Assembly (NCBI RefSeq): GCF_003315205.1
Contig: NZ_QNRR01000013.1
Span: forward strand, 131,959 to 195,958
Reading direction: 5' to 3'
Origin: Roseimicrobium gellanilyticum
GTDB lineage: Bacteria; Verrucomicrobiota; Verrucomicrobiia; Verrucomicrobiales; Verrucomicrobiaceae
DNA length: 64,000 nucleotides
Shown here: piece after piece, positions 1-64,000 of the stretch
Layout of the letters: every line of letters begins with the position of its first letter
Position numbering within the stretch: position 1 is the first letter of the stretch
Program-made: the position numbers and the translations under genes
The notes under the pieces: generated by a model
What the model was told of the DNA's origin: nothing
The model's input: only the letters and a program-made list of their open reading frames with translations
Database searches by the model: none

Positions 1-120
1 CGCCCGGATCTAAGCCAGCCAGTGGTGGAGTGGGTATTGAAGTTCATGCAGCGCGACCCCAATGAGCGGCATCAGTCGGCCGTGGAGGCGTTGCAGAGCT
101 TTGAGGAGACCCAGCGATGA
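1..120 (+). CDS. 3' end of an upstream gene; the C-terminal residues resemble the end of a Ser/Thr protein kinase catalytic domain (…VLKFMQRDPNERHQSAVEAL…). Partial; it runs off the window start.
   Basis: In-frame translation of 1-117 gives RPDLSQPVVEWVLKFMQRDPNERHQSAVEALQSFEETQR, ending at TGA 118-120. The 'KDPxxRxxSAxE' pattern is typical of kinase subdomain XI. The ATGA overlaps the next start. Confidence 0.4.
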   Translation, partial: RPDLSQPVVEWVLKFMQRDPNERHQSAVEALQSFEETQR

Positions 121-584
121 ACCACGCTTCGGCATCGGGGCCACGGAATCTGCCGAACAAGCAAAACTACCTTCGCTTCGCACTGTTCACCATTGGCCTT
201 TTCTGGGGTGTCTATGTCGTGGAGCTACTCACCCCTATTCGAGTTGGGGACGCACAACGCGATGCCATGCCGTGGATTGTTCCCGTGATCGCCACGCCCA
301 TCACGGCGCTTTGCACATGGTGGCGTTTCTGTCGCGCCGTGACCTTCGCCGCAGGTTCCGCTGAGGTCATGGCCACGGTCGCCAGGATCGGCCGGGGAGG
401 CGTGGGTGTTCACACCAGGGTCCGACTCCGCTACGACTTCAACGACCGCTCGTATGAACGGAGTGTGCCCCTTTACGATTCCGTCGTCGCCCACCTTCAA
501 GTGGGCAGCCAGATTCCCATTCTGGTATCTCGCAATTCCCCGAAACGCATCCAAGTGCCCCTGAATATGGAGTGGATGGGGTAA
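117..584 (+). CDS. Small membrane protein, DUF3592-like (two TM helices, then a beta-rich C-terminal domain).
   Basis: 155-aa ORF with hydrophobic helices (FALFTIGLFWGVYVVELL; MPWIVPVIATPITALCTWW) and a C-terminal RVRLRYDFNDRSYERSV…ILVSRNSP pattern reminiscent of DUF3592. Confidence 0.45.
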   Translation: MNHASASGPRNLPNKQNYLRFALFTIGLFWGVYVVELLTPIRVGDAQRDAMPWIVPVIATPITALCTWWRFCRAVTFAAGSAEVMATVARIGRGGVGVHTRVRLRYDFNDRSYERSVPLYDSVVAHLQVGSQIPILVSRNSPKRIQVPLNMEWMG

Positions 585-587
585 ACG

Positions 588-1679
588 TTACCGCCCCAGC
601 ACATCGGCGATCAGTGCATACGCCTTCTCCCGCACCTCATCTGGAAAGTCATGGTCGCAATCTGGATGCTCTACGGCAATCCGGTCCGCAGCATCATGCA
701 GTGCATACACACGCCGCGCGGCCTCCACCACACGGTCCACGCTCTCCCATTTGAAGTTGGAGTCCTTCAGCGGGGCATTGATCAGCACATGGCGCGGCGC
801 CAGGGCCGCGAGTAGCTCTGGAAAATCGAAGGGGATCTCTGCGAGTTTGTTCTGATAGGTTGCGAGCTTCGGCATGTAGCGCGTCTGGCACCAGCCCTTC
901 TCCAGCACCCACTTGGTAGGATCACCCCCGTAATAGTCACGATAGGAATCGAGACCACAGCTTGAGACGATGACCTGGATGCGTGGGTCGAATACGGCGG
1001 TGTACACCGAGTTATGCCCGCCTAGTGAGTGCCCGATGGCAGCATACTTGCCGTGTTTCACGAAGGGCAGTGAATCAAGCAGGTCCAGAGCGCGCATGTT
1101 ATCCCACACTGCTTTCAGGGTACCACTCCCCCACCCCAGCGCCTTGATGTCGGGCTGGTAATTTGCGAGCAGTGGATAGCTGGGGGAGATGGTGACAAAG
1201 CCACGCTCCGCGAGCTCGCTGGCGTACTGACGGTTCTGCTTGCCGCCGAGCCCCACCACCACCTTGTGGCCGACGGTGCTGTCCGTAGGATGAAGGCAGA
1301 GGACGGCAGGCGCTGGCTTGCCATTCAGAGCCGTCTTCGGGATGCACAGGTATGCGGGTGTGCGGCTTCCAGGTTCTGAGGCGTAGCTGATGAGCCGCCG
1401 TAGATACGTCCCGCAATCCACTTCCTCCTCCACTTGAACCTCGAGCGGAATGCGTTTCTCATCGCCCGGCAGCTTGCCCATGATGGCCTGCATCCCTTCC
1501 AGGATCATCTTTCGCCGGGGGTTCCATTCCACTGGTGTCGTCGCCTTGCCCCCGCCGGGCACCGCCAGTGTATTGAAGGCGTCCACGCTACGCTGGACCG
1601 TTTCGCCTCGAAGTGCCGGACCAATGCCAAGGGAACCAATGGTGGCCAGCAACAGAATCGGAAAGGGAAGTGTCCGCAT
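588..1679 (-). CDS. Secreted alpha/beta-fold serine hydrolase (esterase / dienelactone-hydrolase-like).
   Basis: GHSLGG nucleophile-elbow motif. The N-terminal signal peptide MRTLPFPILLLATIGSLG was chosen as the start, with ATG at 1679. ~360-aa fold typical of AXE/DLH-type esterases. Confidence 0.7.
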   Translation of the reverse strand: MRTLPFPILLLATIGSLGIGPALRGETVQRSVDAFNTLAVPGGGKATTPVEWNPRRKMILEGMQAIMGKLPGDEKRIPLEVQVEEEVDCGTYLRRLISYASEPGSRTPAYLCIPKTALNGKPAPAVLCLHPTDSTVGHKVVVGLGGKQNRQYASELAERGFVTISPSYPLLANYQPDIKALGWGSGTLKAVWDNMRALDLLDSLPFVKHGKYAAIGHSLGGHNSVYTAVFDPRIQVIVSSCGLDSYRDYYGGDPTKWVLEKGWCQTRYMPKLATYQNKLAEIPFDFPELLAALAPRHVLINAPLKDSNFKWESVDRVVEAARRVYALHDAADRIAVEHPDCDHDFPDEVREKAYALIADVLGR

Positions 1680-1687
1680 GAGGGAAG

Positions 1688-4600
1688 CTACGCTTCCACA
1701 ACCGGCAAGTTTTCGTCCTTGGATTCCGACGGAGGCATGATGGCATTCCACCACCGAAGAATCACCTGCCCCACGTCATTCAGCGCCATGTAGCACATGG
1801 GCACCAGGTAGAGGCAAATCACGGTGGCAAAGAGACTGCCATAACCCATGGCCACCGACACCGGCGTGAGGAACTGTGCGTGGGTGCTCTGCGCTCCCTG
1901 GCTGAAAAAGAAGGGCGCGACCTTCGCAATCCACGTGCCATCAAAGATCAAGGGTACCAGGCCGAAGAAGGTGGTGATTTGGGTGAGGAAGATGGCGCGG
2001 AATCGCGCAGCACCGCCTTCCCGCACCGCACTGAGGATGCCGTCCGTCTGCTTTCGGTGATTGATCTCATCCACCAGCACAAGGGTGTCATTCACAATCA
2101 CACCGGATACTGCCAGCATGCCGAGAATGCTCATCTGGCTCACAGGAAAGCCGTGAAAGAGATGCCCCAGTATTGCCCCCACCACCCCAAATGGGATCAC
2201 CACCAGCACCACAAAGGGAAGGAAGTAGCTCTTGAACGGGATCGCCGTGAGGCAATAGAGCCCAAAGAGCACAATGAAGAACATCACCACGCCCGCGGTG
2301 GCGCTCTCCCGCTCCGCGCGAGCCTCGCCTTCAAAGCTCCACTTCACCTGCGGATGCGAACGCATGAACTCCTCAAGATGATTGCCGATGTCTGTGCGCA
2401 GGGCCGCAAGGTCCACGGACTTCTTGTCCACATCCGCAGTGATGTTCAGCGCACGCTCGCGATTCACACGGCGGATGGCAGAAAAACCCTTGCCCACTTT
2501 CATTTCCGCCACGCGGTTGAAGGGTATCTCCAACCCATCCGTCGTGCGCACGCGCATGGTCTCCAGGGTGGAGAGGCTCCGGCGCTCATCACGCGGATAA
2601 CGCAGCATGACCTTCAGCTCATTACGCCCACGCTGGATGCGCTGCACTTCACTGCCATAAAAGGCCTGACGCACCTGACGTGCGAGGTCGCTCACAGTGA
2701 CGCCGAACTGCCGGGCCTCCGGCTTCAGGCGGAGCTGGATTTCATTCCGTCCGGTGTCGAGTGAGTCGTTGATATCAAACACACCGGGATACTTGGCCAG
2801 TTGATCTTTGATCTTGGAGGAGAGTTCCAACAACTCCGTGGGATTTGTGCCGGTGAGCTGGATATTGATGGGATCCCCTGCGCGGAAGATCTCCGAACGG
2901 AAGCTCACCTCCTCTGCTCCCACGATGGTGCCGATGCGCTTGCGCCACTCATTGGCCATGTCCACGGTATTCACCTTCATGGTGCGTTCCTCAGGGCCAT
3001 AGGTTTCGATATTCACCTCACCAATGTGCGCCTGCCCGCCGCTGCCTGAGCTGGAGGTGAGACGCGTGGTCCCGGTGGTGGCAATGATGTGCCGAATCAC
3101 TGGCGTGCCATCCGGCCCCACGTATTCCTTCCGCATCTGCTCAGCGATTTCATAGATGCGATTGATGTGCCCATCCGTCACCTCGAAGGGCGTACCCTCC
3201 AGCATGGTGAGGCGCGCCTCGATGCGCTCACTGGCGATGCGGGGAAACTGCACATACTGGATGCGCCCGCTGAAGAACATGCCGCACAGGATGGCGAGTC
3301 CACCGAAGCTGCACGCCAGCACCGTGTAGCGATGCTCCAGACAGAACCTCAGCGAGGGCCTGTAGACGCGATTCACGAACCCCTCGAGAGCCCGGTCCGC
3401 TCCGCGATGCAAGGGATCCAGCAGGTGCCCCACCTTCTCCAGTGGCCGGATGGGATGCGCGAGGTGCGCGGGGAGAATGATCTTCGTCTCCACCAGCGCG
3501 ATGAGCATCACCATGATGAACACGAGAGCAATGGGCACGAACATTTTACCCATGTCGCTGGCCTCAAAGACCATGGGGAGGAACGCCATCACCGTGGTGA
3601 GCACACCAAAGGTAATGGGCACCGCCATGCGCTTGGTGCCCTCGATCGCTGCCTGAAGAGGTGGCATGCCCTGCCTTCGCAAGGTGTCCACGTGCTCACT
3701 GATCACGATGGCATCATCCACCACAATGCCCAGCACGAGGATGAATCCGAATAGCGTGGAGATATTGATCGTGATGTCGAAATAAGGCATCAGCGCGAAG
3801 GCGCCAAGGAAGGAGACCGGCAGGCCCACGACAATCCAGAACACCGACTCCAATCGCAGGAAGAGGCCGATGCAAAGCAACACGAGGATGAGACTGCTCC
3901 GGGCATTGTCCAGAAGCAGGTCGATGCGCCCCTTCACAATCTTCGCGCGGTCATTCCAGAACTCGATGCTCACACCATCCGGCATGCGGTGGCGGGCCTC
4001 CTCGACGTACTTCTTCACATTCTCCGCGATGGTGATGGCGTTTTGGTTGCCCTCGCGCATCACATTCACCACCACACACCGTTTTCCGTTCAGGCGGGCA
4101 TAGAGGAGGTTCTCATTGAAGCCGTCCTCAATTTTGGCGATTTCGCCCAGTGTGAGCTTGGAGCCATCCGGCCGCGTGAGGACCACCACATTCGCGTAGT
4201 CGTCGCCGGTGTAAGCTCGCCCCTTGGTGCGGATGGAAACGTCTCCGGACTCCGTGCGCACGACACCCGCAGGGAGGTCGATGGCGGCATTGCGAATCGC
4301 GGAACTGATGGACTCCAGCGTGAGACCGTACTTCCGCAGCGTCTCCTCGGAGACTTCGATGGCGATCTCAAGAGGCCGTGAGCCAGCCAGTGACACGTAG
4401 GAAATGCCAGGCTGGGAGGCGAGCTCGTCCCGCACCTGCTCGCCGAGACGGCGCAGATCACGCTCGCTCATGTCCGCCGCGATCACGACGGTGATGACCG
4501 AGCGCCTTTCATCCTCCACCTGAATGACGGGCTTCTCCGCCTCTTCCGGAAACTCAGGGATGGCGTCTGTGCGAATTTTGATATCCTCCAGCACCTGTCG

Positions 4601-4903
4601 AGGGTCAAGCCCCTCCTCCACCTCGACCCAGATAGACGCTCCGCTGGACGAAGCGAGGGAGTTGATCTCCTTGATGCCTGCGACCGTTGAAATGGCCTCC
4701 TCGATCTTGACGACGATCATCTCCTCGACCTCCTCCGGGTCGGAAGCCGGGTACGGGACGTTGATGTTGACCATCCGGGAGGGGATTTCCGGGAAGACCT
4801 CCAGGGGGATCTTTTCCGCCCAAAGCGTCCAGCCGCCGGCGACAATCACTGCAAGCATCAGCAGGTTGGCGGCGACACTGTTGCGGGCGAACCACGAAAT
4901 CAT
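1688..4903 (-). CDS. RND (HAE1/AcrB family) efflux transporter permease.
   Basis: ~1070 aa with 12 predicted TM segments and two large periplasmic loops. It has the typical AcrB N-terminus (MISWFARNSVAANLLMLAVIVAGG) and the conserved ...DDAIV..E... motif. Start set to ATG at 4903. No adjacent MFP/OMF gene. Confidence 0.9.
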   Translation of the reverse strand: MISWFARNSVAANLLMLAVIVAGGWTLWAEKIPLEVFPEIPSRMVNINVPYPASDPEEVEEMIVVKIEEAISTVAGIKEINSLASSSGASIWVEVEEGLDPRQVLEDIKIRTDAIPEFPEEAEKPVIQVEDERRSVITVVIAADMSERDLRRLGEQVRDELASQPGISYVSLAGSRPLEIAIEVSEETLRKYGLTLESISSAIRNAAIDLPAGVVRTESGDVSIRTKGRAYTGDDYANVVVLTRPDGSKLTLGEIAKIEDGFNENLLYARLNGKRCVVVNVMREGNQNAITIAENVKKYVEEARHRMPDGVSIEFWNDRAKIVKGRIDLLLDNARSSLILVLLCIGLFLRLESVFWIVVGLPVSFLGAFALMPYFDITINISTLFGFILVLGIVVDDAIVISEHVDTLRRQGMPPLQAAIEGTKRMAVPITFGVLTTVMAFLPMVFEASDMGKMFVPIALVFIMVMLIALVETKIILPAHLAHPIRPLEKVGHLLDPLHRGADRALEGFVNRVYRPSLRFCLEHRYTVLACSFGGLAILCGMFFSGRIQYVQFPRIASERIEARLTMLEGTPFEVTDGHINRIYEIAEQMRKEYVGPDGTPVIRHIIATTGTTRLTSSSGSGGQAHIGEVNIETYGPEERTMKVNTVDMANEWRKRIGTIVGAEEVSFRSEIFRAGDPINIQLTGTNPTELLELSSKIKDQLAKYPGVFDINDSLDTGRNEIQLRLKPEARQFGVTVSDLARQVRQAFYGSEVQRIQRGRNELKVMLRYPRDERRSLSTLETMRVRTTDGLEIPFNRVAEMKVGKGFSAIRRVNRERALNITADVDKKSVDLAALRTDIGNHLEEFMRSHPQVKWSFEGEARAERESATAGVVMFFIVLFGLYCLTAIPFKSYFLPFVVLVVIPFGVVGAILGHLFHGFPVSQMSILGMLAVSGVIVNDTLVLVDEINHRKQTDGILSAVREGGAARFRAIFLTQITTFFGLVPLIFDGTWIAKVAPFFFSQGAQSTHAQFLTPVSVAMGYGSLFATVICLYLVPMCYMALNDVGQVILRWWNAIMPPSESKDENLPVVEA

Positions 4904-5022
4904 GAAATGGGGGCGGTGGAGCACAGACCAAACCCGTGAAACGTGAAGCGGTTTCGCGGGAAGGGAGGGGGGAGAGGTTAGTTTGCATGGTTGGGGCGAA
5001 GGGTGCAACGTCCGTGTAAGCC

Positions 5023-5247
5023 ATGACTGACGACTCAAAGCCTCCGATCATCCGGATGAATGAGCCCATCACCCTCGAAGATTGGGAGAAGGGGCGAGAG
5101 GCGCGCCGTCTGTCTGGGCTGAAAGTCGCCCCGGCATCCATTCGCCGGAAGGAAAGTTCGTCCGACAAGCGCCTCCGGGCGGCTTTTGGAGGGAAGCGGG
5201 CTCCGGTGCCGGACCAGCCCGACGAGACTCCCCCTCCCCAAGGCTGA
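5023..5247 (+). CDS. Small hypothetical protein (74 aa).
   Basis: ORF in the gap between the divergently oriented RND gene and rpe. Composition is protein-like, with no recognisable domain. Confidence 0.3.
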   Translation: MTDDSKPPIIRMNEPITLEDWEKGREARRLSGLKVAPASIRRKESSSDKRLRAAFGGKRAPVPDQPDETPPPQG

Positions 5248-5304
5248 ACTGTCAGAACGAGGCCGTTGCGATCCCTCAGGTTGTCCGCATACTGGGCGAG
5301 ACCC

Positions 5305-5979
5305 ATGGACTGCCATACGCCCCTTATCCTCCCCTCCCTGCTCGCCGCTGATTTCGCCAATGTCGCCTCTGAGGTGAAGCGCGCTGAAGATGCCGGCGCC
5401 AAGTGGCTGCATCTGGACGTGATGGACGGGAACTTCGTGGACAATATCTCCTTTGGCCCGGCCATGGTGCAGGCAGTGAGGAAGCACACGGAAATGTTCC
5501 TCGACGTGCACCTCATGATCCACCGCCCGGACCACTATCTGGACCGTTTTGTGAAAGCCGGTGCGAACAACATCAGCATCCACGTGGAAGCGGAGTACAA
5601 CACGGATGTGGAGACCACCCTGAAGCGCATCCGCTCCTCTGGTGTGCAGGCCGGACTGGTGCTGAATCCGGCAACCCCCTTTGAGGCGGTGAAACCCTAC
5701 CTCGGCATGATTGACCTGCTGCTCATCATGACCGTGGTACCCGGCTTCGGCGGACAGGCCTTCATGGAGGCGGAGACCATGCCGAAGCTTCTGGAGGCGA
5801 AAAAATATCGCGACACCCACAACCTGCGCTACCACCTGGAGGTGGATGGCGGCATCTATGTGAACACGGCCCCCATCGCGAAACGACACGGCGCCAATCT
5901 CTTTGTCTGCGGGACCTCTGCCTACGGACCGCCCGATATGAAGGTCGCCATGGAAGGACTGGCAGCCGCCGTCAGCTAA
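5305..5979 (+). CDS. rpe: Ribulose-phosphate 3-epimerase.
   Basis: LHLDVMDGNFV, DVHLMI, MTVVPGFGGQ(A)F and EVDGG motifs are diagnostic of Rpe. ~224 aa from ATG 5305. Confidence 0.9.
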   Translation: MDCHTPLILPSLLAADFANVASEVKRAEDAGAKWLHLDVMDGNFVDNISFGPAMVQAVRKHTEMFLDVHLMIHRPDHYLDRFVKAGANNISIHVEAEYNTDVETTLKRIRSSGVQAGLVLNPATPFEAVKPYLGMIDLLLIMTVVPGFGGQAFMEAETMPKLLEAKKYRDTHNLRYHLEVDGGIYVNTAPIAKRHGANLFVCGTSAYGPPDMKVAMEGLAAAVS

Positions 5980-6004
5980 CCTTTACCCGCTGCCGCTGAT
6001 TTTC

Positions 6005-7195
6005 ATGCGACTCGCCCTTTTCCTCTCCCTCCTGCTGACCACTGCAACCATCGGCGTTTCCCAGGAGGGTGAGCCGGAGGAGAGGTGGCCAGATGCCTTC
6101 AGCCGTCAGTACAAGGGGACCATCGGGGAGAAGTTGGCGATCCAGATGCAACTCGAATGCGAACCGACCCGTGGTCTGCACGGGGGCGAATATGTCTTCC
6201 GCGGTCAGTACTGGTACGAGAGTAAGGGCACGCTCATCACGTTATGGGGCAATGACGCTGGCTGGCATGAGATTAAACTGGATGAACAAATCTACGCCGG
6301 TGCGAAGAAGGGCTATGAACAGACTGGCTCCTTCAGCGGCAAGCTGAACGATGACGGCACCATCAGCGGCACCTGGAGTGATGGCGAAGGCAAGAAGAAG
6401 CTGCCCTTCACGCTGACTCCCTTCGCACCCCAGGGCTCCGCCAGGATCAAGGTGCATGCGCTGGAGTCCTCCTGGCAGGAGCGCACGACGAAAGGCCTCT
6501 CCAGCCTGGAACATACCGCGACGGTGGTGGAGGTGAGCGGAGTCAAAGGCGCGGAGAAGATCAATCAGACGCTGCGCCAATCAGTCGTGGCCACCTTCAA
6601 GGAGGCGGAGGTCGAGGAAGACGGATCCCAGGAGGAGGCATCCAAAAAGAAGAAACCGGAGAAACCCGCCACGCTGGAGGACATCAGCAAAGCGATGCTG
6701 GCAGAGCGTGATGACGACATGATCGCGAATCAGGAGAAGTGGAGCCTGAACTACATTTCCGGAGTGCGGCTGAATGCGAATGGCGTGCTTTGCACCGAAC
6801 ACATCACTTCCGACTACATGGGCGGCGCACATCCCAACAGCGTCACTGAGTTTCACACCTTCGACACGAACACCGGCGCTGAACTCACCCTGGCAGCACT
6901 CTTCAAGCCAGAGTTCTTGAAAGCGCTGCCAAAGCTTGGGGTGGAAAAGTTGCACAAGGCAGAAGGCTTGGCACCCGCTGAAGAAATTGGTCCAGACGCC
7001 GGTCTCAGCCTGGGCGAGGTAGAATACGAGGAAGGCAAGTTCACCTGGTTCCTCTCACCCGGCGGTTTTGTGGTGCACTTCAATCCCTATGAAGTCTCCG
7101 CCTATGCCCGCGGCAATGTGCAGTACACCATTCCGTGGATGGAGTTGAAACCCTGGCTCACGGAGAAGAGTCCGCTGCACAAGTTCATCCCGTAG
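6005..7195 (+). CDS. Secreted DUF4163/DUF3298 (RsiV-like, lysozyme-binding-type) domain protein.
   Basis: Signal peptide MRLALFLSLLLTTATIGVS. C-terminal …YMGGAHPNSVTEFHTFD… motif is characteristic of DUF3298. Confidence 0.65.
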   Translation: MRLALFLSLLLTTATIGVSQEGEPEERWPDAFSRQYKGTIGEKLAIQMQLECEPTRGLHGGEYVFRGQYWYESKGTLITLWGNDAGWHEIKLDEQIYAGAKKGYEQTGSFSGKLNDDGTISGTWSDGEGKKKLPFTLTPFAPQGSARIKVHALESSWQERTTKGLSSLEHTATVVEVSGVKGAEKINQTLRQSVVATFKEAEVEEDGSQEEASKKKKPEKPATLEDISKAMLAERDDDMIANQEKWSLNYISGVRLNANGVLCTEHITSDYMGGAHPNSVTEFHTFDTNTGAELTLAALFKPEFLKALPKLGVEKLHKAEGLAPAEEIGPDAGLSLGEVEYEEGKFTWFLSPGGFVVHFNPYEVSAYARGNVQYTIPWMELKPWLTEKSPLHKFIP

Positions 7196-7245
7196 TGGCC
7201 CTGGGAGCGCTGGCTCCCAGCTGGCGTCATTGTCAGCTCAGCCAT

Positions 7246-9594
7246 TCACTCCACCATCTCCACCTTCACCTCACAGGTGGAGCTGCGACCATGATCGTCC
7301 AGCACATGGAGCTTCCATGAGCCTGCCGTAGCTTTCCAGAGCAAGGATTCTGCGGGCGTGCTGCTGCCCAGGAACTTCGCTCCTGCAAACCAGAAGATGG
7401 TGCGCACACCGGCGGACGTCTCGGCTCGAAGTGGAATGACCTGCTTGCTGGAGTCATTCACCCGCAATGAATACGTCAGCCTCGGTTGTGGCGACACGAT
7501 GCGCGGGATGTCTTGTGACTGTGCGGCGCGCAGGGCCACGGTGCTCGCTTCCAACGGAGGTGCCTCACGACGCGGCACGCCTGCCAGTCGGAAGAGCGCC
7601 AGCATGTCGGGCGGCCAAAACTCATACACTTCGCGGCGCAGGTCGCGCTTACCGTCATCGGCGATGACGCGCAGGCCGGTGCCCTGGTCGATCAGCACTT
7701 CACGATGGATATCACACGGCGCGATGGGCGACTTCCCAGGAATGAACCAACCCATGCGGCAGTGCTGGCAGTGCGGTGTGGGGATTTGTCCGGATACAGC
7801 GCAGAGTTGCACTTCACGCACGCCCTCCGGTGGCACGTCGCGATGCCACGGAAGGCGCAGGCGATGGAAGATTTCGAAGAGCAGGGGTGCCGCGCATTTA
7901 CGCGCGATGAAGGAGGGATTGGATTTGCCGTTGAAGTTCCCGATCCACACCACGCACACATATTCACCGCGAATGCCTGCGGCCCAGGCATCGCGGAAGC
8001 CGTGGGAGGTGCCAGTCTTCCATGAGATGGTGGGGTCGCTGAGTCCGGCTTCCTCTTCACGTGAAGCGAGCATGCGGCGCACGAGGAAGCAGGCTTCGGG
8101 AATGAGGAGTGCGTTTCCGGAAGGGTGCGAAACAGGGGCCGCGTGAGAATAGCGCAACGCACGGGGAGTGCCATCCGTAGCCAGCATGGCGTACATGGAA
8201 GCCAGTTCTTCCATGCTCACCTCGGCGCCACCGAGGGGAAGCGAGAGGCCATAGTGGTCTGCGGGACGCGGCAGGGAGACGCCCGCCTGTTTCAGGAAAC
8301 CATAAAGGCCCGGCTCGGCCAGCTTTCGCGTGAGGGCGACCGCGGGAATGTTGCGACTTCGGAAGAGTGCATCCTCCGCGGAGATGGGACCGGTGAATTC
8401 GCGGTCGAAGTTCTCGGGGTTGTAGTCACCGAAAGCGACCTGGCCATCACGCAAGAGGCTGCGCGGGTGAAGGAGGCCCTGTTGCAGAGCGAGCGCATAG
8501 ATGAAGGGCTTCAATGCGGAGCCGGGTGAGCGGCGGGCGGTGATGCCATCGACTTGGCCTGAGATGTCCACATTCAGGAAACTGGCGGAGCCTGCATAGG
8601 CGAGCACCTCGCGAGTGGGAGCGTGCACGAGCAAGGCACAGGCGTTGGTCATACCGACCTCGCGACGCACGGAGAGATAGTCGCGAAGCGAGCTCTCGAT
8701 CTGCTTCTGCATGCCGAGATCGATGGTGGTGGAGAGAGGGGGATACTGGATGGTGCCGGGTGTCGTGGCGTCTGCCAACAAGCGGCGAGCGAGGTGTGGG
8801 GCCTCGCGGGGAGGCTTGGCTTCTGGCTGCAGGACGAAAGTGGCATCGAGTCCGTCTGCGCGCAGGCCATGAGCTTCCTGCCAACGCTGCCAGAGGCGGA
8901 ACTGGGCAGCGGCAAGGGCATCATTGCCTCCGGAGATTTTCGGTCGACGCCGCGTGGGGCTCTGGGGCAGCACGCTGAGGCTCACGGCTTCTCGTGGTGT
9001 GAGATCTTTTGCGGACTTCCCACACCAGAGCAGTGATGCTGCGCCGATGCCCTCCACGTTGCCTCCGTAGGGGGCGAGATTGAGATATGCCTCCAGGATT
9101 TCTTCTTTCGAATAGTGCCTCTCGAGTTGCAGTGCCCGCAGCATCTGGACGAATTTTCCTGAGAAGGATTTCGTGGAGAGGTCATAGCGAAGTCGCGCCA
9201 GTTGCATCGTCACGGTGGAGGCACCGCCACGTCGCGTACCCGTCACCACACCCCAGCAAGCACGGCCGAGCGACAGTGGATTGATTCCCGGGTGCGAATG
9301 GAAGTGCCGGTCTTCCAGGAGCAGTGTCGCCTCGATGAGATCCGGACTGATCTCCGCGAGTGGGGTGTGCAGACGGTAGCGGGCATCCCCAGCCAGCGTG
9401 AGATGGATTACCTTGCCGTCACGGTCGAGTAATGCGCGAGAGAAGGTGAGGCCGGGAGGGTAGAGAGCGGGTTTGGGGCAGAGGGCGTAGGCGAGGAGGC
9501 AGCCCAGCAATAATACCGCGAATCCGGCAGTCCCCTTCCGAACCCAGCGACGTTTCCAAACACTAGAACCCACTGCCCTCAGAACTCCCTTCAT
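7246..9594 (-). CDS. pbpC: Penicillin-binding protein 1C (transglycosylase + transpeptidase-like + PBP1C C-terminal domain).
   Basis: N-terminal TM anchor. The GT51 region and transpeptidase fold are recognisable. ~780 aa, typical PbpC length. ORF could extend to 9738; start chosen at MKGVLRA (ATG 9594). Confidence 0.85.
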   Translation of the reverse strand: MKGVLRAVGSSVWKRRWVRKGTAGFAVLLLGCLLAYALCPKPALYPPGLTFSRALLDRDGKVIHLTLAGDARYRLHTPLAEISPDLIEATLLLEDRHFHSHPGINPLSLGRACWGVVTGTRRGGASTVTMQLARLRYDLSTKSFSGKFVQMLRALQLERHYSKEEILEAYLNLAPYGGNVEGIGAASLLWCGKSAKDLTPREAVSLSVLPQSPTRRRPKISGGNDALAAAQFRLWQRWQEAHGLRADGLDATFVLQPEAKPPREAPHLARRLLADATTPGTIQYPPLSTTIDLGMQKQIESSLRDYLSVRREVGMTNACALLVHAPTREVLAYAGSASFLNVDISGQVDGITARRSPGSALKPFIYALALQQGLLHPRSLLRDGQVAFGDYNPENFDREFTGPISAEDALFRSRNIPAVALTRKLAEPGLYGFLKQAGVSLPRPADHYGLSLPLGGAEVSMEELASMYAMLATDGTPRALRYSHAAPVSHPSGNALLIPEACFLVRRMLASREEEAGLSDPTISWKTGTSHGFRDAWAAGIRGEYVCVVWIGNFNGKSNPSFIARKCAAPLLFEIFHRLRLPWHRDVPPEGVREVQLCAVSGQIPTPHCQHCRMGWFIPGKSPIAPCDIHREVLIDQGTGLRVIADDGKRDLRREVYEFWPPDMLALFRLAGVPRREAPPLEASTVALRAAQSQDIPRIVSPQPRLTYSLRVNDSSKQVIPLRAETSAGVRTIFWFAGAKFLGSSTPAESLLWKATAGSWKLHVLDDHGRSSTCEVKVEMVE

Positions 9595-9600
9595 CTTTGC

Positions 9601-9720
9601 CAGTGCCTTGGAACTCGCTGTCTGAAAGACAGCAGGAGCCCAGCCCAGGGTTAGGGAGCCTGAGCGACCGACACCCTGGGTATGCCAGGAACGGAATCGC
9701 GCTCTGAAAGAGCGCAGGAG
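9601..9720. repeat. Left ~120-bp inverted-repeat arm flanking the transposase. It contains two palindromic hairpins (CTGTCTGAAAGACAG; GCGCTCTGAAAGAGCGC).
   Basis: Reverse complement matches 10190-10315 almost base-for-base (e.g. GCGCTCTGAAAGAGCGCAGGAG vs CTCCTGCGCTCTTTCAGAGCGC). Confidence 0.8.
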
Positions 9721-9724
9721 ATGG

Positions 9725-10177
9725 TCAATCCCAGACATAACGTTCGTCGAATTCGACGTCGTGTTTCCTCAGGAAGGCGCGGAACTCGTCTTGAAAGGAG
9801 TGTTTTTGGTGGTGTTCGCGTTGATTGCGGATGTATTCGCTCACAGCATCCACGTTAGAGGAACTCACGGAGAAGGCTCCGTAACCGTGCTGCCAGTAAA
9901 AATCACGGAACTGGACGTGTTGTCCACGAAGCCAATTCGTGGAACCCTTCTTCAAGTCTCGCACCACATTGCTGATAGTCGCGGTCCGTGACAGGAGAAA
10001 CAACAAGTGCGCATGATCAGGCTCCGTGTTGATTTCCACGGATGAACAATCCGCCTCACGCAATACCCCACCCATGTAGTCGTGCAGCGCGGGACGGATT
10101 TCGTCCGGCAACACGCGCACGCGATCTTTCGTGGAGAAGATCAAGTGGAGGTAAACCTTGGCGAGGGACTGGGCCAT
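9725..10177 (-). CDS. tnpA: IS200/IS605-family Y1 (HUH) transposase, probably a REP-associated tyrosine transposase (RAYT).
   Basis: 150 aa. HUH motif DHAHLL. Catalytic-Tyr region FRDFYWQHGYGAFSV matches the IS200 TnpA 'W.RGY..S' signature. Local GC is clearly lower than the surroundings. Confidence 0.85.
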   Translation of the reverse strand: MAQSLAKVYLHLIFSTKDRVRVLPDEIRPALHDYMGGVLREADCSSVEINTEPDHAHLLFLLSRTATISNVVRDLKKGSTNWLRGQHVQFRDFYWQHGYGAFSVSSSNVDAVSEYIRNQREHHQKHSFQDEFRAFLRKHDVEFDERYVWD

Positions 10178-10189
10178 GACGGGGTATAC

Positions 10190-10315
10190 TACAACTCCTG
10201 CGCTCTTTCAGAGCGCCATGCTTTCCACCGCATACCCAGGGTGTCGGTCGCTTAGGCTCCCTAACCCTGGGCTAGGCTCCTGCTGTCTTTCAGACAGCGA
10301 GCTTCGGTAAGCTTG
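10190..10315. repeat. Right inverted-repeat arm of the transposase unit (reverse complement of 9601-9720).
   Basis: CTCCTGCGCTCTTTCAGAGCGC … CATACCCAGGGTGTCGGTCGCT … CTGCTGTCTTTCAGACAGCGAG mirror the left arm. Confidence 0.8.
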
Positions 10316-10422
10316 CGTGCCTATCATGAATACGCACGCTGAGCTCGAGTTCTCACTGCGAGGGAGACGAGTTCTCGGAAGGCACGAGATGAATGAATCG
10401 ACGCTCATTTGTACTTTCCAAA

Positions 10423-13400
10423 CTACTGCGCCGCCTCCACCACCAGCTTCCCTCCGAGGGCACGACCCTTGAAATTCTGGTCGTACATCGACTCGGCATA
10501 CACTGGCGGTATCACAAAAGTGCCGGCGGCGATGGGTTTGATGCGGTAGGTGAAGACCTGGACGTCGCCTTTGCGCACGTTGGTGAAGAAGACGTTTCGG
10601 TCTTCGCGGACCTCTACGAAATCGGCACCGGGCATGGTGTTGCGGCCGGGGCGCAGGGTGCCCTGCTCCACTTCGAAACTGCCGGGGAGCAGATCCAGCA
10701 GGGCCACGTTTGTCTGGTCTTCGGGACTGATGTTTCGGATTACCAGTTTCACGGTGGCGCTCTGACCGACCTTCAGCTTTTCAATCGGCTTGCCATCTTT
10801 ATCCATAAGCTCACGGAAGACTTCGAAGCCGTCTGTGATCTTGTCCTTGGCATCCCCCTTCTCGAACCCTGCTTCCACCACTTGGTAGAAGGCGCCGAGG
10901 TCTGAGTTGCCCTGATCCAGGTTGAACCGAATCGTGCCGGCATTGGCGCCAAAGGGCACATTCAAGATGCCCGCACTGGGTGGCACCAACAGCTTCGGCT
11001 CCACACCGGCGGCGCGGGCCACTTCGGTGATGCTCAGTTTCACATCGGACTTCTTCGCCAATGCGGTGTAGGCCTTGAGGGCCATGATGCTGGTGGCGCT
11101 GCTGATGGTATTGAAGCGATGCTTCGCGATTGGCTCCGTGATGACGGCGAGATCCTTGTAACCGAAATCACCCGCGATGTTCGGGAAATGGCGGCACATC
11201 AATGCAAAGGCCTGAGCATTGCGGACCTGCGGATCACTCCACCAGCCACCGAGCCAGCGTTCGAAGAACGGCTTGGGATCAGACTTGCGACGATACAGGT
11301 CCATGAGCGTGCGGCCTTCTTTCTCCTGCTTCAGCAACATGTAGGTGCTGGCAAGGTAGGCGGCGCTCAAGGTGCCCTCCCACTTGTCCTTGTACTCCTT
11401 CTCCAGCGTGTCACGGAGATTGAGCACCTGGTTCGTGGTGACTTCGCCGTTGCGCGTGAGCAGGTAGATCGCCGCCGCCTGGAAGTTCGCTTCTTCGAGG
11501 TTCGCTGTCTTGGCGCGGGCCATCTGCTTCATGCGATTGCGTGCGGCATCGAGGATGTCGCTCGGCACGGCATAGCCGGCATCGCGGGCTTCGGTGAGAA
11601 ACTCGGTGACGTACACACTCAGGAAGTCCGGTTTGGCATCGCAGAAGCCGTCCCAGTAGCCGAAGCCACCGTTGCCGTGCTGTCGCGTACGCAAGAGCAT
11701 GAAGGCAGCATCGAGTTGCTCGTTCGCCTCGGCCTTGTCGAAGCCGAAGTCGACTTCATCTGCGAGCAGCAGACGCGACATGGCGCGACTGGTGATCTGC
11801 TCCGAACAGCCGTAGGGATACTCGCGCAGGTAGGACTCCAGGCCGCGTGCCAGGCCGAGTGGCGCCGTGCTCACCGTGGCCGAGGTCTTTCGGAACTCGG
11901 GGAACATGTCACGGTTCACCGCGATGTCCTGCTTCCCAAGCCGGAAGTAACCGCTCTGCACATGCGTCATGTACGGCGTCGCGGGGCGCACGCTCAGTGT
12001 TGTGGATCGCTTCGCCTCTTCCCCACCGGCACTGGCGTGAAAGGTGAGCTCAGCGCCACCCAGTTCCCCCTTCACGCGCACCTTGAAGCGCGCCGTGGCT
12101 TCCTTACCAGGACCCACTTCCAGATTGCTCTCCAGCGGAGGCAGCACTACGAGATGCTCGGTGCCCTCAACCTTCAAGGCGATGGTTCCCGGTGCGGACG
12201 GACCTTCCAGGTTGTTCGCCACGGTGAGGCTTGCGGTGAATTCATCTCCCGGGGCGGCGAAGAAGGGCGCATTCGGCGTGAGCACGAACGGTCCTTTCAC
12301 CGTGGCCTGAGCCTGGGCGGTGCCCACGATGTCCTCCGACACGGCTACAGCCATGATCTTCAGGCTGCCAGCAAAGTAGTCGGGCACATCATAGGTCACT
12401 TCCTGGCGGTCCGGGCCGCACTCTACAAGGCCACTCCAGAAGACGACGGGCGCTTCCTTGCGACGCTTGAAGGGATTGAGGTGCATCTTCAGCGCCACGT
12501 CTTCACTACCGCCGAAGGCCTTCTGCTTCATGAGCTGGCTGAATTCCGGCAAGATGAGATCGAGGATCTGCTCGCTCTCCACTTCGAGCGCGCGCTTGCG
12601 CATGAAGTGCTTCAGTGGATCCGGCAGCTTGTAGTTAGTCACCTGGTGGATGCCTTCATCCACGGCATACACCACGATGCGTCCCGGTTTGGTCGTCTTG
12701 AAACCGATGGTCATGGTGGTGCCGGGCTTCACGCGCTGCGGTGCATCCAGTTCCACGAGCATGCGACGCTTGTTCTCATCCACAGCGAAAGGCTGCACGG
12801 CATAGCTCAAAGGACTGGTGAAGACCTCCGGTGAATCCAAGGCACGCACGAAGGAGACGTTCACGTAACCGGTGCCCTCCAGGCCTTCCGGCACCATGAT
12901 GCTGTGGGTTGCGCTGGGCGTGCCCTGCTTGATCCACTGCCAGCCGAGCACACGGTCACGCTCAATGGTTGCCAGACCAGCTCCCGTGAATGGCGCACGC
13001 AGGCTGAACTCCAGCGGCTGACCGCTCTGCAGGCTCGTACGCGCCAGCTTCATTTCCAGCTCGGCGTCACGTTCCAGGCTGCGCTCGGCGTCACCCTTGC
13101 CTACCACGGTAAAGGCGGTGGCGCACACCACGTTCCCTTCGCCATCGCGCAGCTCGAAGCGGTACTCACCCGCCTTGTTCGTCGGCAGGGTGAAGCTCGC
13201 ACCATCGGCGGCCAGCGGCAGAGCGCCTTCGCTGATGGACTGCTCCCGCTTCGTGGAGACGTAGGCGTAGTTGCCGTTCTCCTGCTTGGTGAGCACGGAC
13301 ACATGCTTGATGTGCAGGATGTGCTGCGTCAGGCCGGGCACGGCCAGCAGGCTCTGGTCCGGCCCCACTGCGATCATCTTCAGGCTGCGTGGTGTATCCA

Positions 13401-16400
13401 ATCCTATGTAGGAAAGGTCGCCATCTGCCTTCCAGCCGACCACATACGGCAGCGGCGCCACCAGGAAGGTCTGCGCGCCACGCACGCTGCGCCCCCCATC
13501 CGGCTCGAACCCTTCCGTGAAAAACTCCGCGCTGAAGACACCGTCGCTGAAGCGCTCCAGAGCCAGGTTGAAGACGGCGTTGCCATTGTCATCCGTGGTC
13601 TGCTCGCCGAGTTGCACCTCCGTGCCTGCAGCGGCGGATTCGTTGTCCTGCTCCTCCTCGTCTTCATCCTTCAAGCGATTGTGGAAGGTGAAGTCGGGAA
13701 ATTTCGGGAAGGAGAAGTTCGCGGGATCCAGCGTGAGCTTGGCCGTCACGCGACGCTTCGCGGCGGGCATGCCGAAGAGTGTCTGTAGATTGATGGTGGC
13801 CTTCACATCACCCGGCTGCACCCAGGCGAGTCCCGGAGGCGTGCTCAGGGTGACGCCCAGCTTCATGCGGTCCGGCTGGAAGTCCTCCACGCGGAAGCCT
13901 GTCCGGCTTAGCAGGATGCGATTCCCCTCATCGTCCGGGTTCGGCAGCAAGTAGAGTCGCGCGGTGTAGGTGCCAGTCGGCGACTCTTCTGCGGTCTCCA
14001 CTTCTGTATCAAAGAAACCGTCTTCACTGAGGGCTATCTGCTGGGTATCGAGCAGTTCCTCTTTCGAGTCACGCACCTCCAGTACGAGGGGCAACCCATC
14101 CAGCTGGCCAGCCCAGTCGCGGCGCTTGGCAATGCCGCCCACGTGTACCTTGTCACCCGGGCGATAGACGCCACGTTCGGTGAAGAGAAAGCCATCCAGC
14201 GCTTCCTTTTCTGAGGCGAGAACACCTTCGATATCGAAGCGCGAGAAATCCAGCAGACGATCCGGCCGATGGAAGGGCAAGAAGGCCACATCATTCCCCG
14301 AGCGGGCGATGACACACACGGGCAGCTTCTCACGACGGAAGTGCTCCACGTTCGGCACGCTGGCGTGACCCTGCGCATCCGTGGTAGTTTCATGCAGGAA
14401 CTCGCCATTCTTCGCCAGCGTGATGATCTTCACCTCCGCCGCGGGTTCACCCTTCATCAGGCTCTGCACGAAGATCTCACGCGAGGCATCCGCATTCCGC
14501 TTTTGCAGAATGCCAAGATCGGTCACGAGGATGAAGCGACTCGCCGCCACATTCTCACCCACGCGCACCCACTTGGCCTCGGCTTCCTCGGAGTCCGTGC
14601 CCACATCCTCGCCTTCTTCGTTCTGCTGCTCATCTTCGTTGCGCTCGCGCACGCCTTCCACGGTCAGGAAGAAGAGACCGCGCGAGGCATCCGGATCATT
14701 GGTGTCCTGGGAGTTCAGTGCGTTGGTGAAGTCAAAGGTGCTGTAGTTCGCCTGGTATTCATTCGGCATCACCACGTCGCGCACTTCGCGGTGCACGCGG
14801 GAGATGTTGTACTCATCGAAGTCCGTTTTCCAGTAGGGCGACTCGAAGTCACCACCCGTGAGCCGGGCGAGGTGATTGATCTGGCTGAAGGGCACGCGAG
14901 CGAGTGTGATGCGCAGGTGCTGCACACCACGGTATTTCAGGCTCAGCTTCTTTTCCCCGTTCAGGGCCAGCACGCCACCGGCACCCTGGATTTCCACTTC
15001 CTTGGGAAGCTCCGGCACATCATCCAGAGCGAGGTGTTCCTTGCCCAGGCGGAAGCCGCCGAGGGCCTGCACACCATTGGTGATGCGTACAAAGAGACGC
15101 CCCACTCCGGGCGGCTGCATCTTGAAGGCGTGCATCGCGGCCATGGGAGCGTCTTCATCCTTCTCTGCCTCCACGCGCTTCAGCGGGATGGGCTTCGAGG
15201 CGCTGATGACCGCCGGGGTGATCTCACCCGTGTTCGGCCAGTCATAGTCTTCCACCGCAGGACCCGCCGGGCTGGCGGCTTTGTCCTTGGGCAAGAGCCA
15301 GACGGAGACATGTTTCTCCAGTTCTTCCCCTGTGACATAGCCGGTCGTTTCCAGGAAGAGGAACTGCTCGGGCTCACCCTCTTCCGTGCGCACGATGTCG
15401 GTGCGTACTTCCTTGATGAAGAAACCGGTGGTCACGTCGGGCACACGCACCTTCGTGGTGACACCCGTTTCGGTCACTGCTCCGCCTTGGGTATTGGCGA
15501 GCCCTTTCGTGAGGGTCACGTTCACAAAGTCTTCCTTCTCCGGAACCGCAATGCGCGTCGTGCGCACATAGTACTCCCGCTGATGCGCCCCTTCCGTCAC
15601 GGTGAAGAAGGTATCGGGGGTCTTGCCCCCGTAGTTGAAGATGGGCGTCTTCCCCAGCACGTCGAGAGTGATGTGTTTCTCCACCTCATCCTTCGTCACC
15701 GGGTGGCTGAAGTTCAGGTTCACCGTGATCTGGTGCACCGAAGGGTCCTTCGGGTCCGTGTAAAACTCACTGCTCGTCACCTTGGCCACGAGCGGCGGGG
15801 TGGTGAATTTCCACTGTGCCTCCTTGAGCTTTGTGGCAGGAGGCAGGGTTTCCTTGTCAAAGGACACAGTGTACTCGTTAGCAGCGGGCCAGTAGTCCTG
15901 CGAAGTCTGGAAGACGAGTTTCTTGTCCGTCACCCATTTCCACTCGCCGGGCATGGCAGGCTTCATGGTCACGCCCTTGGTGGCGGCTTTGCCCACGGAT
16001 TCCAGAGGGGCGATGGAGCTGGAGAAGTCCAGCACCACGGGCTGCACGACCGGTTTGTTCTTCACGATGGGCGTGACGCCCGGAGCCACGAGCTTGCTGG
16101 TGATTTCCCGAATCTCCACCAGTGGCGTGGGTCGCGATTTGTATTTCTCCACCCAATGGTACCACCCGTATCCACCCGCGATCGTCACACCCGTCGCTAC
16201 AATGATCGATGCCCAAACGCCGGGGCCCCGGCGCATGCTATCAAGGACACTTCCGCTGGTGGACACGAGCCACCCGGGAGGCTGGTACTTGAAATCTCCA
16301 AAGACCGCGCGGGAAAGCCGTCCCCAGTTGCGCGGCATCAACAAAGCCAGATGTCGGAACATATAAAGTCTTCCGAGTGGATGTAGTACTGCATCCGGCA

Positions 16401-16410
16401 GTGACAGCAA
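10423..16410 (-). CDS. yfhM: Bacterial alpha-2-macroglobulin (YfhM/ECAM-like, MG-domain protein), ~1995 aa, with a CSEQ thioester-type motif.
   Basis: Enormous beta-rich protein. PYGCSEQITS is the canonical thioester-site context (CxEQ). N-terminal TM segment VWASIIVATGVTIAGGYGWYHWV. Same strand as pbpC, the known conserved A2M partner. Alternative start ATG at 16236. Confidence 0.85.
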   Translation of the reverse strand: MLSLPDAVLHPLGRLYMFRHLALLMPRNWGRLSRAVFGDFKYQPPGWLVSTSGSVLDSMRRGPGVWASIIVATGVTIAGGYGWYHWVEKYKSRPTPLVEIREITSKLVAPGVTPIVKNKPVVQPVVLDFSSSIAPLESVGKAATKGVTMKPAMPGEWKWVTDKKLVFQTSQDYWPAANEYTVSFDKETLPPATKLKEAQWKFTTPPLVAKVTSSEFYTDPKDPSVHQITVNLNFSHPVTKDEVEKHITLDVLGKTPIFNYGGKTPDTFFTVTEGAHQREYYVRTTRIAVPEKEDFVNVTLTKGLANTQGGAVTETGVTTKVRVPDVTTGFFIKEVRTDIVRTEEGEPEQFLFLETTGYVTGEELEKHVSVWLLPKDKAASPAGPAVEDYDWPNTGEITPAVISASKPIPLKRVEAEKDEDAPMAAMHAFKMQPPGVGRLFVRITNGVQALGGFRLGKEHLALDDVPELPKEVEIQGAGGVLALNGEKKLSLKYRGVQHLRITLARVPFSQINHLARLTGGDFESPYWKTDFDEYNISRVHREVRDVVMPNEYQANYSTFDFTNALNSQDTNDPDASRGLFFLTVEGVRERNEDEQQNEEGEDVGTDSEEAEAKWVRVGENVAASRFILVTDLGILQKRNADASREIFVQSLMKGEPAAEVKIITLAKNGEFLHETTTDAQGHASVPNVEHFRREKLPVCVIARSGNDVAFLPFHRPDRLLDFSRFDIEGVLASEKEALDGFLFTERGVYRPGDKVHVGGIAKRRDWAGQLDGLPLVLEVRDSKEELLDTQQIALSEDGFFDTEVETAEESPTGTYTARLYLLPNPDDEGNRILLSRTGFRVEDFQPDRMKLGVTLSTPPGLAWVQPGDVKATINLQTLFGMPAAKRRVTAKLTLDPANFSFPKFPDFTFHNRLKDEDEEEQDNESAAAGTEVQLGEQTTDDNGNAVFNLALERFSDGVFSAEFFTEGFEPDGGRSVRGAQTFLVAPLPYVVGWKADGDLSYIGLDTPRSLKMIAVGPDQSLLAVPGLTQHILHIKHVSVLTKQENGNYAYVSTKREQSISEGALPLAADGASFTLPTNKAGEYRFELRDGEGNVVCATAFTVVGKGDAERSLERDAELEMKLARTSLQSGQPLEFSLRAPFTGAGLATIERDRVLGWQWIKQGTPSATHSIMVPEGLEGTGYVNVSFVRALDSPEVFTSPLSYAVQPFAVDENKRRMLVELDAPQRVKPGTTMTIGFKTTKPGRIVVYAVDEGIHQVTNYKLPDPLKHFMRKRALEVESEQILDLILPEFSQLMKQKAFGGSEDVALKMHLNPFKRRKEAPVVFWSGLVECGPDRQEVTYDVPDYFAGSLKIMAVAVSEDIVGTAQAQATVKGPFVLTPNAPFFAAPGDEFTASLTVANNLEGPSAPGTIALKVEGTEHLVVLPPLESNLEVGPGKEATARFKVRVKGELGGAELTFHASAGGEEAKRSTTLSVRPATPYMTHVQSGYFRLGKQDIAVNRDMFPEFRKTSATVSTAPLGLARGLESYLREYPYGCSEQITSRAMSRLLLADEVDFGFDKAEANEQLDAAFMLLRTRQHGNGGFGYWDGFCDAKPDFLSVYVTEFLTEARDAGYAVPSDILDAARNRMKQMARAKTANLEEANFQAAAIYLLTRNGEVTTNQVLNLRDTLEKEYKDKWEGTLSAAYLASTYMLLKQEKEGRTLMDLYRRKSDPKPFFERWLGGWWSDPQVRNAQAFALMCRHFPNIAGDFGYKDLAVITEPIAKHRFNTISSATSIMALKAYTALAKKSDVKLSITEVARAAGVEPKLLVPPSAGILNVPFGANAGTIRFNLDQGNSDLGAFYQVVEAGFEKGDAKDKITDGFEVFRELMDKDGKPIEKLKVGQSATVKLVIRNISPEDQTNVALLDLLPGSFEVEQGTLRPGRNTMPGADFVEVREDRNVFFTNVRKGDVQVFTYRIKPIAAGTFVIPPVYAESMYDQNFKGRALGGKLVVEAAQ

Positions 16411-16520
16411 GAAACGCAGTAGGGAAATGTTTTTACAATTGGGTGCTTTCGGAAGCCTCGCCTTCCGCTTGACCCCGCCACGGATCGTCCGAAGCTGACA
16501 TTCTTTCCCTCTCCCCTTCC

Positions 16521-17579
16521 ATGAAAGCGCTCACCCTCACTGCCCCCTCCGAGTTTGAATTTGGCGACGCCCCGGCTCCCCAGCCTGCCGCCGGACAGGT
16601 GCTGGTGGATGTGAAGGCCTGTGGCATCTGCGGCAGCGACCTGCATGGCATGGATGGACGCAGCGGCCGCCGCATCCCCCCCATCATCATGGGCCACGAA
16701 GCCGCTGGCGAAATCAGCGCCGTGGGTGAAGGCGTGAGCGACTGGAAGGTGGGCGACCGCGTGACCTTCGACTCCACGGAATACTGCGGCGAGTGCCCCG
16801 ACTGCAAGGCGGGCTTCGTGAATCTCTGCAAAAACCGCCGCGTGCTCGGCGTGTCCTGCGGCGACTACCGCCGCCACGGCTGCTTTGCCGAGCAGGTGGT
16901 GCTGCCCCAGCACATCCTTTTCAGCATCCCGGACGCCCTCAGCTATGAAAAGGCGGCCTTCGCTGAGCCGGTGAGCATCGCGCTGCACGCGGTGAACCTG
17001 GCGCCGAAGCCCAACCAGGGCGCCATGGCCACCACCACCCGGCAGGAATGCGCCGTGGTCGTGGGCGCTGGCTTGATTGGCCTCCTGGTACTACAGGCGC
17101 TGAAGGCGCGCGGCTGGTCCCGCGTGTATGCAGTGGACCTTGATGACTCCCGTCTCGCCCTGGCGAAGAAGCTGGGTGCGGAGGAAGTCTTCAATGCCAA
17201 GGAGGAGAACCTTGCCGCCAAGCTGAAGGAACTCGGCGGTGGCGATGGTCTCGATGCCAGCTTCGAAGTGGTGGGCGCAGCCCAGCCTCTGGACTTGGCC
17301 ATCCGCAGCGTGCGCAAGGGTGGCACCGTGGTGCTGGTGGGCAACCTCCAGCCGAATACCCCCTTCCCCCTGCAGGAAGTCGTCACCCGCCAGATCACCC
17401 TGCGCGGCTCCTGCTCCAGCGCCGGTGAGTATCCGGAAGCCATTGAGCGCATCCAGGATGGCAGCATCCAGGTCGAGCCCCTGCTCAGCATCGTGGCCCC
17501 CCTGAGCGAAGGCGCCCAGTGGTTCCACAAGGGCGTGCAGCCGGGAAATGGGCTGCTCAAGGTGGTGCTGAAGCCTTGA
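16521..17579 (+). CDS. Zinc-dependent alcohol dehydrogenase, MDR family (sorbitol / threonine dehydrogenase-like).
   Basis: CGICGSDLH…GHEAAG catalytic-Zn motif. CGECPDCKAGFVNLC structural-Zn motif. GAGLIGLL Rossmann motif. Confidence 0.9.
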   Translation: MKALTLTAPSEFEFGDAPAPQPAAGQVLVDVKACGICGSDLHGMDGRSGRRIPPIIMGHEAAGEISAVGEGVSDWKVGDRVTFDSTEYCGECPDCKAGFVNLCKNRRVLGVSCGDYRRHGCFAEQVVLPQHILFSIPDALSYEKAAFAEPVSIALHAVNLAPKPNQGAMATTTRQECAVVVGAGLIGLLVLQALKARGWSRVYAVDLDDSRLALAKKLGAEEVFNAKEENLAAKLKELGGGDGLDASFEVVGAAQPLDLAIRSVRKGGTVVLVGNLQPNTPFPLQEVVTRQITLRGSCSSAGEYPEAIERIQDGSIQVEPLLSIVAPLSEGAQWFHKGVQPGNGLLKVVLKP

Positions 17580-17617
17580 GGTGATTTCACCTCAGGGACG
17601 GAAATCCCACTGATTTT

Positions 17618-17737
17618 TAGCCGCAAAAAAGACGCAAAAAACACAAGAGGGATGGCCTCTTGGGTGGCGCTGCACCACTTGAGGTAGCAGTACCCAGCAC
17701 CGATCCCTTTTGAGTTTTTTGCGTCTTTTTGCGGCTA
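17618..17737. repeat. ~24-nt near-perfect A/T-rich inverted repeat (TAGCCGCAAAAAAGACGCAAAAAAC / GTTTTTTGCGTCTTTTTGCGGCTA) with a ~71-nt spacer, between convergent genes.
   Basis: Arms at 17618-17642 and 17714-17737. Arm 2 has one fewer T. The spacer contains a smaller hairpin (CAAGAGG-GATGG-CCTCTTG). Confidence 0.6.
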
Positions 17738-17794
17738 ACTCGGTCTGGTCAACATGCCCACACACGTGAACATGCCGACCGACTCTCAACGTCA

Positions 17795-19051
17795 CTACGG
17801 CTTGTAGTAGCGGCCCATGTACTTGAGGATTTCCGCGCGGAGTTCTTCGCCGTCGATCAGCCCGCTGTGGCGCCAGATGACGCTTCCGTCCGGGGCGACG
17901 AGGACGGTGTGGGGCAGCGGGCCGGGCCACTCGGGATCGAGGGCTTTCACGAGGGCGTCCGGGCTGGGGCCGGTGTAGATGTAGCTGTTGGTGGTGCGGT
18001 TCTCCGCCTTGAGGGAGGCTTTGATTTTGTCCGGCATGGCGGCCTGATACTTCTCCAGGAAGGTCTTCACCTGATCCTTCAGCTGAGGGCGGTCCATGCT
18101 GATGGTGATCATCTCAAAGTCACGCAGGCCGAACTTGCGGGCGGTCTTGGCCAGCTCGGGAAACTCCTCCACACACGGCGCGCACCACGTGGCCCAGACA
18201 TTGAAGAGGCGGACTTTCTTGGTGCCGTTCTTGCGCAGGGCGGCGACGCCATCAGCATCGATGAGTTCCACGTCCACGGTGGCCTTGGCCCATTTCTCGT
18301 CATCCACGGCGACGGCGGATTTTTTGGTGAGCCACTTGGTGGAGCAGCCATGGGGACGCGTCTCCGCCACCGGGACGGGCTTGCCTGCCAACAAAGCTTC
18401 AATGGCATTCTGCGCACTCGGCGTCTTCACGGAACCTTCATCGACGAAGCGCGAGTCATCGAACTCACCCTTGTAGGCCAGCTTCCGCTTGCCATCGAAG
18501 ATGAAGATGTGGGGAGTCGCGAGGCAGCCGTACGCCATGGCCATCGCCTGGGTCTCGCCGTCGTAGAGGTAGGGGAAGTTGAAGCCCTGCTCCTTCGCGT
18601 GCAGCTTCATCTCGGGGAAGCTGTCGTTGTATTTGGAATAGCCCAGCTCATCCGGACGCAGACCCACCGGGTTATTTGGATTCACCGCCACAAAAGTCAC
18701 CCCCTTGTCCTTGGTCTGCTCCACCAGCTTTTTCAGGCGTCCTTCGATGGCTTGCGATTCTGGGCAGTGATTTGAGATGAAGGCGATGACCAGAATCTGC
18801 GCGTCCTTGTAGCTATCCAGCGTGTGCGTCTTGTCATCGATGCCCGACAACGAGAAGGGCGGGGCGACATCGCCGATGGCCAGCTCACGGAAGGCTTCGG
18901 GCATGCCGGAGGATTTTTTCTTGGCAGGAGCGGGGGCCGATGGAGAAGCCGGAACTGGTGCAACCGATTTTGGAGGCTCCGATTGGGCGGAAAGCACCCC
19001 GCCAACAAGTGAAGCAGCCAGCAAATAGAAGAGTCGGACATTCATGATCAT
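17795..19051 (-). CDS. Secreted thioredoxin-fold protein with two TlpA/AhpC-like redoxin domains.
   Basis: Signal peptide MIMNVRLFYLLAASLVGGVLSAQS, start ATG 19051. WCAPCVEEFPEL is a CxxC active site. A second redoxin-like domain has HCPES (CxxS). Confidence 0.75.
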   Translation of the reverse strand: MIMNVRLFYLLAASLVGGVLSAQSEPPKSVAPVPASPSAPAPAKKKSSGMPEAFRELAIGDVAPPFSLSGIDDKTHTLDSYKDAQILVIAFISNHCPESQAIEGRLKKLVEQTKDKGVTFVAVNPNNPVGLRPDELGYSKYNDSFPEMKLHAKEQGFNFPYLYDGETQAMAMAYGCLATPHIFIFDGKRKLAYKGEFDDSRFVDEGSVKTPSAQNAIEALLAGKPVPVAETRPHGCSTKWLTKKSAVAVDDEKWAKATVDVELIDADGVAALRKNGTKKVRLFNVWATWCAPCVEEFPELAKTARKFGLRDFEMITISMDRPQLKDQVKTFLEKYQAAMPDKIKASLKAENRTTNSYIYTGPSPDALVKALDPEWPGPLPHTVLVAPDGSVIWRHSGLIDGEELRAEILKYMGRYYKP

Positions 19052-19083
19052 AGGGGGCGGGCGAAGAGCCAGACACACTTGGC

Positions 19084-19413
19084 TTAGCGAGAGGAAATCA
19101 GAAAAAGAGGTGCAATGCCAACCATCATTCCAACGACGTTCAAGGTGAAGAAAATCGCCCTCGGAACGCGAGCCCTGACCTGCCGTTCGACTTTGTGCAT
19201 AGAAATGCAGCTGAACACCAAGGTCACCGGCGCTCCATATAGGGACACTATCTCGACCATCCCCCAGAACGAGTAAGGCAGCTTGGACCACACCATGCTG
19301 TCTGCGGTGTATGACATGGCTATCGCCGCCACCGTCCCAAGCGTAGCGACACAACTCGCTACAAGCCACCCAAAGGTGGATGATTCAGAGAACGATCCAT
19401 CTCTTCTGCGCAT
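19084..19413 (-). CDS. Small hypothetical membrane protein (109 aa).
   Basis: Three hydrophobic segments. Co-oriented between the redoxin and cupin genes. Confidence 0.35.
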   Translation of the reverse strand: MRRRDGSFSESSTFGWLVASCVATLGTVAAIAMSYTADSMVWSKLPYSFWGMVEIVSLYGAPVTLVFSCISMHKVERQVRARVPRAIFFTLNVVGMMVGIAPLFLISSR

Positions 19414-19428
19414 GGTATCCGCGCCATT

Positions 19429-19818
19429 TTATACCTCAAACTCATCCGCCGGGTCAAACGGCGGCATGGGCACATTGATGATGCGGAGGTTTCCCACGGC
19501 GCGGTGCACGCAGCCGGGGCGGATCATGATGCTGGTCATCGGCTTGAGCGGGATGCGTTCGCCATCCGCTTCCAGATAGCCTTCGCCCTCCAGCACGATG
19601 TAGATCTCCGTCATCTTCTTGTGGTAGTGGAGCTTGCTGTCCACGGAGATGTCCGTGAGGTGCACACTGGCGAGGGTATTCCAGGGTTCCTTGAAGGCCC
19701 GGCGCGCCTGGCCGCAGGGACATGGCGTTGGCGGAATGTCATCGAGCTGGGCAACGGCGAAACGCTTCTGGCCGGAAGCTACAGAGACCGGAGCAATGTC
19801 GGGGGAAGTGGCAGACAT
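19429..19818 (-). CDS. Cupin-domain protein.
   Basis: Conserved cupin motifs: HYHKKMTEIYIVLEGEG (G(X)5HXH…E…G) and PGCVHRAVGN. Confidence 0.7.
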   Translation of the reverse strand: MSATSPDIAPVSVASGQKRFAVAQLDDIPPTPCPCGQARRAFKEPWNTLASVHLTDISVDSKLHYHKKMTEIYIVLEGEGYLEADGERIPLKPMTSIMIRPGCVHRAVGNLRIINVPMPPFDPADEFEV

Positions 19819-19875
19819 GATGACCCAACGAAGCAGGGGCGGGTGATTTCACAAGGAAGAGTGAAATCCGGGTAT

Positions 19876-19956
19876 CCAGTAAACAGTGTTCAGTAATCAG
19901 TATTCAGAAGCTTCCCTCTGATTACTGACTTACTGTTTACTGACCTACTGAATACT
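19876..19956. promoter_or_regulatory. Array of short tandem repeats just upstream of the cupin gene: 5x CAGT (period 7-8 bp) followed by 4x ACTG(A) (period 8-9 bp). Candidate operator or iteron-like site.
   Basis: cCAGTaaaCAGTgttCAGTaatCAGTattCAGaag … ttACTGActtACTGtttACTGAcctACTGAatac. Confidence 0.5.
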
Positions 19957-19965
19957 TCGGCGCTG

Positions 19966-20835
19966 CTACTTCACCGGCTTCACGGTCCGCTTCAGCGTAA
20001 ACGGAGCGCTCAATTCCAGCGCTGTGCCCGGGGGCAGCTTCGGGTCATTGGCTTTCGCGCCGGAGACCTTGAGCGTGCCTTGCAGGTTCATTTCCACATC
20101 GACCATGTCGCGAGGTTCGCGCCAGATGTCCCCCTGCACATCCAGCGTGATGGTGGCGGGATTTTTCTCGCTGGGGGCGATTTTGAAGAAACCGGTCACT
20201 CCAAGCCGGGCGCAGCGGGAGCCAGCCTTTTCCTCTACGTCCACGAAGGTGAAGTTCAGGTCGATGGTCAAGGGCGACGCCGTCTTCCCATTTCCCTTGG
20301 TGAGAAAGGTGGTGTCCGCCTTCCACGTCTCACCCTTTTTCCGGGCCTGGGTGCCATAAAGGTAAGGCCAGAGGGCGAGCAGACCGGTGCGACCGGCGAA
20401 GGCATCGAGTGCCTTCTGTTCCTCCTGCGAAGGCTTCACGTCCTTGAACTCGAACTTCCACGCATCTTGTTCCTTCTTCCCGAGCATCTTCTTGCCTAGC
20501 AGCACACCGCCCTGCATTTGATCTGCTGTCTGCCCGAGAAAGGCGAGCGTGCCCTGCAGGGTGCTCTCCTGCATCCGGGCCTCCTGCCTGCCCACGCCGG
20601 TGTGCTTCCGCTCCACGATCTCGTGAAAGCTGAAGTATCCGCCACCATCAATGGCTTGATTCCCGGAGCCCACACTGATCTTCATCCCAGCGACTTCCAT
20701 GCTGACGTCCTCCTGCCAGGTGGATCCGCGTTGAGGCTCCTGCGGTCGCCAGAGCACGGCGGACTGGGAGAAACACGGGGTGGCCAAAAAAATGGTGAGC
20801 GCCGTGATGAGGAGCAGGTGGGAAGGCGGAAGCAT
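19966..20835 (-). CDS. Secreted hypothetical protein.
   Basis: Signal peptide MLPPSHLLLITALTIFLATPCFSQS (ATG 20835). No recognisable domain. ORF could extend to 20901. Confidence 0.5.
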   Translation of the reverse strand: MLPPSHLLLITALTIFLATPCFSQSAVLWRPQEPQRGSTWQEDVSMEVAGMKISVGSGNQAIDGGGYFSFHEIVERKHTGVGRQEARMQESTLQGTLAFLGQTADQMQGGVLLGKKMLGKKEQDAWKFEFKDVKPSQEEQKALDAFAGRTGLLALWPYLYGTQARKKGETWKADTTFLTKGNGKTASPLTIDLNFTFVDVEEKAGSRCARLGVTGFFKIAPSEKNPATITLDVQGDIWREPRDMVDVEMNLQGTLKVSGAKANDPKLPPGTALELSAPFTLKRTVKPVK

Positions 20836-20970
20836 GGACGCGAACAGGTCGGAAGTCAGGGAGTCAATGTTCAACGGGGATGACGTGGTGCGTGAGAACA
20901 TGGTTACTGTGGGCCGGAATCAGAAACCTCGCGCTTGCAGTCGTGGCAGTCACCGCCACGGTGGGCAGCG

Positions 20971-21663
<693 letters not shown>

Positions 21664-21820
21664 GTGGTTTCGTGCAGAAAACCGCCGACCTCGCGCCAGA
21701 GGGAAATGGTCGGTGGGGTCAAGAGCCGGGCAAATGAGAAACAGTCCCCCAGATTCACCGGTATGACAGGCCACACCGGGCTTGCACTTCTGGCTACTTC
21801 AGGCATCCTTCGCCCCTCCC

Positions 21821-22711
21821 ATGGCCAAGCCCCTTCTCATCTACCTCGATGGCAACCTCGTTCCGGAAACGGAGGCGAAGATCAGTGTGTTCGATCACGG
21901 TCTGCTTTATGGCGATGGGGTCTTTGAAGGCATCCGCTTTTACAATGGCCGTGTGTTCCGCCTGACGGAGCACCTCAACCGTCTGTACGAGTCCTCCAAG
22001 TCCATCCTGCTGAACGTGCCCCTCACCTTTGAGGAGATGGAAAAGGCCACGCTGGATACCATCGCCGCCAACGGCCTGCGCGACGGCTACATCCGCCTGG
22101 TGATCACCCGTGGTGTGGGTCCCCTGGGGCTGAACCCTTACCAGTGCCCAAAGGCGAGCGTGTTTGTCATCGCCAGCAGCATCTCCCTGTATCCGCAGGA
22201 GAAGTATGATTGCGGTCTCACCATGGTGACCTGCGCCACGCGCCGCCCCACGGTGGCTGCACTCAGCCCGCAGGTGAAATCGCTCAACTACCTGAACAAC
22301 GTGATGGCCAAGATCGAGGCCATCCAAGGTGGCGGCGAAGAAGGCGTGATGCTCAATGAACAGGGCTATGTGGCCGAGTGCACGGGCGACAATCTCTTCC
22401 TCGTGAAGCGCGGTGAAGTCTTCACCCCGCCCATCTCCGCCGGTGGCCTTGATGGCATCACCCGCCGCGCCGCCATGGACCTGCTCACGGAAATGGGTGT
22501 GCGCATCCACGAGGTGAACATGACCCGTCATGACATCTTCACCGCGGATGAGTGCTTCCTCACCGGTACTGCCGCTGAGGTCATCGCCGCCGTGGCGCTC
22601 GACCGCCGTCTCATCGGCGATGGCAAGCCGGGCCCGCTCACGCAGAAGCTCGTGGCGAAGTTTAAGGCGCTGGTAAACTCCACCGGCACTCCGGTGACGT
22701 ATCCAGTTTGA
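21821..22711 (+). CDS. ilvE: Branched-chain amino acid aminotransferase (class IV PLP enzyme).
   Basis: Class IV aminotransferase pattern (…ISVFDHGLLYGDGVFEGIR…EC(T)GDNLF…). ~297 aa from ATG 21821. Confidence 0.85.
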   Translation: MAKPLLIYLDGNLVPETEAKISVFDHGLLYGDGVFEGIRFYNGRVFRLTEHLNRLYESSKSILLNVPLTFEEMEKATLDTIAANGLRDGYIRLVITRGVGPLGLNPYQCPKASVFVIASSISLYPQEKYDCGLTMVTCATRRPTVAALSPQVKSLNYLNNVMAKIEAIQGGGEEGVMLNEQGYVAECTGDNLFLVKRGEVFTPPISAGGLDGITRRAAMDLLTEMGVRIHEVNMTRHDIFTADECFLTGTAAEVIAAVALDRRLIGDGKPGPLTQKLVAKFKALVNSTGTPVTYPV

Positions 22712-22824
22712 TGGGTGATGCGTTAGCATCTAGTAGTAGGACAACGTAAGCCGCCTCGTGCGATACACGTGCCGTCCTGCTGCGTTCCTTTCTGTCACTC
22801 TCATCCTCCTACGCGCCTCCTTCC

Positions 22825-23403
22825 ATGAAATGTGACATGTGTGACAACGAAGCCACCGTCTTCCTGACCCAGATCGTGGATGGGAAGATGACCAAGGCAA
22901 ATCTCTGCGAGAAATGCTCGAAGGAGAAGGGTGTCACCGATCCTGCGGGCTTCCAGCTCGCGGACTTCCTGCTGGGCACTGGTCAGCAGAAGAAGAGTCG
23001 CGCTGCCGCCGTGGAAGATGATACCCTGGCCTGCCCGGCCTGTGGCTTCACCCGTGCCCACCTCAAGAAGATTGGCCGCATGGGCTGCCCCGAGTGCTAC
23101 CACACCTTTGCCGACGATCTGGAAAACATGCTGCGCGCCATGCACAAGGGCACCCGGCACGTGGGCAAGGTGCCAGGCAAGCAGCCCGCCTTCTCCTCAT
23201 CTGCGCCGGCGAGGGAGGAAATCGGCAGACCAGCCCCCGTGGCCACGGCACCACCGCCTCCTGCACCCAAGCCTGTGAGCCCCAAGAAACGCATGGCCGA
23301 CCTCAAGGCTCAAATCGAGCGGGCAGTCGCGGAAGAACGCTTCGAGGATGCTGCCAAGCTGCGGGATGAAATCCGGGCTCTGGAGAGCGAAACCCAGGCC
23401 TGA
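22825..23403 (+). CDS. UVR-domain protein with two N-terminal CxxC zinc ribbons (McsA/YacH-like).
   Basis: CDMC…CEKC and CPAC…CPEC zinc-finger pairs. C-terminal UvrB/UvrC-type motif ERFEDAAKLRDEIRALE. A Pro/Ala-rich linker between them. Confidence 0.6.
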   Translation: MKCDMCDNEATVFLTQIVDGKMTKANLCEKCSKEKGVTDPAGFQLADFLLGTGQQKKSRAAAVEDDTLACPACGFTRAHLKKIGRMGCPECYHTFADDLENMLRAMHKGTRHVGKVPGKQPAFSSSAPAREEIGRPAPVATAPPPPAPKPVSPKKRMADLKAQIERAVAEERFEDAAKLRDEIRALESETQA

Positions 23404-23474
23404 GGTGAAATGCCGGGGGCAGGTGGCAAATTTCCTGCAACAAAGGCCCGGCAGGTGAGTTAAATTGGGCAGTC

Positions 23475-23924
23475 ATGGAACCCTTCTCGAAAGACGATCC
23501 GCTTCACAAGCTCCTCGGCAAAAGCCGGGTGGCGGAGCCTCGTCCCAACTTCACACAGAACGTGTTGCGCGCCGTCCGGCAGGAACCCCAGAGGATGGGT
23601 TTCTGGGAGCGCTGCCGTGCGTGGCTGGAGGAGGAAAGTGCCTTCAAGAAGCTCAACCATGGTGTTTTGGCCACTGCTGCCGTCCTAACCTTGTCGCTGG
23701 TGGTCTGGAAACAGACCGACACGTCTGCGGGCAACCGTACTGATGTGGCAGCTTCCAAGTCAGCTACCTCCAGTGAAGCAGTGGAAGCAGTCTCTACTGC
23801 GGATGTGCCTGTGGAAGCTGTGGTGGCCTCAGAGCTGGAGAGTCTGGATCACCTGAGCGTGATGCTGGCCCAGCAGGATGCGTCCGCAATGACGGACAGT
23901 GAAATCGTCTCGCTCTTGTATTGA
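23475..23924 (+). CDS. Hypothetical single-pass membrane protein (anti-sigma-factor-like topology).
   Basis: N-terminal cytoplasmic segment, one TM (LATAAVLTLSLVVW), Ser/Ala/Thr-rich tail. Follows the UVR-domain gene by 72 bp. Confidence 0.4.
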   Translation: MEPFSKDDPLHKLLGKSRVAEPRPNFTQNVLRAVRQEPQRMGFWERCRAWLEEESAFKKLNHGVLATAAVLTLSLVVWKQTDTSAGNRTDVAASKSATSSEAVEAVSTADVPVEAVVASELESLDHLSVMLAQQDASAMTDSEIVSLLY

Positions 23925-24255
23925 TCCTCAATTCCAGGATCTGCTCCCTCGTCCAAAAAGACGACCATGGACGCGGCCGACTGCGATGAGCCATGCATGC
24001 CACACTGATACGGCGAAGGAATGCATTCTACTCATTACAGAAACGAAGCGTTGCTTTCCGTCTGGGGCTAAAACTTTTGCCAATGCTTCGTCATTACAGG
24101 CAGCGGAATGCAAAATTGTTGACTTCCATTTCGGGAAGGCGACATATGCGCGCCGCTTTCCGTCAGGGGGCTGGCAGGTTAGTGTATCTGGTTTTACGCC
24201 ATGGAATCGATTCACTCTGTGCAAACCATGGCGGCTTTAGTGAAAGATAAACCAG

Positions 24256-24732
24256 ATGAACCTCTACGTCAGTAACCTCAGCTACAACCTGACCGACAAC
24301 GAACTGCGCGAAACTTTTGAGCGGTATGGTGCCGTCTCGCATGCGCGGATTATCCTCGATCGCGAAACCGGGCGTTCCCGTGGTTTTGCCTTCGTCGAAA
24401 TGCCCAATGATGAAGAAGCCCGTGCGGCAATCAATGGCCTGAACAACGCAGACCTCGGCGGTCGCCCCCTCAAGGTGGTGGAAGCCCGTCCCCGTGAAGA
24501 GCGTCCCTACACTCCCCGTCCTGGCGGTGGCGGTGGCGGCGGCGGCGGTTACAAAGGCGGCGGCGGTGGCGGTGGTGGTGGCGGCGGCTACAAAGGCGGT
24601 GGCGGCGGCGGTGGTGGTTACAAGGGCGGCGGCGGTGGCGGTGGCGGTGGCTATCGCGACAAGGACAAGCGCGGCAGCTGGGATCGCGGCAAGCGCGATG
24701 GCGGCTTCGGCGGCGACGACGGCGGCTGGTAA
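24256..24732 (+). CDS. RRM-type RNA-binding protein with a glycine-rich (GGGYKGG-repeat) C-terminus.
   Basis: RNP2 LYVSNL and RNP1 RGFAFVEM motifs. C-terminal G/Y/K repeats. Confidence 0.85.
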   Translation: MNLYVSNLSYNLTDNELRETFERYGAVSHARIILDRETGRSRGFAFVEMPNDEEARAAINGLNNADLGGRPLKVVEARPREERPYTPRPGGGGGGGGGYKGGGGGGGGGGGYKGGGGGGGGYKGGGGGGGGGYRDKDKRGSWDRGKRDGGFGGDDGGW

Positions 24733-24934
24733 TCCCACCCCGGAGCTGGTTTTTCCTGCTTCCTGAAACGAACAATCTTCAAAAGCGGCACAGGGTTCCT
24801 GCGCCGCTTTTTTGTGTGCCATGGACTTCAAGGTTCAAGTAGAGCGCGGTGAGCTTTCCAAGACAGAGAGCTTGCCACCTTTCTGAGGGGACAAGAGTGT
24901 CCCCTTGGTGCTTACAAGCACTTGAGATCCCACT

Positions 24935-26092
24935 TCACCCCAACGCTCGCACCAGCGATAGCGTCCTCTCACCCGGCAGCGCTCCGAGTTCCATCTGGTT
25001 CATCACATAGGCAAATGAGAGCTTCCGCCCCGGGTCTGCAAAGGCGAGGCTACCGCCGGCGCCGGGATGACCAAACGCGCGAACGCCTGAGCCATAGATG
25101 TTGCGGAGTTTTTCTCCACTCGCATCCACCGCATCCTTCATCACGCCTGCGGCGAAGGCGATGGGGGCGTGCAGCACGGCATCCTCCTGCTGGGAAATGG
25201 TGGTCTCCAGCCATGACAGCACCGTTTCGCTCACATACCGCCTGCCGCGCCACTCCCCGCCTTGGGCCAGCATCGCGTAGAAACTGGCCAATCCACGAGC
25301 GGACCCCACGCCACCCATGCTGGCATAACCCGGCGCGAGTGATTCATACCGGTTCATCTCCTGCACCGCGCTCAGCCCGGCCGGTGATGCAAAGGTGCGT
25401 GATGTGACCGACCCGCGTGCATTGAAGGCCTGAAAAAAAGGCTCCTTCCCCAGCTCCGGCCGCAACTTCCCCGGATAGAGCGTGGCCACGCGCGACATCA
25501 ACTCCTGTGGAAGCCCAATCCAGAAGTCGATGCCCATGGGGTCCCTGAAACGCTCGTGAAAGTGAGCACCCAGCGAGCTGGCTCCCGTGAGTCGACGGAC
25601 GATTTCATCCAGCAGAAAGCCAAACGTTCGCGCATGATACCCCTGCTGTGTGCCGGGAGGAAACAGAGGTGCCTGTTTCTCAATCGCGGCAATCACCAAA
25701 GCGTAGTCGTTCATCGGCACCGCTTCATCCAACACGCTCAGGCCCGCTGTGTGGGAGAGCAACTGACGCAGGGTGACGTCCTGCTTCCCTCCCCCAGCGA
25801 ACTCCGGCCAGATTTCACAGACTCGCGATTCCAGGGAAATGCCTGCCTCCTCCATGGCCACAAGGCAGATCACGGCAGCCGGTCCTTTCGTGGCACTCCA
25901 CACCGGCACCATGCTATCCTCGGTCCATGGCTGGGTCCGCTCGCGCGTTGTGTGCCCTTGGGACAAGTGGACCACTTCCTCGCCCTCAATGAAGACCGAT
26001 ACGGAGGCGCCGATCTCACCGCGCTCGCAGAAGTTTGCTTCAAAAGCGTCCGTCAGCGCCTGCTTGAGATTCCCGATATCCGTGGATGCCAT
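24935..26092 (-). CDS. Serine hydrolase of the beta-lactamase / esterase (class C-like) family.
   Basis: S-x-x-K motif SATKG. ~385 aa. Fold-typical downstream motifs. Confidence 0.75.
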   Translation of the reverse strand: MASTDIGNLKQALTDAFEANFCERGEIGASVSVFIEGEEVVHLSQGHTTRERTQPWTEDSMVPVWSATKGPAAVICLVAMEEAGISLESRVCEIWPEFAGGGKQDVTLRQLLSHTAGLSVLDEAVPMNDYALVIAAIEKQAPLFPPGTQQGYHARTFGFLLDEIVRRLTGASSLGAHFHERFRDPMGIDFWIGLPQELMSRVATLYPGKLRPELGKEPFFQAFNARGSVTSRTFASPAGLSAVQEMNRYESLAPGYASMGGVGSARGLASFYAMLAQGGEWRGRRYVSETVLSWLETTISQQEDAVLHAPIAFAAGVMKDAVDASGEKLRNIYGSGVRAFGHPGAGGSLAFADPGRKLSFAYVMNQMELGALPGERTLSLVRALG

Positions 26093-26100
26093 GACCTGCT

Positions 26101-26580
26101 CTACAGCAGGTCCTTCACATCCACCAGATCCGGGTCGCGACGCGCGGACTTTTTCAGGGCGGCATCCATCTCGAAGGATCGCTCCAGCATCACGAGCGCA
26201 TTGGTGAAATCACCAAGTCTCGCGTGATAGCACCCGACATTGTAAAAGAAGACCGCGCGCTCCTGCAGCGAGGGCGGGCCGTTCACCAGGAGGTCCAGAG
26301 CTTCCTTGGTGCGACCCAGCTCATGCAGGCAGTAGGCTTCATGGATGAAGCCGCCAGGCTCGGTGGGTTGCTTCTCACGGAGACGGCGGGCGAGAGCCAG
26401 GGCATCCTCCCAGCGCTTTTCCCCCATGAGACTGAGGACAAAAATCTCCATCACGTCGCCACGCGAGAGCATTTCCGCAGGGAGCGAGTTCAGCTCGCGC
26501 CACACTTCCTGGTACATGCCGAGCTCAAGGTATCCCTGCGCGGCGAGGATGCTGCGATCATGGGGATTCATGCGGTACAC
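26101..26580 (-). CDS. TPR-repeat protein.
   Basis: Three to four TPR-like helical repeats (…EDALALARRLREKQP…; …VGCYHARLGDFTNALVMLERSFEMD…). Confidence 0.55.
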   Translation of the reverse strand: MYRMNPHDRSILAAQGYLELGMYQEVWRELNSLPAEMLSRGDVMEIFVLSLMGEKRWEDALALARRLREKQPTEPGGFIHEAYCLHELGRTKEALDLLVNGPPSLQERAVFFYNVGCYHARLGDFTNALVMLERSFEMDAALKKSARRDPDLVDVKDLL

Positions 26581-26660
26581 AATGCCTGGCGGTCATGAGC
26601 AGTATGCGGGCAAACTCGCATCTCATTTGCAAGCGTGCCATGAGAACGTAAATCGAACCC

Positions 26661-27626
26661 ATGAACAAGGCTTTTGTTTTGGGCGCGGGACTTGGCACGA
26701 GGCTGCGACCTCTCACGGATCAGCTTCCCAAGCCGCTGATCCCTGTGTTTCACAAGCCGCTGATCACCTGTGCGTTTGAGCATTTGCTGAGAGCTGGAGT
26801 GCGCGAGTTCATTGTGAATACGCATCATCTCCCCGAATGCTACGCAGAAGCGTTTCCCACCGGTGAATATCATGGCGCCCCCATCACCTTCCGTCACGAG
26901 CCGGTACTGCTGGAGACTGCAGGAGGCATCGCCAACATCGCGGACCTCGTGCGCAATGAATCTTTCCTTGTGTACAACGGTGACATCCTCACGGACCTGC
27001 CCCTGCAGCCGTTGCTTGAGGAGCACGCGAAGGGGAAGAACCTGGTGACGCTGGTGCTGCGCTCGAGCGGACCCTCGAAGCACATCGCCTTTGACGCCTC
27101 GTCGGGGACAGTGACTGATATCCGAGGCAAACTGGGCACCGGAGACATGGGCACGCATCAGTTCACGGGCATCTACGCCGTGAGCCCGGAATTTCTGAAT
27201 CGCCTTACACCGGGGAAGATCGAATCCGTCATCCCGGTATGGCTGGAGTGCATCAAACGCGGTGAACGCATTGGCGCGGTGGTGGCAGATGAAGGCCAGT
27301 GGTGGGATCTGGGAGATCGCGAGAGCTACCTGGATGCGCACGCAGCCCTCTGGGGCGGCGTGGAGAACGGCCAGCTCAAGTACCTGGCTGATGGACTCGC
27401 GCCAGCCAATGTCAGCTTTGTCTCGCCCAAGGCTGAGGTGCATCATTCGGCCTCGCTGAAGGGCGTGAATGTGATCTCCGATGGTGCAGTGGTGGGTGTG
27501 AATGCCACCCTGAGGGATTGCATCCTCTGGCCCGGAGCCAAGGTCGCGAACCTGGCGTTCCTGAACCGTTGCATTGTGCGCAGTGGCATGACGGCTGAAG
27601 GAGTGCTCAACGGGAAAGATGTGTAG
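26661..27626 (+). CDS. Sugar-phosphate nucleotidyltransferase (MurU-like N-acetylmuramate-1-phosphate uridylyltransferase candidate).
   Basis: N-terminal GAGLGTRLRPLT…KPL motif of the NTP_transferase family. 3' end overlaps the kinase ORF. Confidence 0.7.
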   Translation: MNKAFVLGAGLGTRLRPLTDQLPKPLIPVFHKPLITCAFEHLLRAGVREFIVNTHHLPECYAEAFPTGEYHGAPITFRHEPVLLETAGGIANIADLVRNESFLVYNGDILTDLPLQPLLEEHAKGKNLVTLVLRSSGPSKHIAFDASSGTVTDIRGKLGTGDMGTHQFTGIYAVSPEFLNRLTPGKIESVIPVWLECIKRGERIGAVVADEGQWWDLGDRESYLDAHAALWGGVENGQLKYLADGLAPANVSFVSPKAEVHHSASLKGVNVISDGAVVGVNATLRDCILWPGAKVANLAFLNRCIVRSGMTAEGVLNGKDV

Positions 27627-27681
27627 GGATGGCTTGCAATCCGGGCCGGGGCATCCAAGACTCCGCCCTTCCGCCCCGCCC

Positions 27682-28662
27682 ATGCCCGACGACTCCGAAC
27701 TGCTTCAGCTTACCCGCAAGGCCCTTCCAGACTGGCCCCGTGCCATGGCGTTGGAGGCGATTGTGAAGGGGGGCTCGGATCGGCGCTTCTATCGTTTGGG
27801 CTTTGAGAGCTCCACGGAAGCCGGCGTGATCCTCATGGTGTACACCATGGCGCGTCCGGACAATCCCCGCTTCGTTCCCGCCACCTACCGTCTTGCCGGA
27901 TTGGGTGTGCAGGTGCCGCGCATCTTCGCCCATGATGCGGAGGCCATGTGCGTGTGGGTGGAGGATCTCGGCAATGTCGATCTGCACGCCTATCGCGAGG
28001 AACCGTGGGAAACACGGCGCCCCCTCTACCAGGCGACCCTCACAGAAGTAGCACATCTGCATAGCGTGGATGCGGCAGCGCTCAGCACGGAAGACATCGC
28101 CGAGATGGAACTGTGCTTCGACGAAGCGCTGTATGAGTGGGAGCAGAACTACTTCCTCACGCACTTCGTGAAGGGATTCTCCGGAAGGGACACGAGCACG
28201 CCTGAGTTTGCAAAGGCGCGCGAGGCCCTCCAATCCCTGCGCTGCCATCTTGCCTCACTGCCACGCGGGCTCGTACATCGTGATTTCCAGAGCCAGAACG
28301 TGCTCATTCGTGAAGGCTCCGCCTGGCTCATCGACTATCAAGGTGTGCGCCCCGGTCTTGCGGAGTATGACCTTGCCTCACTGCTCCTGGATCCGTATGT
28401 GACGCTTTCGGATGAAGAGCGTGATGAGCTGCTGGCGTGGTACGCCTCACATACCGGGCGCGATCTCTCAGCGATGCATGAGACTTATCTTTTGTGCGCC
28501 GCGCAGCGTCTCATGCAGGCTCTCGGTGCGTATGCCAATCTCAGCCGCAACCTGAACAAGCCGCACTTCGAGCAGCACATTCCCGTGGCGGTGGAGCGAC
28601 TGAAGACCGTATATCAGGGGCATCCGATGCTGAAGGCATTGCTGCCGTTGCTGGGAGAGTAG
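27682..28662 (+). CDS. Aminoglycoside-phosphotransferase-fold kinase (AmgK-like anomeric MurNAc/GlcNAc kinase candidate).
   Basis: Catalytic loop HRDFQSQNVLI and DYQG motif of APH-family kinases. Coupled to the upstream NTP-transferase. Confidence 0.65.
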   Translation: MPDDSELLQLTRKALPDWPRAMALEAIVKGGSDRRFYRLGFESSTEAGVILMVYTMARPDNPRFVPATYRLAGLGVQVPRIFAHDAEAMCVWVEDLGNVDLHAYREEPWETRRPLYQATLTEVAHLHSVDAAALSTEDIAEMELCFDEALYEWEQNYFLTHFVKGFSGRDTSTPEFAKAREALQSLRCHLASLPRGLVHRDFQSQNVLIREGSAWLIDYQGVRPGLAEYDLASLLLDPYVTLSDEERDELLAWYASHTGRDLSAMHETYLLCAAQRLMQALGAYANLSRNLNKPHFEQHIPVAVERLKTVYQGHPMLKALLPLLGE

Positions 28663-28730
28663 CCCATCTGGTTTGGAGTCCTGGCACTGGCGTTCATTTA
28701 GGCGGGAGCAATATCCGCCGGTAGCTGACC

Positions 28731-29858
28731 TCACATACTTCTCCAATACCGCATCCCAAAAAACGTCGCTTCGGGCGGAAGCATGCCATTCTGCACTGTC
28801 CTCGCCAGCACCTCACCCATCGCTGAGGAAAGCTTGAATCCGTGCCCCGAGCAACAAGACGCCAGCAGCACCTGCGGATGCTCGGGATGGAATGCGACGA
28901 TGAAATTCCTGTCTTCAGCATCCGTGTAGAGACAGGTCTTCGCACGGTCCACTTCATGAACCAGGGCAGGGAATGCCGTGTGCAGAAACGGAGTAAGCGC
29001 CTCATCATCGTCCCGGCGGATACTGAAGTCACGCGCGTCTGGATGCTCCAGATATTCACCACCACTATCTTCCGCGCTCTTCATGGTTGCGCCATCCAGC
29101 GTGGGAAACCCATAGAACGCGTGATCTTGCCGGGCCCATATCCAGACCGGCGTGCTGCGGAATCGTTCCGGCTCTGAAATGCGATGCCAGAACATCACCT
29201 TGCGGCGCACGCGCAGCGGGATGCCAAGCTTCGCAAACTCCGGCATCGCCCAGGCACCGGTGGTGAGGATAAGCTTGCTCGCGGTGAGCGTACGATTCGC
29301 CGTGCGCACACGCACGCCATCTCCATCCGCGCTCCACTCCAGCAAGGGTTCGCCTGCAAACAGAGCGGCGCCATGAGCACAGGCGCGTTCGGCATGGGTG
29401 CTCACGCAATTCTCCGGTGAGAGGTATCCACCATCACGATCGTGGTAGATCACCAGGTCCTCCGGCACCTGCATCGCCGGATGAAGTTCGCGCGCTTCTG
29501 CCGCAGTGATGCAATCCAACGCAAGCCCCGCCTCCCACGAGGCCTCTTCGAGCTTGGCGATGAATTCACTCTCCGATTCCCCGATGCACAGCAGTCCACA
29601 GATCTTCATCAGCTCTTTGCCTGACTCCGCCTCCAGCTCACGCCACAGCTCATAGCTGCGCTCCAACAGAGGCAGGTAGTTCCCGTCGAGGAAATAGGCC
29701 TTGCGGATGATGCGCGTCTCACCATGCGAACTCCCAAACGCGTGTCCCGGAGGATGCGGGTCGATACCCGCGACACGCAGCCCCTGTTTTGCCAGATGAT
29801 ACAGCGTGGCGCTGCCCATGGCCCCCACTCCAGCGACGATGACATCGTACGATTTCAT
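28731..29858 (-). CDS. FAD-dependent monomeric sarcosine oxidase / N-methyltryptophan oxidase-like oxidoreductase.
   Basis: [12 protein letters not shown] dinucleotide-binding motif. C-terminal CSGHGFK, the covalent-FAD Cys context of the MSOX/MTOX family. Confidence 0.75.
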
Positions 29859-29980
29859 GTGCGTTCCCAGTGCCGACAACTCAGCCAGTTCTGGCTCTCG
29901 TGGTCAATGGGCAAAACGACACAGGCACCCCCTCCTGCCCCGAGGCTTGCATGGGAGCCAGCCCTCGGCTACCGAAACTC

Positions 29981-30859
29981 ATGCAGTTGATTCAGGGAGC
30001 CAAAGTCGCAGCCACCGTGCTGGAAGAATGCCAGCGTGAAATCGCCGAACTCGCCAAGCTGGGAAAGAAGCCCGGGCTGGCCGTGGTGCTGGTGGGCGAT
30101 GATCCCGCGTCCCGCGCCTATGTGCGCAGCAAGGACAAGAAGTGCAAAGACCTGGGCCTGCACTCCGTGAAGCATGAACTGCCCGAGAACACCACGCAGG
30201 AGGAACTGCTCGCACTCGTGGCCCAGCTGAACGCAGACCCGTCCATCCACGGCATCCTGGTGCAGAGCCCGCCGCCGAGGCACATCGATGAAAGCGCCAT
30301 CGTGCGTGCCATCGATCCGCGCAAGGACGTGGACGGCTTTCATCCAGAGAATGTGGCCAAGCTCACACTGGAAGACCCCACCGGTTTCGTGCCCTGCACC
30401 CCCGCAGGCTGCATCCGCCTGCTGCAGGACGCCGGCGTCGCCACAGACGGCGCCCATGTGGTGGTGCTGGGCCGCAGCATGATTGTGGGCAAGCCGGTGG
30501 CGCTCCTGCTCATGGCGAAGAATTCCAACGGCGGCAATGCCACCGTGACCGTGGCGCATTCCCGCACGAAGAATCTCGCGGAACTCACCCGTACCGCCGA
30601 CATCCTCATCGCCGCCATCGGTCGCCCCCTCTTTGTGAAGGCGGACATGGTGAAGGAAGGCGCCGTGGTCATCGACGTGGGAATCAATCGCGTGGAAGCC
30701 CCCGGCACGGAAAAGGGCTACAAAATCGTGGGTGACGTGGATTTTGACGCCGTGGCACCCAAGTGCCGGGCCATCACCCCAGTCCCCGGCGGGGTGGGTC
30801 CCATGACCATCGCCCTGCTCATGGCGAACACCATCAAGGCCTGCCGCCAGCTCGGCTAG
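29981..30859 (+). CDS. folD: Bifunctional 5,10-methylene-THF dehydrogenase / methenyl-THF cyclohydrolase.
   Basis: YVRSK…[13 protein letters not shown]…[12 protein letters not shown]…[12 protein letters not shown] are FolD hallmark motifs. Confidence 0.9.
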
Positions 30860-31027
30860 TCCGGGATTTCGACCCCAAATCAGGAATCTGAAAAAATCGC
30901 GAATTTTTTTGCGACTTTGGGTGAGTTCCCGCGTTTCACCCCGCATCCACGCGTCTCGTCTCGGGGCGTGTTGGGGGGATTTCCGTGTACTTCGGGGCAC
31001 CTCTTGGTCTGCTCACTGGTCACGGCA

Positions 31028-31075
31028 TGAATGAAGGTGGTGGTCCGGGGGGACCACCACCTTCCTCGTTTTCAG
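31028..31075 (+). terminator. Rho-independent terminator downstream of folD.
   Basis: GAAGGTGGTGGTCC-gggg-GGACCACCACCTTC perfect 14-bp stem followed by CTCGTTTT. Confidence 0.7.
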
Positions 31076-31100
31076 GGCTCTACCCGCAAGGCTGGCCGGA

Positions 31101-32900
31101 TTAGTTGTGCAGGATCTTCCGCGTCTCCGCGGCCTCGACGTCGCGGCGGACCATCAGGGCCATGAGGGCATCCATGAGGCCATTGGCGCCTTGGGCCCCG
31201 GTCACCGCCACGTCGGGCACCACCTGCACATTCCGTTCGCCGATGATCTGCATGAGCTGGATCAAGGCGTAGTTCTGGGAACCCAACGCGTCCACACCCA
31301 CACGGTACGCTTCCGCCTTGGCCTGGCCGGTGGCACGGATGGCATCCGACTCACCACCGGCACGCAATCTGGTGCTCTCTGCCTCACCTTCGCTCTGGCG
31401 CACGGTGGCGCGGGCATGGAGCTCGGCGATCTGCACACCCTGCTCGGCACCCACCACCTGCTGCTGGATGTCCGCTAATGACGTCTGGCGCACGAGCTGC
31501 TGGCGCTGCGTCTCGGCGGCCTCCTGCACCTCATAGGTCTTGCGCTGCTCCTCCGCGATCTTGCGGTCCGTTTGCGTCTTCATCAGGGCCTCGGGTGGTG
31601 TGATGTCTCCTATCAGGGTGTCGATGGCTTCGACGTCATACTCGCGCAGGGCCACCTCAATATGGCTCGCGGCTTCCTCCTGGCGGTGACTGCGCGCGCT
31701 CAGGAAGTCCAGCACGGTGTAGTCCTGCGCGCTATTGCGAAAGTAGTTTCCCACCAGTGGCTGCAGCACGTGGTCCACGAGGTTCTGCAAGGAGCCGGCA
31801 CGGCTGATGACACGCGGGGCTTCATTGGCACCGATGTGGATGATCTGCGAGACGTCGAGATTGAAGGCGAAGCCGTCTCGTGAGCGCACCGTGATGCTGT
31901 TAAGCTTCGCGTCATAGGCATGCGCCTCTGTCCGCGTGGCCCAGTTCAGCACGATGTTCGTGGTCGGCACGAGTTCCACACGGGCAACGCGCGTGTTGAT
32001 GGGGTGCTTGCCCGGCAGCAGCGGCGTGACCCACACGCCCTTGTGCCCCACCAGCACGAGATCGCCATGCTTGAAGTCCACCCCGCTCACGTCCTCGTGC
32101 GCCTTGCCCACGAAGCTGATGACCACACCCACATGGCCGATGGGAATCTCCACCATGTGCACCTGCTCGATCTCGGCGAACCAGGGATTGAGGTTCCACT
32201 GACCGCTGAGCAGCACCTGCTCCTGCAGACCACGACGTCCGCCATGATCCAGGAAAGACTGCGCATCCTGGAAGTTGTCGTGCCCCGGGACCAAGGTGCC
32301 GGCGATTTCGCCTTCATCAATGGGAGCACCGTCAAGCGTGGTCACGATGCCCACGAGGTCCTGCTCCACCTTGTAAATGCGCAGGGAGGAGGGATTGATG
32401 CCACGCTGCGTCGCATTCCACGGGGTGATGATATCAAACAACGCTGTATTGATGCGGTAGGTACCCGCGGTGAGGATGGCGTTTTGACGGCCCTTTTCAC
32501 CCCCGCCCGTAAGGAACTCACGGGCGTCCTGGAAGTGGTTGCACGGCACATTACGACCAAGGATGCGACCGGCGGGGATGGGCTCCCCGGCGATGGCGAC
32601 CACAAGGGCAATGTGATCCTGGGGCACCTCAATCAACCCTGTGCGGGTGATGCTGTACTGCCAGACCCAGTAGAAGAAGTGAAGACCCGGAGTGAGTGTA
32701 TCCGCCTGGATACCGGCCTCACCGCGCAAGGCGATGATCTGGCCGGGCGGGAGATTCCGCATGCCGAAACGCTTTACGACGATGCCAACCTGACGCTCGC
32801 CGATGTAGACGACGCCAAGCAGCAGGTAGAGGAAGACGAGAGTGGCCGGGATGAGCGGCCACCACACGGGTGAACTGAAGGCAAGAGCAAGTGTGTTCAT
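31101..32900 (-). CDS. Flotillin-like SPFH/band-7 domain protein.
   Basis: N-terminal TM. SPFH domain. Long C-terminal Ala/Glu/Gln-rich coiled-coil region (…EEQRKTYEVQEAAETQRQQL…) typical of FloT/YqiK. Confidence 0.8.
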   Translation of the reverse strand: MNTLALAFSSPVWWPLIPATLVFLYLLLGVVYIGERQVGIVVKRFGMRNLPPGQIIALRGEAGIQADTLTPGLHFFYWVWQYSITRTGLIEVPQDHIALVVAIAGEPIPAGRILGRNVPCNHFQDAREFLTGGGEKGRQNAILTAGTYRINTALFDIITPWNATQRGINPSSLRIYKVEQDLVGIVTTLDGAPIDEGEIAGTLVPGHDNFQDAQSFLDHGGRRGLQEQVLLSGQWNLNPWFAEIEQVHMVEIPIGHVGVVISFVGKAHEDVSGVDFKHGDLVLVGHKGVWVTPLLPGKHPINTRVARVELVPTTNIVLNWATRTEAHAYDAKLNSITVRSRDGFAFNLDVSQIIHIGANEAPRVISRAGSLQNLVDHVLQPLVGNYFRNSAQDYTVLDFLSARSHRQEEAASHIEVALREYDVEAIDTLIGDITPPEALMKTQTDRKIAEEQRKTYEVQEAAETQRQQLVRQTSLADIQQQVVGAEQGVQIAELHARATVRQSEGEAESTRLRAGGESDAIRATGQAKAEAYRVGVDALGSQNYALIQLMQIIGERNVQVVPDVAVTGAQGANGLMDALMALMVRRDVEAAETRKILHN

Positions 32901-33050
32901 GATGTGAAACAGTGTGAAATATTAGGTGATGATACTTTGATTTCTGGGCGCGGGCGCAGCTCCGCCGTGCAGGCGGTGGTTGGGTCCGCAGTGACGCGGA
33001 AAAGAGTCCGCAAGGAGCGCGCTGGCACTCGTTGTGCCAGCATCCGGCTC

Positions 33051-33266
33051 CTACGGCGCCGTCATTTCGACGCGATGGCCATTGGCGCATCGGTACTCAA
33101 TGACCCGCGAGGCACGTCGTTCTTGCAGCACGCGCATCACGAAGGACGCGGCGATGACGTTTCCGTTTTCGCGCTGGGTCTGCGGCGGTGGTTCGCTCCG
33201 CAAGAGGCAGCGGGCATGGTGCACGGTGCCTCGGTCCAGGGGAGTCTGGCAGTAGGGGCAGTTCAT
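33051..33266 (-). CDS. Small zinc-ribbon protein (71 aa).
   Basis: CPYC … C…H / C..GH cysteine pairs. Sits immediately upstream of, and co-oriented with, the flotillin gene. Confidence 0.35.
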   Translation of the reverse strand: MNCPYCQTPLDRGTVHHARCLLRSEPPPQTQRENGNVIAASFVMRVLQERRASRVIEYRCANGHRVEMTAP

Positions 33267-33702
33267 GTTCTTCTCTCAGGGGTGTGCCGCCCGTGACGGT
33301 CTCCCGCCGCGCGCAGCATGGTTGCTGTGGGGAAGACCATGAAGCCCGCGGTGCGAGCCTCAGAGATCGTCCCTCCCAATGATGCCTGCGAGGTTAGCTG
33401 GCGGGCTGGGCCTTGGAAGTGACCCCTGCGAGTGGTTACCCACCCCGTACGCCCCGTCCTGAGTTCTTGCGTTCCCAGGAGTTCGGTTCCCCCGCGCCAC
33501 TACTGAGGAAGCAGTAATGACTTCGGCTGACAGTGGGAAGATCCCATTATTTTTGTCTTTGTCAAATCGACCCGATGCCGTGCCATGAGGCTCAACGGGA
33601 TAATTCTTTCCAATACACCTTCCTGCACCACGACTTTCTGCCTCCCTTCGATTCTGCATTCTCATTCCTTGCAAACTAGATACATTATCCGTTCATCGCG
33701 CG

Positions 33703-34590
33703 ATGTCTGAATCCCCTCTCCCCACTCCCCTCAGCAGTCATCCCATCGGTGTTTTTGACAGCGGGTATGGCGGCTTGAGCGTGTTGCGGGAGTTGCGCCG
33801 TGTGCTGCCCAATGAGGACTACATCTACCTCGGCGACAGTGGCCGCGCTCCCTACGGCGGACGCGATCTCGCCACGGTGCTGGACTTCGCGGAGCAGTGC
33901 GTGGACTTGCTGTTCGCCGAAGGCTGTCGTGTCGTGGTGGTAGCCTGCCACACCGTTTCCTGTGTGGCGCTGCGTCATCTCCAGCAACTGCATGCTGGCA
34001 CGGATCGCCGCATCCTTGGCGTGACCATTCCCGCAGCGGAGAATGCCGTGGCAGTGAGCAAGGGCCACATCGGTTTCCTCGGCACGCGACGCACGGTGTC
34101 TTCACACACGTTCCGCACGGAGGTGGCGAAGCTCGACTCCCACGTGAAGGTGACAGAAGTCGCCGCACCGCTGCTCGCACCGATTGTGGAAGAAGGCTGG
34201 GAGGACAGCGACATCGCGCGCCTTTCCGTGGAGCAGTATCTTTCCCAAGTGGGTGATGTGGACACGCTCGTACTGGGCTGCACACACTACCCGCTGCTGC
34301 GTGCGGTGTTTGAGCAGAGTCTTCCCAAGGAGGTGCACCTGCTGGATCCCGCGCCGTATGTGGCCCTGCGACTGGTGGACTGGTTCGGGCGGCATCCGGA
34401 GTTTCGCAGTCAGGGTACCGGCAAGCTGCGTGTGCTCTCCTCCGGTGACACCGTGCGGTTTGCGAAGAACGCCACACGGTTCCTCGGCTCGGTGCCGCCA
34501 CTGATTGAGCACGTGGCGGAGAGGAATGGCAGGCTGATTTTCTCTCCTGAGGGAGAAGAGCCGACGGGGCAGTTTGTGCGGGTGGTGTAA
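33703..34590 (+). CDS. murI: Glutamate racemase.
   Basis: GVFDSGYGGLSVL and VVVACHT motifs with the two catalytic Cys contexts. ~295 aa. Confidence 0.9.
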   Translation: MSESPLPTPLSSHPIGVFDSGYGGLSVLRELRRVLPNEDYIYLGDSGRAPYGGRDLATVLDFAEQCVDLLFAEGCRVVVVACHTVSCVALRHLQQLHAGTDRRILGVTIPAAENAVAVSKGHIGFLGTRRTVSSHTFRTEVAKLDSHVKVTEVAAPLLAPIVEEGWEDSDIARLSVEQYLSQVGDVDTLVLGCTHYPLLRAVFEQSLPKEVHLLDPAPYVALRLVDWFGRHPEFRSQGTGKLRVLSSGDTVRFAKNATRFLGSVPPLIEHVAERNGRLIFSPEGEEPTGQFVRVV

Positions 34591-34644
34591 GTCGTGGTGG
34601 AGACATCTCCGTCACGTACCAAGGTCTATTGGAGCCGAGCCGAA

Positions 34645-34820
34645 GGCCTTGGACTGCGTGCAGCCTGCTGCCGCTTTGAAGAGTTCACAGCCTGCTGTGA
34701 CGATGATGACGCTCGCTCGCAAAGTGGCATGCCCATGAAGTGTGGCGACTTCGTCGCGGTGAAGCGTGCAGCAGGCTGCACTGAGGGAAAGCGGCAGCAG
34801 GCTGCACGCAGTCCAAGGCC
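34645..34820. repeat. Compound inverted-repeat element: a 33-bp perfect IR (34645-34677 / 34788-34820) enclosing three smaller palindromes (CACAGCCTGCTGTG; GCGACTTCGTCGC; GTGCAGCAGGCTGCAC).
   Basis: GGCCTTGGACTGCGTGCAGCCTGCTGCCGCTTT has its exact reverse complement at 34788-34820. Lies between convergent murI and amidase genes. Confidence 0.65.
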
Positions 34821-34844
34821 GCTGCGCGGCTGAGCTTCCAGCTT

Positions 34845-35435
34845 CTACCGAGACCTTAGTATCCCCCGCGCAATCGCCTCGGCGAGCTTCTGCCGATGCG
34901 CCGCGCTGCCGCAGCGACTGGCTTCGGCCTTGTTGCTGATGAATCCGCACTCCACGAGCACGGCGGTGCCGCGGGTGTGCTTCAGCACGGCGTAGTTCCC
35001 CCGCTTGATGCCGCGATTGTTCGCCGAGACCTTGCTGATCAGAGACTGCTGAATCGTGTAGGCAACCTTGCGTCCACGATCACTGCGGTAATAGGTCTCA
35101 ATGCCTTTGATGGCCGTAAGGCGTGTGGAATTGAAGTGAATGCTGACAAAGAGCGAATTGCGGTAGCGGTTCGCGATGGCCGCTCGTGACTCCAGAGCCA
35201 CCGCACGATCCGTTCTGCGCGTCATCACAGTCGTCACACCGTTTCGTTTCAGGATGGTCTCCACTCGCTTCGCGACATCGAGCGTGAGATTCTTTTCCGA
35301 AAGGCCATTCCAACGCGTACCACGATCCGAGCCACCATGCCCCGCATCGATGACTACAACCGCCGCGAAAGATCGCGTTGCCAGCAACAGCACCAACGCA
35401 AAGGCACACAAGAGGCCCCGACACTTCCCCGACAT
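34845..35435 (-). CDS. N-acetylmuramoyl-L-alanine amidase (Amidase_3, AmiC/CwlD-like).
   Basis: VVIDAGHGG…D.G, …SIHFNS…, and E in LVECGF are Amidase_3 Zn ligands. Signal peptide present. Start ambiguous (35435, 35450 or 35489). Confidence 0.8.
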   Translation of the reverse strand: MSGKCRGLLCAFALVLLLATRSFAAVVVIDAGHGGSDRGTRWNGLSEKNLTLDVAKRVETILKRNGVTTVMTRRTDRAVALESRAAIANRYRNSLFVSIHFNSTRLTAIKGIETYYRSDRGRKVAYTIQQSLISKVSANNRGIKRGNYAVLKHTRGTAVLVECGFISNKAEASRCGSAAHRQKLAEAIARGILRSR

Positions 35436-35519
35436 GGTGTGGATGTGCATGTCCAGAGATGTCATGAAACAGCCATGCGTGACAAGCATGACTGTGATTG
35501 TCAGCCCTTTTATTTAGGA

Positions 35520-36059
35520 CTAGGGAATGCGCAGCACTTTGCCAATGCTCAGGAAATCGGAAGACATCCCATTGGCAGCCTTGAGCTTGGCCACGGAAGT
35601 GGAGTTCCGTGAGGCAATGGCCGAGAGCGTGTCGCCCTTCTTCACCGTGTAGGAGCGGCCGCCACCCTTCTTGGAGGAAGAGGCCACCTTGGACTTCGAG
35701 CCCGACTTGGACTTGCTGCTGGAGGTCTTCGCCACCGTGCGTTTCTTGCCCGTGGCAGCACCGCCATAGGAGCCGCTCCACTTGCTCACATCCGCGCTCG
35801 TGGCGCCGGCAGATCTCCCGGCCCGGCGCTCTCCAGCCGCGGCCCAGTCTGACATGTAACGCCCGCTCGAATCGAAGGGATAGTCTTCCTTCGAAAGGCT
35901 ATGCGACGGTGTCGAGGTGTTCCCGTGCAAGGTGATTTTGGGGAGGTTGCTGGGGATGCCTTCAATCTTGTTCGAGCTGCAGGAACTGAGCGAAAGCATG
36001 AGCGCCACCGCAGCGGCGCAGGCAGCTGCAGAATGGGGATTCTTCCAAAATCTCAACAT
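35520..36059 (-). CDS. LysM-domain lipoprotein.
   Basis: Lipobox …LSLSSC. C-terminal LysM YTVKKGDTLSAIASRN…KLKAANG…IGKVLRIP. Ser/Lys-rich linker. Confidence 0.65.
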   Translation of the reverse strand: MLRFWKNPHSAAACAAAVALMLSLSSCSSNKIEGIPSNLPKITLHGNTSTPSHSLSKEDYPFDSSGRYMSDWAAAGERRAGRSAGATSADVSKWSGSYGGAATGKKRTVAKTSSSKSKSGSKSKVASSSKKGGGRSYTVKKGDTLSAIASRNSTSVAKLKAANGMSSDFLSIGKVLRIP

Positions 36060-36215
36060 GGCGGAAACGCTAGCACGCACTGTCAAATCTGCCACTGCCG
36101 GATGGTTCGTTTCACGACTGAAATGCCCATGCAAAACACGGGATGAGGCACAGTGCCACACTGGTGCGTCAGGCACGCTGGCATCTCACAATCAGTGAAA
36201 TCACCACACCTCGAA

Positions 36216-37313
36216 TCAGTTCAACTTTTGCAACTCACGCGGAAGAAACTTTCCGTTCTTGCGAATGCACTTGTCATCGAACCAAATCTCACCGCCGCCG
36301 TAGTCTGGGCGCTGGATGCACACGAGGTCCCAGTGCACCTGGCTGCGGTTGCCATTGTCCGCCACCCCTTCATACGCCTGGCCGGGCGTGAAGTGGAAGG
36401 AACCGGCGATCTTCTCGTCGAAGAGGATGTCACGCATGGGCTCGCGGATCTCGCGATTGAAGCCGATGGCGAACTCGCCGATGTAGCGGGCGCCTTCGTC
36501 GCTGTCGAGAATCTTGTTGATGGCCTTGGTGTTGTTCGCGGTCGCCTTCACAATCTTGCCCTGGCTGAACTCGAGCTTCACGTTGTCGAAGGCGATACCC
36601 TGGTACACGGTCGGTGCGTTGTAGCTCAGGACACCCTCCACACTGTCCTTCACGGGCGCAGTGAAGACCTCGCCATCAGGAATGTTGTGCGTGCCACCAC
36701 AGGCGATGGCCTTGAGTCCCTTCAGGCTGAAGCGCAGATCGGTGCCCGGTCCCTTGATGTGGACCTTGTTGGTCTTGTCCATGAGCTTCTTCAGCGCGGT
36801 CATGGCGGGCATCAGCGACTTGTAATCCAGGAGGCAAACCTTGAAGAAGAAGTCCTCGAAGGCCTCTGTGCTCATGCCGGCCTGCTGGGCCATGGCGGAG
36901 GTGGGCCAGCGCAGCACACACCAGCGGGTGTTGTTCACGCGCTCGTTGATCACGGGACGCATCTTTTCCATGACCAGCTTCATCTTGTCCGCCGGCACAT
37001 CCGACATCTCGGTGATGTTGTGGCTGCCACGCACCGCGATGTACGCGTCGATCTCCTTCATGAGATCGAGGTTGTTCTTGCAGAGCATCTCGTAACCTTC
37101 GGGGTCCGCGTGCTTCATGAGCTCGCGGGTCACCACGGTGTCATGCAGCTTCACGACGGGAATAGCCTTGGCGGCGACCACCTGGCGGATGAGCGCCAGG
37201 GTGATCGTGTTCGGCGCATCATAGATGTCCAGGAGCACCCGGTCCCCTTTTTGCACACTGGTGGAGTAGCGGATGAGCTGGCGTGCGAGCTGGTCGATGC
37301 GCGGGTCTTGCAT
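36216..37313 (-). CDS. M29-family aminopeptidase (AmpS/PepS-like).
   Basis: ~365 aa from ATG 37313. Thermophilic-metalloprotease (M29) pattern, including …HWDLV… near the C-terminus. Confidence 0.8.
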
Positions 37314-37407
37314 GGCAATCTTGTAACCGGGCTGTCGTGGAAGTTCAACCGCCTTCGTTGCAAGGCCCCGGTGATAGAAGCGCGGACGACCGGGCGTTCG
37401 CGGTGGG

Positions 37408-38325
37408 ATGCACTTGCGCCGAATCCTCCCCTCCCTCCTTCCCTGCCTGGCTGCCCTATGTCTGGGCAGCGCGCCCCTTGGTGCCGAATCCCCTGTGCTT
37501 CCGGTCGTGGAGAATCCGGACATGGTCGTCTACCAGCACGATGTGGTCTACGGCCACAAGGACGGCATGGCACTCATCTTCGATGTGGTGCAGCCCCCAA
37601 AGGCCAATGGCGGCGCCATCATGAGCATCCAGAGCGGGGGCTGGTACTCCGGCTGGCGCGACTCCAGACAGATGTTCCCCGCCCTGCAACCTCTCCTGGC
37701 GAAGGGATTCACCGTCTTCGTGGTCTGGCACGGAAGCTCGCCGCGCTATCCCGTGCCGGATGCGGTGGCCGATGTGCGCCGTGCCTCCCGCTTCATCCAT
37801 GCCAATGCCAGCCGCTGGGGCATCGACCCGAATCGGATCGGCGCCTACGGCGGCAGTGCGGGCGGACACCTTGCACTGATGCTCGCCACCACGGGTGACG
37901 ATGGGGATCCCAAGGCGAAAGATCCCGTCTTGCAGGCCAGCAGCCGCATCGCCGCTTCCGTTTCGCTGTATCCGCCCACAGACCTGCGCAAGTGGACCAC
38001 CGAGCCGCCCGAAGAGATTCGCAAGCATCCGAACCTCAAGCCCTCACTCACCTTCGACGCAAAGCTGGAGCCTGAGGTCTCCCCGATTCTGCATGTGGAT
38101 GCGAAAGACGCCGCTGTACTGCTCATCCACGGCGACAAGGACCTGCTGGTACCCATCTCTCACAGCACGAACATCATGCCGGTGCTGCAGGAGCAGAAGG
38201 TCCCTGCGAAGCTCGTGACCATCGAAGGCGCCGCCCATGGATTTAACAAGGAGCAGAATGTGATCGTGGTGCAGGAGATGGTGGATTGGTTTGTGAAGTA
38301 TTTGGGGAAGGCTGCGGGGGCATAA
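37408..38325 (+). CDS. Secreted alpha/beta hydrolase (esterase / peptidase S9-like).
   Basis: Signal peptide. GGSAGG nucleophile motif. Downstream Asp and His (HGDKD…AAHGF). Confidence 0.75.
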
Positions 38326-38500
38326 CGGGGTGGCTCCATGGTGGTCCGTTCACTCCGTGAGCGGTCAGTGGGGTAGCAACCTTCCTGATTTCTGAAACAA
38401 CCTTCGTGCTGCTCTGAATCCATTGGATGGAGAATACTTGGTCGCGTGCTTCCACGCTGACCGCACACGGAGTGGGCGGACCACTTTGGGGGCACCACAC

Positions 38501-39721
38501 TCACCCCTCCGTCTCCTGATCCGGAATCCGCGTGAAGGCGATGCGCATGGGCGCGTATTCCAAGGCGCCGAGGGCCCCGCCGAAGGTGACGGTATTCTTC
38601 CCGAGGCGCCGGTTCAGCATGTCCATGGCCTGGCAGATTTTCTCGTGGGCGGGATTGTGCAGGAGCAGGTCCGGTGTCACGCGTGAGGCGGGAATGAGAG
38701 GTGCGAAGGTCACGCCGGTGGCCTGTGGTGGGATACCGCCTTTTCGGGGACGGTGTTCCCAGAGTTTTTCCAACGCATCCAGAAACACAAAGGAGTCCTG
38801 CGTTTCTGTGAAGCGGATCTCGCGGGTCCACTCCTGCTTGTCCTCGTACTTGATGAAGGCCTGCAAGCCGGAGGCGTACATGTCCAGCTTCCGCAGGCGG
38901 GTGGCGGCTTTTTGCAGAAGACGATGCGACACGGCGCGCACGCCGATTTCGTTGCGCAGCTTTGTGGGCAGGATATGGGAGTGGCCGATGGTGCGGCGCT
39001 GCGTGGGCGGCAGCTCGGTCACTTCGCCGCGCAGCCAGTGATACATGTGGAAGCCATTGATGCTGCCCCACACGGCATGCAGGGTTTCACGCGACGCCGA
39101 GGTGAGCTGGGCCACGGTGGTGATGCCGTGATCATTGAGACGCCGCTCCATGTTCCGGCCAATGCCGCAGAAGTCGCGCAGCTTCAGGCGATGCAGGCAT
39201 TGTGGGAGGTCGGGCTTCTGGATGAGCGTGAAGCCATTCGGCTTGCCCATGTCTGAGGCGAGCTTGGCCAGGAAACGATTCGGAGCCATGCCCACAGAAC
39301 ACGTCACCACCTCGCCCATCTGGGCACGCAGGGTCTCCTTCACGCGCTGGAAGAACTTCGCGGCGTCTTCCGGTGTTTTGACGTGGTCCGGAAGGCGGCA
39401 CCAGACTTCGTCGATGGACATGACCTCGGCCACCGGCATGAAGACTTCCAGCGCAGTGAGGAAGCGGCGGTGGAACTCCAGGTATAAGGCGGGTCGCGAC
39501 TCCACGAGCACCACGTCCGGGTGCAGTTGCCGCGCCTCCCGCACCCGTGTGCCGGTCTTGATGCCGAATTTCTTCGCCTCCTTGCTGGCGGCGATGCAGG
39601 AGGTGGACTCCGCGACCACCGGCACAATACCGACGGGACGCCCCCTCAGCTCCGGACGTAGTTCCTGCTCCACCGAAGCGAAGAAGCAATCGAGGTCGAT
39701 GATGACATCTCGCGGAATCAC
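38501..39721 (-). CDS. dinB: Y-family DNA polymerase (DinB / Pol IV-like).
   Basis: N-terminal IIDLDCFFASVE and SIDEVW catalytic D/E motifs. ~406 aa. GTG start at 39721. Confidence 0.85.
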   Translation of the reverse strand: MIPRDVIIDLDCFFASVEQELRPELRGRPVGIVPVVAESTSCIAASKEAKKFGIKTGTRVREARQLHPDVVLVESRPALYLEFHRRFLTALEVFMPVAEVMSIDEVWCRLPDHVKTPEDAAKFFQRVKETLRAQMGEVVTCSVGMAPNRFLAKLASDMGKPNGFTLIQKPDLPQCLHRLKLRDFCGIGRNMERRLNDHGITTVAQLTSASRETLHAVWGSINGFHMYHWLRGEVTELPPTQRRTIGHSHILPTKLRNEIGVRAVSHRLLQKAATRLRKLDMYASGLQAFIKYEDKQEWTREIRFTETQDSFVFLDALEKLWEHRPRKGGIPPQATGVTFAPLIPASRVTPDLLLHNPAHEKICQAMDMLNRRLGKNTVTFGGALGALEYAPMRIAFTRIPDQETEG

Positions 39722-39730
39722 GGCCCGAGA

Positions 39731-39752
39731 TTACTGTTCTCGCGAACAGTAA
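39731..39752. promoter_or_regulatory. LexA-type SOS box: TGTTC-tcgc-GAACA inside the 22-bp palindrome TTACTGTTCTCGCGAACAGTAA, 10 bp upstream of the Y-family polymerase start.
   Basis: Perfect dyad. Matches the TGTTC-N4-GAACA motif reported for Verrucomicrobia LexA, and also CTGT-N8-ACAG. Confidence 0.6.
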
Positions 39753-39801
39753 TCAAGCTCGGATTTCACGGTTCTGCCATGCGGTGCCCATGACGGAAAG
39801 G

Positions 39802-39993
39802 TCAAGTCGGCAGCGGCGGATACAGGGGCATCATGCGCAGGCCCGCCGGTCCCAAAGTGTGTCGGACCGGGGGTGGCGGCGCGGAAGAAGAGTAGTTTCC
39901 GGTGCTGGCACAGGAGGCCAAGGTGCCTGAGGCCACGACGACCAGCAGCGAGCGAGTTGCCCAGAAGGTGATTTTCGTTTTCATACGAAGCAC
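39802..39993 (-). CDS. Small putative lipoprotein (63 aa).
   Basis: Signal + lipobox (LVVVASGTLASCAS), Pro-rich tail. Weak. Confidence 0.3.
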   Translation of the reverse strand: MLRMKTKITFWATRSLLVVVASGTLASCASTGNYSSSAPPPPVRHTLGPAGLRMMPLYPPLPT

Positions 39994-40142
39994 CTAAAGA
40001 ATCGTCTGTGTGCGTGGCGGTGGTGGCACTGGGTGCCATATGGTCTTTGTAAGTCTGCCGCTTTTCAAAGTGGTGGCTTGGTTGGAGATGGAGCGGTCAA
40101 AAGTCATAGCCGCTGAAGCCCAAGATAACGCCTTATGTCACT

Positions 40143-40350
40143 CCTCTGGTCTATCGCTTGGCGCGCTTGGTACACCGGTGGGGAGCCGCTGCGCCGGCTT
40201 CCTAACTAAAGCGGGCGGAGGCAGGGCGGAGCATCCGGGTGCCGGCAGCTTGCCACGCGCTAGTTCCACACCGCCCCCGCCCACCTAATTTGGAAGCCGG
40301 CGCAGCGGCTCCCCACCGGTTTTTTGGTTGGCACGGTGGTAGACCAGAGG
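40143..40350 (+). repeat. ~208-bp structured element, a MITE-like or ncRNA candidate. Three nested stems: 11-bp terminal inverted repeats (CCTCTGGTCTA / TAGACCAGAGG), a perfect 28-bp IR (40175-40202 / 40292-40319) followed by TTTTTT, and an inner G-rich/C-rich stem.
   Basis: CCGGTGGGGAGCCGCTGCGCCGGCTTCC vs GGAAGCCGGCGCAGCGGCTCCCCACCGG. A U-tract follows on the + strand. Confidence 0.6.
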
Positions 40351-40614
40351 AATGCGCAAGGGTCAGCATCGCTTCTGTATATTCATCTCCTCAATACGTC
40401 CCCGGCAGTGGTGGCAACGGTGGGCGAGGCAGGCCGAGCACGCGATGGGGCGGAGGTGGAAGCCTGGGTGGCGGTAGATCCGCACACGAGGTGACCATGC
40501 CACAGGCCATGCTTAGAAGAAGCAGCCCCGCGGCCCAACGTGCGATGTTAAAATTCGTTCCTCTCATGATGGGGAGGGAATCGCCGGTGCCGCAGCTTGT
40601 GGTGGTAAGCGCGC

Positions 40615-42024
40615 TCAATCGACCGCGTCCTCGTCCAGCACGACGTGCTTGGGCTTGAGCACGAGATAAAGCACCAAGCCGATTGCGATGATGACGCCGG
40701 CGATGAGGGGTGCCCGTTGCGCTGCGACGTTGCTGCTGTCAAAAGCCTGCTTCACCCGAACGACAATCAATGTCGCACAAACCAGAGCGCCCAAGATGGG
40801 CACTGCCACGGGTACTTCGAACTTCCCCTTCGGCTCTCCTTTGCGACGCTTCAGAATAACCAGAGCCACGTTCACCACGGTGAAAACCATCAACAGGAGA
40901 AGCGAAGTGGATTCCGCCAGTTGCTTCACGTCGGCCATCAAGATGAGCGTGGTTACAATCAGGAAGAGAACAACCACCGCAACGTGTGGAGTTCTGCGCT
41001 TGGGATGAATGCGTCCGATCCATGCCGGAAGGAGCCCTTGAGCACTCATGCCGTAGATCAATCTCGATCCCATCAGATAGTTCAGCAGGGCTGTATTGCC
41101 GATGGCGAAAATCGCGACTACGGCGAACACCTTGTCCACATTGGCGAACCATGGCGCCGCAGCCGCAGCCACGTCCACGAGCGGCGATTTGCTGCTGGCC
41201 AGCTTTTCCCATGGCACCACCGACACCGCTGTGATGGCCACTGCCATATAGATGACAGTCGATGCCATCATTGCCACCACGAGTCCGCGAGGAAGATTTC
41301 GCGGGGCATCTTTCACTTCCTCGCTTACATTTAAAATGTCCTCAAATCCGATAAACGAATAGAAGGTAAGCACCGCTCCCTGCAATACCACCAGTGCCAG
41401 AATGCTCTCCGCACCTGATTTGGCGGGAGGAATCTCCAGGTAATTCACGGATCCCCACCAAGGAATGCCCACTGCGAGGATGAATATGAGACCGCTGGCC
41501 TCGACAATGGTGCAGAGGATATTCACCCACATGCTCTCCCGAATGCCGCGATAGATGACGCTGCCAATGATGAATACCACCCCGATGGCAAGCAATTTGA
41601 TGTCCCATCGAACATCGCCTGACTTCCATGCTTCAGTATCCCAACGAAATGCGTGGAACTTTTCCGCCTGCTCAAGGATCGCCTGCGCGCCAGTACCCAT
41701 GCTCGTGAGACCGCTCATCATCACAGCAATGCCGACGACATACGTGAGCCATGCTCTTCCATAAGCACGCTGGGAGACGTAGGCGGCACCCGCAGCGCGA
41801 GGACAACGGCTCCCGACACACGCGTAGCTAAGACCAGTCAACAAGGCGGCGACCATGGCAGCAGCAAACGCCAGCCACACCGCATTCCCCAGCGAATCAG
41901 CAGCCCGCCCAATCAGAGTATAAATCCCCGCGCCCAACATCGAGCCCAGTCCATAGAGGGCCACCTGCCAGAAGCCGAGGGTTTGCTTGAGCTTCGGTCC
42001 TGTGGAGGAGTGGTCGTCCGGCAT
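40615..42024 (-). CDS. APC-superfamily amino acid permease.
   Basis: 12 TM. N-terminal …GSMLGAGIY… motif typical of the APC family. 469 aa. Confidence 0.85.
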   Translation of the reverse strand: MPDDHSSTGPKLKQTLGFWQVALYGLGSMLGAGIYTLIGRAADSLGNAVWLAFAAAMVAALLTGLSYACVGSRCPRAAGAAYVSQRAYGRAWLTYVVGIAVMMSGLTSMGTGAQAILEQAEKFHAFRWDTEAWKSGDVRWDIKLLAIGVVFIIGSVIYRGIRESMWVNILCTIVEASGLIFILAVGIPWWGSVNYLEIPPAKSGAESILALVVLQGAVLTFYSFIGFEDILNVSEEVKDAPRNLPRGLVVAMMASTVIYMAVAITAVSVVPWEKLASSKSPLVDVAAAAAPWFANVDKVFAVVAIFAIGNTALLNYLMGSRLIYGMSAQGLLPAWIGRIHPKRRTPHVAVVVLFLIVTTLILMADVKQLAESTSLLLLMVFTVVNVALVILKRRKGEPKGKFEVPVAVPILGALVCATLIVVRVKQAFDSSNVAAQRAPLIAGVIIAIGLVLYLVLKPKHVVLDEDAVD

Positions 42025-42080
42025 GCGCCCTTATGACAGAGGTTCATTCCTCTGCCAAGCAGAAGGCACGCCACCGAGGG

Positions 42081-43208
42081 CTACACACCTGCCGCAATCG
42101 TCTTGCGCTGCTCTGGAATGGCGCTGTCGATGATGCCATCCGCGGTTTCCTGCTTCAGGCGAAGCTGGCCACACGCCGCCGCGATGTCGTGCCCCTTCTC
42201 CGTGCGGAGCGTGGCCATCACATCATAGGACGCCACGGTGTCGCGGAAGAGTTTCTGCACCTTCTCACTCGGTCGCACCCAGGGGAGACCTTCAACGGTG
42301 TTGTACGGGATGAGATTCACCTTCGCATTGAGACGCGCCGCGACTTCCCCGAGGAGATTCGCCTGCTCGCGGGAATCGTTCACGTCCTTGATGAGGATGA
42401 ACTCAAAGGTGATGTACTGCTTCTTTTTCTCATTCCAGTACTCCAGCGCCTCGAAGAGCTCAGCGAGCGGGTACTTGCGATTCACCGGCATGATGCGGTC
42501 GCGCACAGGGTCGCTGGCACCGTGCAAGGAGATGGCAATGCGAACCTGGAGCGGAAAGTCAGCGAGCTTCTTGATCTGCGGAGCGAGGCCGCTGGTGCTC
42601 ACCGTCATGTGACGGGCACCGATGTTCATGCCCCACTGAGCATTCAGAATCGTGATGGCCTTGGTGACATTCGTGTAGTTCGCCATCGGCTCGCCCATGC
42701 CCATGAAGACGAGATTGTCCACGCGTACGCCGGCGAGCTTTTCCACCTGCACGACCTGCTCCACGATTTCACCCGCGGTCAGATTGCGCGTGAATCCTGC
42801 GAGGCCGCTCGCACAGAATTTGCAGTCATAGGCGCAGCCCACCTGCGAAGACACACACAGCGTGCGGCGATCGGAGCGGCCACCGAGCAGGCCCATGGAG
42901 GCCGGGATGAGCACGGTCTCGATGAAGCGGCCGTCATGCAGCTTGAAGAGGTACTTCCGCGTCGTGTCTTCGGAACCTTCCACCCGCGCGTACTTCATCG
43001 TGCGCAGGCTGAAGCGCTCGGCCAGTGCAGCCTGCAGCGGCTTGGAGAGGCTGGACATCTCCTCAAACGTTTCCGTGCGCTTCCGGTAAACCCACTCCAT
43101 GATCTGCTTCGCGCGGAAGGGCTTCTCATTCCACTCCGCGAGCATGGGCACCAGTTCCTCAGGAGTGGTGGCTAGCAGGGACGGGGGAATGGCAGGGGTG
43201 GACGACAT
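42081..43208 (-). CDS. rlmN: Radical-SAM 23S rRNA (A2503-C2) / tRNA methyltransferase.
   Basis: CVSSQVGCAYDCKFCASG radical-SAM motif. The N- and C-terminal regions are conserved. 375 aa. Confidence 0.9.
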   Translation of the reverse strand: MSSTPAIPPSLLATTPEELVPMLAEWNEKPFRAKQIMEWVYRKRTETFEEMSSLSKPLQAALAERFSLRTMKYARVEGSEDTTRKYLFKLHDGRFIETVLIPASMGLLGGRSDRRTLCVSSQVGCAYDCKFCASGLAGFTRNLTAGEIVEQVVQVEKLAGVRVDNLVFMGMGEPMANYTNVTKAITILNAQWGMNIGARHMTVSTSGLAPQIKKLADFPLQVRIAISLHGASDPVRDRIMPVNRKYPLAELFEALEYWNEKKKQYITFEFILIKDVNDSREQANLLGEVAARLNAKVNLIPYNTVEGLPWVRPSEKVQKLFRDTVASYDVMATLRTEKGHDIAAACGQLRLKQETADGIIDSAIPEQRKTIAAGV

Positions 43209-43309
43209 GAGCAGGGTAGTTTACCCCAGATTGACCGGGGTGCAAAAAGGAAGGCACCTCCGGAGAGGTGCCTTTCGGGGAAACAGGAGCTTGCGCTTCT
43301 GTATGAGGC

Positions 43310-43795
43310 TCAGTCACCGCGTGAGCGGCCTTTGCTGTCCCCCTTGCTGGAGGACTTGCTGCTGGAGCCGGAGCTCTTCTTGCTGGAAGAAGAACTGCTG
43401 CTGCTCATGTTGCTGTGCTGGACGCGCTTCTCCCGGCTGGAGTGGTAGTGGTCACCATGGGCGTAGCCTTTGCCGGGCACGTAGTTGGGACCACGACTGG
43501 AGGACGAAGACGAGGACTTCTTGTAGTAGTGCTTGTGGTCATCATGGTCGTGATGATCGTGGTCATGGTAATTGCGACGGTAGTAGGAGCTGCCGTAGTA
43601 CCCGCCATAGTAGCCTCCTCCCCCGTAATAGCCGGGGTAGTAGGAGCTGCGCGGGTAGTAGCCGCCTCCGCCGTAGTAGCCACCGTCATAGTAACCGCCG
43701 TCGTTGTAGGCGTAGGGATCAACCACACAACTTGAGAGGAGCAGGGAAAGACCCGCCAGAGTGAGGAGGGAAAGCTTCGCGTAGAGGGATTTCAT
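43310..43795 (-). CDS. Low-complexity lipoprotein: (G)YY repeats, an HDHDHHDHDDH histidine/aspartate block, and Ser-rich tracts.
   Basis: Lipobox LSLLLSSC after MKSLYAKLSLLTLAG (ATG 43795). Composition is strongly biased to G/Y/S/H/D. Confidence 0.55.
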   Translation of the reverse strand: MKSLYAKLSLLTLAGLSLLLSSCVVDPYAYNDGGYYDGGYYGGGGYYPRSSYYPGYYGGGGYYGGYYGSSYYRRNYHDHDHHDHDDHKHYYKKSSSSSSSRGPNYVPGKGYAHGDHYHSSREKRVQHSNMSSSSSSSSKKSSGSSSKSSSKGDSKGRSRGD

Positions 43796-43882
43796 GTTCG
43801 TAAGGGGTTTGGACGCGAGGATGGATAAAACATTCAAATACAGATCGAAACCCCAGCGTCAGTCGGGCGGGTCTTCGGAAAA

Positions 43883-44953
43883 TCAGGAGGAGAGGTGCAT
43901 CCAGTCCGGATTGGCCTCCGCAAATTTCGCCACCTCGGAAAAGATGGCGTCGCGGCGGATTTCCGGCTGCCATCCCCAGAGGGAGCGGGCCTTGCTGTCA
44001 TCCAGCGCCAGCCAGGCAATGTCGAAGGGGCGCTCACTCCCATCCTCCTGAACCTCATTGCGATAACCAAAGTGCTGCTCACACCAGGCGCTGAGCTCCG
44101 CCAGGGAGAAGGTGCTCTCCGGGCCGCCGGCCACATTCAGCACCCGAGGCCGGTCCTCCGCCTCACCCTGCTGGATCTGGCTGAACACAAGGCCCGCAAC
44201 ATCATCGGGATGAACCACATCCCGAACCTGCCACCCCTTCCCGCCGAAGCCAAGGTACCGGAGACGCCGACTCTCCCGCCAGGAGTGAATCCAGAAGGCC
44301 ACGATGCCCTGGTCTGCCCGGCCAAACTGGCCTGCACCGGCCATGACGCCGCAGCGGTTGATGTGCACGGGGAGGTCGAAGGCGCTCGCGTATTCCAGCG
44401 CCAGATCCTCGCTCATCTTCTTGCTCACGCCATAAAGAGAGAGGGGCGGCGTGGTGGAGAAGTCCTCCGTCACGCCCCGAGCGGAGACGCCAACCGGCAA
44501 GCTTTGCTCTTCATCCAGCACAAAGCGGCTGCCCTTCTGCGCAACTGGCAGGGAGGCGAGCGGTCCTACGCCATACACGCGGCTGGTGCTCAGCAGCACA
44601 AAGCCCGCCGACTGGCGGCGGCAGAACTCCAGCATGTTCACCGTACCCTGGAGGTTGTGCTCGATGACCTGGCGACTGCTGCTCAGGCCATCCACACCAG
44701 CCAACACGCTCGGGTTCGCCGCGGCGTCGATGACCCAGTCCACGGGCGGCAGGTTGTCGAAGTCACTGGCACAGCGCACGTCGCCGTGGAAGAAACCCAC
44801 GCCGAGGTCCTTCAGCACAGGGCGGTTCCGCTCACTGCCCATGCGGCAGAGATTGTCCATGCCCAGCAGGGTCCAGCCCTCCGTGCTCTCCCGCAGACGG
44901 CGCAGAATCCGGCTTCCGACAAATCCACAAGCTCCTGTGACCAATACTCTCAT
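43883..44953 (-). CDS. NAD-dependent epimerase/dehydratase (extended SDR).
   Basis: VLVTGACGFVGS Rossmann motif. Y-x-x-x-K region. 356 aa. Confidence 0.8.
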   Translation of the reverse strand: MRVLVTGACGFVGSRILRRLRESTEGWTLLGMDNLCRMGSERNRPVLKDLGVGFFHGDVRCASDFDNLPPVDWVIDAAANPSVLAGVDGLSSSRQVIEHNLQGTVNMLEFCRRQSAGFVLLSTSRVYGVGPLASLPVAQKGSRFVLDEEQSLPVGVSARGVTEDFSTTPPLSLYGVSKKMSEDLALEYASAFDLPVHINRCGVMAGAGQFGRADQGIVAFWIHSWRESRRLRYLGFGGKGWQVRDVVHPDDVAGLVFSQIQQGEAEDRPRVLNVAGGPESTFSLAELSAWCEQHFGYRNEVQEDGSERPFDIAWLALDDSKARSLWGWQPEIRRDAIFSEVAKFAEANPDWMHLSS

Positions 44954-45129
44954 GCTGCGCCGATGGTGGCGTAGGCATGGCGGGCGTCAATGAAGAAGCC
45001 GGGAATCCCACGTCATGTCCCGTGAGACACCTGCCAGAGTCACGTTGCCTGCCTGCCACGATCCTCCTTTGCGACTTCGCTGCTTTGCGATAGAACTCTC
45101 AAGTCGCTCATTCCCCACCCTCTGCAACC

Positions 45130-45504
45130 ATGGCCGCCCCTGCAAAGCCACAAAGCGTGACGGAGTACATTGATGATGCTGCGCCGGAGGCCCGGAAGCG
45201 TTTGCGTGAAATGCGTGCCTGTCTTCGCAAGGCGGCGCCGGGTGCGGAGGAGAGCCTGAAGTGGGGAGTACCGGCATTTTCATATGAGCGCATCCTGTTC
45301 ACGTATGCGGCGTTCAAGAAACATGTGAGCCTGTTCCCCACGCCCGCAGTGTTGAAGGTCTTTGCAAAAGAACTCTCCGGCTACAAGACCTCAAGCAGCA
45401 CGGTCCAATTTCCCTTGGACAAACCTCTTCCCGTGGATCTCATTCACCGCATTGCGCTGCTTCGCGTGAAGGAGTGCACGGAAAACGATGCGAAGTGGAT
45501 GTAG
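45130..45504 (+). CDS. DUF1801 (YdhG-like) domain protein.
   Basis: …ESLKWGVPAF…VSLFP… pattern typical of DUF1801. 124 aa. Confidence 0.6.
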   Translation: MAAPAKPQSVTEYIDDAAPEARKRLREMRACLRKAAPGAEESLKWGVPAFSYERILFTYAAFKKHVSLFPTPAVLKVFAKELSGYKTSSSTVQFPLDKPLPVDLIHRIALLRVKECTENDAKWM

Positions 45505-45544
45505 CTGAAAGCGGCAGTGCCTCCGGAACCTCACCGAATCTCAT

Positions 45545-46129
45545 ATGAGCACACCTTCACGTTTCGCCACGAGGGCTCTTTTCGCTCCGGTCATCGTGCT
45601 TTCATGCATGCTTGTCTTCAGTTCGAAAGCGAAGGCTGGGTGGGATGTATCCCAAACGGCCGCCAGGGAGAGCCATGGGCTGCCTGCGCAGGTGGTATTC
45701 GTGTGGGTGCCAGGCCCGGCGGCGGAATACCCCACCATGGCAGTGGCACTCCAGGACGTCGCGGACGACGGGAAGCTGAACCAGCTCCGACTGCTCTCCG
45801 TGACAAAACTGCTTTCAGATGACAACTTCCAGAAGGAGGTCTTCCAACAGCTTGAAGCCATCGCCCCGAAGGATCTGAAGGAAGCCCTCGAGTCAGCGGG
45901 GAACATGCACAATCCCAAGATGACGGCACTGCGCCCAAGCTTTGAGAAAGCAGTGCTGACCACGCCCACGGTGTTGCGGTTCAAGGAAGACCTTGCGCGC
46001 CACCAGTTGGAGATTGCCGGGGCATCGTGTGAGAAGTTTTCGTTCGCGACTACTGGAGGCTCCAAACGCGTCTTCGGCTTCTTGACGTTGACCCTTGCCG
46101 GGGCTTCGAACAAGGCGCCCGCGCCCTGA
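45545..46129 (+). CDS. Hypothetical secreted protein.
   Basis: Signal peptide. No recognisable domain. Confidence 0.4.
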   Translation: MSTPSRFATRALFAPVIVLSCMLVFSSKAKAGWDVSQTAARESHGLPAQVVFVWVPGPAAEYPTMAVALQDVADDGKLNQLRLLSVTKLLSDDNFQKEVFQQLEAIAPKDLKEALESAGNMHNPKMTALRPSFEKAVLTTPTVLRFKEDLARHQLEIAGASCEKFSFATTGGSKRVFGFLTLTLAGASNKAPAP

Positions 46130-46179
46130 GCACGGCCTTCTCGTCACTTCCCGCTTCGGACAGGCAGCCACCACCACCA

Positions 46180-46545
46180 ATGCCCTCTCCCCACTTCACC
46201 TCTGTCATGCCAAGCGTGCCTGTCGCGGAACTGCCGCGCGCGGTCGCCTTCTACGCCGAGAATCTCGGCTTTGAGGTCGAATTCCAGAATGGCACCACCT
46301 ACGCCATTGTGTCGCGCGACGGCATCCAGCTTGGGATTGGCGCGCCGCCCATCTCCACAGTGCCGGCAGGTCATGGGCGCTGCTACTTCAAGCTCTCCAC
46401 CGGCATCGATGAACTGTACGAGGGTTATCGTTCCCGCGGGGTGACAATAATTCACGAGCTGCGCGATGAGAGCTACGGCATGAGGGAGTTCATGATTTCC
46501 GATCTGGATGGGAACCAGATCAATTTTGGCCAACCGCTGCCGTAG
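46180..46545 (+). CDS. VOC-family (glyoxalase / bleomycin-resistance-like) protein.
   Basis: Paired beta-alpha-beta-beta-beta modules. …FYAENLGFEV… N-terminal motif. 121 aa. Confidence 0.7.
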   Translation: MPSPHFTSVMPSVPVAELPRAVAFYAENLGFEVEFQNGTTYAIVSRDGIQLGIGAPPISTVPAGHGRCYFKLSTGIDELYEGYRSRGVTIIHELRDESYGMREFMISDLDGNQINFGQPLP

Positions 46546-46608
46546 GAACCCAGCTTCCGCATTCCTTTCGGTTGAGCGAACGCGAGATGCGTCTAGCCTC
46601 GGCGCTTC

Positions 46609-48396
46609 ATGACTTCGCCAAACCGGAAACCGCTGCTCAGCAGGCTGCTGTTTGTCCTGGGCTGGACGCTGGCGTGGTCGCCGGCTTTGCTCATTCTCAC
46701 CATGCTGCTGCCTCTCCGGGTGCCGGTGCCCTTCGAGGATGCGTGGGCATTCGTGAAACAGTATCGCGATTGGTGGGAGGGTGACTATGGCTGGCGCGAG
46801 TTCCTTGCGCCGCACAACAACCACCCTTCCGCTTCGGGGAAGGTGTTCTACTTCATCGCACTTCACTGGCTGGGTGGTGACGTGGGTGTGCTGCCGCTCG
46901 TAGCATGGGCATTCTCCCTCATCATCGCCGTATCCGTGTGGGTGATGGCACGCTCGCTCTGGATGGGGCGTTCATCACGCGGGATGCTGCTGATGTTCTG
47001 TGCGAATCTCACCATCTTCACGGCAGCGCAGGGGCATTCGTGGGTGTGGGACTTCGTGTTTCAGAACTTCATTCCAGGAATGGCTTTCTGCGCCGCGCTG
47101 GCCACCTTGTGGAAATGGCCGGGGTCATGGTCTGCCCTCGTCGTGGCGTGGTGTCTTTCCATCATGGCCACATTCTCCTTCGGCACGGGGTTTCTCGCCG
47201 GGCTGCTGCTGACACCGATGGTGGCAATGCATTTCCGGGAGAAGCCCCTGGCGTGGCGTGGCGCGGTCACCGCGATCTGGTTGCTGCTGACAGGTGGCGC
47301 GGCCTTTCTCGCGCTCTCTGCCTTTGGCGAAGCGACCTACACCGGGGATGAATCCCGCGTTGGCAGCCTGTTGGAGCAGCCCGTACTCTTGGCACAATTT
47401 GTCCTCGTCCTGCTGGGCTATCTGCTCGGTAATGGCACCACCATGGAACCGGCCCTGCTCTGCGCTCTCGCCGGACTGGGGCTTGTCGTCATCCTGCTGG
47501 CATGCGTCTTTCGCGTGTGGCAGCTGCGCAAGGAGCCGGGCATGGTCCAGGCAGCCATGCCCTGGGTGCTGACGACCCTCTTTGGGTTGCTCAATGCCGG
47601 ACTCATCAGCTACGGAAGGCTGCGGTCGTCAATGATTTCCGCGATGGCTCCCCGGTATGTGACGTTCACGCTCTTCTTCACCCTGGGTGTGCTCCTGCTG
47701 GCAGCGGTCGTCGCGGTACGCGACAAGCCTTCAGGCTGGTTCCGCGTTGGCATGCGGCGCGCGGGGCTGTTGCTGGTGGGGGGACTCATTGCCCTGCACG
47801 TGGTGAACTGGAATCATGGCTGGCAACACATGAAGTGGGAGCACGAGCGGATGCAGCAGGACCGGGCGCTGCTCTCCTTTGCCAAGGTGCTGCCGCTGGA
47901 CCCGGAGGTGATGTGGCAGAATCTCGACCACAAAGATCTGACGACGCGGCTGGCCCTGTTCCTTCATGAGCATGACCGATTGAAGAGCGTGCGCCTGGTA
48001 AAGGGCGTGGCCATCACGGATTTCCGTCGCGGCTCCCCACTGCCGGACAAATGGGCCTGGCTGGAAGCGCCCGTGGTGCACGAGGGTGTGATGCATCTCA
48101 GCGGCGCCTGTGGCGTCTCCAAGGACATGGTCAGCCTTCCGGAACTTGTGCTCATCACCGCCCAGTCGGCGGATGCGGGCGAGAGCGTGGTCTCGTTTGC
48201 CACACCGCGACAGCCTTTCGACTTCTATGAGAATGAATGGCTGCGACGCCAGCATCCGGGGCACTACTTCGGCTGGGCGCGAGAGCTCCCTGTGTCGAGA
48301 TTTCCGAAGGGGAAGGTCACGGTCCGCGCGTATGGGTATTGGATGAAGGGATTCACCGTGCGGGCGCTGGACCGGGAGCATGTGATTGACCTTTGA
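46609..48396 (+). CDS. Polytopic membrane protein with a C-terminal soluble domain (GT-C-like architecture). Paralog of 54011-56041.
   Basis: About 11 TM segments. First-loop acidic motif PFEDAWAF. Shared motifs with the paralog (APRY…; …HG(W)QH(M)…W…R; P(L/V)(D/N)P…). Confidence 0.65.
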   Translation: MTSPNRKPLLSRLLFVLGWTLAWSPALLILTMLLPLRVPVPFEDAWAFVKQYRDWWEGDYGWREFLAPHNNHPSASGKVFYFIALHWLGGDVGVLPLVAWAFSLIIAVSVWVMARSLWMGRSSRGMLLMFCANLTIFTAAQGHSWVWDFVFQNFIPGMAFCAALATLWKWPGSWSALVVAWCLSIMATFSFGTGFLAGLLLTPMVAMHFREKPLAWRGAVTAIWLLLTGGAAFLALSAFGEATYTGDESRVGSLLEQPVLLAQFVLVLLGYLLGNGTTMEPALLCALAGLGLVVILLACVFRVWQLRKEPGMVQAAMPWVLTTLFGLLNAGLISYGRLRSSMISAMAPRYVTFTLFFTLGVLLLAAVVAVRDKPSGWFRVGMRRAGLLLVGGLIALHVVNWNHGWQHMKWEHERMQQDRALLSFAKVLPLDPEVMWQNLDHKDLTTRLALFLHEHDRLKSVRLVKGVAITDFRRGSPLPDKWAWLEAPVVHEGVMHLSGACGVSKDMVSLPELVLITAQSADAGESVVSFATPRQPFDFYENEWLRRQHPGHYFGWARELPVSRFPKGKVTVRAYGYWMKGFTVRALDREHVIDL

Positions 48397-48561
48397 CGTC
48401 CTTCTCGTGTCGACGAGTCCGAGACTATCGTTTTCTCCCAAGCGCCATAATGGCATTGACACGCCCCTCCCCTTTCTCAAACATCCATGCACCTGAGTGT
48501 TCGCCGGGAAACCTTTCCGGGAAGTGGCGCAGCGTCTGCTCTTACGGAGCGCCGATGCGGC

Positions 48562-49107
48562 ATGCCTGGCATCATCACAGTTCCAGCCGCCACCGTGAAA
48601 CCCGTTCCAACATCTGACAACCGCTATGGGGGAGGCCGTCCGCCGAAGTTTGACGAGCCCAGCCGTCCCATCACGGTCACGTTGCCGGAAAGCACGCTGC
48701 AGGGACTCCAGAAGATCGACCCCGACCGCGGTCGTGCGATCGTGCGCCTGACTCAGGAAGCGCTGCGTGATCAGGAACAGGAGCAACCGCTCGTGGAAGT
48801 GCTGGAGATGGCGCCCAATACCGGGCTCATTGTCGTTGGCCCCAGTCTCACGCTACAGCGCATCCCGTTTCTCCATCTGGTGGAAGTGTCCCCAACCCGT
48901 TTCCTCATCGCACTGGATACCGGCAACGATTACCGTGCGCTGGAACTGGCTGTCAGGGACATCTTGGAGGAAGTGCCAGCCGCTGAAACTCGGGAGCGCG
49001 CCCTGCTCAACCAGCTTCTGGATGTCACCAAGAAGCTCCGCCAAAGCGAGCGGGTCAGCATGGCTGAAATCCTGCTGGTGAAGTTGGACGGCAAGCGCAA
49101 GCGCTGA
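48562..49107 (+). CDS. Hypothetical protein.
   Basis: ORF in the right orientation between membrane paralog A and the PSCyt gene. No domain recognised. Confidence 0.35.
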   Translation: MPGIITVPAATVKPVPTSDNRYGGGRPPKFDEPSRPITVTLPESTLQGLQKIDPDRGRAIVRLTQEALRDQEQEQPLVEVLEMAPNTGLIVVGPSLTLQRIPFLHLVEVSPTRFLIALDTGNDYRALELAVRDILEEVPAAETRERALLNQLLDVTKKLRQSERVSMAEILLVKLDGKRKR

Positions 49108-49285
49108 CGTCCCGCTTCCGTTTGAGCACCACCCTCGACAGGCAAAAATCCTTTTTTTGCTTTTCTTTGCTTCGCTTGGCGGCAATTTCTACGTAAAAAT
49201 ACAGCAAAGTTTTCTATTTCTAAGTAGAAATTCGTGGTGGATAAGCCATAGAAACGTAGCATCGTCCATCCCCGCCGCTCGTCTC
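49108..49285 (+). promoter_or_regulatory. Unusually AT-rich promoter region with three copies of a TTTCTAcGTA-like motif, two of them forming a 12-bp IR (AATTTCTACGTA / TAAGTAGAAATT).
   Basis: 49184-49195, 49221-49232 and 49247-49260. Local GC is far below the genome background. Confidence 0.45.
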
Positions 49286-52200
49286 ATGACCCTCATGACT
49301 TCTCCGCAACGCTGGATTGCGGTTGGTGCATGTCTTATCTGCACCAACGGGCTGGCGCATGCTGCGCAGGAAGTTCTCCCTCAAAAACTCGAGTACAACA
49401 AACACATCCGCCCCATCCTGGCAGACCGGTGTTTTCGCTGCCACGGAGCGGATGAACGGGCACGCAAGGCCAAGCTACGGCTCGATGATTTCGACCAAGC
49501 CGTTTCAGCGAAGGCCCTGATTCCGGGAGACGCGGAGCACAGCGCGCTGGTGCAGCGCATCCTCACCGCGGACCAGGAGGATGTGATGCCTCCGCCGGAC
49601 TCTCACCTGTCCCTGAGCGCGGACGAAAAGGCACTGTTGAAACGCTGGGTCGAGGAAGGGGCTGCGTATCAAAAGCACTGGGCATTCATACCGCCGGTGA
49701 TGCCTGCAGTGCCCCAGGTTTCCCATGAGGGGACACAGCCGGAGAACCCGATCGATGCCTTTGTTCTCGCCAACCTGAAGGCACACGGACTCAAGGCAGC
49801 GCCACCCGCAGAGCGTGCGGCGTGGCTGCGCCGCGTCACGTTTGCATTGACGGGTCTGCCACCCAGCACCGCAGAGCTGGAGGCATTCTTCGCAGACACG
49901 TCGCCGGTAGCACGTGAGAAGGTGGTGGATCGTCTTCTGGATGCGCCAGCCTATGGGGAGCATTTTGGAAAACAGTGGATGGATGCCGCCCGCTACGCGG
50001 ACAGCTATGGGCGCCACGAAGATGGCGACATGATCGCATGGCCGTGGCGTGACTGGGTGATTCACGCCTTCAACTCCAATCTGCCCTACAATCGTTTCGT
50101 CGAATGGCAGACGGCGGGAGATCTTTTGCCCGGAGCCACCGTGGAGCAGCGTGTGGCCACCGCCTTCAACCGCTTCTCCCCGCAGTCCAACGAGAGCGGC
50201 AGTGACCCGCTGGAGTTTCGCCTCGACCAAGTGAGTGACCGCGTGCGAGTGAATGGCCTGGCATTCATGGGACTCACCATGGAGTGCGCGAAGTGCCACG
50301 ACCACAAGTACGATCCCATCTCCCAAAAGGAGTATTGGCAGATGGCCGCGATGTTCGACAACATCGAGGAAAATGGCGTCTACTCGCAGTACTGCCCGAA
50401 GGCCGTGCCCTCGCCGTCCATCCTGCTGCCAAACCAGGCGGAACAACTGCGCCTCGGTGCCTTGCAATGGCAGATCGCAGCAGTGGAACGTGAGCTCGAT
50501 GACATCAAAAAGCGCGTGCGCCCCCAGTACGATGCGTGGATCGCCGCGAATGGTGTGCCCGGAGAGCTGACCCCCGGCGCGTGGAACCGGGTAAAAGGCT
50601 GGTTCGGTGGGGGTGATATCGCTCCCTACAAGCCGCAAGCCAAGGGGCGCTTCCTCTTCGATGACGCGAAACCCAAGGGCGGCAAGGACGTGGTCAACAA
50701 CGCGAACAAGAAGAAGCCCGGTCGTGAGCGTGCCAAATTGGAGTCCATCGAAGGACCCCCAGGACGGGGGCGCGCGGTGCTGCTGAAGGGGGATGACGAA
50801 ATCACCTTCCCGGGGCTCGGCGAGTATCACAAGCACGACCGCTTCAGCTTTGCTCTCTGGATGCAACCGCGGGAACATCGCGACCGCGCGGTGGTGATCT
50901 CCTGGTCACGCGGCGGACTGGATGATGGCCGTGGATATGAAGTGCTGCTGGAGAATGAAGTGCCCTCCTTCGCCCTGATGCATTTCCATCCCGGCAATGA
51001 GATCCGCATCCGCGCCAAGTCACCGCTGCCGCTGAATCAATGGACCCATTTCGCGGTGAGCTATGATGGCAGCAGCCGCGCCTCGGGCCTGAAGATGTGG
51101 ATCAACGGTGAGCCTGTGGCCAGCGAGACCGTGCAAGATCATTTGCAGAAGGACATCGCCCGGCGTGAGGAGTGGGGCGACATCGATCGCGATGCCATCT
51201 TCTTCGCGCTGGGCGGGCGGTTCCACGATTCACCGCTCAAGAACTGTGCCGTAGATGAGTTCCATGTCTTCAGCCGCTCCCTGAGCGATGGCGAAACCAG
51301 ACATCTCGCCGGGCTGCATGCGACCGCCGATGACTGGTATGACTGGTGGCTGCAAACGAAGTGCCAGGAGTGGAAGGACATGGCGCACTCGGCCATGCTT
51401 CTGCGGAAAAAACTCACCGCCACCACGAATGACGTGCTGGAGATGATGGTAATGCAGGAGCGGCCTGCACTGCGGCCAAGCTTTGTCCGCGTGCGTGGTG
51501 ACTACCGGCAGCCTTCCGCTGAGGTGAAGCCGGGAATGCCGGAGGCCGTGCTCCCCTTCCCGGACAAACTGCCGCGCAACCGTCTGGGTCTCGCCCAGTG
51601 GCTCACCAGTTCCGAGCACCCGCTGACCAGTCGCGTGGCGGTGAACCGGCTGTGGCAGACTGTGTTTGGCCGTGGGCTCGTGGGGACACCAGAGGACTTC
51701 GGCACGCGTGGCGAACTGCCCACCCATCCTGAACTGCTGGACTGGCTGGCCTGCACCTTCACCCAACACGGATGGGACGTGAAGCGCATGGTACGTCTCA
51801 TGGTGCTGAGCGAAACGTTTGGACAGAGCATACGCCCTGAAAACGCGGCCACCCTTTCCCAGGACCCGGAAAACAAACTGCTGGCGCGTGGCCCACACGT
51901 GCGACTGACCGCGGAAGAACTGCGCGACCAGGCGCTCGCGACCTGTGGTCTGCTCAATCCCAAAATAGGCGGTCCCAGCGCGCGTCCGTATGTGCCGGAA
52001 CATTTCTATCAGGAGTCCGGTCTCCAGCAGAGCTACAAGACGGATACAGGGGGGAACCTGTACCGCCGCAGCCTCTACACCTTCTGGCGCCGCACCCTGC
52101 CACCACCGGATCTCGCCGCGTTCGATGCGCCTTCACGCGAGTTCTGCGTGGTGCGTCGTGAGCAGACCACCTCCCCAGCCCAGGCACTCATGCTGCTGAA

Positions 52201-52519
52201 CAACACGCAGTATGTGGAAGCTCAGCGCGTCCTCGCGGAGCGACTGGTAAACGAACATCGCGATGACTCGCAAGCACGCTGCGTGGAAGCGTTCCGCCTT
52301 TTCACGTCACGCGAGCCCACCGGGGCGGAGACCACGGCCATGATGCATCTGCTGGAAGTGGAACTGGAATTTTTCCATGCAAACCCAACCGAAGCCTCCA
52401 CCCTGCTGCACAGCAATGGGCAGGCTCCGGTGAAACAAAACCTGCCTCCCGATGAGGTGGCCGCCACCACACTGCTGGTACGCGCGCTCATGAGTCACGA
52501 CGAATCCCTGCACCGTTGA
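49286..52519 (+). CDS. PSCyt (planctomycete cytochrome-c-like) + DUF1549 + LamG-like + DUF1553 multidomain protein.
   Basis: Signal peptide. CFRCHG haem-binding-like motif. DUF1549 region (…RRVTFALTGLPPS…). ECAKCHDHKYDP is the DUF1553 hallmark. Central concanavalin/LamG-like segment. Confidence 0.85.
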   Translation: MTLMTSPQRWIAVGACLICTNGLAHAAQEVLPQKLEYNKHIRPILADRCFRCHGADERARKAKLRLDDFDQAVSAKALIPGDAEHSALVQRILTADQEDVMPPPDSHLSLSADEKALLKRWVEEGAAYQKHWAFIPPVMPAVPQVSHEGTQPENPIDAFVLANLKAHGLKAAPPAERAAWLRRVTFALTGLPPSTAELEAFFADTSPVAREKVVDRLLDAPAYGEHFGKQWMDAARYADSYGRHEDGDMIAWPWRDWVIHAFNSNLPYNRFVEWQTAGDLLPGATVEQRVATAFNRFSPQSNESGSDPLEFRLDQVSDRVRVNGLAFMGLTMECAKCHDHKYDPISQKEYWQMAAMFDNIEENGVYSQYCPKAVPSPSILLPNQAEQLRLGALQWQIAAVERELDDIKKRVRPQYDAWIAANGVPGELTPGAWNRVKGWFGGGDIAPYKPQAKGRFLFDDAKPKGGKDVVNNANKKKPGRERAKLESIEGPPGRGRAVLLKGDDEITFPGLGEYHKHDRFSFALWMQPREHRDRAVVISWSRGGLDDGRGYEVLLENEVPSFALMHFHPGNEIRIRAKSPLPLNQWTHFAVSYDGSSRASGLKMWINGEPVASETVQDHLQKDIARREEWGDIDRDAIFFALGGRFHDSPLKNCAVDEFHVFSRSLSDGETRHLAGLHATADDWYDWWLQTKCQEWKDMAHSAMLLRKKLTATTNDVLEMMVMQERPALRPSFVRVRGDYRQPSAEVKPGMPEAVLPFPDKLPRNRLGLAQWLTSSEHPLTSRVAVNRLWQTVFGRGLVGTPEDFGTRGELPTHPELLDWLACTFTQHGWDVKRMVRLMVLSETFGQSIRPENAATLSQDPENKLLARGPHVRLTAEELRDQALATCGLLNPKIGGPSARPYVPEHFYQESGLQQSYKTDTGGNLYRRSLYTFWRRTLPPPDLAAFDAPSREFCVVRREQTTSPAQALMLLNNTQYVEAQRVLAERLVNEHRDDSQARCVEAFRLFTSREPTGAETTAMMHLLEVELEFFHANPTEASTLLHSNGQAPVKQNLPPDEVAATTLLVRALMSHDESLHR

Positions 52520-52523
52520 TCCC

Positions 52524-53993
52524 ATGATTGGCTCCCACACCACACGTCGCCAGCTTCTCAGCCGTCTGGGCCTGGGGTTCGGCGGCATGGCATTTTCCAG
52601 CCTGCTCGCGGGGAATGCGTCTTCCCATGACAATCTTGCAGCGATGCCTGCGGGCAACGCACTGCCAGGGCTCCCGCATTTCGCCCCCCAGGCGAAGCGC
52701 GTCATCTTCCTTTTCATGAGCGGTGGGCCGTCCCATGTGGACAGCTTCGATTACAAGCCTGAGTTGCAGAAGCTGCAGGGACAGAGTCTGCCAGATTCCT
52801 TCCGCAAGGGCCGCCAGTCACTGCCCGGCATGTCGGGAAACCAAACGCTCTTCCAGCTGAAAGGTTCCTCCCATCCCTTCACCCGCTGCGGACAGAGCGG
52901 TGCCTGGGTGAGCAATGCGTTTCCGCACATCGCGCGCGTGGCGGATGAGTTGTGCTTTGTGAAGTCGATGGTCTCGGAGTCGGTGAATCACGATCCAGCC
53001 ATCACCTTCATCCAGACAGGCTCCCCCATCGCGGGGCGTCCCAGCGCAGGCTCATGGATCCAGTACGGGCTCGGTCGCGAGAATGAAAACCTGCCTGCCT
53101 TCATTGTGCTCATCTCCCGGAGGTCTGTGGACCAGCCCTTGAGCAGCAAACTGTGGGGCAGTGGCTTCCTTCCTGCGAGATACGATGGTGTGCAGCTTCG
53201 TGCCTCCAAAGACCCTGTACTCTACCTGAGCGACCCTCCCGGCATCCCTCGTGAAGCGAACCGGCGCATGCTGGATGGCCTGAAAGAACTGCAGTCCGTA
53301 CAACCGGGCACAGCGGTGAGTGCGGATGCGGATGCGCGCTGGGAATCCTACGAGATGGCCTTCCGCATGCAGACGGCCATTCCAGACGTGATGGACCTGA
53401 GCAAGGAGCAGTCCCATGTCTTTGATTTGTACGGTCCTGACTCACGCACCCCGGGCACCTTCGCAGCAAACTGTCTGCAGGCGCGCCGACTGGCGGAGAG
53501 AGGAGTGCGCTTCATCCAGCTCTTCCATCCGGGATGGGACCAGCACAGCAACATGGAACAGGACTTCCCCATCAGTTCCCGTGAAGTGGACCAGGCCAGC
53601 GCCGCGCTCATCATGGATCTGAAGGAGCGTGGCATGCTCAAGGATACGCTGGTGGTATGGGGTGGCGAATTTGGCCGCACGCCCTACCTGCAGGGCCGTG
53701 TGGGCAAGGGGGACAAAGGAGGACGCGATCACCATCCGAACTGCTTCACCTTCTGGATGGCCGGAGGCGGCATCAAGCCTGGAATCACCCACGGAGAATC
53801 TGATGAACTCGGATATCATGTGGCACAAACTCCGGTGCACGTGCACGACTTCCATGCCACCATGCTTCACCTCCTGGGCATCAACCACGAACGCTTCACC
53901 TACCACTTCCAAGGCCGCGACTTCCGTCTCACTGATGTCTCCGGCACTGTCGTGAAGGACATTCTCAGCAAAGCCGCCAGTCACGGAGTCTGA
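52524..53993 (+). CDS. DUF1501 protein (sulfatase / alkaline-phosphatase superfamily) with a twin-arginine signal.
   Basis: TRRQLLSRLGLGFGG Tat motif. Canonical partner of DUF1549/DUF1553 genes. Confidence 0.85.
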   Translation: MIGSHTTRRQLLSRLGLGFGGMAFSSLLAGNASSHDNLAAMPAGNALPGLPHFAPQAKRVIFLFMSGGPSHVDSFDYKPELQKLQGQSLPDSFRKGRQSLPGMSGNQTLFQLKGSSHPFTRCGQSGAWVSNAFPHIARVADELCFVKSMVSESVNHDPAITFIQTGSPIAGRPSAGSWIQYGLGRENENLPAFIVLISRRSVDQPLSSKLWGSGFLPARYDGVQLRASKDPVLYLSDPPGIPREANRRMLDGLKELQSVQPGTAVSADADARWESYEMAFRMQTAIPDVMDLSKEQSHVFDLYGPDSRTPGTFAANCLQARRLAERGVRFIQLFHPGWDQHSNMEQDFPISSREVDQASAALIMDLKERGMLKDTLVVWGGEFGRTPYLQGRVGKGDKGGRDHHPNCFTFWMAGGGIKPGITHGESDELGYHVAQTPVHVHDFHATMLHLLGINHERFTYHFQGRDFRLTDVSGTVVKDILSKAASHGV

Positions 53994-54010
53994 CACATCG
54001 CACATCCTTC

Positions 54011-56041
54011 ATGGTGGAATCCTCCCTGTCCCCCCAACCGGCCGCACCCGCGGTTTCCCAGTCCACCTTGCCGGGCACGGTCCAGAAGCCGGCAACCTTC
54101 ATCGAGAGATTCCGGCTGGTCCTGGGCTGCCTTCTGGTCAGCCTGCCGGGTATCGCGCTTTTCCTGCTCATCCGTGAGCACCGTGTGAACATCCCCTTCC
54201 TCGATGACTGGATGTTTGTGCATATGTTCGAGAAGGACGCCCTGGGCACACTGACGGTGGCGGACTACTTCATGGTGCAGATGGAGCACCGCATGGCATT
54301 TGTGCGGGCGGTGATCATGGTGTTTCACAAGGTGTGGCCCACGGACTGGACCATGCAGATGTTCTTCTGCTGGTTTCTCCTTGTCCTCACCCAGGTGAAT
54401 GTGGGCGTCCTCATCAAGCGCACCTCGGGGAAGTCCTTCCTCACGTGGTGGCCCCTGCTCATGCTGGCAGCGCTCACCCTCTTCTCACCGGTGCAGTACC
54501 GCATCGTGCTCTGGGCGATGATGTTTCAGGTGGCCTGTCCGGCCTTCTTCCTGAGCACGGCGCTGGTGGCCGTCACTTCTCCGTGGCCACTGTGGCTGCG
54601 GTGGATCGTGGGTGTGCTGGCCGCAAGCTGCGCCACGCAGAGTTTCGCCTCCGGCATCCTTGTGTGGCTCCTGCCGCTGCCCATCGTCTGGTTCGGCGGT
54701 GTCATCCGCAATTCCCTAGCGCGGCACATTTTCGGCGCGCTGTGGCTGGTGGCCTTCGGCATCACCATGGTCCTCTACTTCCATGACCTGAAGAATGAGG
54801 TGGACTCCGCCTTCGCGTACAAGCAGCAGGATGGTCATGAAACGCTGAAGAGTGACCTAGCAGGATTCCTCAAGGAGCCTGGAAGGGCCGTCCCGTATGT
54901 GCTGCGTTTCCTTGGCGGGCATCTGGGGCGTGGCAGCAGTCTCAGCGTGATGCACGCGAGTTTTTATGCGGGCCTCATCTCCGTCCTCCTGTACACGGGT
55001 GCAATGGCGTACCTCCTGTGGCATTGGAAACGGTTGGACATCCGGGCGAAGCTTCTGCCCTGGCTGATGTTCGGCGCGTACTCCATCGCGACCGCCTGCC
55101 TCGTGGCGGTGGGACGCATGTGGGCGTCCACGAATGGAGACAATGCGATCGCCCCACGGTATGCCATTCATCCGGTTCCGCTGACCGTTTCGCTCATCGT
55201 GCTCACCTGGCTGATTGTGCGGGACTGGCAGAAGCAGCGCGAAACTCCTGTGCGCACCGTGAACCGCGCGATGCTGGCCATGGCGGTGGTGCTCTGCTGT
55301 GTGCAGGCGGCCTCCTGGGTGCATGGACAGCACCTCATGGAGATGTGGCAGTCCTCACGCCTGCGCGGCGCGGTCACCACGCGCTTCGTGAAAGTGATGC
55401 CCGAGATGGACAACGTGGTGCCGGTGAATCCCCACTACGCGATCCTTGCGGACAGGCTGGGCCTGCTGGACCCACCCCTGCTGAAGGATCGCCAGCTCAA
55501 CAATTTCCGCCTCGCGCCAAAGATGCTGAGCTCAAACACCGCGAGGTTCAAGAACATCGAGATTGGCATGGATGACGATGGGTTCTACGGCATCGCTGAA
55601 GGGTATGCGTGCCTGGCTTCACGAGAGCGTGTGGCGGACGGTGTCTTCCTCACGCGGCGTATTCCACGCGAGGGACGCTGGGAAATCTTCCACGTGGAGC
55701 AGGTCACGGGCATGCCGCTGTTCCTTGGTGAGATGTTCTTCAAGGACACACAGTTTGTGCATTTGCCAGGGCAAAGTGTGACGCAGGAGGTGCTGGCCGG
55801 GTTCTCAGGGCGCTTCCGATTGAATGAACTGCCTCCGGGGCTGCATGACATCATGGCCTGGGCATATGATTCCAAGAAAAACACCGTCTTTCCCATCGCG
55901 GGATTCTTCGAGTTGGATACCAGGGGCGCACACCCCAAGCTGAAGCGCTTGGGCACCAACCCGGCGGCGGTACATCTGAGCAAGTTCCTGGAGGGTGGGA
56001 AAAATCCACAGCCACAGTCACAGCCAGCGACGGAAGAGTAG
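54011..56041 (+). CDS. Polytopic membrane protein (GT-C-like architecture). Paralog of 46609-48396.
   Basis: Multi-TM N-terminal half with IPFLDDWMFV first-loop motif. Soluble C-terminal half. Confidence 0.65.
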   Translation: MVESSLSPQPAAPAVSQSTLPGTVQKPATFIERFRLVLGCLLVSLPGIALFLLIREHRVNIPFLDDWMFVHMFEKDALGTLTVADYFMVQMEHRMAFVRAVIMVFHKVWPTDWTMQMFFCWFLLVLTQVNVGVLIKRTSGKSFLTWWPLLMLAALTLFSPVQYRIVLWAMMFQVACPAFFLSTALVAVTSPWPLWLRWIVGVLAASCATQSFASGILVWLLPLPIVWFGGVIRNSLARHIFGALWLVAFGITMVLYFHDLKNEVDSAFAYKQQDGHETLKSDLAGFLKEPGRAVPYVLRFLGGHLGRGSSLSVMHASFYAGLISVLLYTGAMAYLLWHWKRLDIRAKLLPWLMFGAYSIATACLVAVGRMWASTNGDNAIAPRYAIHPVPLTVSLIVLTWLIVRDWQKQRETPVRTVNRAMLAMAVVLCCVQAASWVHGQHLMEMWQSSRLRGAVTTRFVKVMPEMDNVVPVNPHYAILADRLGLLDPPLLKDRQLNNFRLAPKMLSSNTARFKNIEIGMDDDGFYGIAEGYACLASRERVADGVFLTRRIPREGRWEIFHVEQVTGMPLFLGEMFFKDTQFVHLPGQSVTQEVLAGFSGRFRLNELPPGLHDIMAWAYDSKKNTVFPIAGFFELDTRGAHPKLKRLGTNPAAVHLSKFLEGGKNPQPQSQPATEE

Positions 56042-56262
56042 AAGGCAAATGGGGCTGCGAGAGGTCCGGCGGCGCGCAACTGCGCCTCGGTATCCGATGG
56101 AAGCGGCAAGCTGATGCCAACCTTTCCGCTCGTGCGCATCGAATGCTCCCCTCATGAGGAGTTATGGATGTCCGCCCAAAATGGCTGGTGGGCAGGAATA
56201 CCCGCCGGTCGATGTCCGGTCCGAAGGCCCGACTTCCTCAAAAGGCGCTTCCGCCCCGTGGT

Positions 56263-57513
56263 TCACTCTTCCCCACCTGTCGTCTCCACGGAGGCTTTCA
56301 GGCGGAAGCCTTGGACGCTGGTCTGACCCTCGTAGGAGTAGATGCGCTGCACGTCGCCAATCTTCATCAGCAGCCAGGGGGATGCGATGTTTTCACCGTT
56401 CTTGGTGTAGACGATGTCGTCCGCAACATAGACGCAGGAGTGGATGGCATTTCCCTGGGCATTGAGGAACATGAGCACATCGCCAAACTCAAAGGGAGCC
56501 TCGATGCGATTGTAGTTCTCCAGCACCGCAGCCGTCGCCAGGCGGGTGTCCAGATAGTACTCGCGGGGTTTGTAGTTGAAGAAATTGAGGGACGTCCAGT
56601 GGCAGTCCGGCATGCGGCCGAGGACGGCCAGTTCCATGGGCGGGTAGCCATAGAGGAATCGGCGGGCCAGCGAGGGCAGCAGTTGGATGACGTCCAGCTT
56701 GTTTTCGCCCTCGGTTTCCAGGGTAGAGCCGACCAGGGGCTCGATGTCCTTGTTTCGCTTGCGACCGCTCCAGTAGCGAACCACGCTTTTGAAGTCGGTG
56801 TTGTCATCCACGACCAGCTTGAGCATGAGAGACCGGGTGCGGGTCATGGTCTTGAAGAAGTCCTTCGCCTCGGCGTCCGTCTTCACATAGTTCAGCACAG
56901 CAGAGAGGTCGCTGAAGGCGAGCACCTCGCCACGCATGTAGGTGAATTTCTTGATCACCTCCCGGAGCTCTGGATTGAGACGGGACTGGCCCAGCCACTG
57001 GTCGACACTACCGCTGGTGATGAACACAGGGTTGAAGTAGAACTCGTTCTCCGGTGTCTTCGCCAGCTCGGCATAAATGACAGAGCGCTGGGCGGGAGTC
57101 ATGGCCGAAAGGTCCGGCAGCGGGGGGAAGACGGTGATTCTCCCGTCCTTGTTCACGCAGTTCTTGGCATCCAGCAGGTAGTCCTGAAGCGCCTGGGGAA
57201 GAGATGCGCGGGTGAATAGCGCTCTGAGGTCACCTTCCGTCGCGGCGGGGAATTCCCACTTGGTGACGGAGTTGGGCATGGGGAAATGCTCAATGAGGCT
57301 CTGGGGTGCCTCGAGGTAGATATAATAATACTCAAGCTGCCCCCAAGGGCCTGGGTTGCAATGATAGACCTTTCCGAACATCTCTGAGCTTGAGTTCCCT
57401 TCTGGCAATGGCGTACCTGCCTGAGCCGGACTCGATGCCTGGGGCAGCAGCAAACCGGCAACAGTACCGGCGAAGAGAGCGAGAAGACGGTGCGAAAGGG
57501 AACGGGGCATCAT
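56263..57513 (-). CDS. Secreted protein with a C-terminal papain-like (NlpC/P60-type Cys…His) region.
   Basis: Signal peptide. …MPDCHW… (candidate Cys) about 45 aa before GDVLMFLNAQGNAIHSCVYVADDIVYTKNG, which resembles the His-region of NlpC/P60. Confidence 0.5.
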   Translation of the reverse strand: MMPRSLSHRLLALFAGTVAGLLLPQASSPAQAGTPLPEGNSSSEMFGKVYHCNPGPWGQLEYYYIYLEAPQSLIEHFPMPNSVTKWEFPAATEGDLRALFTRASLPQALQDYLLDAKNCVNKDGRITVFPPLPDLSAMTPAQRSVIYAELAKTPENEFYFNPVFITSGSVDQWLGQSRLNPELREVIKKFTYMRGEVLAFSDLSAVLNYVKTDAEAKDFFKTMTRTRSLMLKLVVDDNTDFKSVVRYWSGRKRNKDIEPLVGSTLETEGENKLDVIQLLPSLARRFLYGYPPMELAVLGRMPDCHWTSLNFFNYKPREYYLDTRLATAAVLENYNRIEAPFEFGDVLMFLNAQGNAIHSCVYVADDIVYTKNGENIASPWLLMKIGDVQRIYSYEGQTSVQGFRLKASVETTGGEE

Positions 57514-57662
57514 TGAGAGGTGCGGAAACGGGGGGCGGTACTGGTGTGAAACGGATGGCCTTTGTCAATCATAGGCTCTCCGGCGTTGAATTCTGCTTTT
57601 CGTGCAGCAGAAGATTGTCATTCTCCGGCAAATACGCTCTAATCGCGACCTTGATTCTAAAA

Positions 57663-60149
57663 ATGCCCGGAGGTACCCCCCCACTGCCCATTTCAACGAC
57701 CGCCAGGAAGGCTCTTTGCCCTCTCCTGCTGGCTGGCAGCGTCTGGTGTGGAACCGCAACGCTCCTCCAGGCTGGCCCAGCAGGGGCCCCGACCTCCTCC
57801 GTTGCCGAAAGGGAAGTGGCCCGTCGTGCCGCCCTGATGCAACAGGCCAAAGTCTACATCGCCGAAGCCGCTCTCCTTGAACAGAAAGGGCAGCATGCGG
57901 AGGCCGCCGCCAGCTATCGTGAGGCGTGGAATCTCCTGCCGAATGCTCCCATGGCCGCTTCCCTGCGTGCCGAGGCCCGGGATGGCTACTCCCGCACGGC
58001 GGTGCTCTACGCTCGCCAACTGGCCAAAGAGGCTCGCTATGATGATGCCCGCACCCTGCTGAAATCCGTTCTCGCTGAAGATTTCAATCCGGGATATGCG
58101 GACGCCAAGCAGTTCGAAAAGGAACTGGATGATCCCGACCGCTACGAGCCGGCACTGACTCCGAAGCATGTCAAAGATGTAGCCAGGGTGGAGGAGCAAC
58201 TCCGCTTGGGCTGGAGCCATATCAATCTGGGCAATTTCGACAAGGCGAACGAACGCTTCAAGGAAGCCCTGAGAATCGACCCCTACAACAAGGCCGCCCG
58301 CCGTGGCATGGAGCAGTCGGAGCAGCACAAGGATGACTACTTCGATACCGCGAGGGACCACACCCGCGCCAAAATGCTGTCCGCGGTGGATCAGGGCTGG
58401 GAAGACTCTGTACCGGTCGATTTGTCCAAGCTTTTTGGCGCATCCGCTCAACTGGGCGTGATGGGAGGCACCCGCGAGTCCAATCTGGTGAAGCTGCGCA
58501 CTTTCATGGTGCCCATGGTGGAGCTGCAGGGTGCCGGTCTTGAGGAAGTCGTTGAGTTCCTGCGCATCCGCAGCCGCGAGATTGACCCCCAGAAGAAGGG
58601 CGTGGACTTCGTGCTCAAGGTCGCCCCGGAGTACGCAAACAAGCCCGTGACCCTCAACATGGTGGGCGTGCCGCTAGAGGAAGTGCTCCGGTATGCCACG
58701 GAAATGACCGGTACGATCTACCGGGTGGACGAATTCGCGGTGACCATCACCTCCCGTGCGGAGCGGTCTGATACCCTTGTTTCCCGCAGCTATCGCGTCC
58801 CTCCTGATTTCCTGCAGAACGCCCCGTCCGGTGGAGCCGCTGCTCCTCCTGCCAATCCCTTCGATCCGCAACCGGCGGCCACGGGTCTGACTATTCGGCG
58901 CATGGGCGTGCGGGAGTTCTTGGAGCAGCGCGGTGTGAAGTTCCCCGAAGGCGCTGCGGCATCCTACAGTCCCGCCACGAACATCCTCACCGTGCGCAAC
59001 ACCGAGGAGAATCTGGTGCTCGTCGACGCCATGGTGGACCAAATCGCCAGCGCGGTGCCTCGACAGGTGGAAATCCAGGTGCGGATGGTGGAAATCAACC
59101 AGAACCGCTTCAACGAATTCGGCTTCGACTGGCTTCTGGGACAGTTCAATCTGCCTGGCACGGAGAAGGTCTTCGGCAGCGGCGGCACGGTCGGCAATCA
59201 GCGTAACGCTCCCTTCGCGAGTTCTGACTTCGGTCTTGGCTATCCCGGTACAAACGTTCCGATTGGCGTGAATCCCATCACCTCGGGCCTGCGCAGCTCT
59301 GGAGCCATTCTGGGAACGCCATCGATTGACGGCCTCATCGGCCAGAGAAGAAATGTGGGCCTGGATTCCCGCTCGCCCGGCACTTTCTCCGTGACGGGGG
59401 TCTTCACCGACCCACAGTTCCAGATGGTGCTGCGCACGCTCGACCAGAACAAGGGTGTGGATTTCCTCGTCGCTCCGAATGTGGTCACCAAGAGCGGCCA
59501 GCGCGCCCGGGTGTCCGTCTCGCGTGAGTTCATCTACCCTACTGAGTTCGACCCGCCACAGATTCCCCAGAGCCTGGGTTCTTCTGAGACCGTTACCATC
59601 GTCAATGGTGTTCCTGTAAGCGTGGAAGTGAATGGCCCGGGCGTGGTTCCCGTGACCCCGACTACGCCAACCGCATTCGAGATGCGCGAGGTCGGTGTGA
59701 TTCTCGAGGTGGAACCCGTGGTGGGACCGGACAATCGCACGGTGGAACTCAACCTCGTCCCGAGCCTGGTCGAGTTTGAGGGTTTCATCAACTACGGCAC
59801 CCCCATCACACTGACCGGTTCCGATGTGCCGCCCAACACCATCGCGACGCCCAACGAAATCCTGCAGCCCATCTTCCGTACCAACAAGATCTCCACGAAT
59901 GTGACCGTGTATGACGGCCAGACGGTGGTGCTGGGTGGAGTGATGTACGAAAAGCGCCAGGACATCGATGACAAGGTCCCCATCATCGGTGACATCCCCA
60001 TCATCGGTCGCGCTTTCCAGAGCCAGCTCGGCAATGTGGAAAAGAAGAACGTGCTCTTCTATGTGTCCGTGAAGATTCTTGATCCGGGTGGCAATCGCGT
60101 AAACCCGATCATGACGGTCGAAGAAGGCGCGGCGACGGTGGCGCGCTAA
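57663..60149 (+). CDS. Secretin-family outer-membrane channel protein (GspD/PilQ-like) with an N-terminal TPR-like region.
   Basis: C-terminal secretin domain signature …TVVLGGVMYEKRQDIDDKVPIIGDIPIIGRAFQS…VLFYVSVKIL. Start ATG 57663 (signal MPGGTPPLPISTTARKALCPLLLAGSVWCG). Confidence 0.8.
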   Translation: MPGGTPPLPISTTARKALCPLLLAGSVWCGTATLLQAGPAGAPTSSVAEREVARRAALMQQAKVYIAEAALLEQKGQHAEAAASYREAWNLLPNAPMAASLRAEARDGYSRTAVLYARQLAKEARYDDARTLLKSVLAEDFNPGYADAKQFEKELDDPDRYEPALTPKHVKDVARVEEQLRLGWSHINLGNFDKANERFKEALRIDPYNKAARRGMEQSEQHKDDYFDTARDHTRAKMLSAVDQGWEDSVPVDLSKLFGASAQLGVMGGTRESNLVKLRTFMVPMVELQGAGLEEVVEFLRIRSREIDPQKKGVDFVLKVAPEYANKPVTLNMVGVPLEEVLRYATEMTGTIYRVDEFAVTITSRAERSDTLVSRSYRVPPDFLQNAPSGGAAAPPANPFDPQPAATGLTIRRMGVREFLEQRGVKFPEGAAASYSPATNILTVRNTEENLVLVDAMVDQIASAVPRQVEIQVRMVEINQNRFNEFGFDWLLGQFNLPGTEKVFGSGGTVGNQRNAPFASSDFGLGYPGTNVPIGVNPITSGLRSSGAILGTPSIDGLIGQRRNVGLDSRSPGTFSVTGVFTDPQFQMVLRTLDQNKGVDFLVAPNVVTKSGQRARVSVSREFIYPTEFDPPQIPQSLGSSETVTIVNGVPVSVEVNGPGVVPVTPTTPTAFEMREVGVILEVEPVVGPDNRTVELNLVPSLVEFEGFINYGTPITLTGSDVPPNTIATPNEILQPIFRTNKISTNVTVYDGQTVVLGGVMYEKRQDIDDKVPIIGDIPIIGRAFQSQLGNVEKKNVLFYVSVKILDPGGNRVNPIMTVEEGAATVAR

Positions 60150-60290
60150 GGTTGATTGCCAGCCGCAGCGGCACACAAAAGAAACACCGTGCGTCCCGTC
60201 ACGTTAGGGACGAAGGACTTTTCAGCGGAGCGCGGACAAGAGTGTCCGCACTCCTTTGAGAATTCCGGCATTCCACCTGGGAATGCCCGC

Positions 60291-61646
60291 CTACCACAGC
60301 GCCATCTGCTCGCCGCCTTCGGGAGTCACTATTTCTGACTGGGGCAGTTCGCGGGTGAGACTCTGCTGGAACCACGTTTGCGCCGGCGGGTCGCCATGCA
60401 CGAGGAGCACCTTGGCAGGAGCGACCTGCTTCACGTACTCCACAATGCTCTCGCGCGTGGAATGCGCGCTGAAATCATAGCTCTCCACGCGGCTGTTGAC
60501 TTCGACTGCAGGCAGCTTTGGATCGAGCACCACGAGCTCACCGGGCTTGGCATTTCTCACACGATAACCGGGCGTGAGCGGGTCCGTGTAGCCGACGAAG
60601 GCCACGGTGTTGCGAGGGTTCGGCAGGAACTGGCGCGCGAACTGGTTCGAAGTGGTACCCTCGCTCATCATGCCGCTGGAGAGGGCATAGATGGTCTGCG
60701 GATTGTAGGTGAGCTCCTTCTTCCGTTTGCGCGGGGCCACGAGCGTACGCATGTCTTCGAGGATGCGGAAGCCCTCGTAGTTGCGCCGGGTCTTGTGCGC
60801 GTACTGGTCGTAGGTGACGGTGACCTTGGTGCTCAAGCCACCAATGACCACCGGCGCCGGCGGGATGAGCTCCATCTCCACGAGCTCATGCATCATCACG
60901 AGCACTTCCTGGGATTTGCCCAGGGCGAAGACGGGAATGAGCACGGCGCCATTGGCCTGGAACGTTTCGCGGATGGCCTTGCCGAGCCGTTCCTTTTCCG
61001 AGCGGCGGGTGAAGTCCTCGGGACGCTGGTAATCACCACGCGTGGTCTCGATGATCAACACATCAATGTCTTCCGTGGGGAAGTCTGCCCCCTTGGTGAT
61101 GGTCTGGGATTCGAAATTGACGTCGCCGGAGTAGAAGAGCGTCTTGCCCTCATGCCGCAAGCGCACCCCCACAGAGCCCATGATGTGGCCGGCATCAAAA
61201 AAGGTGCACTCCACATTGGTGCCCGGGAGGATGAAGGGTTTGCGCAGGTCGCGGTAGTCCCACTGCGACACGATACCGTCGATCTCCTTGTGCGTGAAGA
61301 GCGGGTACTCGTGAATCTGCAACTCATCCCGCTGGCTGGACATCACGTTCACGGAATTGTGCAGCATGCCCGCGGTGAGTTCACCGGTAGCCTCGGTCAT
61401 GAAGACCGGCGTCTTCGGCTGCTGGCGCTGCAGCACGGGCAGCGACCCGATGTGATCGTGGTGCGCATGCGTGATGATGATGGCATCCACACTGTCATAG
61501 GGCACGGAGCTGAAGTTGGGCAGTGACTCCAGCCCTTTTTCACGAGGGTGCGCGCCGGCATCGAGGATGATGCGGCTGCCGCCTGCTTCGATGAGGTAGG
61601 AGTTTGCGCCGATTTCCTTGCGGCGCAGCAAACTGCGAAATGTCAT
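60291..61646 (-). CDS. Metallo-beta-lactamase / beta-CASP family ribonuclease (RNase J / CPSF-like).
   Basis: HAHHDH motif. Downstream D, H (beta-CASP motifs A-C). C-terminal RNA-metabolising MBL region. 451 aa. Confidence 0.8.
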   Translation of the reverse strand: MTFRSLLRRKEIGANSYLIEAGGSRIILDAGAHPREKGLESLPNFSSVPYDSVDAIIITHAHHDHIGSLPVLQRQQPKTPVFMTEATGELTAGMLHNSVNVMSSQRDELQIHEYPLFTHKEIDGIVSQWDYRDLRKPFILPGTNVECTFFDAGHIMGSVGVRLRHEGKTLFYSGDVNFESQTITKGADFPTEDIDVLIIETTRGDYQRPEDFTRRSEKERLGKAIRETFQANGAVLIPVFALGKSQEVLVMMHELVEMELIPPAPVVIGGLSTKVTVTYDQYAHKTRRNYEGFRILEDMRTLVAPRKRKKELTYNPQTIYALSSGMMSEGTTSNQFARQFLPNPRNTVAFVGYTDPLTPGYRVRNAKPGELVVLDPKLPAVEVNSRVESYDFSAHSTRESIVEYVKQVAPAKVLLVHGDPPAQTWFQQSLTRELPQSEIVTPEGGEQMALW

Positions 61647-61662
61647 GTGGATGAGGTCTAAC

Positions 61663-61682
61663 TAAAAATCGCGCCGCGGCGC
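61663..61682 (-). terminator. Palindromic GC hairpin (TCGCGCCGCGGCGCGA) followed by a T-run on the minus strand. Likely terminator for the CHASE2-like gene.
   Basis: Perfect 7-bp GC stem, with AAAAA on the + strand immediately upstream (T-tract in the minus sense). Confidence 0.4.
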
Positions 61683-61877
61683 GAGCCGGATTCCCTACGG
61701 GCAAAAAAGGAGCTTGGCAAGCGGAGGTGCAAAGGGGGGGCACCTTGTCGCTCCGTCCGGCTGGAGCGTATGAAGGGTCCCTGGGCCGTTGCAGGGACGC
61801 TGGATGTGGCGGGCTGCATTGGATTCAATACAGAGGCACGAAGATGAACACACCCCTGCACCTTCCGACTCTCACCG

Positions 61878-63155
61878 CTACGCCGCCGCATCCCCAACCA
61901 CGTCAGACAAATCCTGCGCCTTCGGCTCCGGAGCCGCCCGCTTGCGATGCGGCCACAAAAAACAAAACAGCGTGGTCGTGGCAAGCACGACGGTGGCCGG
62001 TGCGGGTGACCACCACCAGAGGGAGGACTGGAAGGTGAGCATGCAAACGATGGCTGCCAGCGCTGCGAGCAGGATGCCGGCAAGCAGGGCCTTGATGCGG
62101 CCACGACGAAACTGCCAGAGCGAGAACAGCGCCATGGCTCCTGCGAATGCCCACTCTCCCCACTGCGGTGCCCGGTGCAGGTGCGGTACGGCGAGCGCCT
62201 GCGCGATGGCCCGGGCCTGAGCCTGGGCAAAGGCACCGATGCCAATCACGACCACCTTGCCCTTCCCCAGAACATCCGTGGAGGTGTCCGGCACGGAGTC
62301 ATCGATGCGCGGTGTCAGCAGCATGAGCGCATCGAGCTTCGGCACGGTGGGTTTGTCATCCAGGACCATGGAGCCGCCTTTGTCGAGCGGTACCACATGC
62401 GTATCACTGAGGCTCAACCGTGCTCCGGGGCCGAAGCGCAGATGGAGATTGAAAGAAGCCATGCGCAGGAACCGCGATACAGTCTGCGCTGGGAGAGTCG
62501 GGACGAGATGCGAGCCATCACTGACCACGAACGGCAGGGCCTCATACGATTCCTTCACCGCAGTGCCGGGCAGCACGCGTGCGATGCCCACTTCCGTGCC
62601 GATGCGCAGGGCCTTGTCCGGCAGATGGGACACGCTTTGGAAGGTCGTTCCCGCTTGGGAGAAGTCACCCGCCTGGGCACGGAAGAACGGCAAGCCACTG
62701 GAGACAAACTCCTGCTGCTCGGGCGACGACTCTGCCTTCTCTGTGGAAACATCGAAGCCCAACACAACGGATGGCACGGGAAGCAGCAACTCGCGGAGCT
62801 TTCCAATGAACTGCGCGTCCGACGCCTCCCAGCGCAGTGGCTCGACAAACGCGATGACCTCCGGATTCGCCGGGGCGAGCTTCTTCATCAGCATGATGTA
62901 ATCCAGCGGTGCGGGTGGCCACGCGCTGAACTCAGCCTTGTCCTCCTCCCGGAATTCAACCAGAACCACATCCGCAGACGAATCCGGCACTGCCTTCTGG
63001 AAACTCTCCTGCGAATTCGCCATGAGGAAGTCCAGGAAGCCCTGCTCAAACTCCCGCACGCGCCCCTGATACTCAGGAGACATGCGCAAAGCAATGACAT
63101 GCCCCACCAAGGCCGCCGTGAGCAGGACAGCAAAGGTGGTGACGCGCGCTTTCAT
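61878..63155 (-). CDS. CHASE2-like extracytoplasmic sensor domain protein (signal/TM, ~330-aa periplasmic domain, three C-terminal TMs, no output domain).
   Basis: The topology matches CHASE2. The periplasmic domain has no other recognisable fold. Confidence 0.5.
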   Translation of the reverse strand: MKARVTTFAVLLTAALVGHVIALRMSPEYQGRVREFEQGFLDFLMANSQESFQKAVPDSSADVVLVEFREEDKAEFSAWPPAPLDYIMLMKKLAPANPEVIAFVEPLRWEASDAQFIGKLRELLLPVPSVVLGFDVSTEKAESSPEQQEFVSSGLPFFRAQAGDFSQAGTTFQSVSHLPDKALRIGTEVGIARVLPGTAVKESYEALPFVVSDGSHLVPTLPAQTVSRFLRMASFNLHLRFGPGARLSLSDTHVVPLDKGGSMVLDDKPTVPKLDALMLLTPRIDDSVPDTSTDVLGKGKVVVIGIGAFAQAQARAIAQALAVPHLHRAPQWGEWAFAGAMALFSLWQFRRGRIKALLAGILLAALAAIVCMLTFQSSLWWWSPAPATVVLATTTLFCFLWPHRKRAAPEPKAQDLSDVVGDAAA

Positions 63156-63197
63156 AGAGTCGGATGGGAGAGCCGGAAGGATGCGTGCCTCAAGACA

Positions 63198-64000
<803 letters not shown>

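Follow-up and report, generated by a model that had tools for sequence, protein, structure and literature searches.

The junction between the alpha-2-macroglobulin (A2M) gene and pbpC in the Roseimicrobium gellanilyticum window (the whole stretch of 64,000 nucleotides that was analysed) contains a REPtron-like unit with a probably domesticated transposase, an enzyme that is not a classical RAYT. The reading that we hold to be the probable one is that the gene of a class-1 Y1/HUH endonuclease/ligase occupies the dyad centre between two structured modules arranged as an inverted doublet, and that the unit was inserted a single time and then domesticated. As regards its wider meaning, we see about even chances that an ancient, separately domesticated 'subclass 1.2' lineage has a cognate three-hairpin ssDNA module of about 105 nt, present as inverted doublets in at least three phyla, with the gene always at the dyad centre.

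The transposase-fold gene (9725..10177, (-) strand; IS200-like, ssDNA type) is an ORF encoding 150 amino acids. The protein matched the Pfam family PF01797 (Y1_Tnp) with an E value of 5.7e-26 and 91.5 bits (cut-off 23), and the NCBIfam family NF033573, IS200/IS605 transposase, with 65.5 bits (cut-off 55). In its structure model (pLDDT 82) a helix is predicted at residues 106-117, and a Foldseek search of the PDB with this model retrieved the IS608 and ISDra2 TnpA proteins (E about 1e-8, TM about 0.6-0.7). The protein has the TnpA fold and is a member of the Y1/HUH transposase family, as the initial annotation had proposed of the family, and the HUH motif that it had located in DHAHLL corresponds to H55-A-H57. 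The catalytic tyrosine had been placed in the segment GYGAFSV, which is wrong. When the protein was aligned to ISDra2 and IS608 TnpA, Y115 (in SEYIRNQ, the beginning of YIRNQREHH) fell on the QYIENQ segment of ISDra2, and this is the candidate catalytic residue. Among 28 homologues, H55, H57, Y115, Q119 and H123 were invariant or nearly so (the two HUH histidines and Y115 without exception), the C-terminal tail ...FDERYVWD was invariant, and the HUH motif was DHAH in nearly all of them, as it is here. The E. coli TnpA-REP protein (4ER8) was not matched by sequence, even at E<=10, and ranked only 30th by fold against the model. The motifs WQ (95-96) and YIRNQREHH (115-123) match the Y---Q--HH pattern of class-1 subclass 1.2, an assignment made by comparison with the signature motifs in Table 1 of PMC6006769. 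An exact-sequence look-up gave no identical record. The family is conserved to an unusual degree, with 63-75% identity between genera, and no tnpB accompanies the Y1 gene unit.

Two modules in opposite orientation flank this gene. The upstream one (the right arm in gene sense; 10191..10305, (-) strand) was scored by the covariance model R1 at 103.2 bits (E 4e-25), and the downstream one (the left arm; 9610..9724, (+) strand), inverted with respect to the former, at 101.9 bits (E 9e-25). The inverted repeat that they form extends over 110 nt (9614-9723 and 10192-10301, with 468 nt between), with 90% complementarity and 89% column identity. The module, of about 105 nt, reads H1, AGGAG, central CCCAGGG/CCCTGGG hairpin, H3, AGGAG. 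H1 is CTGTCT-GAA-AGACAG plus the 3' tag CAGGAG (9618..9638, (+) strand; mirror copy at 10277-10297), its hairpin CTGTCTgaaAGACAG occupying 9618-9632 and 10283-10297 ahead of the tag. The central hairpin, CCCAGGG[...]CCCTGGG, has a variable inner part (9644..9680, (+) strand; mirror copy at 10235-10271). H3, GCGCTCT-GAA-AGAGCGC followed by AGGAG (9699..9720, (+) strand; mirror copy at 10195-10216), has its hairpin GCGCTCTgaaAGAGCGC at 9699-9715 and 10200-10216, followed by the tag CAGGAG, and is the hairpin closest to the gene on either side. On the minus strand the upstream module therefore runs H1, central hairpin, H3, then 17 nt and the ATG, and the H3 tag of the downstream module starts 4 nt past the stop codon.

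The 24-nt hairpin-plus-tag pattern was found four times in the window and the 41-nt central segment twice, against 0.00 expected from shuffles in both cases. As single-stranded DNA the arms fold better than shuffled sequences (z -2.9 to -5.5). Searches of the 64-kb window with the hairpin pattern, the central segment and the covariance model gave no further copy of the module. One weak covariance-model hit obtained over the whole window with filters off (22936-23049, 18.8 bits) was rejected, being internal to an ORF and devoid of the hairpins. The AGGAG tag was also considered as the Shine-Dalgarno sequence of the Y1 gene, and this was rejected because its distance to the ATG is 17-30 nt and because it stands after each hairpin, even where no gene is near. 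No GT[AG]G/GTAG tag is present at the hairpin feet, the tag being 3' (C)AGGAG, which is 5' CTCCT(G) on the other strand. These results refine the first description of the arms. Their mutual reverse complementarity holds, their length is about 105-110 nt instead of about 120 bp, and the two hairpins reported in each arm exist, together with a third, central one. The lower GC content ascribed to the whole unit applies to the ORF (0.536), but not to the arms (0.60-0.62; window mean 0.605). Of the REPtron/RAYT type that had been assigned, the inverted hairpin arms, as opposed to the asymmetric ends of IS200, are sustained; the RAYT part fails, with neither Y---NP nor the GT[AG]G tag present.

The unit lies, as first described, between an A2M-family gene (10423..16410, (-) strand), whose stop codon is 121 nt ahead of the upstream arm, and pbpC (PBP1C; 7246..9594, (-) strand). 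The former was identified from its ORF, the final 2 kb of which are 85.8% identical in DNA to the matching end of a gene with A2M Pfam domains in a related genome (L001), and the latter from its ORF and homologues with PF00912, PF00905 and PF06832. All three genes are co-directional. That the insertion uncoupled pbpC from the A2M promoter, as the initial annotation suggested, may or may not be the case; within the unit, no terminator-like site was found on the strand of these genes. The likely ATG of pbpC, at 9594, is 19 nt beyond the downstream arm, and the gene call in L001 also begins past the arm; the longest pbpC ORF (start 9738), which crosses the arm, is probably spurious. Annotation should not extend pbpC through the arm, nor should the Y1 gene be labelled as an active IS. 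In a related 6.4-Mb genome (L045) with the synteny ADH-A2M-pbpC-RPE, the A2M and pbpC genes are 4 nt apart, and neither module nor Y1 gene is present at the junction. This shows that the unit is an insertion into the A2M-pbpC pair, in agreement with the initial annotation.

An observation that the initial annotation had named as speaking against its own reading, the presence of the same intervening sequence in related genomes with no sign of mobility, was made here: two close, Roseimicrobium-like relatives (L001 and L002) carry it at the same A2M-pbpC site. The unit is accordingly old and fixed, not recent. In the Y1 gene of the window, L001 and L002, first and second codon positions share 93-96% identity and third positions only 63-65%, so that synonymous sites are near saturation among the three genomes that share the occupied site; an insertion common to relatives with such divergent third positions must be old. 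The non-coding arms are 92-98% identical in the same comparison (85-89% where L002 has a 9-nt insert). These alignments show purifying selection on both the Y1 protein and the hairpins, and the operon-like A2M-pbpC pair has long harboured an 830-nt foreign unit.

An autonomous, still-mobile IS200/IS605 insertion sequence that recently jumped into the junction is thus very unlikely. Such an element would agree with the NCBIfam call, with IS608 and ISDra2 TnpA as the nearest solved structures, with the insertion relative to L045, and with the position of the homologues, which occupy differing contexts in differing genera, one unit (L042) being located within a duplicated gene fragment. It is difficult to reconcile with a site filled in three genomes at near-saturated synonymous divergence, with identities of 63-75% between genera, and with inverted ends in place of same-strand LE/RE hairpins and the lack of tnpB. 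Copy number is against it as well: the Y1 gene occurs once in the 64-kb window, and the chromosome of Roseimicrobium sp. ORNL1 (CP049143.1; 7.96 Mb) encodes the protein at one place, in a single exact copy. The clade is also virtually absent from plasmids. A collection of 72,556 plasmids yielded only two full-length protein relatives, both on replicons larger than 600 kb, and the DNA of the whole unit matched nothing in the same collection.

The structure of the module was analysed statistically in 39 modules. Paired cells amounted to 91%, compared with 77% in shuffles; 16 pairs varied on both sides, and the covariation score of 0.283 exceeded those of shuffles (0.077; 0 of 500 reached the observed value) and of slid controls (0.03-0.05). 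The H1 stem occurred as 17 different stems, and its 195 cells included 189 Watson-Crick, two G-T and one A-C combinations. Since H1 is almost purely Watson-Crick, the hairpins fit selection on both strands, that is, on DNA. The outer stem of the central hairpin is nearly invariant in sequence between phyla. H3 has compensatory variants in relatives (GCACTCT/AGAGTGC and GCGCCCT/AGGGCGC), and its invariance in the sample is partly an effect of ascertainment because the H3/H1 pattern was used for the genome scan.

These figures bear on whether the arms could instead act as RNA, either as structured 5'/3' UTRs or as sRNAs like Acido-Lenti-1 that control the transposase gene or its neighbours. The Prosthecobacter half-module does match RF01687 (Acido-Lenti-1): loci L007, L008, L015 and L032 score 43 bits, with a gathering score of 37. 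That motif is an orphan, entered in Rfam as a probable sRNA with no transposase link (Weinberg et al. 2010, PMC2864571). The arms of the window lie, moreover, within a co-directional A2M-gene-pbpC transcription unit. On the other hand, so few non-Watson-Crick cells are atypical of selection on RNA only, and modules occur in either orientation with respect to the gene and to neighbour genes, and also as inverted doublets. Neither a promoter-like nor a terminator-like site was found on the gene strand within the unit, and no Rfam family, RF01687 included, was matched by the arms of the window at E<=1 or E<=10. We therefore give an RNA role only a slight probability.

The association between gene and module extends well beyond Roseimicrobium. 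A module in (+) orientation just 5' of the ATG and another in (-) orientation 0-6 nt past the stop codon were found in the window, L001, L002, L033, L034/35, L040, L041 and Persicobacter L052. The layout is alike in L042/43, where the second module is 43 nt past the stop codon, and in L016 and L036-38 a module doublet lies beside the gene. The linked loci span Verrucomicrobiota, Acidobacteriota and Bacteroidota. Without exception, the roughly 12 independent loci show this linkage, with protein identities down to 47%, and the position of the gene relative to H3 is constant across them. No outer TIRs surround the gene-flanking units, and no direct repeats surround the gene-bearing units except in L042/L043.

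Inverted doublets without the gene were also found, in MAGs of Prosthecobacter, Verrucomicrobiaceae, Acidobacteriota and Bacteroidota and in Persicobacter. At least five copies with 88-94% identity are present in Prosthecobacter F1F2.bin.412, at least three with 98% identity in H5_VER2, and the replicons of Persicobacter sp. JZB09 have them at 9, 4 and 1 places. A further gene-less doublet, L046, has a central hairpin of the Roseimicrobium type; it was reached with a six-frame translation of the arm as query, which gave only three proteins, all leading to this doublet. The scan of the genome collection with the H3/H1 pattern retrieved 30 loci, none of them from Roseimicrobium, whose own gene loci were not among them either. 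The sole hit of a metagenome scan with the Roseimicrobium-type H1 (L039) was a chance match; the contig is unrelated and low in GC, and neither module nor gene is present there. Dispersal is established in other genera only. For Roseimicrobium a dispersed population is unproven, and there may be none, because the 64-kb window has no extra module and the sole extra module of ORNL1 adjoins the Y1 gene.

An alternative is that a DDE transposase mobilises the doublets in trans as ordinary MITEs, and that the Y1 gene landed in one of them, or was captured by it, without any catalytic tie to the hairpins. In the Prosthecobacter and Verrucomicrobiaceae MAGs, dispersed doublets lie inside elements of 325-370 nt with terminal inverted repeats (TIRs) GGTTCATCCGG..., and 8-bp direct duplications (TSDs) flank these elements, perfectly in L008, L022 and L009 and in 7 of 8 positions in L031. 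Other elements form a second set, distinguished by the TIRs TAGACCGGTTCTCA... and by flanking TA. TIRs with 8-bp TSDs are a hallmark of DDE-type transposition, HUH/Y1 transposition of the IS200/IS605 kind leaves no target duplication, and we know of no TIRs or TSDs in REPINs. The case for TSDs consists of the 8-mers that exactly adjoin the TIR ends in these four copies; the longest common substrings of doublet flanks were distributed overall like those of mismatched controls. A MITE origin does not account for the linkage in all of the roughly 12 independent loci from three phyla, with a fixed gene position relative to H3, nor for gene-flanking units that have no outer TIRs, nor for the strong constraint on arms where no dispersed copies were seen. 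In addition, two different TIR chassis enclose the same inner modules, which suggests that the modules, and not the TIRs, are the conserved entity. On balance this origin is unlikely.

Under the favoured reading, a REPtron-like unit built around a class-1 enzyme, the unit would have been inserted once between A2M and pbpC in the ancestor of this Roseimicrobium group, and since then it would have been held in place as a single copy by purifying selection on protein and hairpins. A dimeric enzyme may recognise the CTGAAAG-looped hairpins and the conserved tag when these are extruded from single-stranded DNA, and it would cut and rejoin beside the hairpins. In other lineages the enzyme may maintain or spread gene-less doublets in trans, as proposed for RAYTs and REPINs. 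If the broader proposal of a cognate module is true, Acido-Lenti-1 would be half of a DNA element and not an RNA gene, and an orphan Rfam motif would be re-assigned. The enzyme-repeat partnership of the RAYT/REPIN type would either have originated two or more times or predate the split of class 1 and class 2, and the RAYT/REPIN idea, in which a domesticated transposase coexists with a repeat population of its own, would hold for another enzyme class as well as for Verrucomicrobiota, Acidobacteriota and Bacteroidota. Subclass 1.2 enzymes, which are poorly understood, would gain a candidate substrate whose hairpins, loops and tags are defined and can be synthesised.

Several known systems resemble the unit in part. 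Acido-Lenti-1 (RF01687) has two hairpins: the first, CCYAG...CURGG, is followed by GCU and a linker, and the second is short, with a loop of the UUC type. The motif equals the central-plus-H1 half of the module on the complementary strand, and it is multi-copy in Lentisphaerae and Acidobacteria. The Rfam model, however, is without H3, and the central hairpin of the window arms, unmatched at E<=10, has an extra inner segment. The IS200/IS605 elements IS608 and ISDra2, nearest to the protein among solved structures and its best matches by sequence, share with the unit the catalytic set of HUH plus Tyr helix, the Y---Q motif (YIRNQ here) and hairpins adjoining the gene ends. Their ends are asymmetric, with hairpins on the same strand, whereas here there is a 110-nt inverted repeat with modules on opposite strands, and their many identical copies, frequent plasmid carriage and common association with tnpB were not seen here. 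In TIRtrons (Di Nocera et al. 2013, PMC3733652) a tyrosine-transposase gene also lies between long inverted repeats. Certain of these repeats are 'double palindromic', and certain of them make up families of moderate abundance, in Acidobacteria for instance (PMC3733652). TIRYTs correspond to subclasses 2.1, 2.2 and 2.5 (Quentin et al., PMC6006769); unlike the protein studied here they are longer and have HTH tails, and their TIRs contain a GGGGWSAS motif that the arms lack.

The REPtron or RAYT-REPIN system (Nunvar 2010; Bertels & Rainey 2011; Ton-Hoang 2012, PMC3333891) shares with the unit a single-copy Y1 gene between inverted hairpin repeats, gene-less inverted doublets dispersed in the genome (here in relatives), and vertical inheritance of a gene kept by selection. 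It differs in that RAYTs are class 2 enzymes with Y---NP and not Y---Q, 4ER8 being unmatched by sequence; in that the GT[AG]G tag is replaced here by a 3' AGGAG tag (5' CTCCT on the other strand); in that a REP has 20-40 nt and the three-hairpin composite 105 nt; and, with respect to REPINs, in that some dispersed module copies carry TIRs and 8-bp TSDs. The closest counterpart of the enzyme is TnpAY1 subclass 1.2, listed as 'REP: no' with Cyanobacteria and Bacteroidetes as taxa (Quentin et al. 2018, PMC6006769), with which it shares WQ, Y---Q--HH (here YIRNQREHH), a length of about 148-150 aa, a conserved C-terminal tail of about 30 aa, a low copy number, no IS-like behaviour and a near-absence from plasmids. 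A 'RAYT-like IS200 Group 3' has also been described (2017, PMC5581495); it lacks both duplicates and copies on plasmids, and 16-mers from its flanks are abundant. In contrast to published subclass 1.2, the hosts here include Verrucomicrobiota and Acidobacteriota, the HUH motif is DHAH instead of DH[IV]H, a minor variant, and structured repeat modules always surround the gene. Repeat modules are thus tied here to a branch of these enzymes that was published as repeat-less.

The ORF called on the minus strand at 9725-10177 of the window encodes a 150-amino acid protein with a Y1/HUH transposase fold. It is bracketed by an inverted repeat whose arms (9614-9723 and 10192-10301, 468 nt apart) are 90% complementary, with 89% column identity in their alignment. 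This bears out the initial annotation of a 150-aa ORF between long, near-complementary hairpin arms, although these measure 110 nt each and not ~120 bp. Both hairpins then described, CTGTCTgaaAGACAG and GCGCTCTgaaAGAGCGC, are present in each arm, each followed by CAGGAG, at a spacing of 82 nt and in direct orientation, but a third hairpin (CCCAGGG...CCCTGGG) occupies the centre of both arms. The motifs were confined to the arms across the 64-kb window (chance expectation 0.00), and a covariance-model scan of the window with filters off retrieved the two arms only (103 and 102 bits); an extra 18.8-bit match was rejected, since it lies within an ORF and contains none of the hairpins. The lower GC content attributed to the whole unit holds for the ORF (0.536), but not for the arms (0.60-0.62; window mean 0.605). 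The longest pbpC ORF (minus strand) begins at 9738 and, within 9595-9738, traverses the entire left arm, and in the Prosthecobacter locus L033 (5873-5919) a purE-like gene call stops at a TAA in the central-hairpin loop; these neighbouring ORFs running into modules are likely annotation artefacts.

The protein matched Pfam Y1_Tnp (E = 5.7e-26), in agreement with its earlier assignment, and also the NCBIfam IS200/IS605 transposase profile. The TnpA proteins of ISDra2 and IS608 were the nearest solved structures by sequence, and the AlphaFold model (pLDDT 82) matched them with E values of about 1e-8. E. coli TnpA-REP (4ER8) ranked 30th by structure comparison (E = 7e-4) and was absent from the sequence-search matches even at E<=10. 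The HUH motif is H55-A-H57. The catalytic tyrosine had been placed in GYGAFSV, which is the wrong residue; the residue aligned to the catalytic segment of ISDra2 is Y115 (SEYIRNQREHH). Residues H55, H57, W95, Q96, Y115, H123 and the last residues (...DERxVW) were invariant in 28 homologues, with Q119, H122 and several further tail positions conserved in at least 90%. The motifs WQ and Y---Q--HH, the length of about 150 aa and the conserved ~30-aa tail also make up the signature of TnpAY1 'subclass 1.2' (Quentin et al. 2018, PMC6006769, Table 1), an IS200-related group without IS properties that is entered as 'REP: no' (PMC6006769). Probably the same group is 'RAYT-like IS200 Group 3', described as having no duplicates, none on plasmids and abundant flanking 16-mers (Bertels et al. 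2017, PMC5581495).

The clade is large: over 4,200 database clusters matched at E<=1e-10, of which the top 120 are 63-93% identical, and 222 clusters (50% identity level) matched at E<=1e-30. Plasmids almost lack it, with only two full-length relatives among 72,556 plasmid records; the replicons that carry them belong to Bacteroidota and exceed 600 kb. About twenty cluster representatives (P0241, P0243-P0245, P0249-P0253 and others) are ~290 aa long and matched the 150-aa query twice; they would be two Y1 domains fused in tandem in one chain, which is notable because this enzyme family works as a dimer. One Verrucomicrobia MAG contig (L026) encodes, 2 kb from its subclass-1.2-type gene, a further and divergent Y1_Tnp homologue of 35% identity (1991-2419, minus strand).

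The closest protein (93%) is that of Roseimicrobium sp. ORNL1, and the Y1 gene occupies the same A2M/pbpC position in ORNL1 (L001) and in one metagenome contig (L002). Among the three genomes the gene is 93-96% identical at codon positions 1 and 2 and only 63-65% at position 3. The non-coding arms share 92-98% identity, falling to 85-89% where L002 has a 9-nt insert; the intergenic DNA beyond them is not alignable. Conservation of the arms and of codon positions 1 and 2, against divergence of position 3 and the outer DNA, shows that both the protein and the hairpins are under purifying selection. The insertion is fixed and older than the split of the three genomes. The complete genome L045 is more distant (pbpC 69% identical). 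It keeps the ADH-A2M-pbpC-RPE synteny, but A2M and pbpC are only 4 nt apart, and neither module nor Y1 gene is present at the junction. The two genes were thus once contiguous and the unit inserted between them, as had been proposed. The profile matches would suit an active IS200/IS605 element, but we regard this as improbable; the ORNL1 protein is encoded at a single place in the 7.96-Mb chromosome.

A2M, the Y1 gene and pbpC all lie on one strand, and no terminator-like site was found on the gene strand within the unit. A pbpC gene 81% identical to that of the window (L044, 3390-5765) has no A2M gene in the 3.4 kb upstream, up to the contig end, so the pairing is not universal even in close relatives. 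ORNL1 carries a third module, in (-) orientation (L001, 9543-9657), in the A2M-gene spacer; a further 208 nt separate it from the upstream arm, on the upstream side. Compared with the other two modules, its central hairpin has changed in pairs (GGGAGCC...GACCGAC to GCGAGCC...GAGCGCC). The 9-nt insertion in the downstream arm of L002 (778-901) lies at the central-hairpin tip and creates a perfect 7-bp stem (GTCCCGC CCT GCGGGAC).

Scanning one genome per species with a hairpin-plus-tag pattern yielded 30 loci, chiefly from Verrucomicrobiaceae and Prosthecobacter MAGs, with some from Acidobacteriota and Bacteroidota MAGs and none from Roseimicrobium; the metagenome scan gave nothing beyond a chance match. 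With nhmmer and the covariance model, about 60 distinct units of ~105 nt were collected. All are built in the same order: an H1 hairpin with a variable stem and a CTGAAAG-type loop, then AGGA, xxCCAGCCCAGGG, a stem-loop that varies, CCCTGGG, a spacer, the H3 hairpin (GCGCTCTGAAAGAGCGC) and AGGAG. H3 hardly varies, which is in part an ascertainment effect, the search pattern having been aimed at it. In 39 modules, 91% of cells paired (77% in shuffles), 16 pairs had changed on both sides, and the covariation score was 0.283, against 0.077 in shuffles (0/500) and 0.03-0.05 in slid controls. These modules contain 17 distinct H1 stems, with only two G-T and one A-C among 195 H1 cells, which fits DNA hairpins pairing on both strands rather than an RNA-only structure. 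A function of the arms at the RNA level is accordingly given little weight, although the complementary strand of the Prosthecobacter central-plus-H1 half-module (L007, L008, L015, L032) matched Rfam RF01687, Acido-Lenti-1, with 43 bits (gathering score 37). Described in 2010 as a probable sRNA of unknown function, that motif numbered 89 copies across Lentisphaerae and Acidobacteria and was 'sometimes near group II introns' (PMC2864571). The window arms, whose central hairpin has an additional inner segment, did not match the RF01687 model. A weak, sub-threshold match to RF03015, 'Transposase-2 RNA' (21 bits; gathering score 42.7), was seen in one module (L008, 4126-4190, minus strand).

The linkage of Y1 gene and module is general. 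In the window, L001, L002, L033, L034/35, L040, L041 and Persicobacter L052 (Bacteroidota; protein 47% identical), the (+) module stops a few to ~30 nt 5' of the ATG and the (-) module begins 0-6 nt past the stop (43 nt in L042/43, where the layout is otherwise the same). An inverted doublet thus encloses the gene, which occupies its dyad centre and has an H3 hairpin nearest to it on either side. The doublet lies upstream of the gene in L016 and immediately downstream in the Acidobacteriota loci L036-38. Modules away from the gene are nearly always paired as inverted doublets, again with H3 next to H3 on the inside, and single MAGs have them at several loci. Prosthecobacter F1F2.bin.412, the MAG with the L033 gene, has at least five copies (88-94% identity), and H5_VER2 at least three (98%). 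In Persicobacter sp. JZB09 four doublets lie within 10 kb of the gene, and blastn gave 9 + 4 + 1 places in its replicons. A gene-less doublet found in metagenome contigs (L046), with batB on one side and batD on the other, has a central hairpin ~90% identical to that of the window arms. Directly 3' of the gene-plus-arms unit in L040 there are four tandem half-modules (H1 and central hairpin; 10605-10966; period 101 nt). In L042 (9718-9883 and 10637-10802; L043, 1112-1277 and 2031-2196) the first 55 codons of an ABC-ATPase gene are present as direct repeats on either side of the unit (166 nt, 91% identical). The left-hand repeat stops exactly at the module boundary and the right-hand one starts the intact gene, which suggests that the unit entered the gene in an insertion which a long duplication of the target accompanied or rescued.

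Doublets also sit inside longer TIR-bearing elements of two repeat families. Family 1 (325-370 nt; ends GG(T/A)TCATCCGGGAAGT...CCGGATGAACC) was found in L008 (3890-4215), L022, L032, L009 (3332-3704), L017 (1576-1940) and L031 (7119-7491), and the entire element folds as ssDNA into one long hairpin (z -10.8). Its hosts are Prosthecobacter and Verrucomicrobiaceae MAGs, with TIRs GG(T/A)TCATCCGG... Family 2 has ends TAGACCGGTTCTCA... and TA at the flanks. Direct duplications of 8 bp abut the family 1 ends exactly in L008 (CGAGATTC), L022 (AGACTTGG) and L009 (GGAAAAGC), with 7/8 matched in L031 and none at L017a. A general flank-repeat statistic did not differ from controls, and therefore the case for target duplication rests on exact adjacency in four copies. 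IS200/IS605-type transposition is not known to make target duplications, so at least some doublet spread may be due to a DDE transposase acting in trans. That doublets are simply MITEs mobilised in this way, with the Y1 gene as a passenger, we consider unlikely; no outer repeats of this kind surround the gene-bearing units.

On balance we favour a REPtron-like arrangement in which a domesticated Y1 enzyme has its own cognate ssDNA module of three hairpins. The data establish the insertion and its fixation, the selection, the module structure and the gene-module linkage. If IS608/ISDra2 and TnpA-REP serve as analogues, the enzyme would react with the hairpins and contribute to doublet dispersal. 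The REPtron type named in the initial annotation thus stands as to layout, and the likeness is one of mode of working; two features that define RAYTs, the Y---NP motif and GTAG-tagged REPs, are missing here. The signature matched is that of TnpAY1 subclass 1.2, a group without any previously reported link to repeats.

Follow-up and report, generated by a model that had tools for sequence, protein, structure and literature searches.

The window (the 64,000-nt stretch of DNA analysed here, from the soil bacterium Roseimicrobium gellanilyticum, Verrucomicrobiota) carries on its minus strand a gene for an error-prone DNA polymerase of the Y family, with a perfect palindrome immediately in front of its start codon (Table 1). 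The R. gellanilyticum proteins RBP37755.1 (the polymerase) and RBP37757.1 (RlmN) match the window exactly, and in the closest other genome, that of Roseimicrobium sp. ORNL1, the gene order is the same and the polymerase is 97% identical. The surrounding genes are of the housekeeping kind: the same strand carries, upstream of the polymerase, genes for an amino-acid permease and RlmN and a small lipoprotein-like ORF, and an esterase and an M29 peptidase lie downstream. Because the esterase is convergent, the polymerase gene is monocistronic. We found no imuA, imuB, dnaE2, umuD or lexA in the 64-kb window (a tblastn search with E. coli LexA likewise returned no lexA there); imuA and dnaE2 are absent within 20 kb on either side of the polymerase, and no umuD or yolD partner lies next to it.

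Reading the window sequence directly, we located a 22-bp palindrome, TTACTGTTCTCGCGAACAGTAA, at 39731-39752, with 9 nt (39722-39730) between it and the GTG. This confirms the earlier note on this DNA, which had described a perfect palindrome abutting the polymerase start but gave no strand for the gene. An in-frame TAA at 39731-39733, within the palindrome flank, lies four codons 5' of the GTG. As the GTG is the first start after this TAA, and the catalytic Asp9 follows shortly downstream, it is the sole possible standard start of the polymerase. Orthologues begin with ATG or GTG at the equivalent position, and more distant ones with ATG. No Shine-Dalgarno sequence is present in the 9 nt preceding the GTG.

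Table 1. Coordinates of features at the polymerase locus and elsewhere in the window
Feature	Position	Strand	Details
Esterase, convergent with the polymerase	37408..38325	plus	
Y-family DNA polymerase, 406 aa (RBP37755.1 / WP_113961448.1)	38501..39721	minus	Pfam matches; catalytic residues intact; DUF4113-like C-terminal tail
Polymerase C-terminus, residues about 350-406	38501..38680	minus	Invariant PMRIAFTRIPDxETEG
Polymerase start codon, GTG; probable 5' end of a leaderless mRNA	39719..39721	minus	In-frame TAA upstream; no Shine-Dalgarno sequence
Putative -10, TAATCT	39728..39733	minus	17 nt past the putative -35; overlaps the 3' flank of the palindrome; read from conservation and spacing
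Full perfect palindrome	39729..39754	none	11-nt arms GATTACTGTTC / GAACAGTAATC (39729-39739 and 39744-39754), 4-nt spacer; takes in the 22-mer
LexA operator core TGTTC-N4-GAACA	39735..39748	plus TGTTCTCGCGAACA; minus TGTTCGCGAGAACA	Exact match, matrix score, conservation, gel shift of the orthologue
Putative -35, TTGATT	39751..39756	minus	Abuts or overlaps the 5' edge of the palindrome; read from the sequence
Small ORF, signal peptide/lipobox	39802..39993	minus	Proline-rich tail
Nested inverted repeat	40139..40354		Inner arms 40174-40208 and 40286-40320; outer arms 40139-40153 and 40340-40354
Small ORF, signal peptide/lipobox	about 40395..40566	minus	Proline-rich tail
PSCyt1/PSCyt2/PSD1 (DUF1549/DUF1553) and DUF1501 genes	49157..53993		Adjoining

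We also observed several other features in this part of the window. The two tandem small ORFs upstream of the polymerase encode signal-peptide/lipobox proteins with proline-rich tails (MKTKITFWATRSLLVVVASGTLASCAS..., MRGTNFNIARWAAGLLLLSMACG...), for neither of which a Pfam match was found; the one nearer the polymerase is also present in ORNL1 and at one further orthologous locus (L083). The intergenic DNA between them holds a nested inverted repeat, with inner arms of 35 nt that are 94% complementary around a 77-nt loop and outer arms of 15 nt. The window has no further copy of this repeat, ORNL1 lacks it in the syntenic region, and an Rfam search returned only chance-level matches to miRNA models. 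It might be a structured RNA or an insertion specific to this lineage. Farther along, the window contains an adjoining pair of genes of a kind typical of Planctomycetes and Verrucomicrobia (Table 1), unrelated to the palindrome.

The polymerase and its C-terminal tail

Pfam places the protein in the Y family: it has the IMS core (1.9e-37), the IMS_C little-finger domain (9.3e-11) and HHH motifs, together with the catalytic Asp and Asp-Glu. A 30-member alignment of the family shows no variation at D9, F14, D104 or E105, so the catalytic D/E motifs (D9, D104, E105) are intact, as had been noted from the sequence. Of proteins with solved structures, Dbh, Dpo4 and DinB are the closest relatives (~1e-32). 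Since the protein falls below the cut-off of all ten NCBIfam polymerase models (Pol IV, UmuC), the earlier label "DinB-like" is only approximately right: membership of the Y family stands, but every Pol IV cut-off is missed. Narrower assignments were tried and rejected. As a canonical DinB/Pol IV, the protein scores at best 185.9 bits in NCBIfam against a cut-off of 399. As a UmuC/Pol V, it scores 102.7 against a 431-bit cut-off and has no umuD-type gene (S24 peptidase) adjacent to it, sharing just the DUF4113-like tail. Membership as the ImuB of an imuA-imuB-dnaE2 cassette, which is catalytically dead, was rejected on the intact catalytic residues of the window polymerase and the lack of imuA or dnaE2 nearby.

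The polymerase ends in an extension of ~55 residues. Searched by itself, this tail aligns in its first part with the N-terminal part of DUF4113 (E 6.4e-4), and 22 of the 30 family members have a DUF4113 match (E up to 0.01). The DUF4113-matching stretch precedes the motif listed in Table 1, which is invariant in the family, and visual inspection of this C-terminus revealed no canonical QLxLF clamp-binding motif. The N-terminal region of DUF4113 has been read as an interaction motif resembling the RecA N terminus, and several Y-family groups with a DUF4113/RecA-NT-like extension are LexA-regulated (Timinskas and Venclovas 2019, PMC6511836). Like UmuC, YqjH, YqjW and the other groups described there, the window polymerase joins a catalytically intact core to such a tail; unlike them, it has no adjacent umuD or yolD and lies far below the UmuC cut-off.

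The palindrome, its orthologues and the host LexA

The Verrucomicrobia operator TGTTC-N4-GAACA was defined by mutagenesis and gel shift, and changing a single base in either pentamer abolishes binding in Verrucomicrobium spinosum (Erill et al. 2016, PMC4951493). The core of the window palindrome is a 14-bp dyad with both pentamers intact, 13 nt separate its GAACA from the GTG, and it lies within the promoter region as defined in that study (-250 to +50 of an operon). An exact TGTTC-N4-GAACA occurs once in the 64-kb window, compared with 0.06 expected, while sites with up to two mismatches show no enrichment (16 in the window; expectation 23.6). We trained a weight matrix solely on lexA-promoter sites published for Verrucomicrobia. 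With it, the box in front of the polymerase scores 19.0 bits (the median of the training sites is 19.9); the runner-up in the window, within the permease gene, reaches 11.9 bits, and the best of 50 shuffles reached 18.6. A relaxed motif search and the matrix scan together yielded no second credible box in the 64 kb, and the one-mismatch site at 41601 falls within the permease coding region. The earlier identification of the core with the Verrucomicrobia LexA motif is thus upheld by the exact match, by the matrix score and by gel-shift data for an orthologous V. spinosum promoter (PMC4951493).

In the published work, the extended Verrucomicrobia LexA regulon takes in recA, uvrA, uvrB, two recQ homologues and two Pol IV homologues (PMC4951493), and V. 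spinosum LexA gel-shifts the promoter of one Pol IV homologue, VSP_RS08510 (Front Mol Biosci 3:33, PMC4951493). The site there, AAATGTTCTTGTGAACAGTA, is separated by 9 bp from the start of the ~405-codon gene (PMC4951493, Supplementary Tables 1 and 4, in which the probe sequence is given). We found a metagenomic contig, L103, whose upstream DNA is nearly identical to the VSP_RS08510 probe and whose 405-aa protein shares 65% identity with the window protein along its entire length. Through this link to the probe, the window site is the orthologue of an experimentally validated operator. The two genes are orthologous (405-406 aa) and both belong to Verrucomicrobiaceae, although the genus differs. 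The motifs are alike (AAATGTTCTTGTGAACAGTA in V. spinosum, TACTGTTCGCGAGAACAGTA in the window), and the distance from GAACA to the start codon is 12 nt in V. spinosum and 13 nt in the window, the 20-bp site of the paper being 9 bp off. The window palindrome, with its 11-nt arms, is perfect and longer, and it has a TTGATT at the -35 position, whereas V. spinosum has no recognisable -35. The operator-gene pair in the window is therefore an orthologous instance of a published, experimentally supported pair and in that sense already known; the window adds one species to the published Verrucomicrobia LexA regulon. The earlier note was right that the polymerase stands alone, with no imuA or dnaE2 neighbours, but this is no departure from the regulon, as Pol IV homologues are part of its extended form (PMC4951493).

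The arrangement can also be compared with the SOS box of E. coli dinB (CTGT-N8-ACAG). Each is a standalone gene for a Y-family polymerase with a LexA operator lying over its promoter, which in the window is putative, but the recognition motif differs. The E. coli gene is derepressed once RecA-stimulated cleavage of LexA occurs; it possesses a leader and a ribosome-binding site, and its product lacks a DUF4113-like tail. The earlier note had pointed out that the E. coli-type core is embedded in the window palindrome, and it is indeed literally contained there (CTGT-TCTCGCGA-ACAG). The palindrome flanks outside the 5-nt arms are variable (GTGTTC, AGTGTTC and AATGTTC among the orthologues), and because the flanking C and G are not conserved, we regard the embedded motif as incidental.

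To compare promoters, we used orthologues whose proteins are 97 (L001), 88 (L083), 77 (L084), 73 (L085), 65 (L103), 61 (L086), 60 (L087) and 56% (L088) identical to the window protein, aligned by anchoring on the box. All but the last of these loci, and the V. spinosum probe, carry the box; in these eight promoters, as in the window, 12-13 nt separate it from the start codon. Across the nine, TGTTC and GAACA are invariant, while the 4-nt spacer varies freely (GCGA, GTGA, GCTA, GCTG, TTTA, AAAA, TTTC, TTGT). The loci also differ in the remaining intergenic DNA and in which gene lies upstream. In L083, L084, L086 and L087 the upstream neighbour differs or is divergent, and the offset of the box is unchanged. 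The orthologue at 56% identity has a degenerate site only, TGACCATCTGAACA. At the level of sequence, this comparison confirms that predicted SOS control of the standalone polymerase is a shared feature of Verrucomicrobiaceae, with the box at a constant position in the putative core promoter.

The LexA of R. gellanilyticum is RBP42449.1, which falls into one 90%-identity cluster with the LexA of ORNL1; the earlier reading had made its case conditional on such a homologue, and one is present. We reached it by way of a Verrucomicrobium lexA locus: a genome collection was scanned with the V. spinosum-type lexA promoter pattern, and the product of the locus was used in a homologue search. The scan found Verrucomicrobium, Phragmitibacter and Haloferula loci and no Roseimicrobium locus in the collection; the Roseimicrobium -35 is TTGCC. 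RBP42449.1 is 82% identical to the LexA of Verrucomicrobium sp. BvORR106, with an identical recognition-helix segment (ASQTAAMSHLKALERKG) and near-identical residues 1-60. Its Ala-Gly, Ser (GDSM) and Lys (LKRY) align with A84-G85, S119 and K156 of E. coli LexA. By sequence, then, the host has a Verrucomicrobia-type LexA with intact self-cleavage residues.

The motif at lexA itself had been proposed as a check. The loci compared for this, in place of that of R. gellanilyticum, were those of the sister strain ORNL1 and five related contigs; their lexA promoters contain tandem half-sites, GAACA-g-TGTTC, but no perfect box, a point against the operator reading. The V. spinosum lexA promoter, which has the same arrangement of half-sites, has been validated by gel shift (PMC4951493). 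In Verrucomicrobium, Phragmitibacter and the Roseimicrobium clade, the lexA promoters share a geometry of -35, 17 nt, -10, 6-7 nt and ATG around a conserved GAACAGTGTTCA. What the lexA promoters of the three genera retain (L102 2940-3003, L104-L108, L091 and L098) is limited to the inner half-sites, GAACA-g-TGTTC, which lie after a TTGMC -35 and before the ATG. Some of the lexA gene calls at these loci begin three codons upstream, at an ATG within the operator.

Putative promoter geometry and alternative readings

The putative promoter hexamers of the polymerase gene lie on either side of the operator core (Table 1). A consensus promoter scan reported no sigma-70-like promoter at the palindrome, where TAATCT matches three of six positions and TTGATT is below threshold; our promoter model rests on conservation across species. 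At the -35 position, TTGATT, TTGTGT or TTGACA is present in seven of nine orthologous promoters, and at the -10 position eight of the nine have TAnnnT (TAATCT, TAATTT, TACAAT, TAACAT, TATGTT or TATTAT), with TATTAA in L087. A further 5-6 nt separate the putative -10 from the start codon, and a Shine-Dalgarno sequence is lacking. This geometry is in keeping with the earlier note, which placed the box over the promoter or over the start of a leaderless transcript.

We therefore read the palindrome, with a probability of roughly 0.9, as a LexA operator within the core promoter of a monocistronic gene for a Y-family translesion polymerase, and propose that it acts by occlusion. In R. gellanilyticum we infer the -35 and -10 hexamers, the leaderless start, repression by occlusion and induction by damage. 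According to this model, a LexA dimer would occupy TGTTC-N4-GAACA in the undamaged cell, and, with the box filling the 17-nt spacer between a weak TTGATT and a weak TAATCT, bound LexA would exclude RNA polymerase. Upon DNA damage, RecA filaments would stimulate self-cleavage of LexA at its Ala-Gly bond, the operator would be vacated, and the polymerase gene would be transcribed. The transcript would most probably be leaderless, with its 5' end at or next to the GTG. In some bacteria, GTG-initiated leaderless translation is inefficient, which counts against the leaderless reading. Beyond what the 2016 paper describes, the geometry suggests leaderless SOS transcripts in Verrucomicrobiaceae, and the regulated polymerase is of the DUF4113-tailed type rather than a canonical DinB; neither point alters the current understanding of the SOS response.

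An alternative is that LexA binds the same operator in a 5' untranslated region and acts as a roadblock to transcription from a promoter farther upstream, for example to read-through from the lipoprotein or permease genes. All genes upstream in the window do share the direction of the polymerase, and both the silent promoter scan and the lack of a clear -35 in the V. spinosum orthologue are consistent with this. It is hard to reconcile, however, with a box that stays 12-13 nt from the start codon at the four loci where the upstream neighbour differs or is divergent, with TTGAYW and TAnnnT hexamers that are retained at promoter spacing, or with the corresponding -35/17 nt/-10/6-7 nt/ATG geometry of the clade's lexA promoters, and we consider a roadblock unlikely.

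The palindrome could also act in RNA rather than as a protein site, as a hairpin forming the terminator or stabiliser of the small ORF at 39802-39993. The fold is strong (the 91-nt region has an MFE of -33.3 kcal/mol and a z-score of -3.5), but no U-tract follows the stem (UCUCGGGCC) and a terminator scan makes no call there, so it does not qualify as an intrinsic terminator. The palindrome has no Rfam match. The extended stem of the window is absent from ORNL1, and the box stays with the polymerase gene at loci where another gene lies upstream or the upstream gene is divergent. Moreover, TGTTC and GAACA do not covary among orthologues, and it is the loop that changes: because the arms are invariant and the spacer variable, with no compensatory changes, we interpret the element as a protein-binding dyad and not an RNA stem. 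A role as an RNA hairpin is accordingly very improbable. Chance deserves consideration on the grounds that six of 100 shuffled windows contain an exact TGTTC-N4-GAACA, yet this palindrome sits at the start of an SOS-type gene, the V. spinosum orthologue was validated by gel shift, and the box is exactly conserved in at least seven independent orthologous promoters amid diverged flanks. Because of this conservation across orthologous promoters, we exclude a functionless chance occurrence with near certainty. The LexA operator within the core promoter remains our preferred reading.

Distant homologues and other box types

In a metagenome scan with the polymerase alignment, the homologues listed were all 40-50% identical, and 80 upstream regions were considered. 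None of the 80 homologues listed, at this level of identity, has the Verrucomicrobia box. Ten of them have CTGT-N8-ACAG near the start, mostly as TACTGT...ACAGTA (~0.2 expected, by our own estimate), and one of the 80 has a tandem GAAC-N4-GTTC upstream. These two box types, near distant homologues on metagenome contigs, are known from other phyla. The upstream sequences suggest that LexA regulates the polymerase family in several lineages, through a box of a different known type in each.

A broader interpretation, which we offer tentatively and consider somewhat doubtful, is that the polymerase represents a distinct and widespread Y-family subgroup (~405 aa, with a DUF4113/RecA-NT-like tail and PMRIAFTRIPDxETEG) that has been recruited repeatedly to the LexA regulon with differing boxes, and that in Verrucomicrobiaceae has a leaderless promoter with the operator in its spacer. 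If this were true, the polymerase could be UmuD-independent, RecA-interacting and damage-inducible, and unfamiliar palindromes near some distant homologues could mark undescribed LexA motifs.

Recurrent palindromes that we were unable to match to any described LexA motif were observed upstream of a number of these homologues (L012, L016, L022, L030 and L069; L018 and L026; L061, L075 and L080). The kinds seen are AATACA-nnn-GTATAAT (ATAC-N4-GTAT) followed by a CTTGCGC...GCGCAA hairpin; TAGTGTAT-N4-ATACACTA; and AGTGAACATAAT(T)TCACT. These may be the LexA boxes of other phyla.

Follow-up and report, generated by a model that had tools for sequence, protein, structure and literature searches.

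A probable REPIN-type repeat in Roseimicrobium gellanilyticum and its dispersed relatives in other Verrucomicrobia

Palindromic repeats in bacterial intergenic DNA

The ERIC, YPAL and Correia repeats of enterobacteria, Yersinia and Neisseria are imperfect palindromes of 100–200 bp that occupy transcribed intergenic regions, fold into long hairpins in RNA and can alter the stability of the mRNAs that contain them. Another class, that of REP dimers and REPINs, is tied to RAYTs, HUH tyrosine transposases that leave no target-site duplications. A REP is defined by a GT(A/G)G head and a palindrome (PMC3686654). In a REPIN, two inverted REPs and the spacer between them form a hairpin in which compensatory spacer changes are common; REPIN singlets are taken to be the remains of decay, and flanking DNA forms part of the tandem clusters (PMC3116915). 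As set out in the text of Di Nocera et al. 2013 (PMC3733652), HH dimers carry their tags on the outside and enclose conserved, structured spacers of 20–100 bp, and the features described there also include G.T stem pairs, heterodimers, GTGG variants within GTAG families, and the coexistence of several GTAG families (GTAG-17 to -20) in the verrucomicrobium Opitutus terrae. According to the same text, GTAG dimers lie preferentially between genes that are co-directional or convergent, and the contexts of the family treated here agree with this.

The subject of this study is a nested palindrome at positions 40139-40354 of a 64,000-nt stretch of Roseimicrobium gellanilyticum DNA (the window). Judged from its sequence, its folding and its homologues, it is probably a REPIN-type repeat belonging to a small intergenic family of Roseimicrobium-like Verrucomicrobia; it is a new member of an established type of element, examples of which had already been reported from this phylum.

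With the REPINs of Pseudomonas fluorescens SBW25 and other bacteria (PMC3116915; PMC3337134), the element shares an arrangement of inverted REPs and spacer in one long hairpin, REPs that are more conserved than the spacer, spacer pairing that is kept by compensatory changes, and an extragenic position. One-armed singlets that resemble decayed doublets are common to both (here loci L003, L004 and L049), as are tandem clusters with flanking DNA (here a related class in L056). However, REPINs number tens to hundreds per genome, whereas there is one copy per 64 kb here and very few in public data, and no RAYT is linked to the window family. The window element is also larger, at about 141 nt from REP to REP and about 216 nt with its outer blocks, and its family is set apart by the conservation of those blocks about 20 nt beyond the REP heads and by a spacer that is strongly conserved and asymmetric, with distinct A and B halves.

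The GTAG/GTGG REP families, as the texts of PMC3733652 and PMC3686654 describe them, are alike in having a GT(A/G)G tag beside a stem of 6–13 bp with G.T pairs. Heterodimers with different stems (here L047, L048 and L052) and several REP classes per genome (here a second class at 38329-38496 of the window) likewise have counterparts in the text of PMC3733652. Unlike the usual loop of 2–3 nt given in these texts, that of the window REP has 6 nt, and its stem and loop, GGAGCCG-CTGCGC-CGGCTTCC, are not among the sequences printed in them, a comparison of the consensus by description under which the family may equal a published one; the intragenic GTAG examples of O. terrae in the text of PMC3733652 encode other peptides. 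The ERIC, YPAL and Correia repeats are comparable as palindromic intergenic repeats of similar kind that form a long hairpin, but they have terminal inverted repeats (and, in Correia, TA target duplications) and lack GT(A/G)G-tagged REP hairpins, and no sequence similarity between them and the window element was detected, by Rfam or other match.

Architecture of the element

As delimited by inverted repeats, folding and family alignments, the whole element is a REPIN-like, head-to-head dimer of REPs that has inverted blocks on its outside, and is assigned to the minus strand, here called the B strand, the orientation in which homologues were aligned. Whereas the near-perfect nested palindrome occupies 40139-40354, weak similarity to other copies reaches about 40125-40368 in alignments, and an nhmmer profile of seven copies matches 40115-40373 of the window (E = 8e-70). 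A previous sequence-only reading had described three nested complementary layers, namely 11-bp terminal inverted repeats, a perfect 28-bp inverted repeat (40175-40202 and 40292-40319) and an innermost G-run/C-run stem, and inverted-repeat analysis recovers all of them in their places. The middle repeat is in fact perfect over 29 nt (40174-40202 and 40292-40320) and extends to 35 nt with two mismatches, while the inner G-run/C-run stem is imperfect. In the outer layer, CCTCTGGTCTA (40143-40153) pairs with TAGACCAGAGG (40340-40350) as the core of a repeat that runs to 15 nt with one mismatch; an inverted-repeat search gives its arms on the + strand as CACTCCTCTGGTCTA on the left (40139-40153) and TAGACCAGAGGAATG on the right (40340-40354), 93% complementary to one another. 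Taken by itself the 11-nt outer repeat is not significant, since 12 of 100 shuffles contained two or more matches. The 28-mer of the middle layer occurs in the 64-kb window as the two arms only, with 0 matches expected.

The predicted folds lie far beyond those of shuffled sequences, as holds for RNA of the + strand (-151.3 kcal/mol, z = -10.7), RNA of the - strand (-159.0 kcal/mol, z = -12.6) and DNA of the - strand (z = -8.9), and in each case 0 shuffles were as stable. When four full copies (window, L046, L047 and L048) are folded jointly the long hairpin is kept, with 76 pairs of which three have compensatory changes. The strand preference of the fold is inconsistent, with the window and L046 folding better on the B strand and L047 on the A strand.

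Within the middle layer lie the two REP arms. The A arm (GGTGGGGAGCCGCTGCGCCGGCTTCC, 40177-40202, + strand) has a GTGG head at 40178-40181 and an 8-bp hairpin (40181-40188 with 40195-40202) around the loop CTGCGC (40189-40194); the B arm, located by arm search and arm alignment at 40292-40317 on the - strand, is an identical 26-mer with its head likewise pointing outward. Thirteen arms from eight loci conform to the 26-nt pattern GGT(G/A)G-GGAGCCG-CTGCG(C/T)-CGGCTTCC, in which the head is followed by the 8-bp stem and 6-nt loop. All 13 begin with GGT(G/A)G and thus carry the GT(A/G)G tetranucleotide at the 5' side, as GTGG in 11 and GTAG in two, and the stem-loop stands directly downstream of this tag, with 104 of 104 stem cells paired and one G.T pair invariant, as against 36–72% pairing in register-shifted controls. 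Compensatory double changes are found in three of the eight stem pairs (A-U to G-C, G-C to A-U, and G-C/C-G to C-G/G-C); these represent only three to four independent events, and 0 of 500 shuffles reached the observed values.

The compensations occur within one arm and are not mirrored in the partner arm of L047, L048 or L052. In these three copies the partner is a different variant, and the long hairpin is mismatched while each local hairpin is intact; in L049, a compensation occurs without any partner arm. Because they lie within single arms, even a partnerless one, the compensations point to the small local hairpin as the constrained unit. Support for that hairpin comes from covariation, since in isolation it is no more stable than shuffled GC-rich 32-mers (DNA fold z about -0.3).

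Between the arms is an 89-nt self-pairing spacer (40203-40291) defined by folding and alignments, with a G-rich half on each strand and an apex near 40237-40262. Its halves are AGCGGGCGGAGGCAGGGCGGAGC ('A-type') on the + strand and AGGTGGGCGGGGGCGGTGTGGAAC ('B-type') on the - strand, and the same asymmetry, with a B-type AGGTGGGCGGRGGYGGTGTGGAAC on one strand and an A-type AGAGCGGGCGGAGGCGGGGCGGAGC on the other, is fixed in every full copy (L046, L047, L048 and L052 in addition to the window); the palindrome is therefore evidently old and not made anew at each site. The two inverted REPs, heads outward, and the conserved 89-nt spacer that pairs with itself to form a hairpin give this head-to-head dimer the architecture of a REPIN.

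A homologous spacer is also present in a second REP class, at 654-1152 of L056 (IMGVR_UViG_2883497546_000001, the contig that holds L004). There, two tandem units that are about 90% identical repeat with a period of 268 nt. Each contains a pair of GTAG-tagged REPs of another sequence, GGTAGGGATGCGCTCCTGCGCGTCCG, set heads outward around a spacer of the G-run/C-run design found in the window family, and an A-run stands before the head. In one of the right-hand REPs, 13 nt are inserted.

The outer block has the family consensus TCCTCYGGTCTR and stands about 20 nt outside the REP head. It is conserved in L003, L047, L048, L049 and L052 and degenerate in L004. The window, L047 and L048 have both blocks (11–15 bp), but one side is missing from the otherwise complete L046 and L052. 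Similarity between copies runs a few nucleotides beyond the blocks.

The sequence-only reading had seen no convincing protein in the region, and comparison of the copies bears this out, as no reading frame is consistently open across them, stops interrupting the frames in different copies. A protein-coding reading was accordingly dropped, the likeness of the 'peptides' from the two strands being a by-product of the palindromic DNA. The similarity of 76–78% between an arm and neighbouring lipoprotein coding sequence was judged a chance GC-rich resemblance.

Setting of the locus and dispersal of the family

The element sits in a 406-nt spacer between two genes that had been described as minus-strand; they are, and both are real genes conserved in Roseimicrobium sp. 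ORNL1. Taken here as context only, the downstream gene (39802-39984, -) encodes a small Pro-rich lipoprotein with a signal peptide and the lipobox LASC, and has its orthologue at 9750-9926 of the ORNL1 locus L050, while the upstream gene (40391-40567, -) encodes a paralogous small Pro-rich lipoprotein with the lipobox TSC (about 9330-9505 of L050). The two have about 58–60 codons and end in the Pro-rich tails PPPRLPPPPHRVLGLPRPPLPPLPGTY and APPPPVRHTLGPAGLRMMPLYPPLPT. Further out, a dinB gene preceded by a LexA box lies downstream, and genes for an amino-acid permease and rlmN lie upstream. The LexA/SOS-box-like sequence, TTACTGTTCTCGCGAACAGTAA, is a perfect palindrome (CTGT-N8-ACAG) at 39731-39752, 10–30 nt upstream of the start of the dinB-like Y-family polymerase, and is conserved in ORNL1 and L052.

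Between the window and ORNL1, DinB is 97% identical in amino acids and the region is 76–86% identical in nucleotides, and it is from the latter figure that the two hosts are assigned to separate species within one genus. ORNL1 keeps both lipoprotein genes at the syntenic site but has an unrelated 192 nt in place of the window's 357 nt with the element, and no family copy was found in 21 kb of its DNA. In the relative L052, whose DinB is 88% identical, the copy lies about 1.6 kb away, beyond dinB, in the spacer between the convergent dinB and esterase genes; neither the window nor ORNL1 has a family copy in that spacer. Since ORNL1 is empty at the syntenic site and the L052 copy is elsewhere, the genus has evidently seen gains or losses of the element at different sites, a pattern that indicates no mechanism by itself, and the window copy is, on present synteny, a lineage-specific arrival between the two lipoprotein genes. 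No clean alignment of filled and empty sites was obtained with ORNL1 or L052, the intergenic DNA being too diverged to place the ends or the target.

A search for further copies yielded homologues at seven other loci (L003, L004, L046, L047, L048, L049 and L052), making eight with the window, at 78–88% identity over 94–211 nt. All-against-all BLAST confines the similarity between loci to the element, the flanking genes being unrelated. Carriers include Verrucomicrobia MAGs, metagenome contigs and one prophage region. All eight copies are intergenic; no two share a gene context, and both orientations to the neighbouring genes occur. Five (window, L046, L047, L048 and L052) are full palindromes, while the other three (L003, L004 and L049) have one conserved half with the other decayed or absent.

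The copies came to light by several routes. An exact arm 24-mer identified L003, a locus in a Verrucomicrobia MAG, and an 18-mer identified L004, an IMG/VR contig with the copy in a prophage morphogenesis region. Because gene prediction frequently yields spurious ORFs across intergenic repeats, a protein collection was also queried; a six-frame peptide of the conserved core retrieved two "hypothetical proteins" and an HMM of the spurious ORFs two more, and the contigs behind these four (L046, L047, L048 and L049) hold clear homologues of the element. The L052 copy surfaced by chance in a synteny look-up. Exact arm patterns (24-mer and 20-mer) proved too strict, as true copies differ at 1–5 arm positions. 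In the species genome collection the 24-mer matched one genome only, and in JGI metagenome contigs the 20-mer matched 38 loci, all of them chance matches in coding DNA (GEPLRRL-type) and none the element. Scans of viral contigs with five patterns gave only one contig with a copy, and the family profile found no second copy in the 64-kb window, which is thus single-copy. Overall the family looks rare and low-copy, unlike classical REPIN populations.

The window and the related loci also contain other repeats. In the convergent dinB/esterase spacer of the window, at 38329-38496, is a second, unrelated GTGG-tagged REP dimer with heads outward and 50-nt arms that are 80% complementary; its REP reads approximately GGTGGTCCG(C/T)(C/T)CACTCCGTG(T/A)GCGGTCAG, with compensation in the local stem. 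In L052, the copy of the family studied here sits within the spacer of a dimer of this second type. A 176-bp hairpin with perfect 33-nt arms but no GT(A/G)G tag lies between convergent genes at 34645-34820 and is kept at the syntenic site of ORNL1 (L050 14944-15116, 83.5%); a half-unit homologous to it adjoins the REPIN-like copy in L047 (about 556-620), forming a mosaic of repeat families. An A/T-rich 105-bp hairpin at 17626-17730 has 28-nt arms that are 93% complementary (GCCGCAAAAAAGACGCAAAAAACACAAGAGGGAT...), and intergenic DNA of L047 and L048 contains comparable motifs of the GCAAAGACGCAGAGG type. A sequence of about 90 nt, 77% identical, is common to the prophage contig L004 (3291-3379) and the unrelated metagenome contig L048 (1288-1376), a sign that these Verrucomicrobia may have yet another family of interspersed repeats. 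The only match in the window at a gathering score of Rfam is a c-di-AMP riboswitch (ydaO/yuaA leader, RF00379) at 33368-33538 on the - strand (56.7 bits against a gathering score of 38).

Class of the element and its significance

The sequence-only reading had offered a miniature transposable element as one possibility, and the mobile part of that proposal leads in the right direction, in that there is a dispersed family in unrelated contexts whose presence and absence vary among congeners. Its members are, however, unlikely to be classical MITEs, i.e., deletion derivatives of a DDE-type insertion sequence moved in trans via CCTCTGGTCTA ends with the production of target-site duplications. Although outer inverted blocks of 11–15 bp are conserved in several copies, such a block seems not to be an obligatory terminus, because L046 and L052 are otherwise complete yet have it on one side only, and conservation peaks in the internal GT(A/G)G-tagged hairpins rather than at the ends. 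No direct repeat flanks any full copy, a search for target-site duplications abutting either possible boundary having been negative in the window, L046, L047, L048 and L052, and no transposase with matching ends was found at any locus examined. Hence, "MITE-like" was most likely right in spirit and wrong in class, the sequence pattern being that of a REP dimer/REPIN and not of a MITE with TIRs and TSDs.

There is also a slight chance that the element is a low-copy, horizontally travelling hairpin module instead of a member of an ordinary RAYT-driven REPIN population, with the REP-plus-G-run half kept for a host or phage function. That half could be a protein-binding or G-quadruplex-prone signal in DNA or RNA, or a portable cassette for termination or mRNA stabilization. 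The location of one copy in a prophage morphogenesis region and the tandem sister class in the same viral contig would fit such a module, which would explain why near-invariant singlet halves stand beside decayed partners.

A structured RNA gene or cis-regulatory RNA, whether a small RNA of the + strand that ends at the U-tract, as the sequence-only reading had proposed, or an mRNA element of the sense strand, is improbable. The fold is extremely stable on both strands, the REP stem has its invariant G.U pair, a number of the differences between arms are compatible with G.U pairing on the minus (sense) strand, whose fold in the window is about 8 kcal/mol more stable, and the TTTTTT reported directly after the 28-bp repeat is indeed there, on the + strand only (40320-40325), as the complement of six A before the head of REP-B on the minus strand. 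Yet the T-run is absent from most copies, the copies lie in unrelated contexts and in both orientations to their neighbours, the strand preference of the fold is reversed in L047, and at the syntenic site the congener ORNL1 does without the element. A search of 39700-40700 revealed no sigma-70-like promoter. An Rfam scan had been suggested as a check, and with Rfam 15, at gathering as well as permissive thresholds, no family matched the element; the only hits were generic GC-hairpin matches to plant and animal miRNAs, at 59 bits against a gathering score of 168. The independent small RNA with its terminator consequently found no backing in Rfam, promoter-like sites, T-run conservation or copy orientation.

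It is highly improbable that the structure is a large (bidirectional) terminator or attenuator hairpin that evolved in place and belongs to no repeat family. An intergenic location, a GC-rich stem and T6 on one strand are what such a hairpin would have, and in L052, read in the direction of the upstream esterase gene, the hairpin is followed by an equivalent T-run. Homology of 78–88% over up to about 210 nt at unlinked loci in different genomes, however, is not convergence, and a terminator scan made no call here. An A-run before the head is seen only in the B arms of the window and L046 and the A arm of L052, L004 having AAAACA. Because the T6 of the window is on the + strand, which has no upstream gene, the window copy is not placed to act as a terminator, though some copies may double as one. 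At this locus there is no stem with a U-tract downstream of a same-strand gene, and the hairpin is by its sequence not a canonical terminator for its minus-strand neighbours, since the U-run lies on the opposite strand.

Scarcely credible is an inverton in which the 29-bp inverted repeats would be recombination sites around an 89-bp invertible segment: the repeats are perfect, the segment is short, and the short-read contigs of SRR7174658 (Logan contigs L001 and L002, apparently from the same genome, which equal window 38458-40200 and 40292-52024) end inside both REP arms, at 40200 and 40292, without the 89-nt spacer, but contig breaks at long hairpins are expected from de Bruijn assembly or poor coverage, inversion of a near-palindromic segment changes little, and the reading was rejected for lack of a nearby recombinase gene and for the fixed A/B orientation in all full copies.

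The REPIN-type reading carries with it a mode of spread and a possible effect on transcripts. By comparison with other GT(A/G)G-tagged REPs and REPINs, the element would be non-autonomous and depend for its copying on a RAYT, a single-copy HUH Y1 tyrosine transposase that recognizes the GT(A/G)G head and hairpin on single-stranded DNA. In single-stranded DNA or in RNA the unit can take two forms, a pair of small hairpins or a single long one, and one-armed copies would be decayed, immobile remnants. A tblastn and motif probe with an approximate query found no RAYT-like gene in the window or the family loci (about 200 kb), a weak test given that RAYTs are single-copy. As the neighbouring genes have the minus (B) strand as their sense strand, read-through from the permease and lipoprotein genes would put a hairpin of roughly -160 kcal/mol into mRNA. 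Such a hairpin, to judge by analogy with the REPs of E. coli, could bring 3'-5' exonucleases to a halt or recruit RNase III. A role in the protection or processing of mRNA 3' ends is, on that analogy, plausible.

For annotation, the region is to be labelled a REP dimer/REPIN-like repeat and not a gene, and no fewer than four "hypothetical proteins" in public collections (P0001-P0004) are translations of spurious ORFs that run through its copies. Short-read assemblies also break at the element. The Roseimicrobium clade adds a family to the GT(A/G)G-tagged REPs known from Opitutus, and several REP classes coexist around dinB in the source genome. If a cognate RAYT exists, the family, with its low copy number and a member in a prophage, would lend itself to studying how REPINs become established and spread between genomes.

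Follow-up and report, generated by a model that had tools for sequence, protein, structure and literature searches.

A PSCyt/DUF1501 gene pair linked to a putative GT-C-fold glycosyltransferase gene in Roseimicrobium and related Verrucomicrobiaceae

The window, a 64,000-nucleotide stretch of Roseimicrobium gellanilyticum DNA, contains two genes for polytopic membrane proteins that flank a PSCyt/DUF1501 gene pair. The proteins, here called MP1 (46609–48396, + strand; 595 aa) and MP2 (54011–56041, +; 676 aa), are both putative GT-C-fold polyprenyl-phosphate-sugar glycosyltransferases. A sequence-only reading of this DNA had described them as paralogues bracketing the pair, and the open reading frames were indeed found where it had placed them. 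Between them lie a small gene, 'hyp206' (48563–49107, +), a gene for a 1077-aa PSCyt protein (49286–52519, +), and a gene for a 489-aa DUF1501 protein (52524–53993, +). The spacing is tight, with 4 nt from the PSCyt gene to the DUF1501 gene and 17 nt from the DUF1501 stop codon to the MP2 start codon. Further out are a gene for an NAD-dependent sugar epimerase/dehydratase (43883–44953, –; Pfam Epimerase, E = 6e-30) and a gene for a hypothetical protein of 416 aa (56263–57513, –), for which a Pfam search gave no match.

The domain composition read from the letters of the pair was confirmed by Pfam. The PSCyt protein has a Sec signal followed by PSCyt1, DUF1549 (PSCyt2), LamG (Laminin_G_3) and DUF1553 (PSD1), with E-values from 5e-14 to 5e-95, and two CxxCH motifs (CFRCH and CAKCH) can be read in its translation. 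Its reading frame was listed as 49157–52519; the likeliest true start, however, is the ATG at 49286, as in the ORNL1 gene call, which is conserved in the Roseimicrobium-like locus L001 and remains as a remnant in L022, a Roseimicrobium-like MAG contig. The partner matched Pfam DUF1501 at E = 7e-156 and carries the Tat motif TRRQLL in its translation. Its match to Pfam Sulfatase was faint (E = 0.15), and sequence search returned no solved structural relative. With a PSCyt1/PSCyt2/PSD1 protein next to a twin-arginine DUF1501 protein, the pair is a member of the known PSCyt/DUF1501 modules.

The small gene said to precede the pair exists as an ORF at 48487–49107, and its homologues place the start at about 48563 or later (~170 aa). 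Such homologues (61–89% identity) were found in L001, L022 and L024, in the last of which the gene sits between a GT2 gene and the MP2-like gene. The product is predicted to be cytoplasmic and is a candidate ribbon-helix-helix regulator; Pfam gave no match, and the only hint of its fold was a weak match to CopG (E ~ 1). The AT-rich, repeat-bearing promoter is also real: GC content falls to 0.36 at 49150–49249, compared to about 0.60 elsewhere, and two 16-bp palindromes of the form ATTTCTAnnTAGAAAT begin at 49185 and 49216, 31 nt apart. This form occurs twice in the 64 kb against an expectation of 0.01. Both palindromes are operator-like; the first (49185–49200, ATTTCTACGTAAAAAT) is conserved in L001, and the second (49216–49231, ATTTCTAAGTAGAAAT) in both L001 and L022.

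MP1 and MP2 share 25% identity across ~500 aa (BLASTP, E = 8e-21) and are paralogues. The acidic motif proposed for their first loop, PFEDAW in MP1 (46729–46746, +; residues 41–46) and PFLDDW in MP2 (54194–54211, +; residues 62–67), stood up well, its Asp being invariant in alignments of 45, 36 and 110 sequences. This Asp, the predicted catalytic residue, is D44 in MP1 (invariant in alignment A2) and D65 in MP2. Among the 110 sequences, which are 18–39% identical, D65, R369 and G531 of MP2 are invariant, and R383 and Y384 (MP2 numbering) nearly so. By contrast, conserved blocks common to the C-terminal soluble halves, which had also been proposed, could not be recovered: the pairwise E-value was 2.6, and few family-wide positions (G531/G499 and A616/A574) align. 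The C-terminal domains are unrelated, hence the two proteins may use different acceptors or form different linkages.

In predicted structure, MP1 has 11 transmembrane (TM) helices followed by a periplasmic beta-sandwich domain at the C-terminus, and MP2 has the same architecture. The two share a conserved N-terminal 7-TM module, and their overall fold is that of solved GT-C enzymes. In MP2, juxtamembrane helices at residues 64–78 and 96–108 lie between TM1 (30–57) and TM2 (115–139); those of MP1 are at 43–56, after TM1, and 75–87. D65 and D44 fall in the first turn of JM1, as judged from predicted secondary structure rather than from residue-level superposition. An essential Asp at the JM1 tip has been reported for all GT-C_A enzymes, among which AftB also combines 11 TM helices, a C-terminal periplasmic domain and a DD motif (PMC12041299). 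The density of Lys and Arg inside versus outside was 0.24 versus 0.06 for MP1 and, counting loop residues alone, a weakly contrasting 0.12 versus 0.09 for MP2. Protein O-mannosyltransferases Pmt2 and Pmt4 were among the best structural matches.

Searches of Pfam, NCBIfam and PDB profiles found no sequence-level link of either protein to a characterized GT-C family. PMT and PMT_2 matches were absent from MP1 and MP2 at E ≤ 1 and from 70 relatives at E ≤ 0.01, as was a MIR domain, and MP1 showed none of the marks of ArnT/GT83 (Pfam PMT_2, NCBIfam ArnT, linkage to arn genes). UniProt already names MP1 an 'ArnT-like glycosyltransferase', so that calling it a GT-C protein is not new. The family is large, comprising 10,622 clusters at 50% identity with E ≤ 1e-3, and carries a clear catalytic signature despite having no Pfam or NCBIfam model. 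Collectively, the fold, the position of the catalytic Asp and the presence of GtrB-like partner genes at related loci strongly support the original guess of a GT-C protein. The GT-C reading is well supported, and MP1 and MP2 are very probably lipid-linked-sugar glycosyltransferases of this family.

We examined the neighbourhood of MP2-clade genes in 25 independent loci. A gene for a GtrB-like polyprenyl-phosphate GT2 lies directly 5' of the MP2-clade gene in nine (L005, L012, L014, L015, L019–L021, L023 and L024); this partner matches GtrB (5EKP) at E = 4e-47 and ArnC at E = 2e-29. A GT2 gene is also paired with a distant member of the GT-C family in a cyanobacterium. An orthologous DUF1501 gene (60–94% identity) lies directly 5' of the MP2-clade gene, or of the GT2 gene preceding it, in 8/25 loci, and an orthologous PSCyt gene (46–88%) is present wherever the contig of such a locus reaches far enough. 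Given these two frequencies, we regard PSCyt-DUF1501-(GT2)-GT-C as a conserved cassette, the GT2 gene of which would have been lost from the window copy; neither a GtrB-like nor a DPMS-like GT2, nor a GtrA-like flippase, is encoded within the 64 kb. Loci with the cassette include those of Roseimicrobium and Verrucomicrobium, several on MAG or metagenome contigs, and L023, which represents a second, divergent cassette type. In 11/25 loci, neither GT2 nor the pair is nearby.

The predicted conservation of the adjacency thus holds in other genera for MP2 only: MP2, not MP1, is the conserved partner of the PSCyt/DUF1501 pair. The full five-gene order, with its bracketing, was seen only in Roseimicrobium-like sequences (L001 and L002); elsewhere, MP1-clade genes have no pair within 5 kb, and in Verrucomicrobium the upstream paralogue is of another clade and on the opposite strand. 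What MP1-clade genes do keep as neighbours are the epimerase and 416-aa genes. The window epimerase is 72% identical to those beside the MP1-like genes of L031 and L032, and the 416-aa protein is 67% identical to the product of L031 9734–10891 (–), directly after the MP1-like gene there. DPMS-like GT2 genes were found near MP1-clade genes at other loci. From this gene order, the cassette and the small regulator-like gene look to have been inserted beside a pre-existing MP1 locus in Roseimicrobium, the 416-aa gene marking the far edge of the insertion.

These observations can be combined into one model, which we hold to be reasonably probable as a whole: MP1 and MP2 as GT-C glycosyltransferases, and MP2 in a cassette with the PSCyt/DUF1501 pair. 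As divergent members of one family, MP1 and MP2 would reside in the inner membrane with the N-terminus in the cytoplasm and the Ig/FN3-like C-terminal domain in the periplasm. A GtrB/DPM1-type GT2 would make the donor, a polyprenyl-monophosphate-sugar, on the cytoplasmic face; the sugar would be passed to a periplasmic acceptor via the invariant Asp at the JM1 tip, and where TM9 reaches the periplasm, the conserved Arg and Arg-Tyr would probably bind the donor phosphate. Transcription of the cassette probably starts at the AT-rich promoter, which contains the two operator-like palindromes.

It is very improbable that MP1 and MP2 are instead non-catalytic GT-C-like scaffolds, such as PIGU/GAB1 in GPI transamidase, or transporters, the latter being the alternative against which the sequence-only reading had set its guess. 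A faint match to Pfam Gaa1 (E = 0.54) points to a scaffold, but catalytic GT-C enzymes outscore scaffolds in structure comparison, MFS transporters and GPCRs stay at noise level (Foldseek probability <0.35), and neither protein is a transporter. Moreover, a very large family retains the Arg and Arg-Tyr along with an invariant Asp at the catalytic position, and polyprenyl-phosphate glycosyltransferase genes recur beside its members. We also give little credence to protein glycosylation, in which MP2 and the GtrB-like polyprenyl-phosphate-hexose synthase would O-glycosylate the PSCyt protein, the DUF1501 protein or both, in the manner of actinobacterial Ppm1 and Pmt. The structural matches to Pmt2 and Pmt4 agree with it, as does the JGI annotation of the GT2 partner as a dolichol-phosphate mannosyltransferase; the PSCyt protein, having a Sec-type signal, would cross the membrane unfolded. 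Tat, however, exports DUF1501 folded, no Ser/Thr-rich linker is apparent by eye in the PSCyt translation, and most of the family lacks a neighbouring PSCyt gene. Furthermore, AftB, ALG and ArnT enzymes, whose acceptors are glycans or lipids, score on par with the PMTs, and PMT, PMT_2 and MIR signals are lacking in Pfam.

A less remote, though still unlikely, alternative is synteny without shared function: PSCyt/DUF1501, a frequently duplicated two-gene module, would have landed in front of a GT2-GT-C operon in some verrucomicrobiaceaean ancestor and simply been passed on at that site, with MP1 and MP2 as GT-C glycosyltransferases of envelope glycan synthesis. All cassette loci are Verrucomicrobiaceae-like, hence inherited gene order contributes to the cassette signal. 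The pair is missing from most loci of the family, and PSCyt/DUF1501 modules are numerous and variously arranged in PVC genomes (PMC3542564). In L022, MP1, the small gene and MP2 are kept and the pair has been deleted, so the GT-C genes do not need it. The layout of L021 and L024, where a divergent paralogue stands beside GT2-GT-C without the pair, fits a later insertion into the intergenic region between the two. Against this, the linkage holds in both types of cassette, between which the PSCyt proteins are only 46% and the DUF1501 proteins only 60% identical, and down to an MP2 identity of 42%; the gaps are operon-tight, and in Verrucomicrobium the DUF1501 and GT2 genes overlap by 4 nt (stop/start).

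The sequence-only reading had suggested that the membrane proteins may alter or process what the pair acts on. Given this conserved gene order, it is plausible that MP2 and the pair are functionally linked. The chance that the two act on one and the same periplasmic glycan or glycoconjugate is, in our estimate, about even. Much more tentatively, and we think it doubtful, the pair could be a periplasmic glycan-processing module whose lectin-like domain binds the product of GT2 and GT-C and whose cytochrome-like and DUF1501 parts modify it. Planctomycetes and Verrucomicrobia are characterized by such pairs, of which some genomes contain many, and no function has been assigned to them from their first description onward. 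The conserved linkage of one of their orthologous subfamilies to a gene for a lipid-linked-sugar synthase and one for a periplasmic GT-C protein suggests that the substrate is a glycan or glycoconjugate. If the glycan-processing reading were true, the cassette would be the first genetic entry point to the function of the most expanded uncharacterized gene pair in these phyla, and the GT-C family would be a new glycosyltransferase family with an acceptor defined by the pair. Since Verrucomicrobium spinosum carries a near-identical MP2-clade gene, the cassette offers genetically tractable targets. Without a Pfam or NCBIfam model, the family goes unnoticed when envelope glycan pathways are annotated by routine methods.

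Among known systems, AftB, the mycobacterial arabinofuranosyltransferase (GT-C_A, PDB 9DLH), shares the DD pair with MP2. Nevertheless, AftB is 7–11% identical to MP1 and MP2, is not matched in sequence-profile searches, and has a two-lobed C-terminal cap rather than an Ig/FN3-like sandwich; the present host, a verrucomicrobium, is Gram-negative and lacks arabinan, and in place of the DPA pathway a GtrB-type hexose enzyme is the likely source of the donor. Pmt1, Pmt2 and Pmt4 (GT39) resemble MP1 and MP2 by fold only: they have PMT/PMT_2 and MIR domains, and their periplasmic domain lies in a loop instead of at the C-terminus.

The three-component systems (GtrA/GtrB/Gtr*, ArnC/ArnT, CsbB/YfhO, GT136; PMC11127046) follow the same logic, a cytoplasmic lipid-sugar synthase acting before a periplasmic GT-C enzyme. 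Here, the genes called at the inspected loci included no GtrA, MATE or SMR flippase next to GT2/GT-C, and in the window no GT2 gene accompanies the GT-C genes. The cassette also adds a cytochrome-like, lectin-bearing PSCyt/DUF1553 protein and a DUF1501 protein, neither of which we found reported as a partner of three-component glycosylation systems in the literature searched. The window pair corresponds exactly to one locus type among the PSCyt/PSD1 and DUF1501 modules in the consulted portions of Kamneva 2012 (PMC3542564) and He 2017 (PMC5615132). Those portions mention no link to glycosyltransferases like the one seen here, where one orthologous subfamily is tied to GT2 and GT-C. The DUF1800/DUF1501 chitin synthase operon (PMC5122149), an independent precedent, differs in having DUF1800 in place of PSCyt/DUF1553 and a processive GT2 in place of GT-C, and in its proteobacterial hosts, in which the DUF1501 gene is co-inherited with the GT2 chitin synthase; it likewise brings together a DUF1501 Tat protein, a membrane glycosyltransferase and a sugar epimerase.

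MP1 (595 aa, 46609–48396, +; RBP37763.1, DES53_113146) and MP2 (676 aa, 54011–56041, +; RBP37767.1, DES53_113150), both matched at 100% identity, are paralogous polytopic membrane proteins that bracket a PSCyt1/DUF1549/Laminin_G_3/DUF1553 protein (hereafter PSCyt; 49286–52519, +, within an ORF open from 49157) and a DUF1501 protein (52524–53993, +). The arrangement proposed by the sequence-only reading is thus confirmed at the locus. A glyoxalase gene (46180–46545, +) precedes MP1, and a small hypothetical gene (48487–49107, +) and an AT-rich gap (about 49140–49260) lie between MP1 and the PSCyt gene, which starts at a conserved ATG at 49286. The PSCyt, DUF1501, and MP2 genes follow each other with spacings of 4 nt and then 17 nt. 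A Sec-type signal is present in the PSCyt protein, along with two CxxCH motifs, and the DUF1501 protein carries the twin-arginine motif TRRQLL. We noted that just 3' of the region a gene for a 947-aa TPR-secretin fusion (57306–60149, +; Pfam Secretin, E = 9e-29, plus TPR repeats) overlaps the end of an opposite-strand gene for a 416-aa protein.

Next, we considered the identity of the membrane proteins. MP1 and MP2 align at E = 8e-21, with 25% identity over about 500 residues, and the first-loop motif after TM1 (PFEDAW in MP1, PFLDDW in MP2) is real. Their similarity ends past the last TM helix, and the C-terminal soluble domains gave no pairwise alignment (E = 2.6), hence the earlier claim of conserved blocks in the soluble half had to be abandoned. 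Neither protein matched a Pfam or NCBIfam model, Pfam searches with 10 and later 70 diverse relatives returned no match, and a profile of both clades found nothing among PDB sequences. AlphaFold models built from 45- and 36-sequence alignments were confident (pLDDT 91; pTM 0.90 and 0.92), and each predicted 11 TM helices, two short first-loop helices, and a C-terminal beta-sandwich. By a crude positive-inside count, an N-in topology fits MP1, the signal for MP2 being weak. According to the AftB study, every GT-C_A enzyme has an Asp at the tip of juxtamembrane helix 1 that is essential; AftB, which has 11 TM helices and a periplasmic domain at its C-terminus, uses D62 of a DD motif (PMC12041299). 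Comparably, MP2 D65 (of D65-D66) and MP1 D44 lie in the first turn of the helix after TM1. Among 110 relatives (18–39% identity), no substitution was seen at D65, R369, or G531, and almost none at R383/Y384. Structural matches to MFS proteins and GPCRs scored as noise, and a transporter identity was therefore rejected. Collectively, the model architecture, the conserved Asp, and the GT2 genes at related loci support the GT-C reading, and it is very probable that MP1 and MP2 are both polyprenyl-phosphate-sugar-dependent GT-C glycosyltransferases at the periplasmic face.

For MP1 this idea is not new, since UniProt already names the protein 'ArnT-like glycosyltransferase'; the family itself is without a Pfam or NCBIfam model. 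At 50% identity, there are 10,622 clusters at E ≤ 1e-3 and 2,139 at E ≤ 1e-30. The family includes a fused double copy (P0192, 1215 aa, with two family matches in one protein), tandem MP2-like duplicates (L025, 1534–4186), and three-paralogue clusters (L006 and L018), a pattern which suggests that glycosylation may be sequential or of multiple specificity. We also noted that one cluster (P0051, 90% identity) holds an intact 660-aa protein in one Verrucomicrobium spinosum assembly (WP_009960915.1) and five fragments of 101–216 aa on a single 60,843-bp contig in another. The fragmented copy is either pseudogenised or hit by sequencing frameshifts.

The arrangement is kept only in part among relatives: the adjacency of MP2 and the PSCyt/DUF1501 pair recurs at several loci, whereas neither the bracketing nor the five-gene order was found outside Roseimicrobium-like sequences. 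An orthologous DUF1501 gene (60–94% identity) lies directly 5' of an MP2-clade gene, or of the GT2 gene preceding it, in the window and at seven further loci (Roseimicrobium sp. ORNL1, two Verrucomicrobium strains, L017, L025, L027, and L023), and the PSCyt gene (46–88%) was also present wherever the contig was long enough. In Verrucomicrobium, the DUF1501 stop and the GT2 start overlap by 4 nt. A scan of metagenomes gave five loci. The metagenome locus L023 served as a stand-in for the second R. gellanilyticum paralogue (P0033), to which its MP2-like protein is 87% identical. Although its PSCyt and DUF1501 proteins fall outside the group formed by all the others, its gene order (PSCyt, DUF1501, GT2, GT-C, glycerate kinase, FabD) is that of Verrucomicrobium; it follows that the linkage has survived deep divergence or duplication.

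Nevertheless, a strict dependence of MP2 on the pair is argued against by the 11 of 25 MP2-clade loci that have neither GT2 nor the pair, by L021 and L024, where a divergent paralogue occurs with a GT2-GT-C arrangement and the pair is missing, and by a Roseimicrobium-like MAG contig (L022, 1–3317). On this contig, MP1 (75% identity) and the small gene (87%) are followed by the palindrome-bearing promoter region, which includes a 48-codon stub, and by MP2 (78%), with no PSCyt or DUF1501 gene. Their absence would most simply reflect a deletion; alternatively, it may be an assembly artefact.

MP1 has a separate neighborhood. Only 16 close homologues were found, and MP1 stood alone at 65% identity. 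At L031 and L032, epimerase genes flank the MP1-like gene; one (L031, 6743–7864) is 72% identical to an NAD-dependent epimerase at 43883–44953 (−) in the window. In L031, this gene and one for an unannotated protein of ~400 aa (9734–10891; 67% identity to the 416-aa protein at 56263–57513, −) directly flank the MP1-like gene, the latter immediately after it. The small gene-PSCyt-DUF1501-MP2 block therefore appears to have been inserted between MP1 and the 416-aa gene in Roseimicrobium. In Verrucomicrobium, the paralogue 5' of the pair is on the opposite strand and falls in another clade of an NJ tree that, without bootstrap support, serves for coarse clades only.

An AT-rich promoter with repeats had been described ahead of the pair, and this description holds: the stretch has a GC content of 0.36, and a 16-bp palindrome, ATTTCTAnnTAGAAAT, occurs twice 5' of the PSCyt gene (49185–49200 and 49216–49231, 31 nt apart), with no further copies in the 64-kb window (0.01 expected). 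Roseimicrobium sp. ORNL1 keeps both palindromes and L022 keeps one, and the two resemble operators bound by a dimeric regulator. A scan for sigma-70 promoters and terminators was uninformative (0 promoters; terminators at chance level). The small gene was assigned to no family, a CopG-like match at its N-terminus being non-significant (E about 1). In a Roseimicrobium MAG (L024, 5173–5670), a homologue (65% identity) occupies the space between a GtrB-like GT2 gene and an MP2-like gene; given this position and the adjacent palindromes, the small gene is at most a candidate regulator. In the same MAG, a phosphoglucomutase/phosphomannomutase gene comes after the MP2-like gene.

A literature search found no functional study of the PSCyt/DUF1501 pair, whose function is given as unknown in two reports (PMC3542564, PMC5615132). 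By sequence, the two proteins have no solved relative except for a LamG/pentraxin-like match (E = 0.007). In an independent case, DUF1501 is co-inherited with a chitin synthase (PMC5122149), which is compatible with a glycan-related role. The chances are about even that MP2 and the pair share one glycan or glycoconjugate as their target. Both membrane proteins had been suggested to process the substrate of the pair; of the two, only MP2 is a plausible candidate for such a functional coupling. A minor alternative is protein O-glycosylation, in which the PSCyt and DUF1501 proteins themselves would be modified.

Lastly, we examined the genes that might supply the sugar donor. The window contains no GtrB-like or DPMS-like GT2, no flippase gene (GtrA-like included) was seen in any locus inspected, and no convincing gene was found in a 1.2-kb gap at L014. 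Verrucomicrobium sp. BvORR106 has, ahead of its MP2 orthologue, a gene for a 346-aa GT2 that carries TM helices at its C-terminus and matches Synechocystis GtrB (5EKP, E = 4e-47) and ArnC (2e-29); a GT2 of this type lies directly 5' of MP2-clade genes at 9 of 25 independent loci. At MP1-clade loci, a DPMS-like GT2 (5MLZ, E = 2e-20) is a few kb off. A distant family member in Leptolyngbya sp. BL-A-14 (L030, 5933–9827; 23% identity to MP2) likewise follows a GtrB-type GT2 and a methyltransferase, hence the GT2-GT-C pairing reaches beyond Verrucomicrobia. Such a pairing of GT2 and GT-C genes follows the logic of known periplasmic glycosylation systems (PMC11127046).
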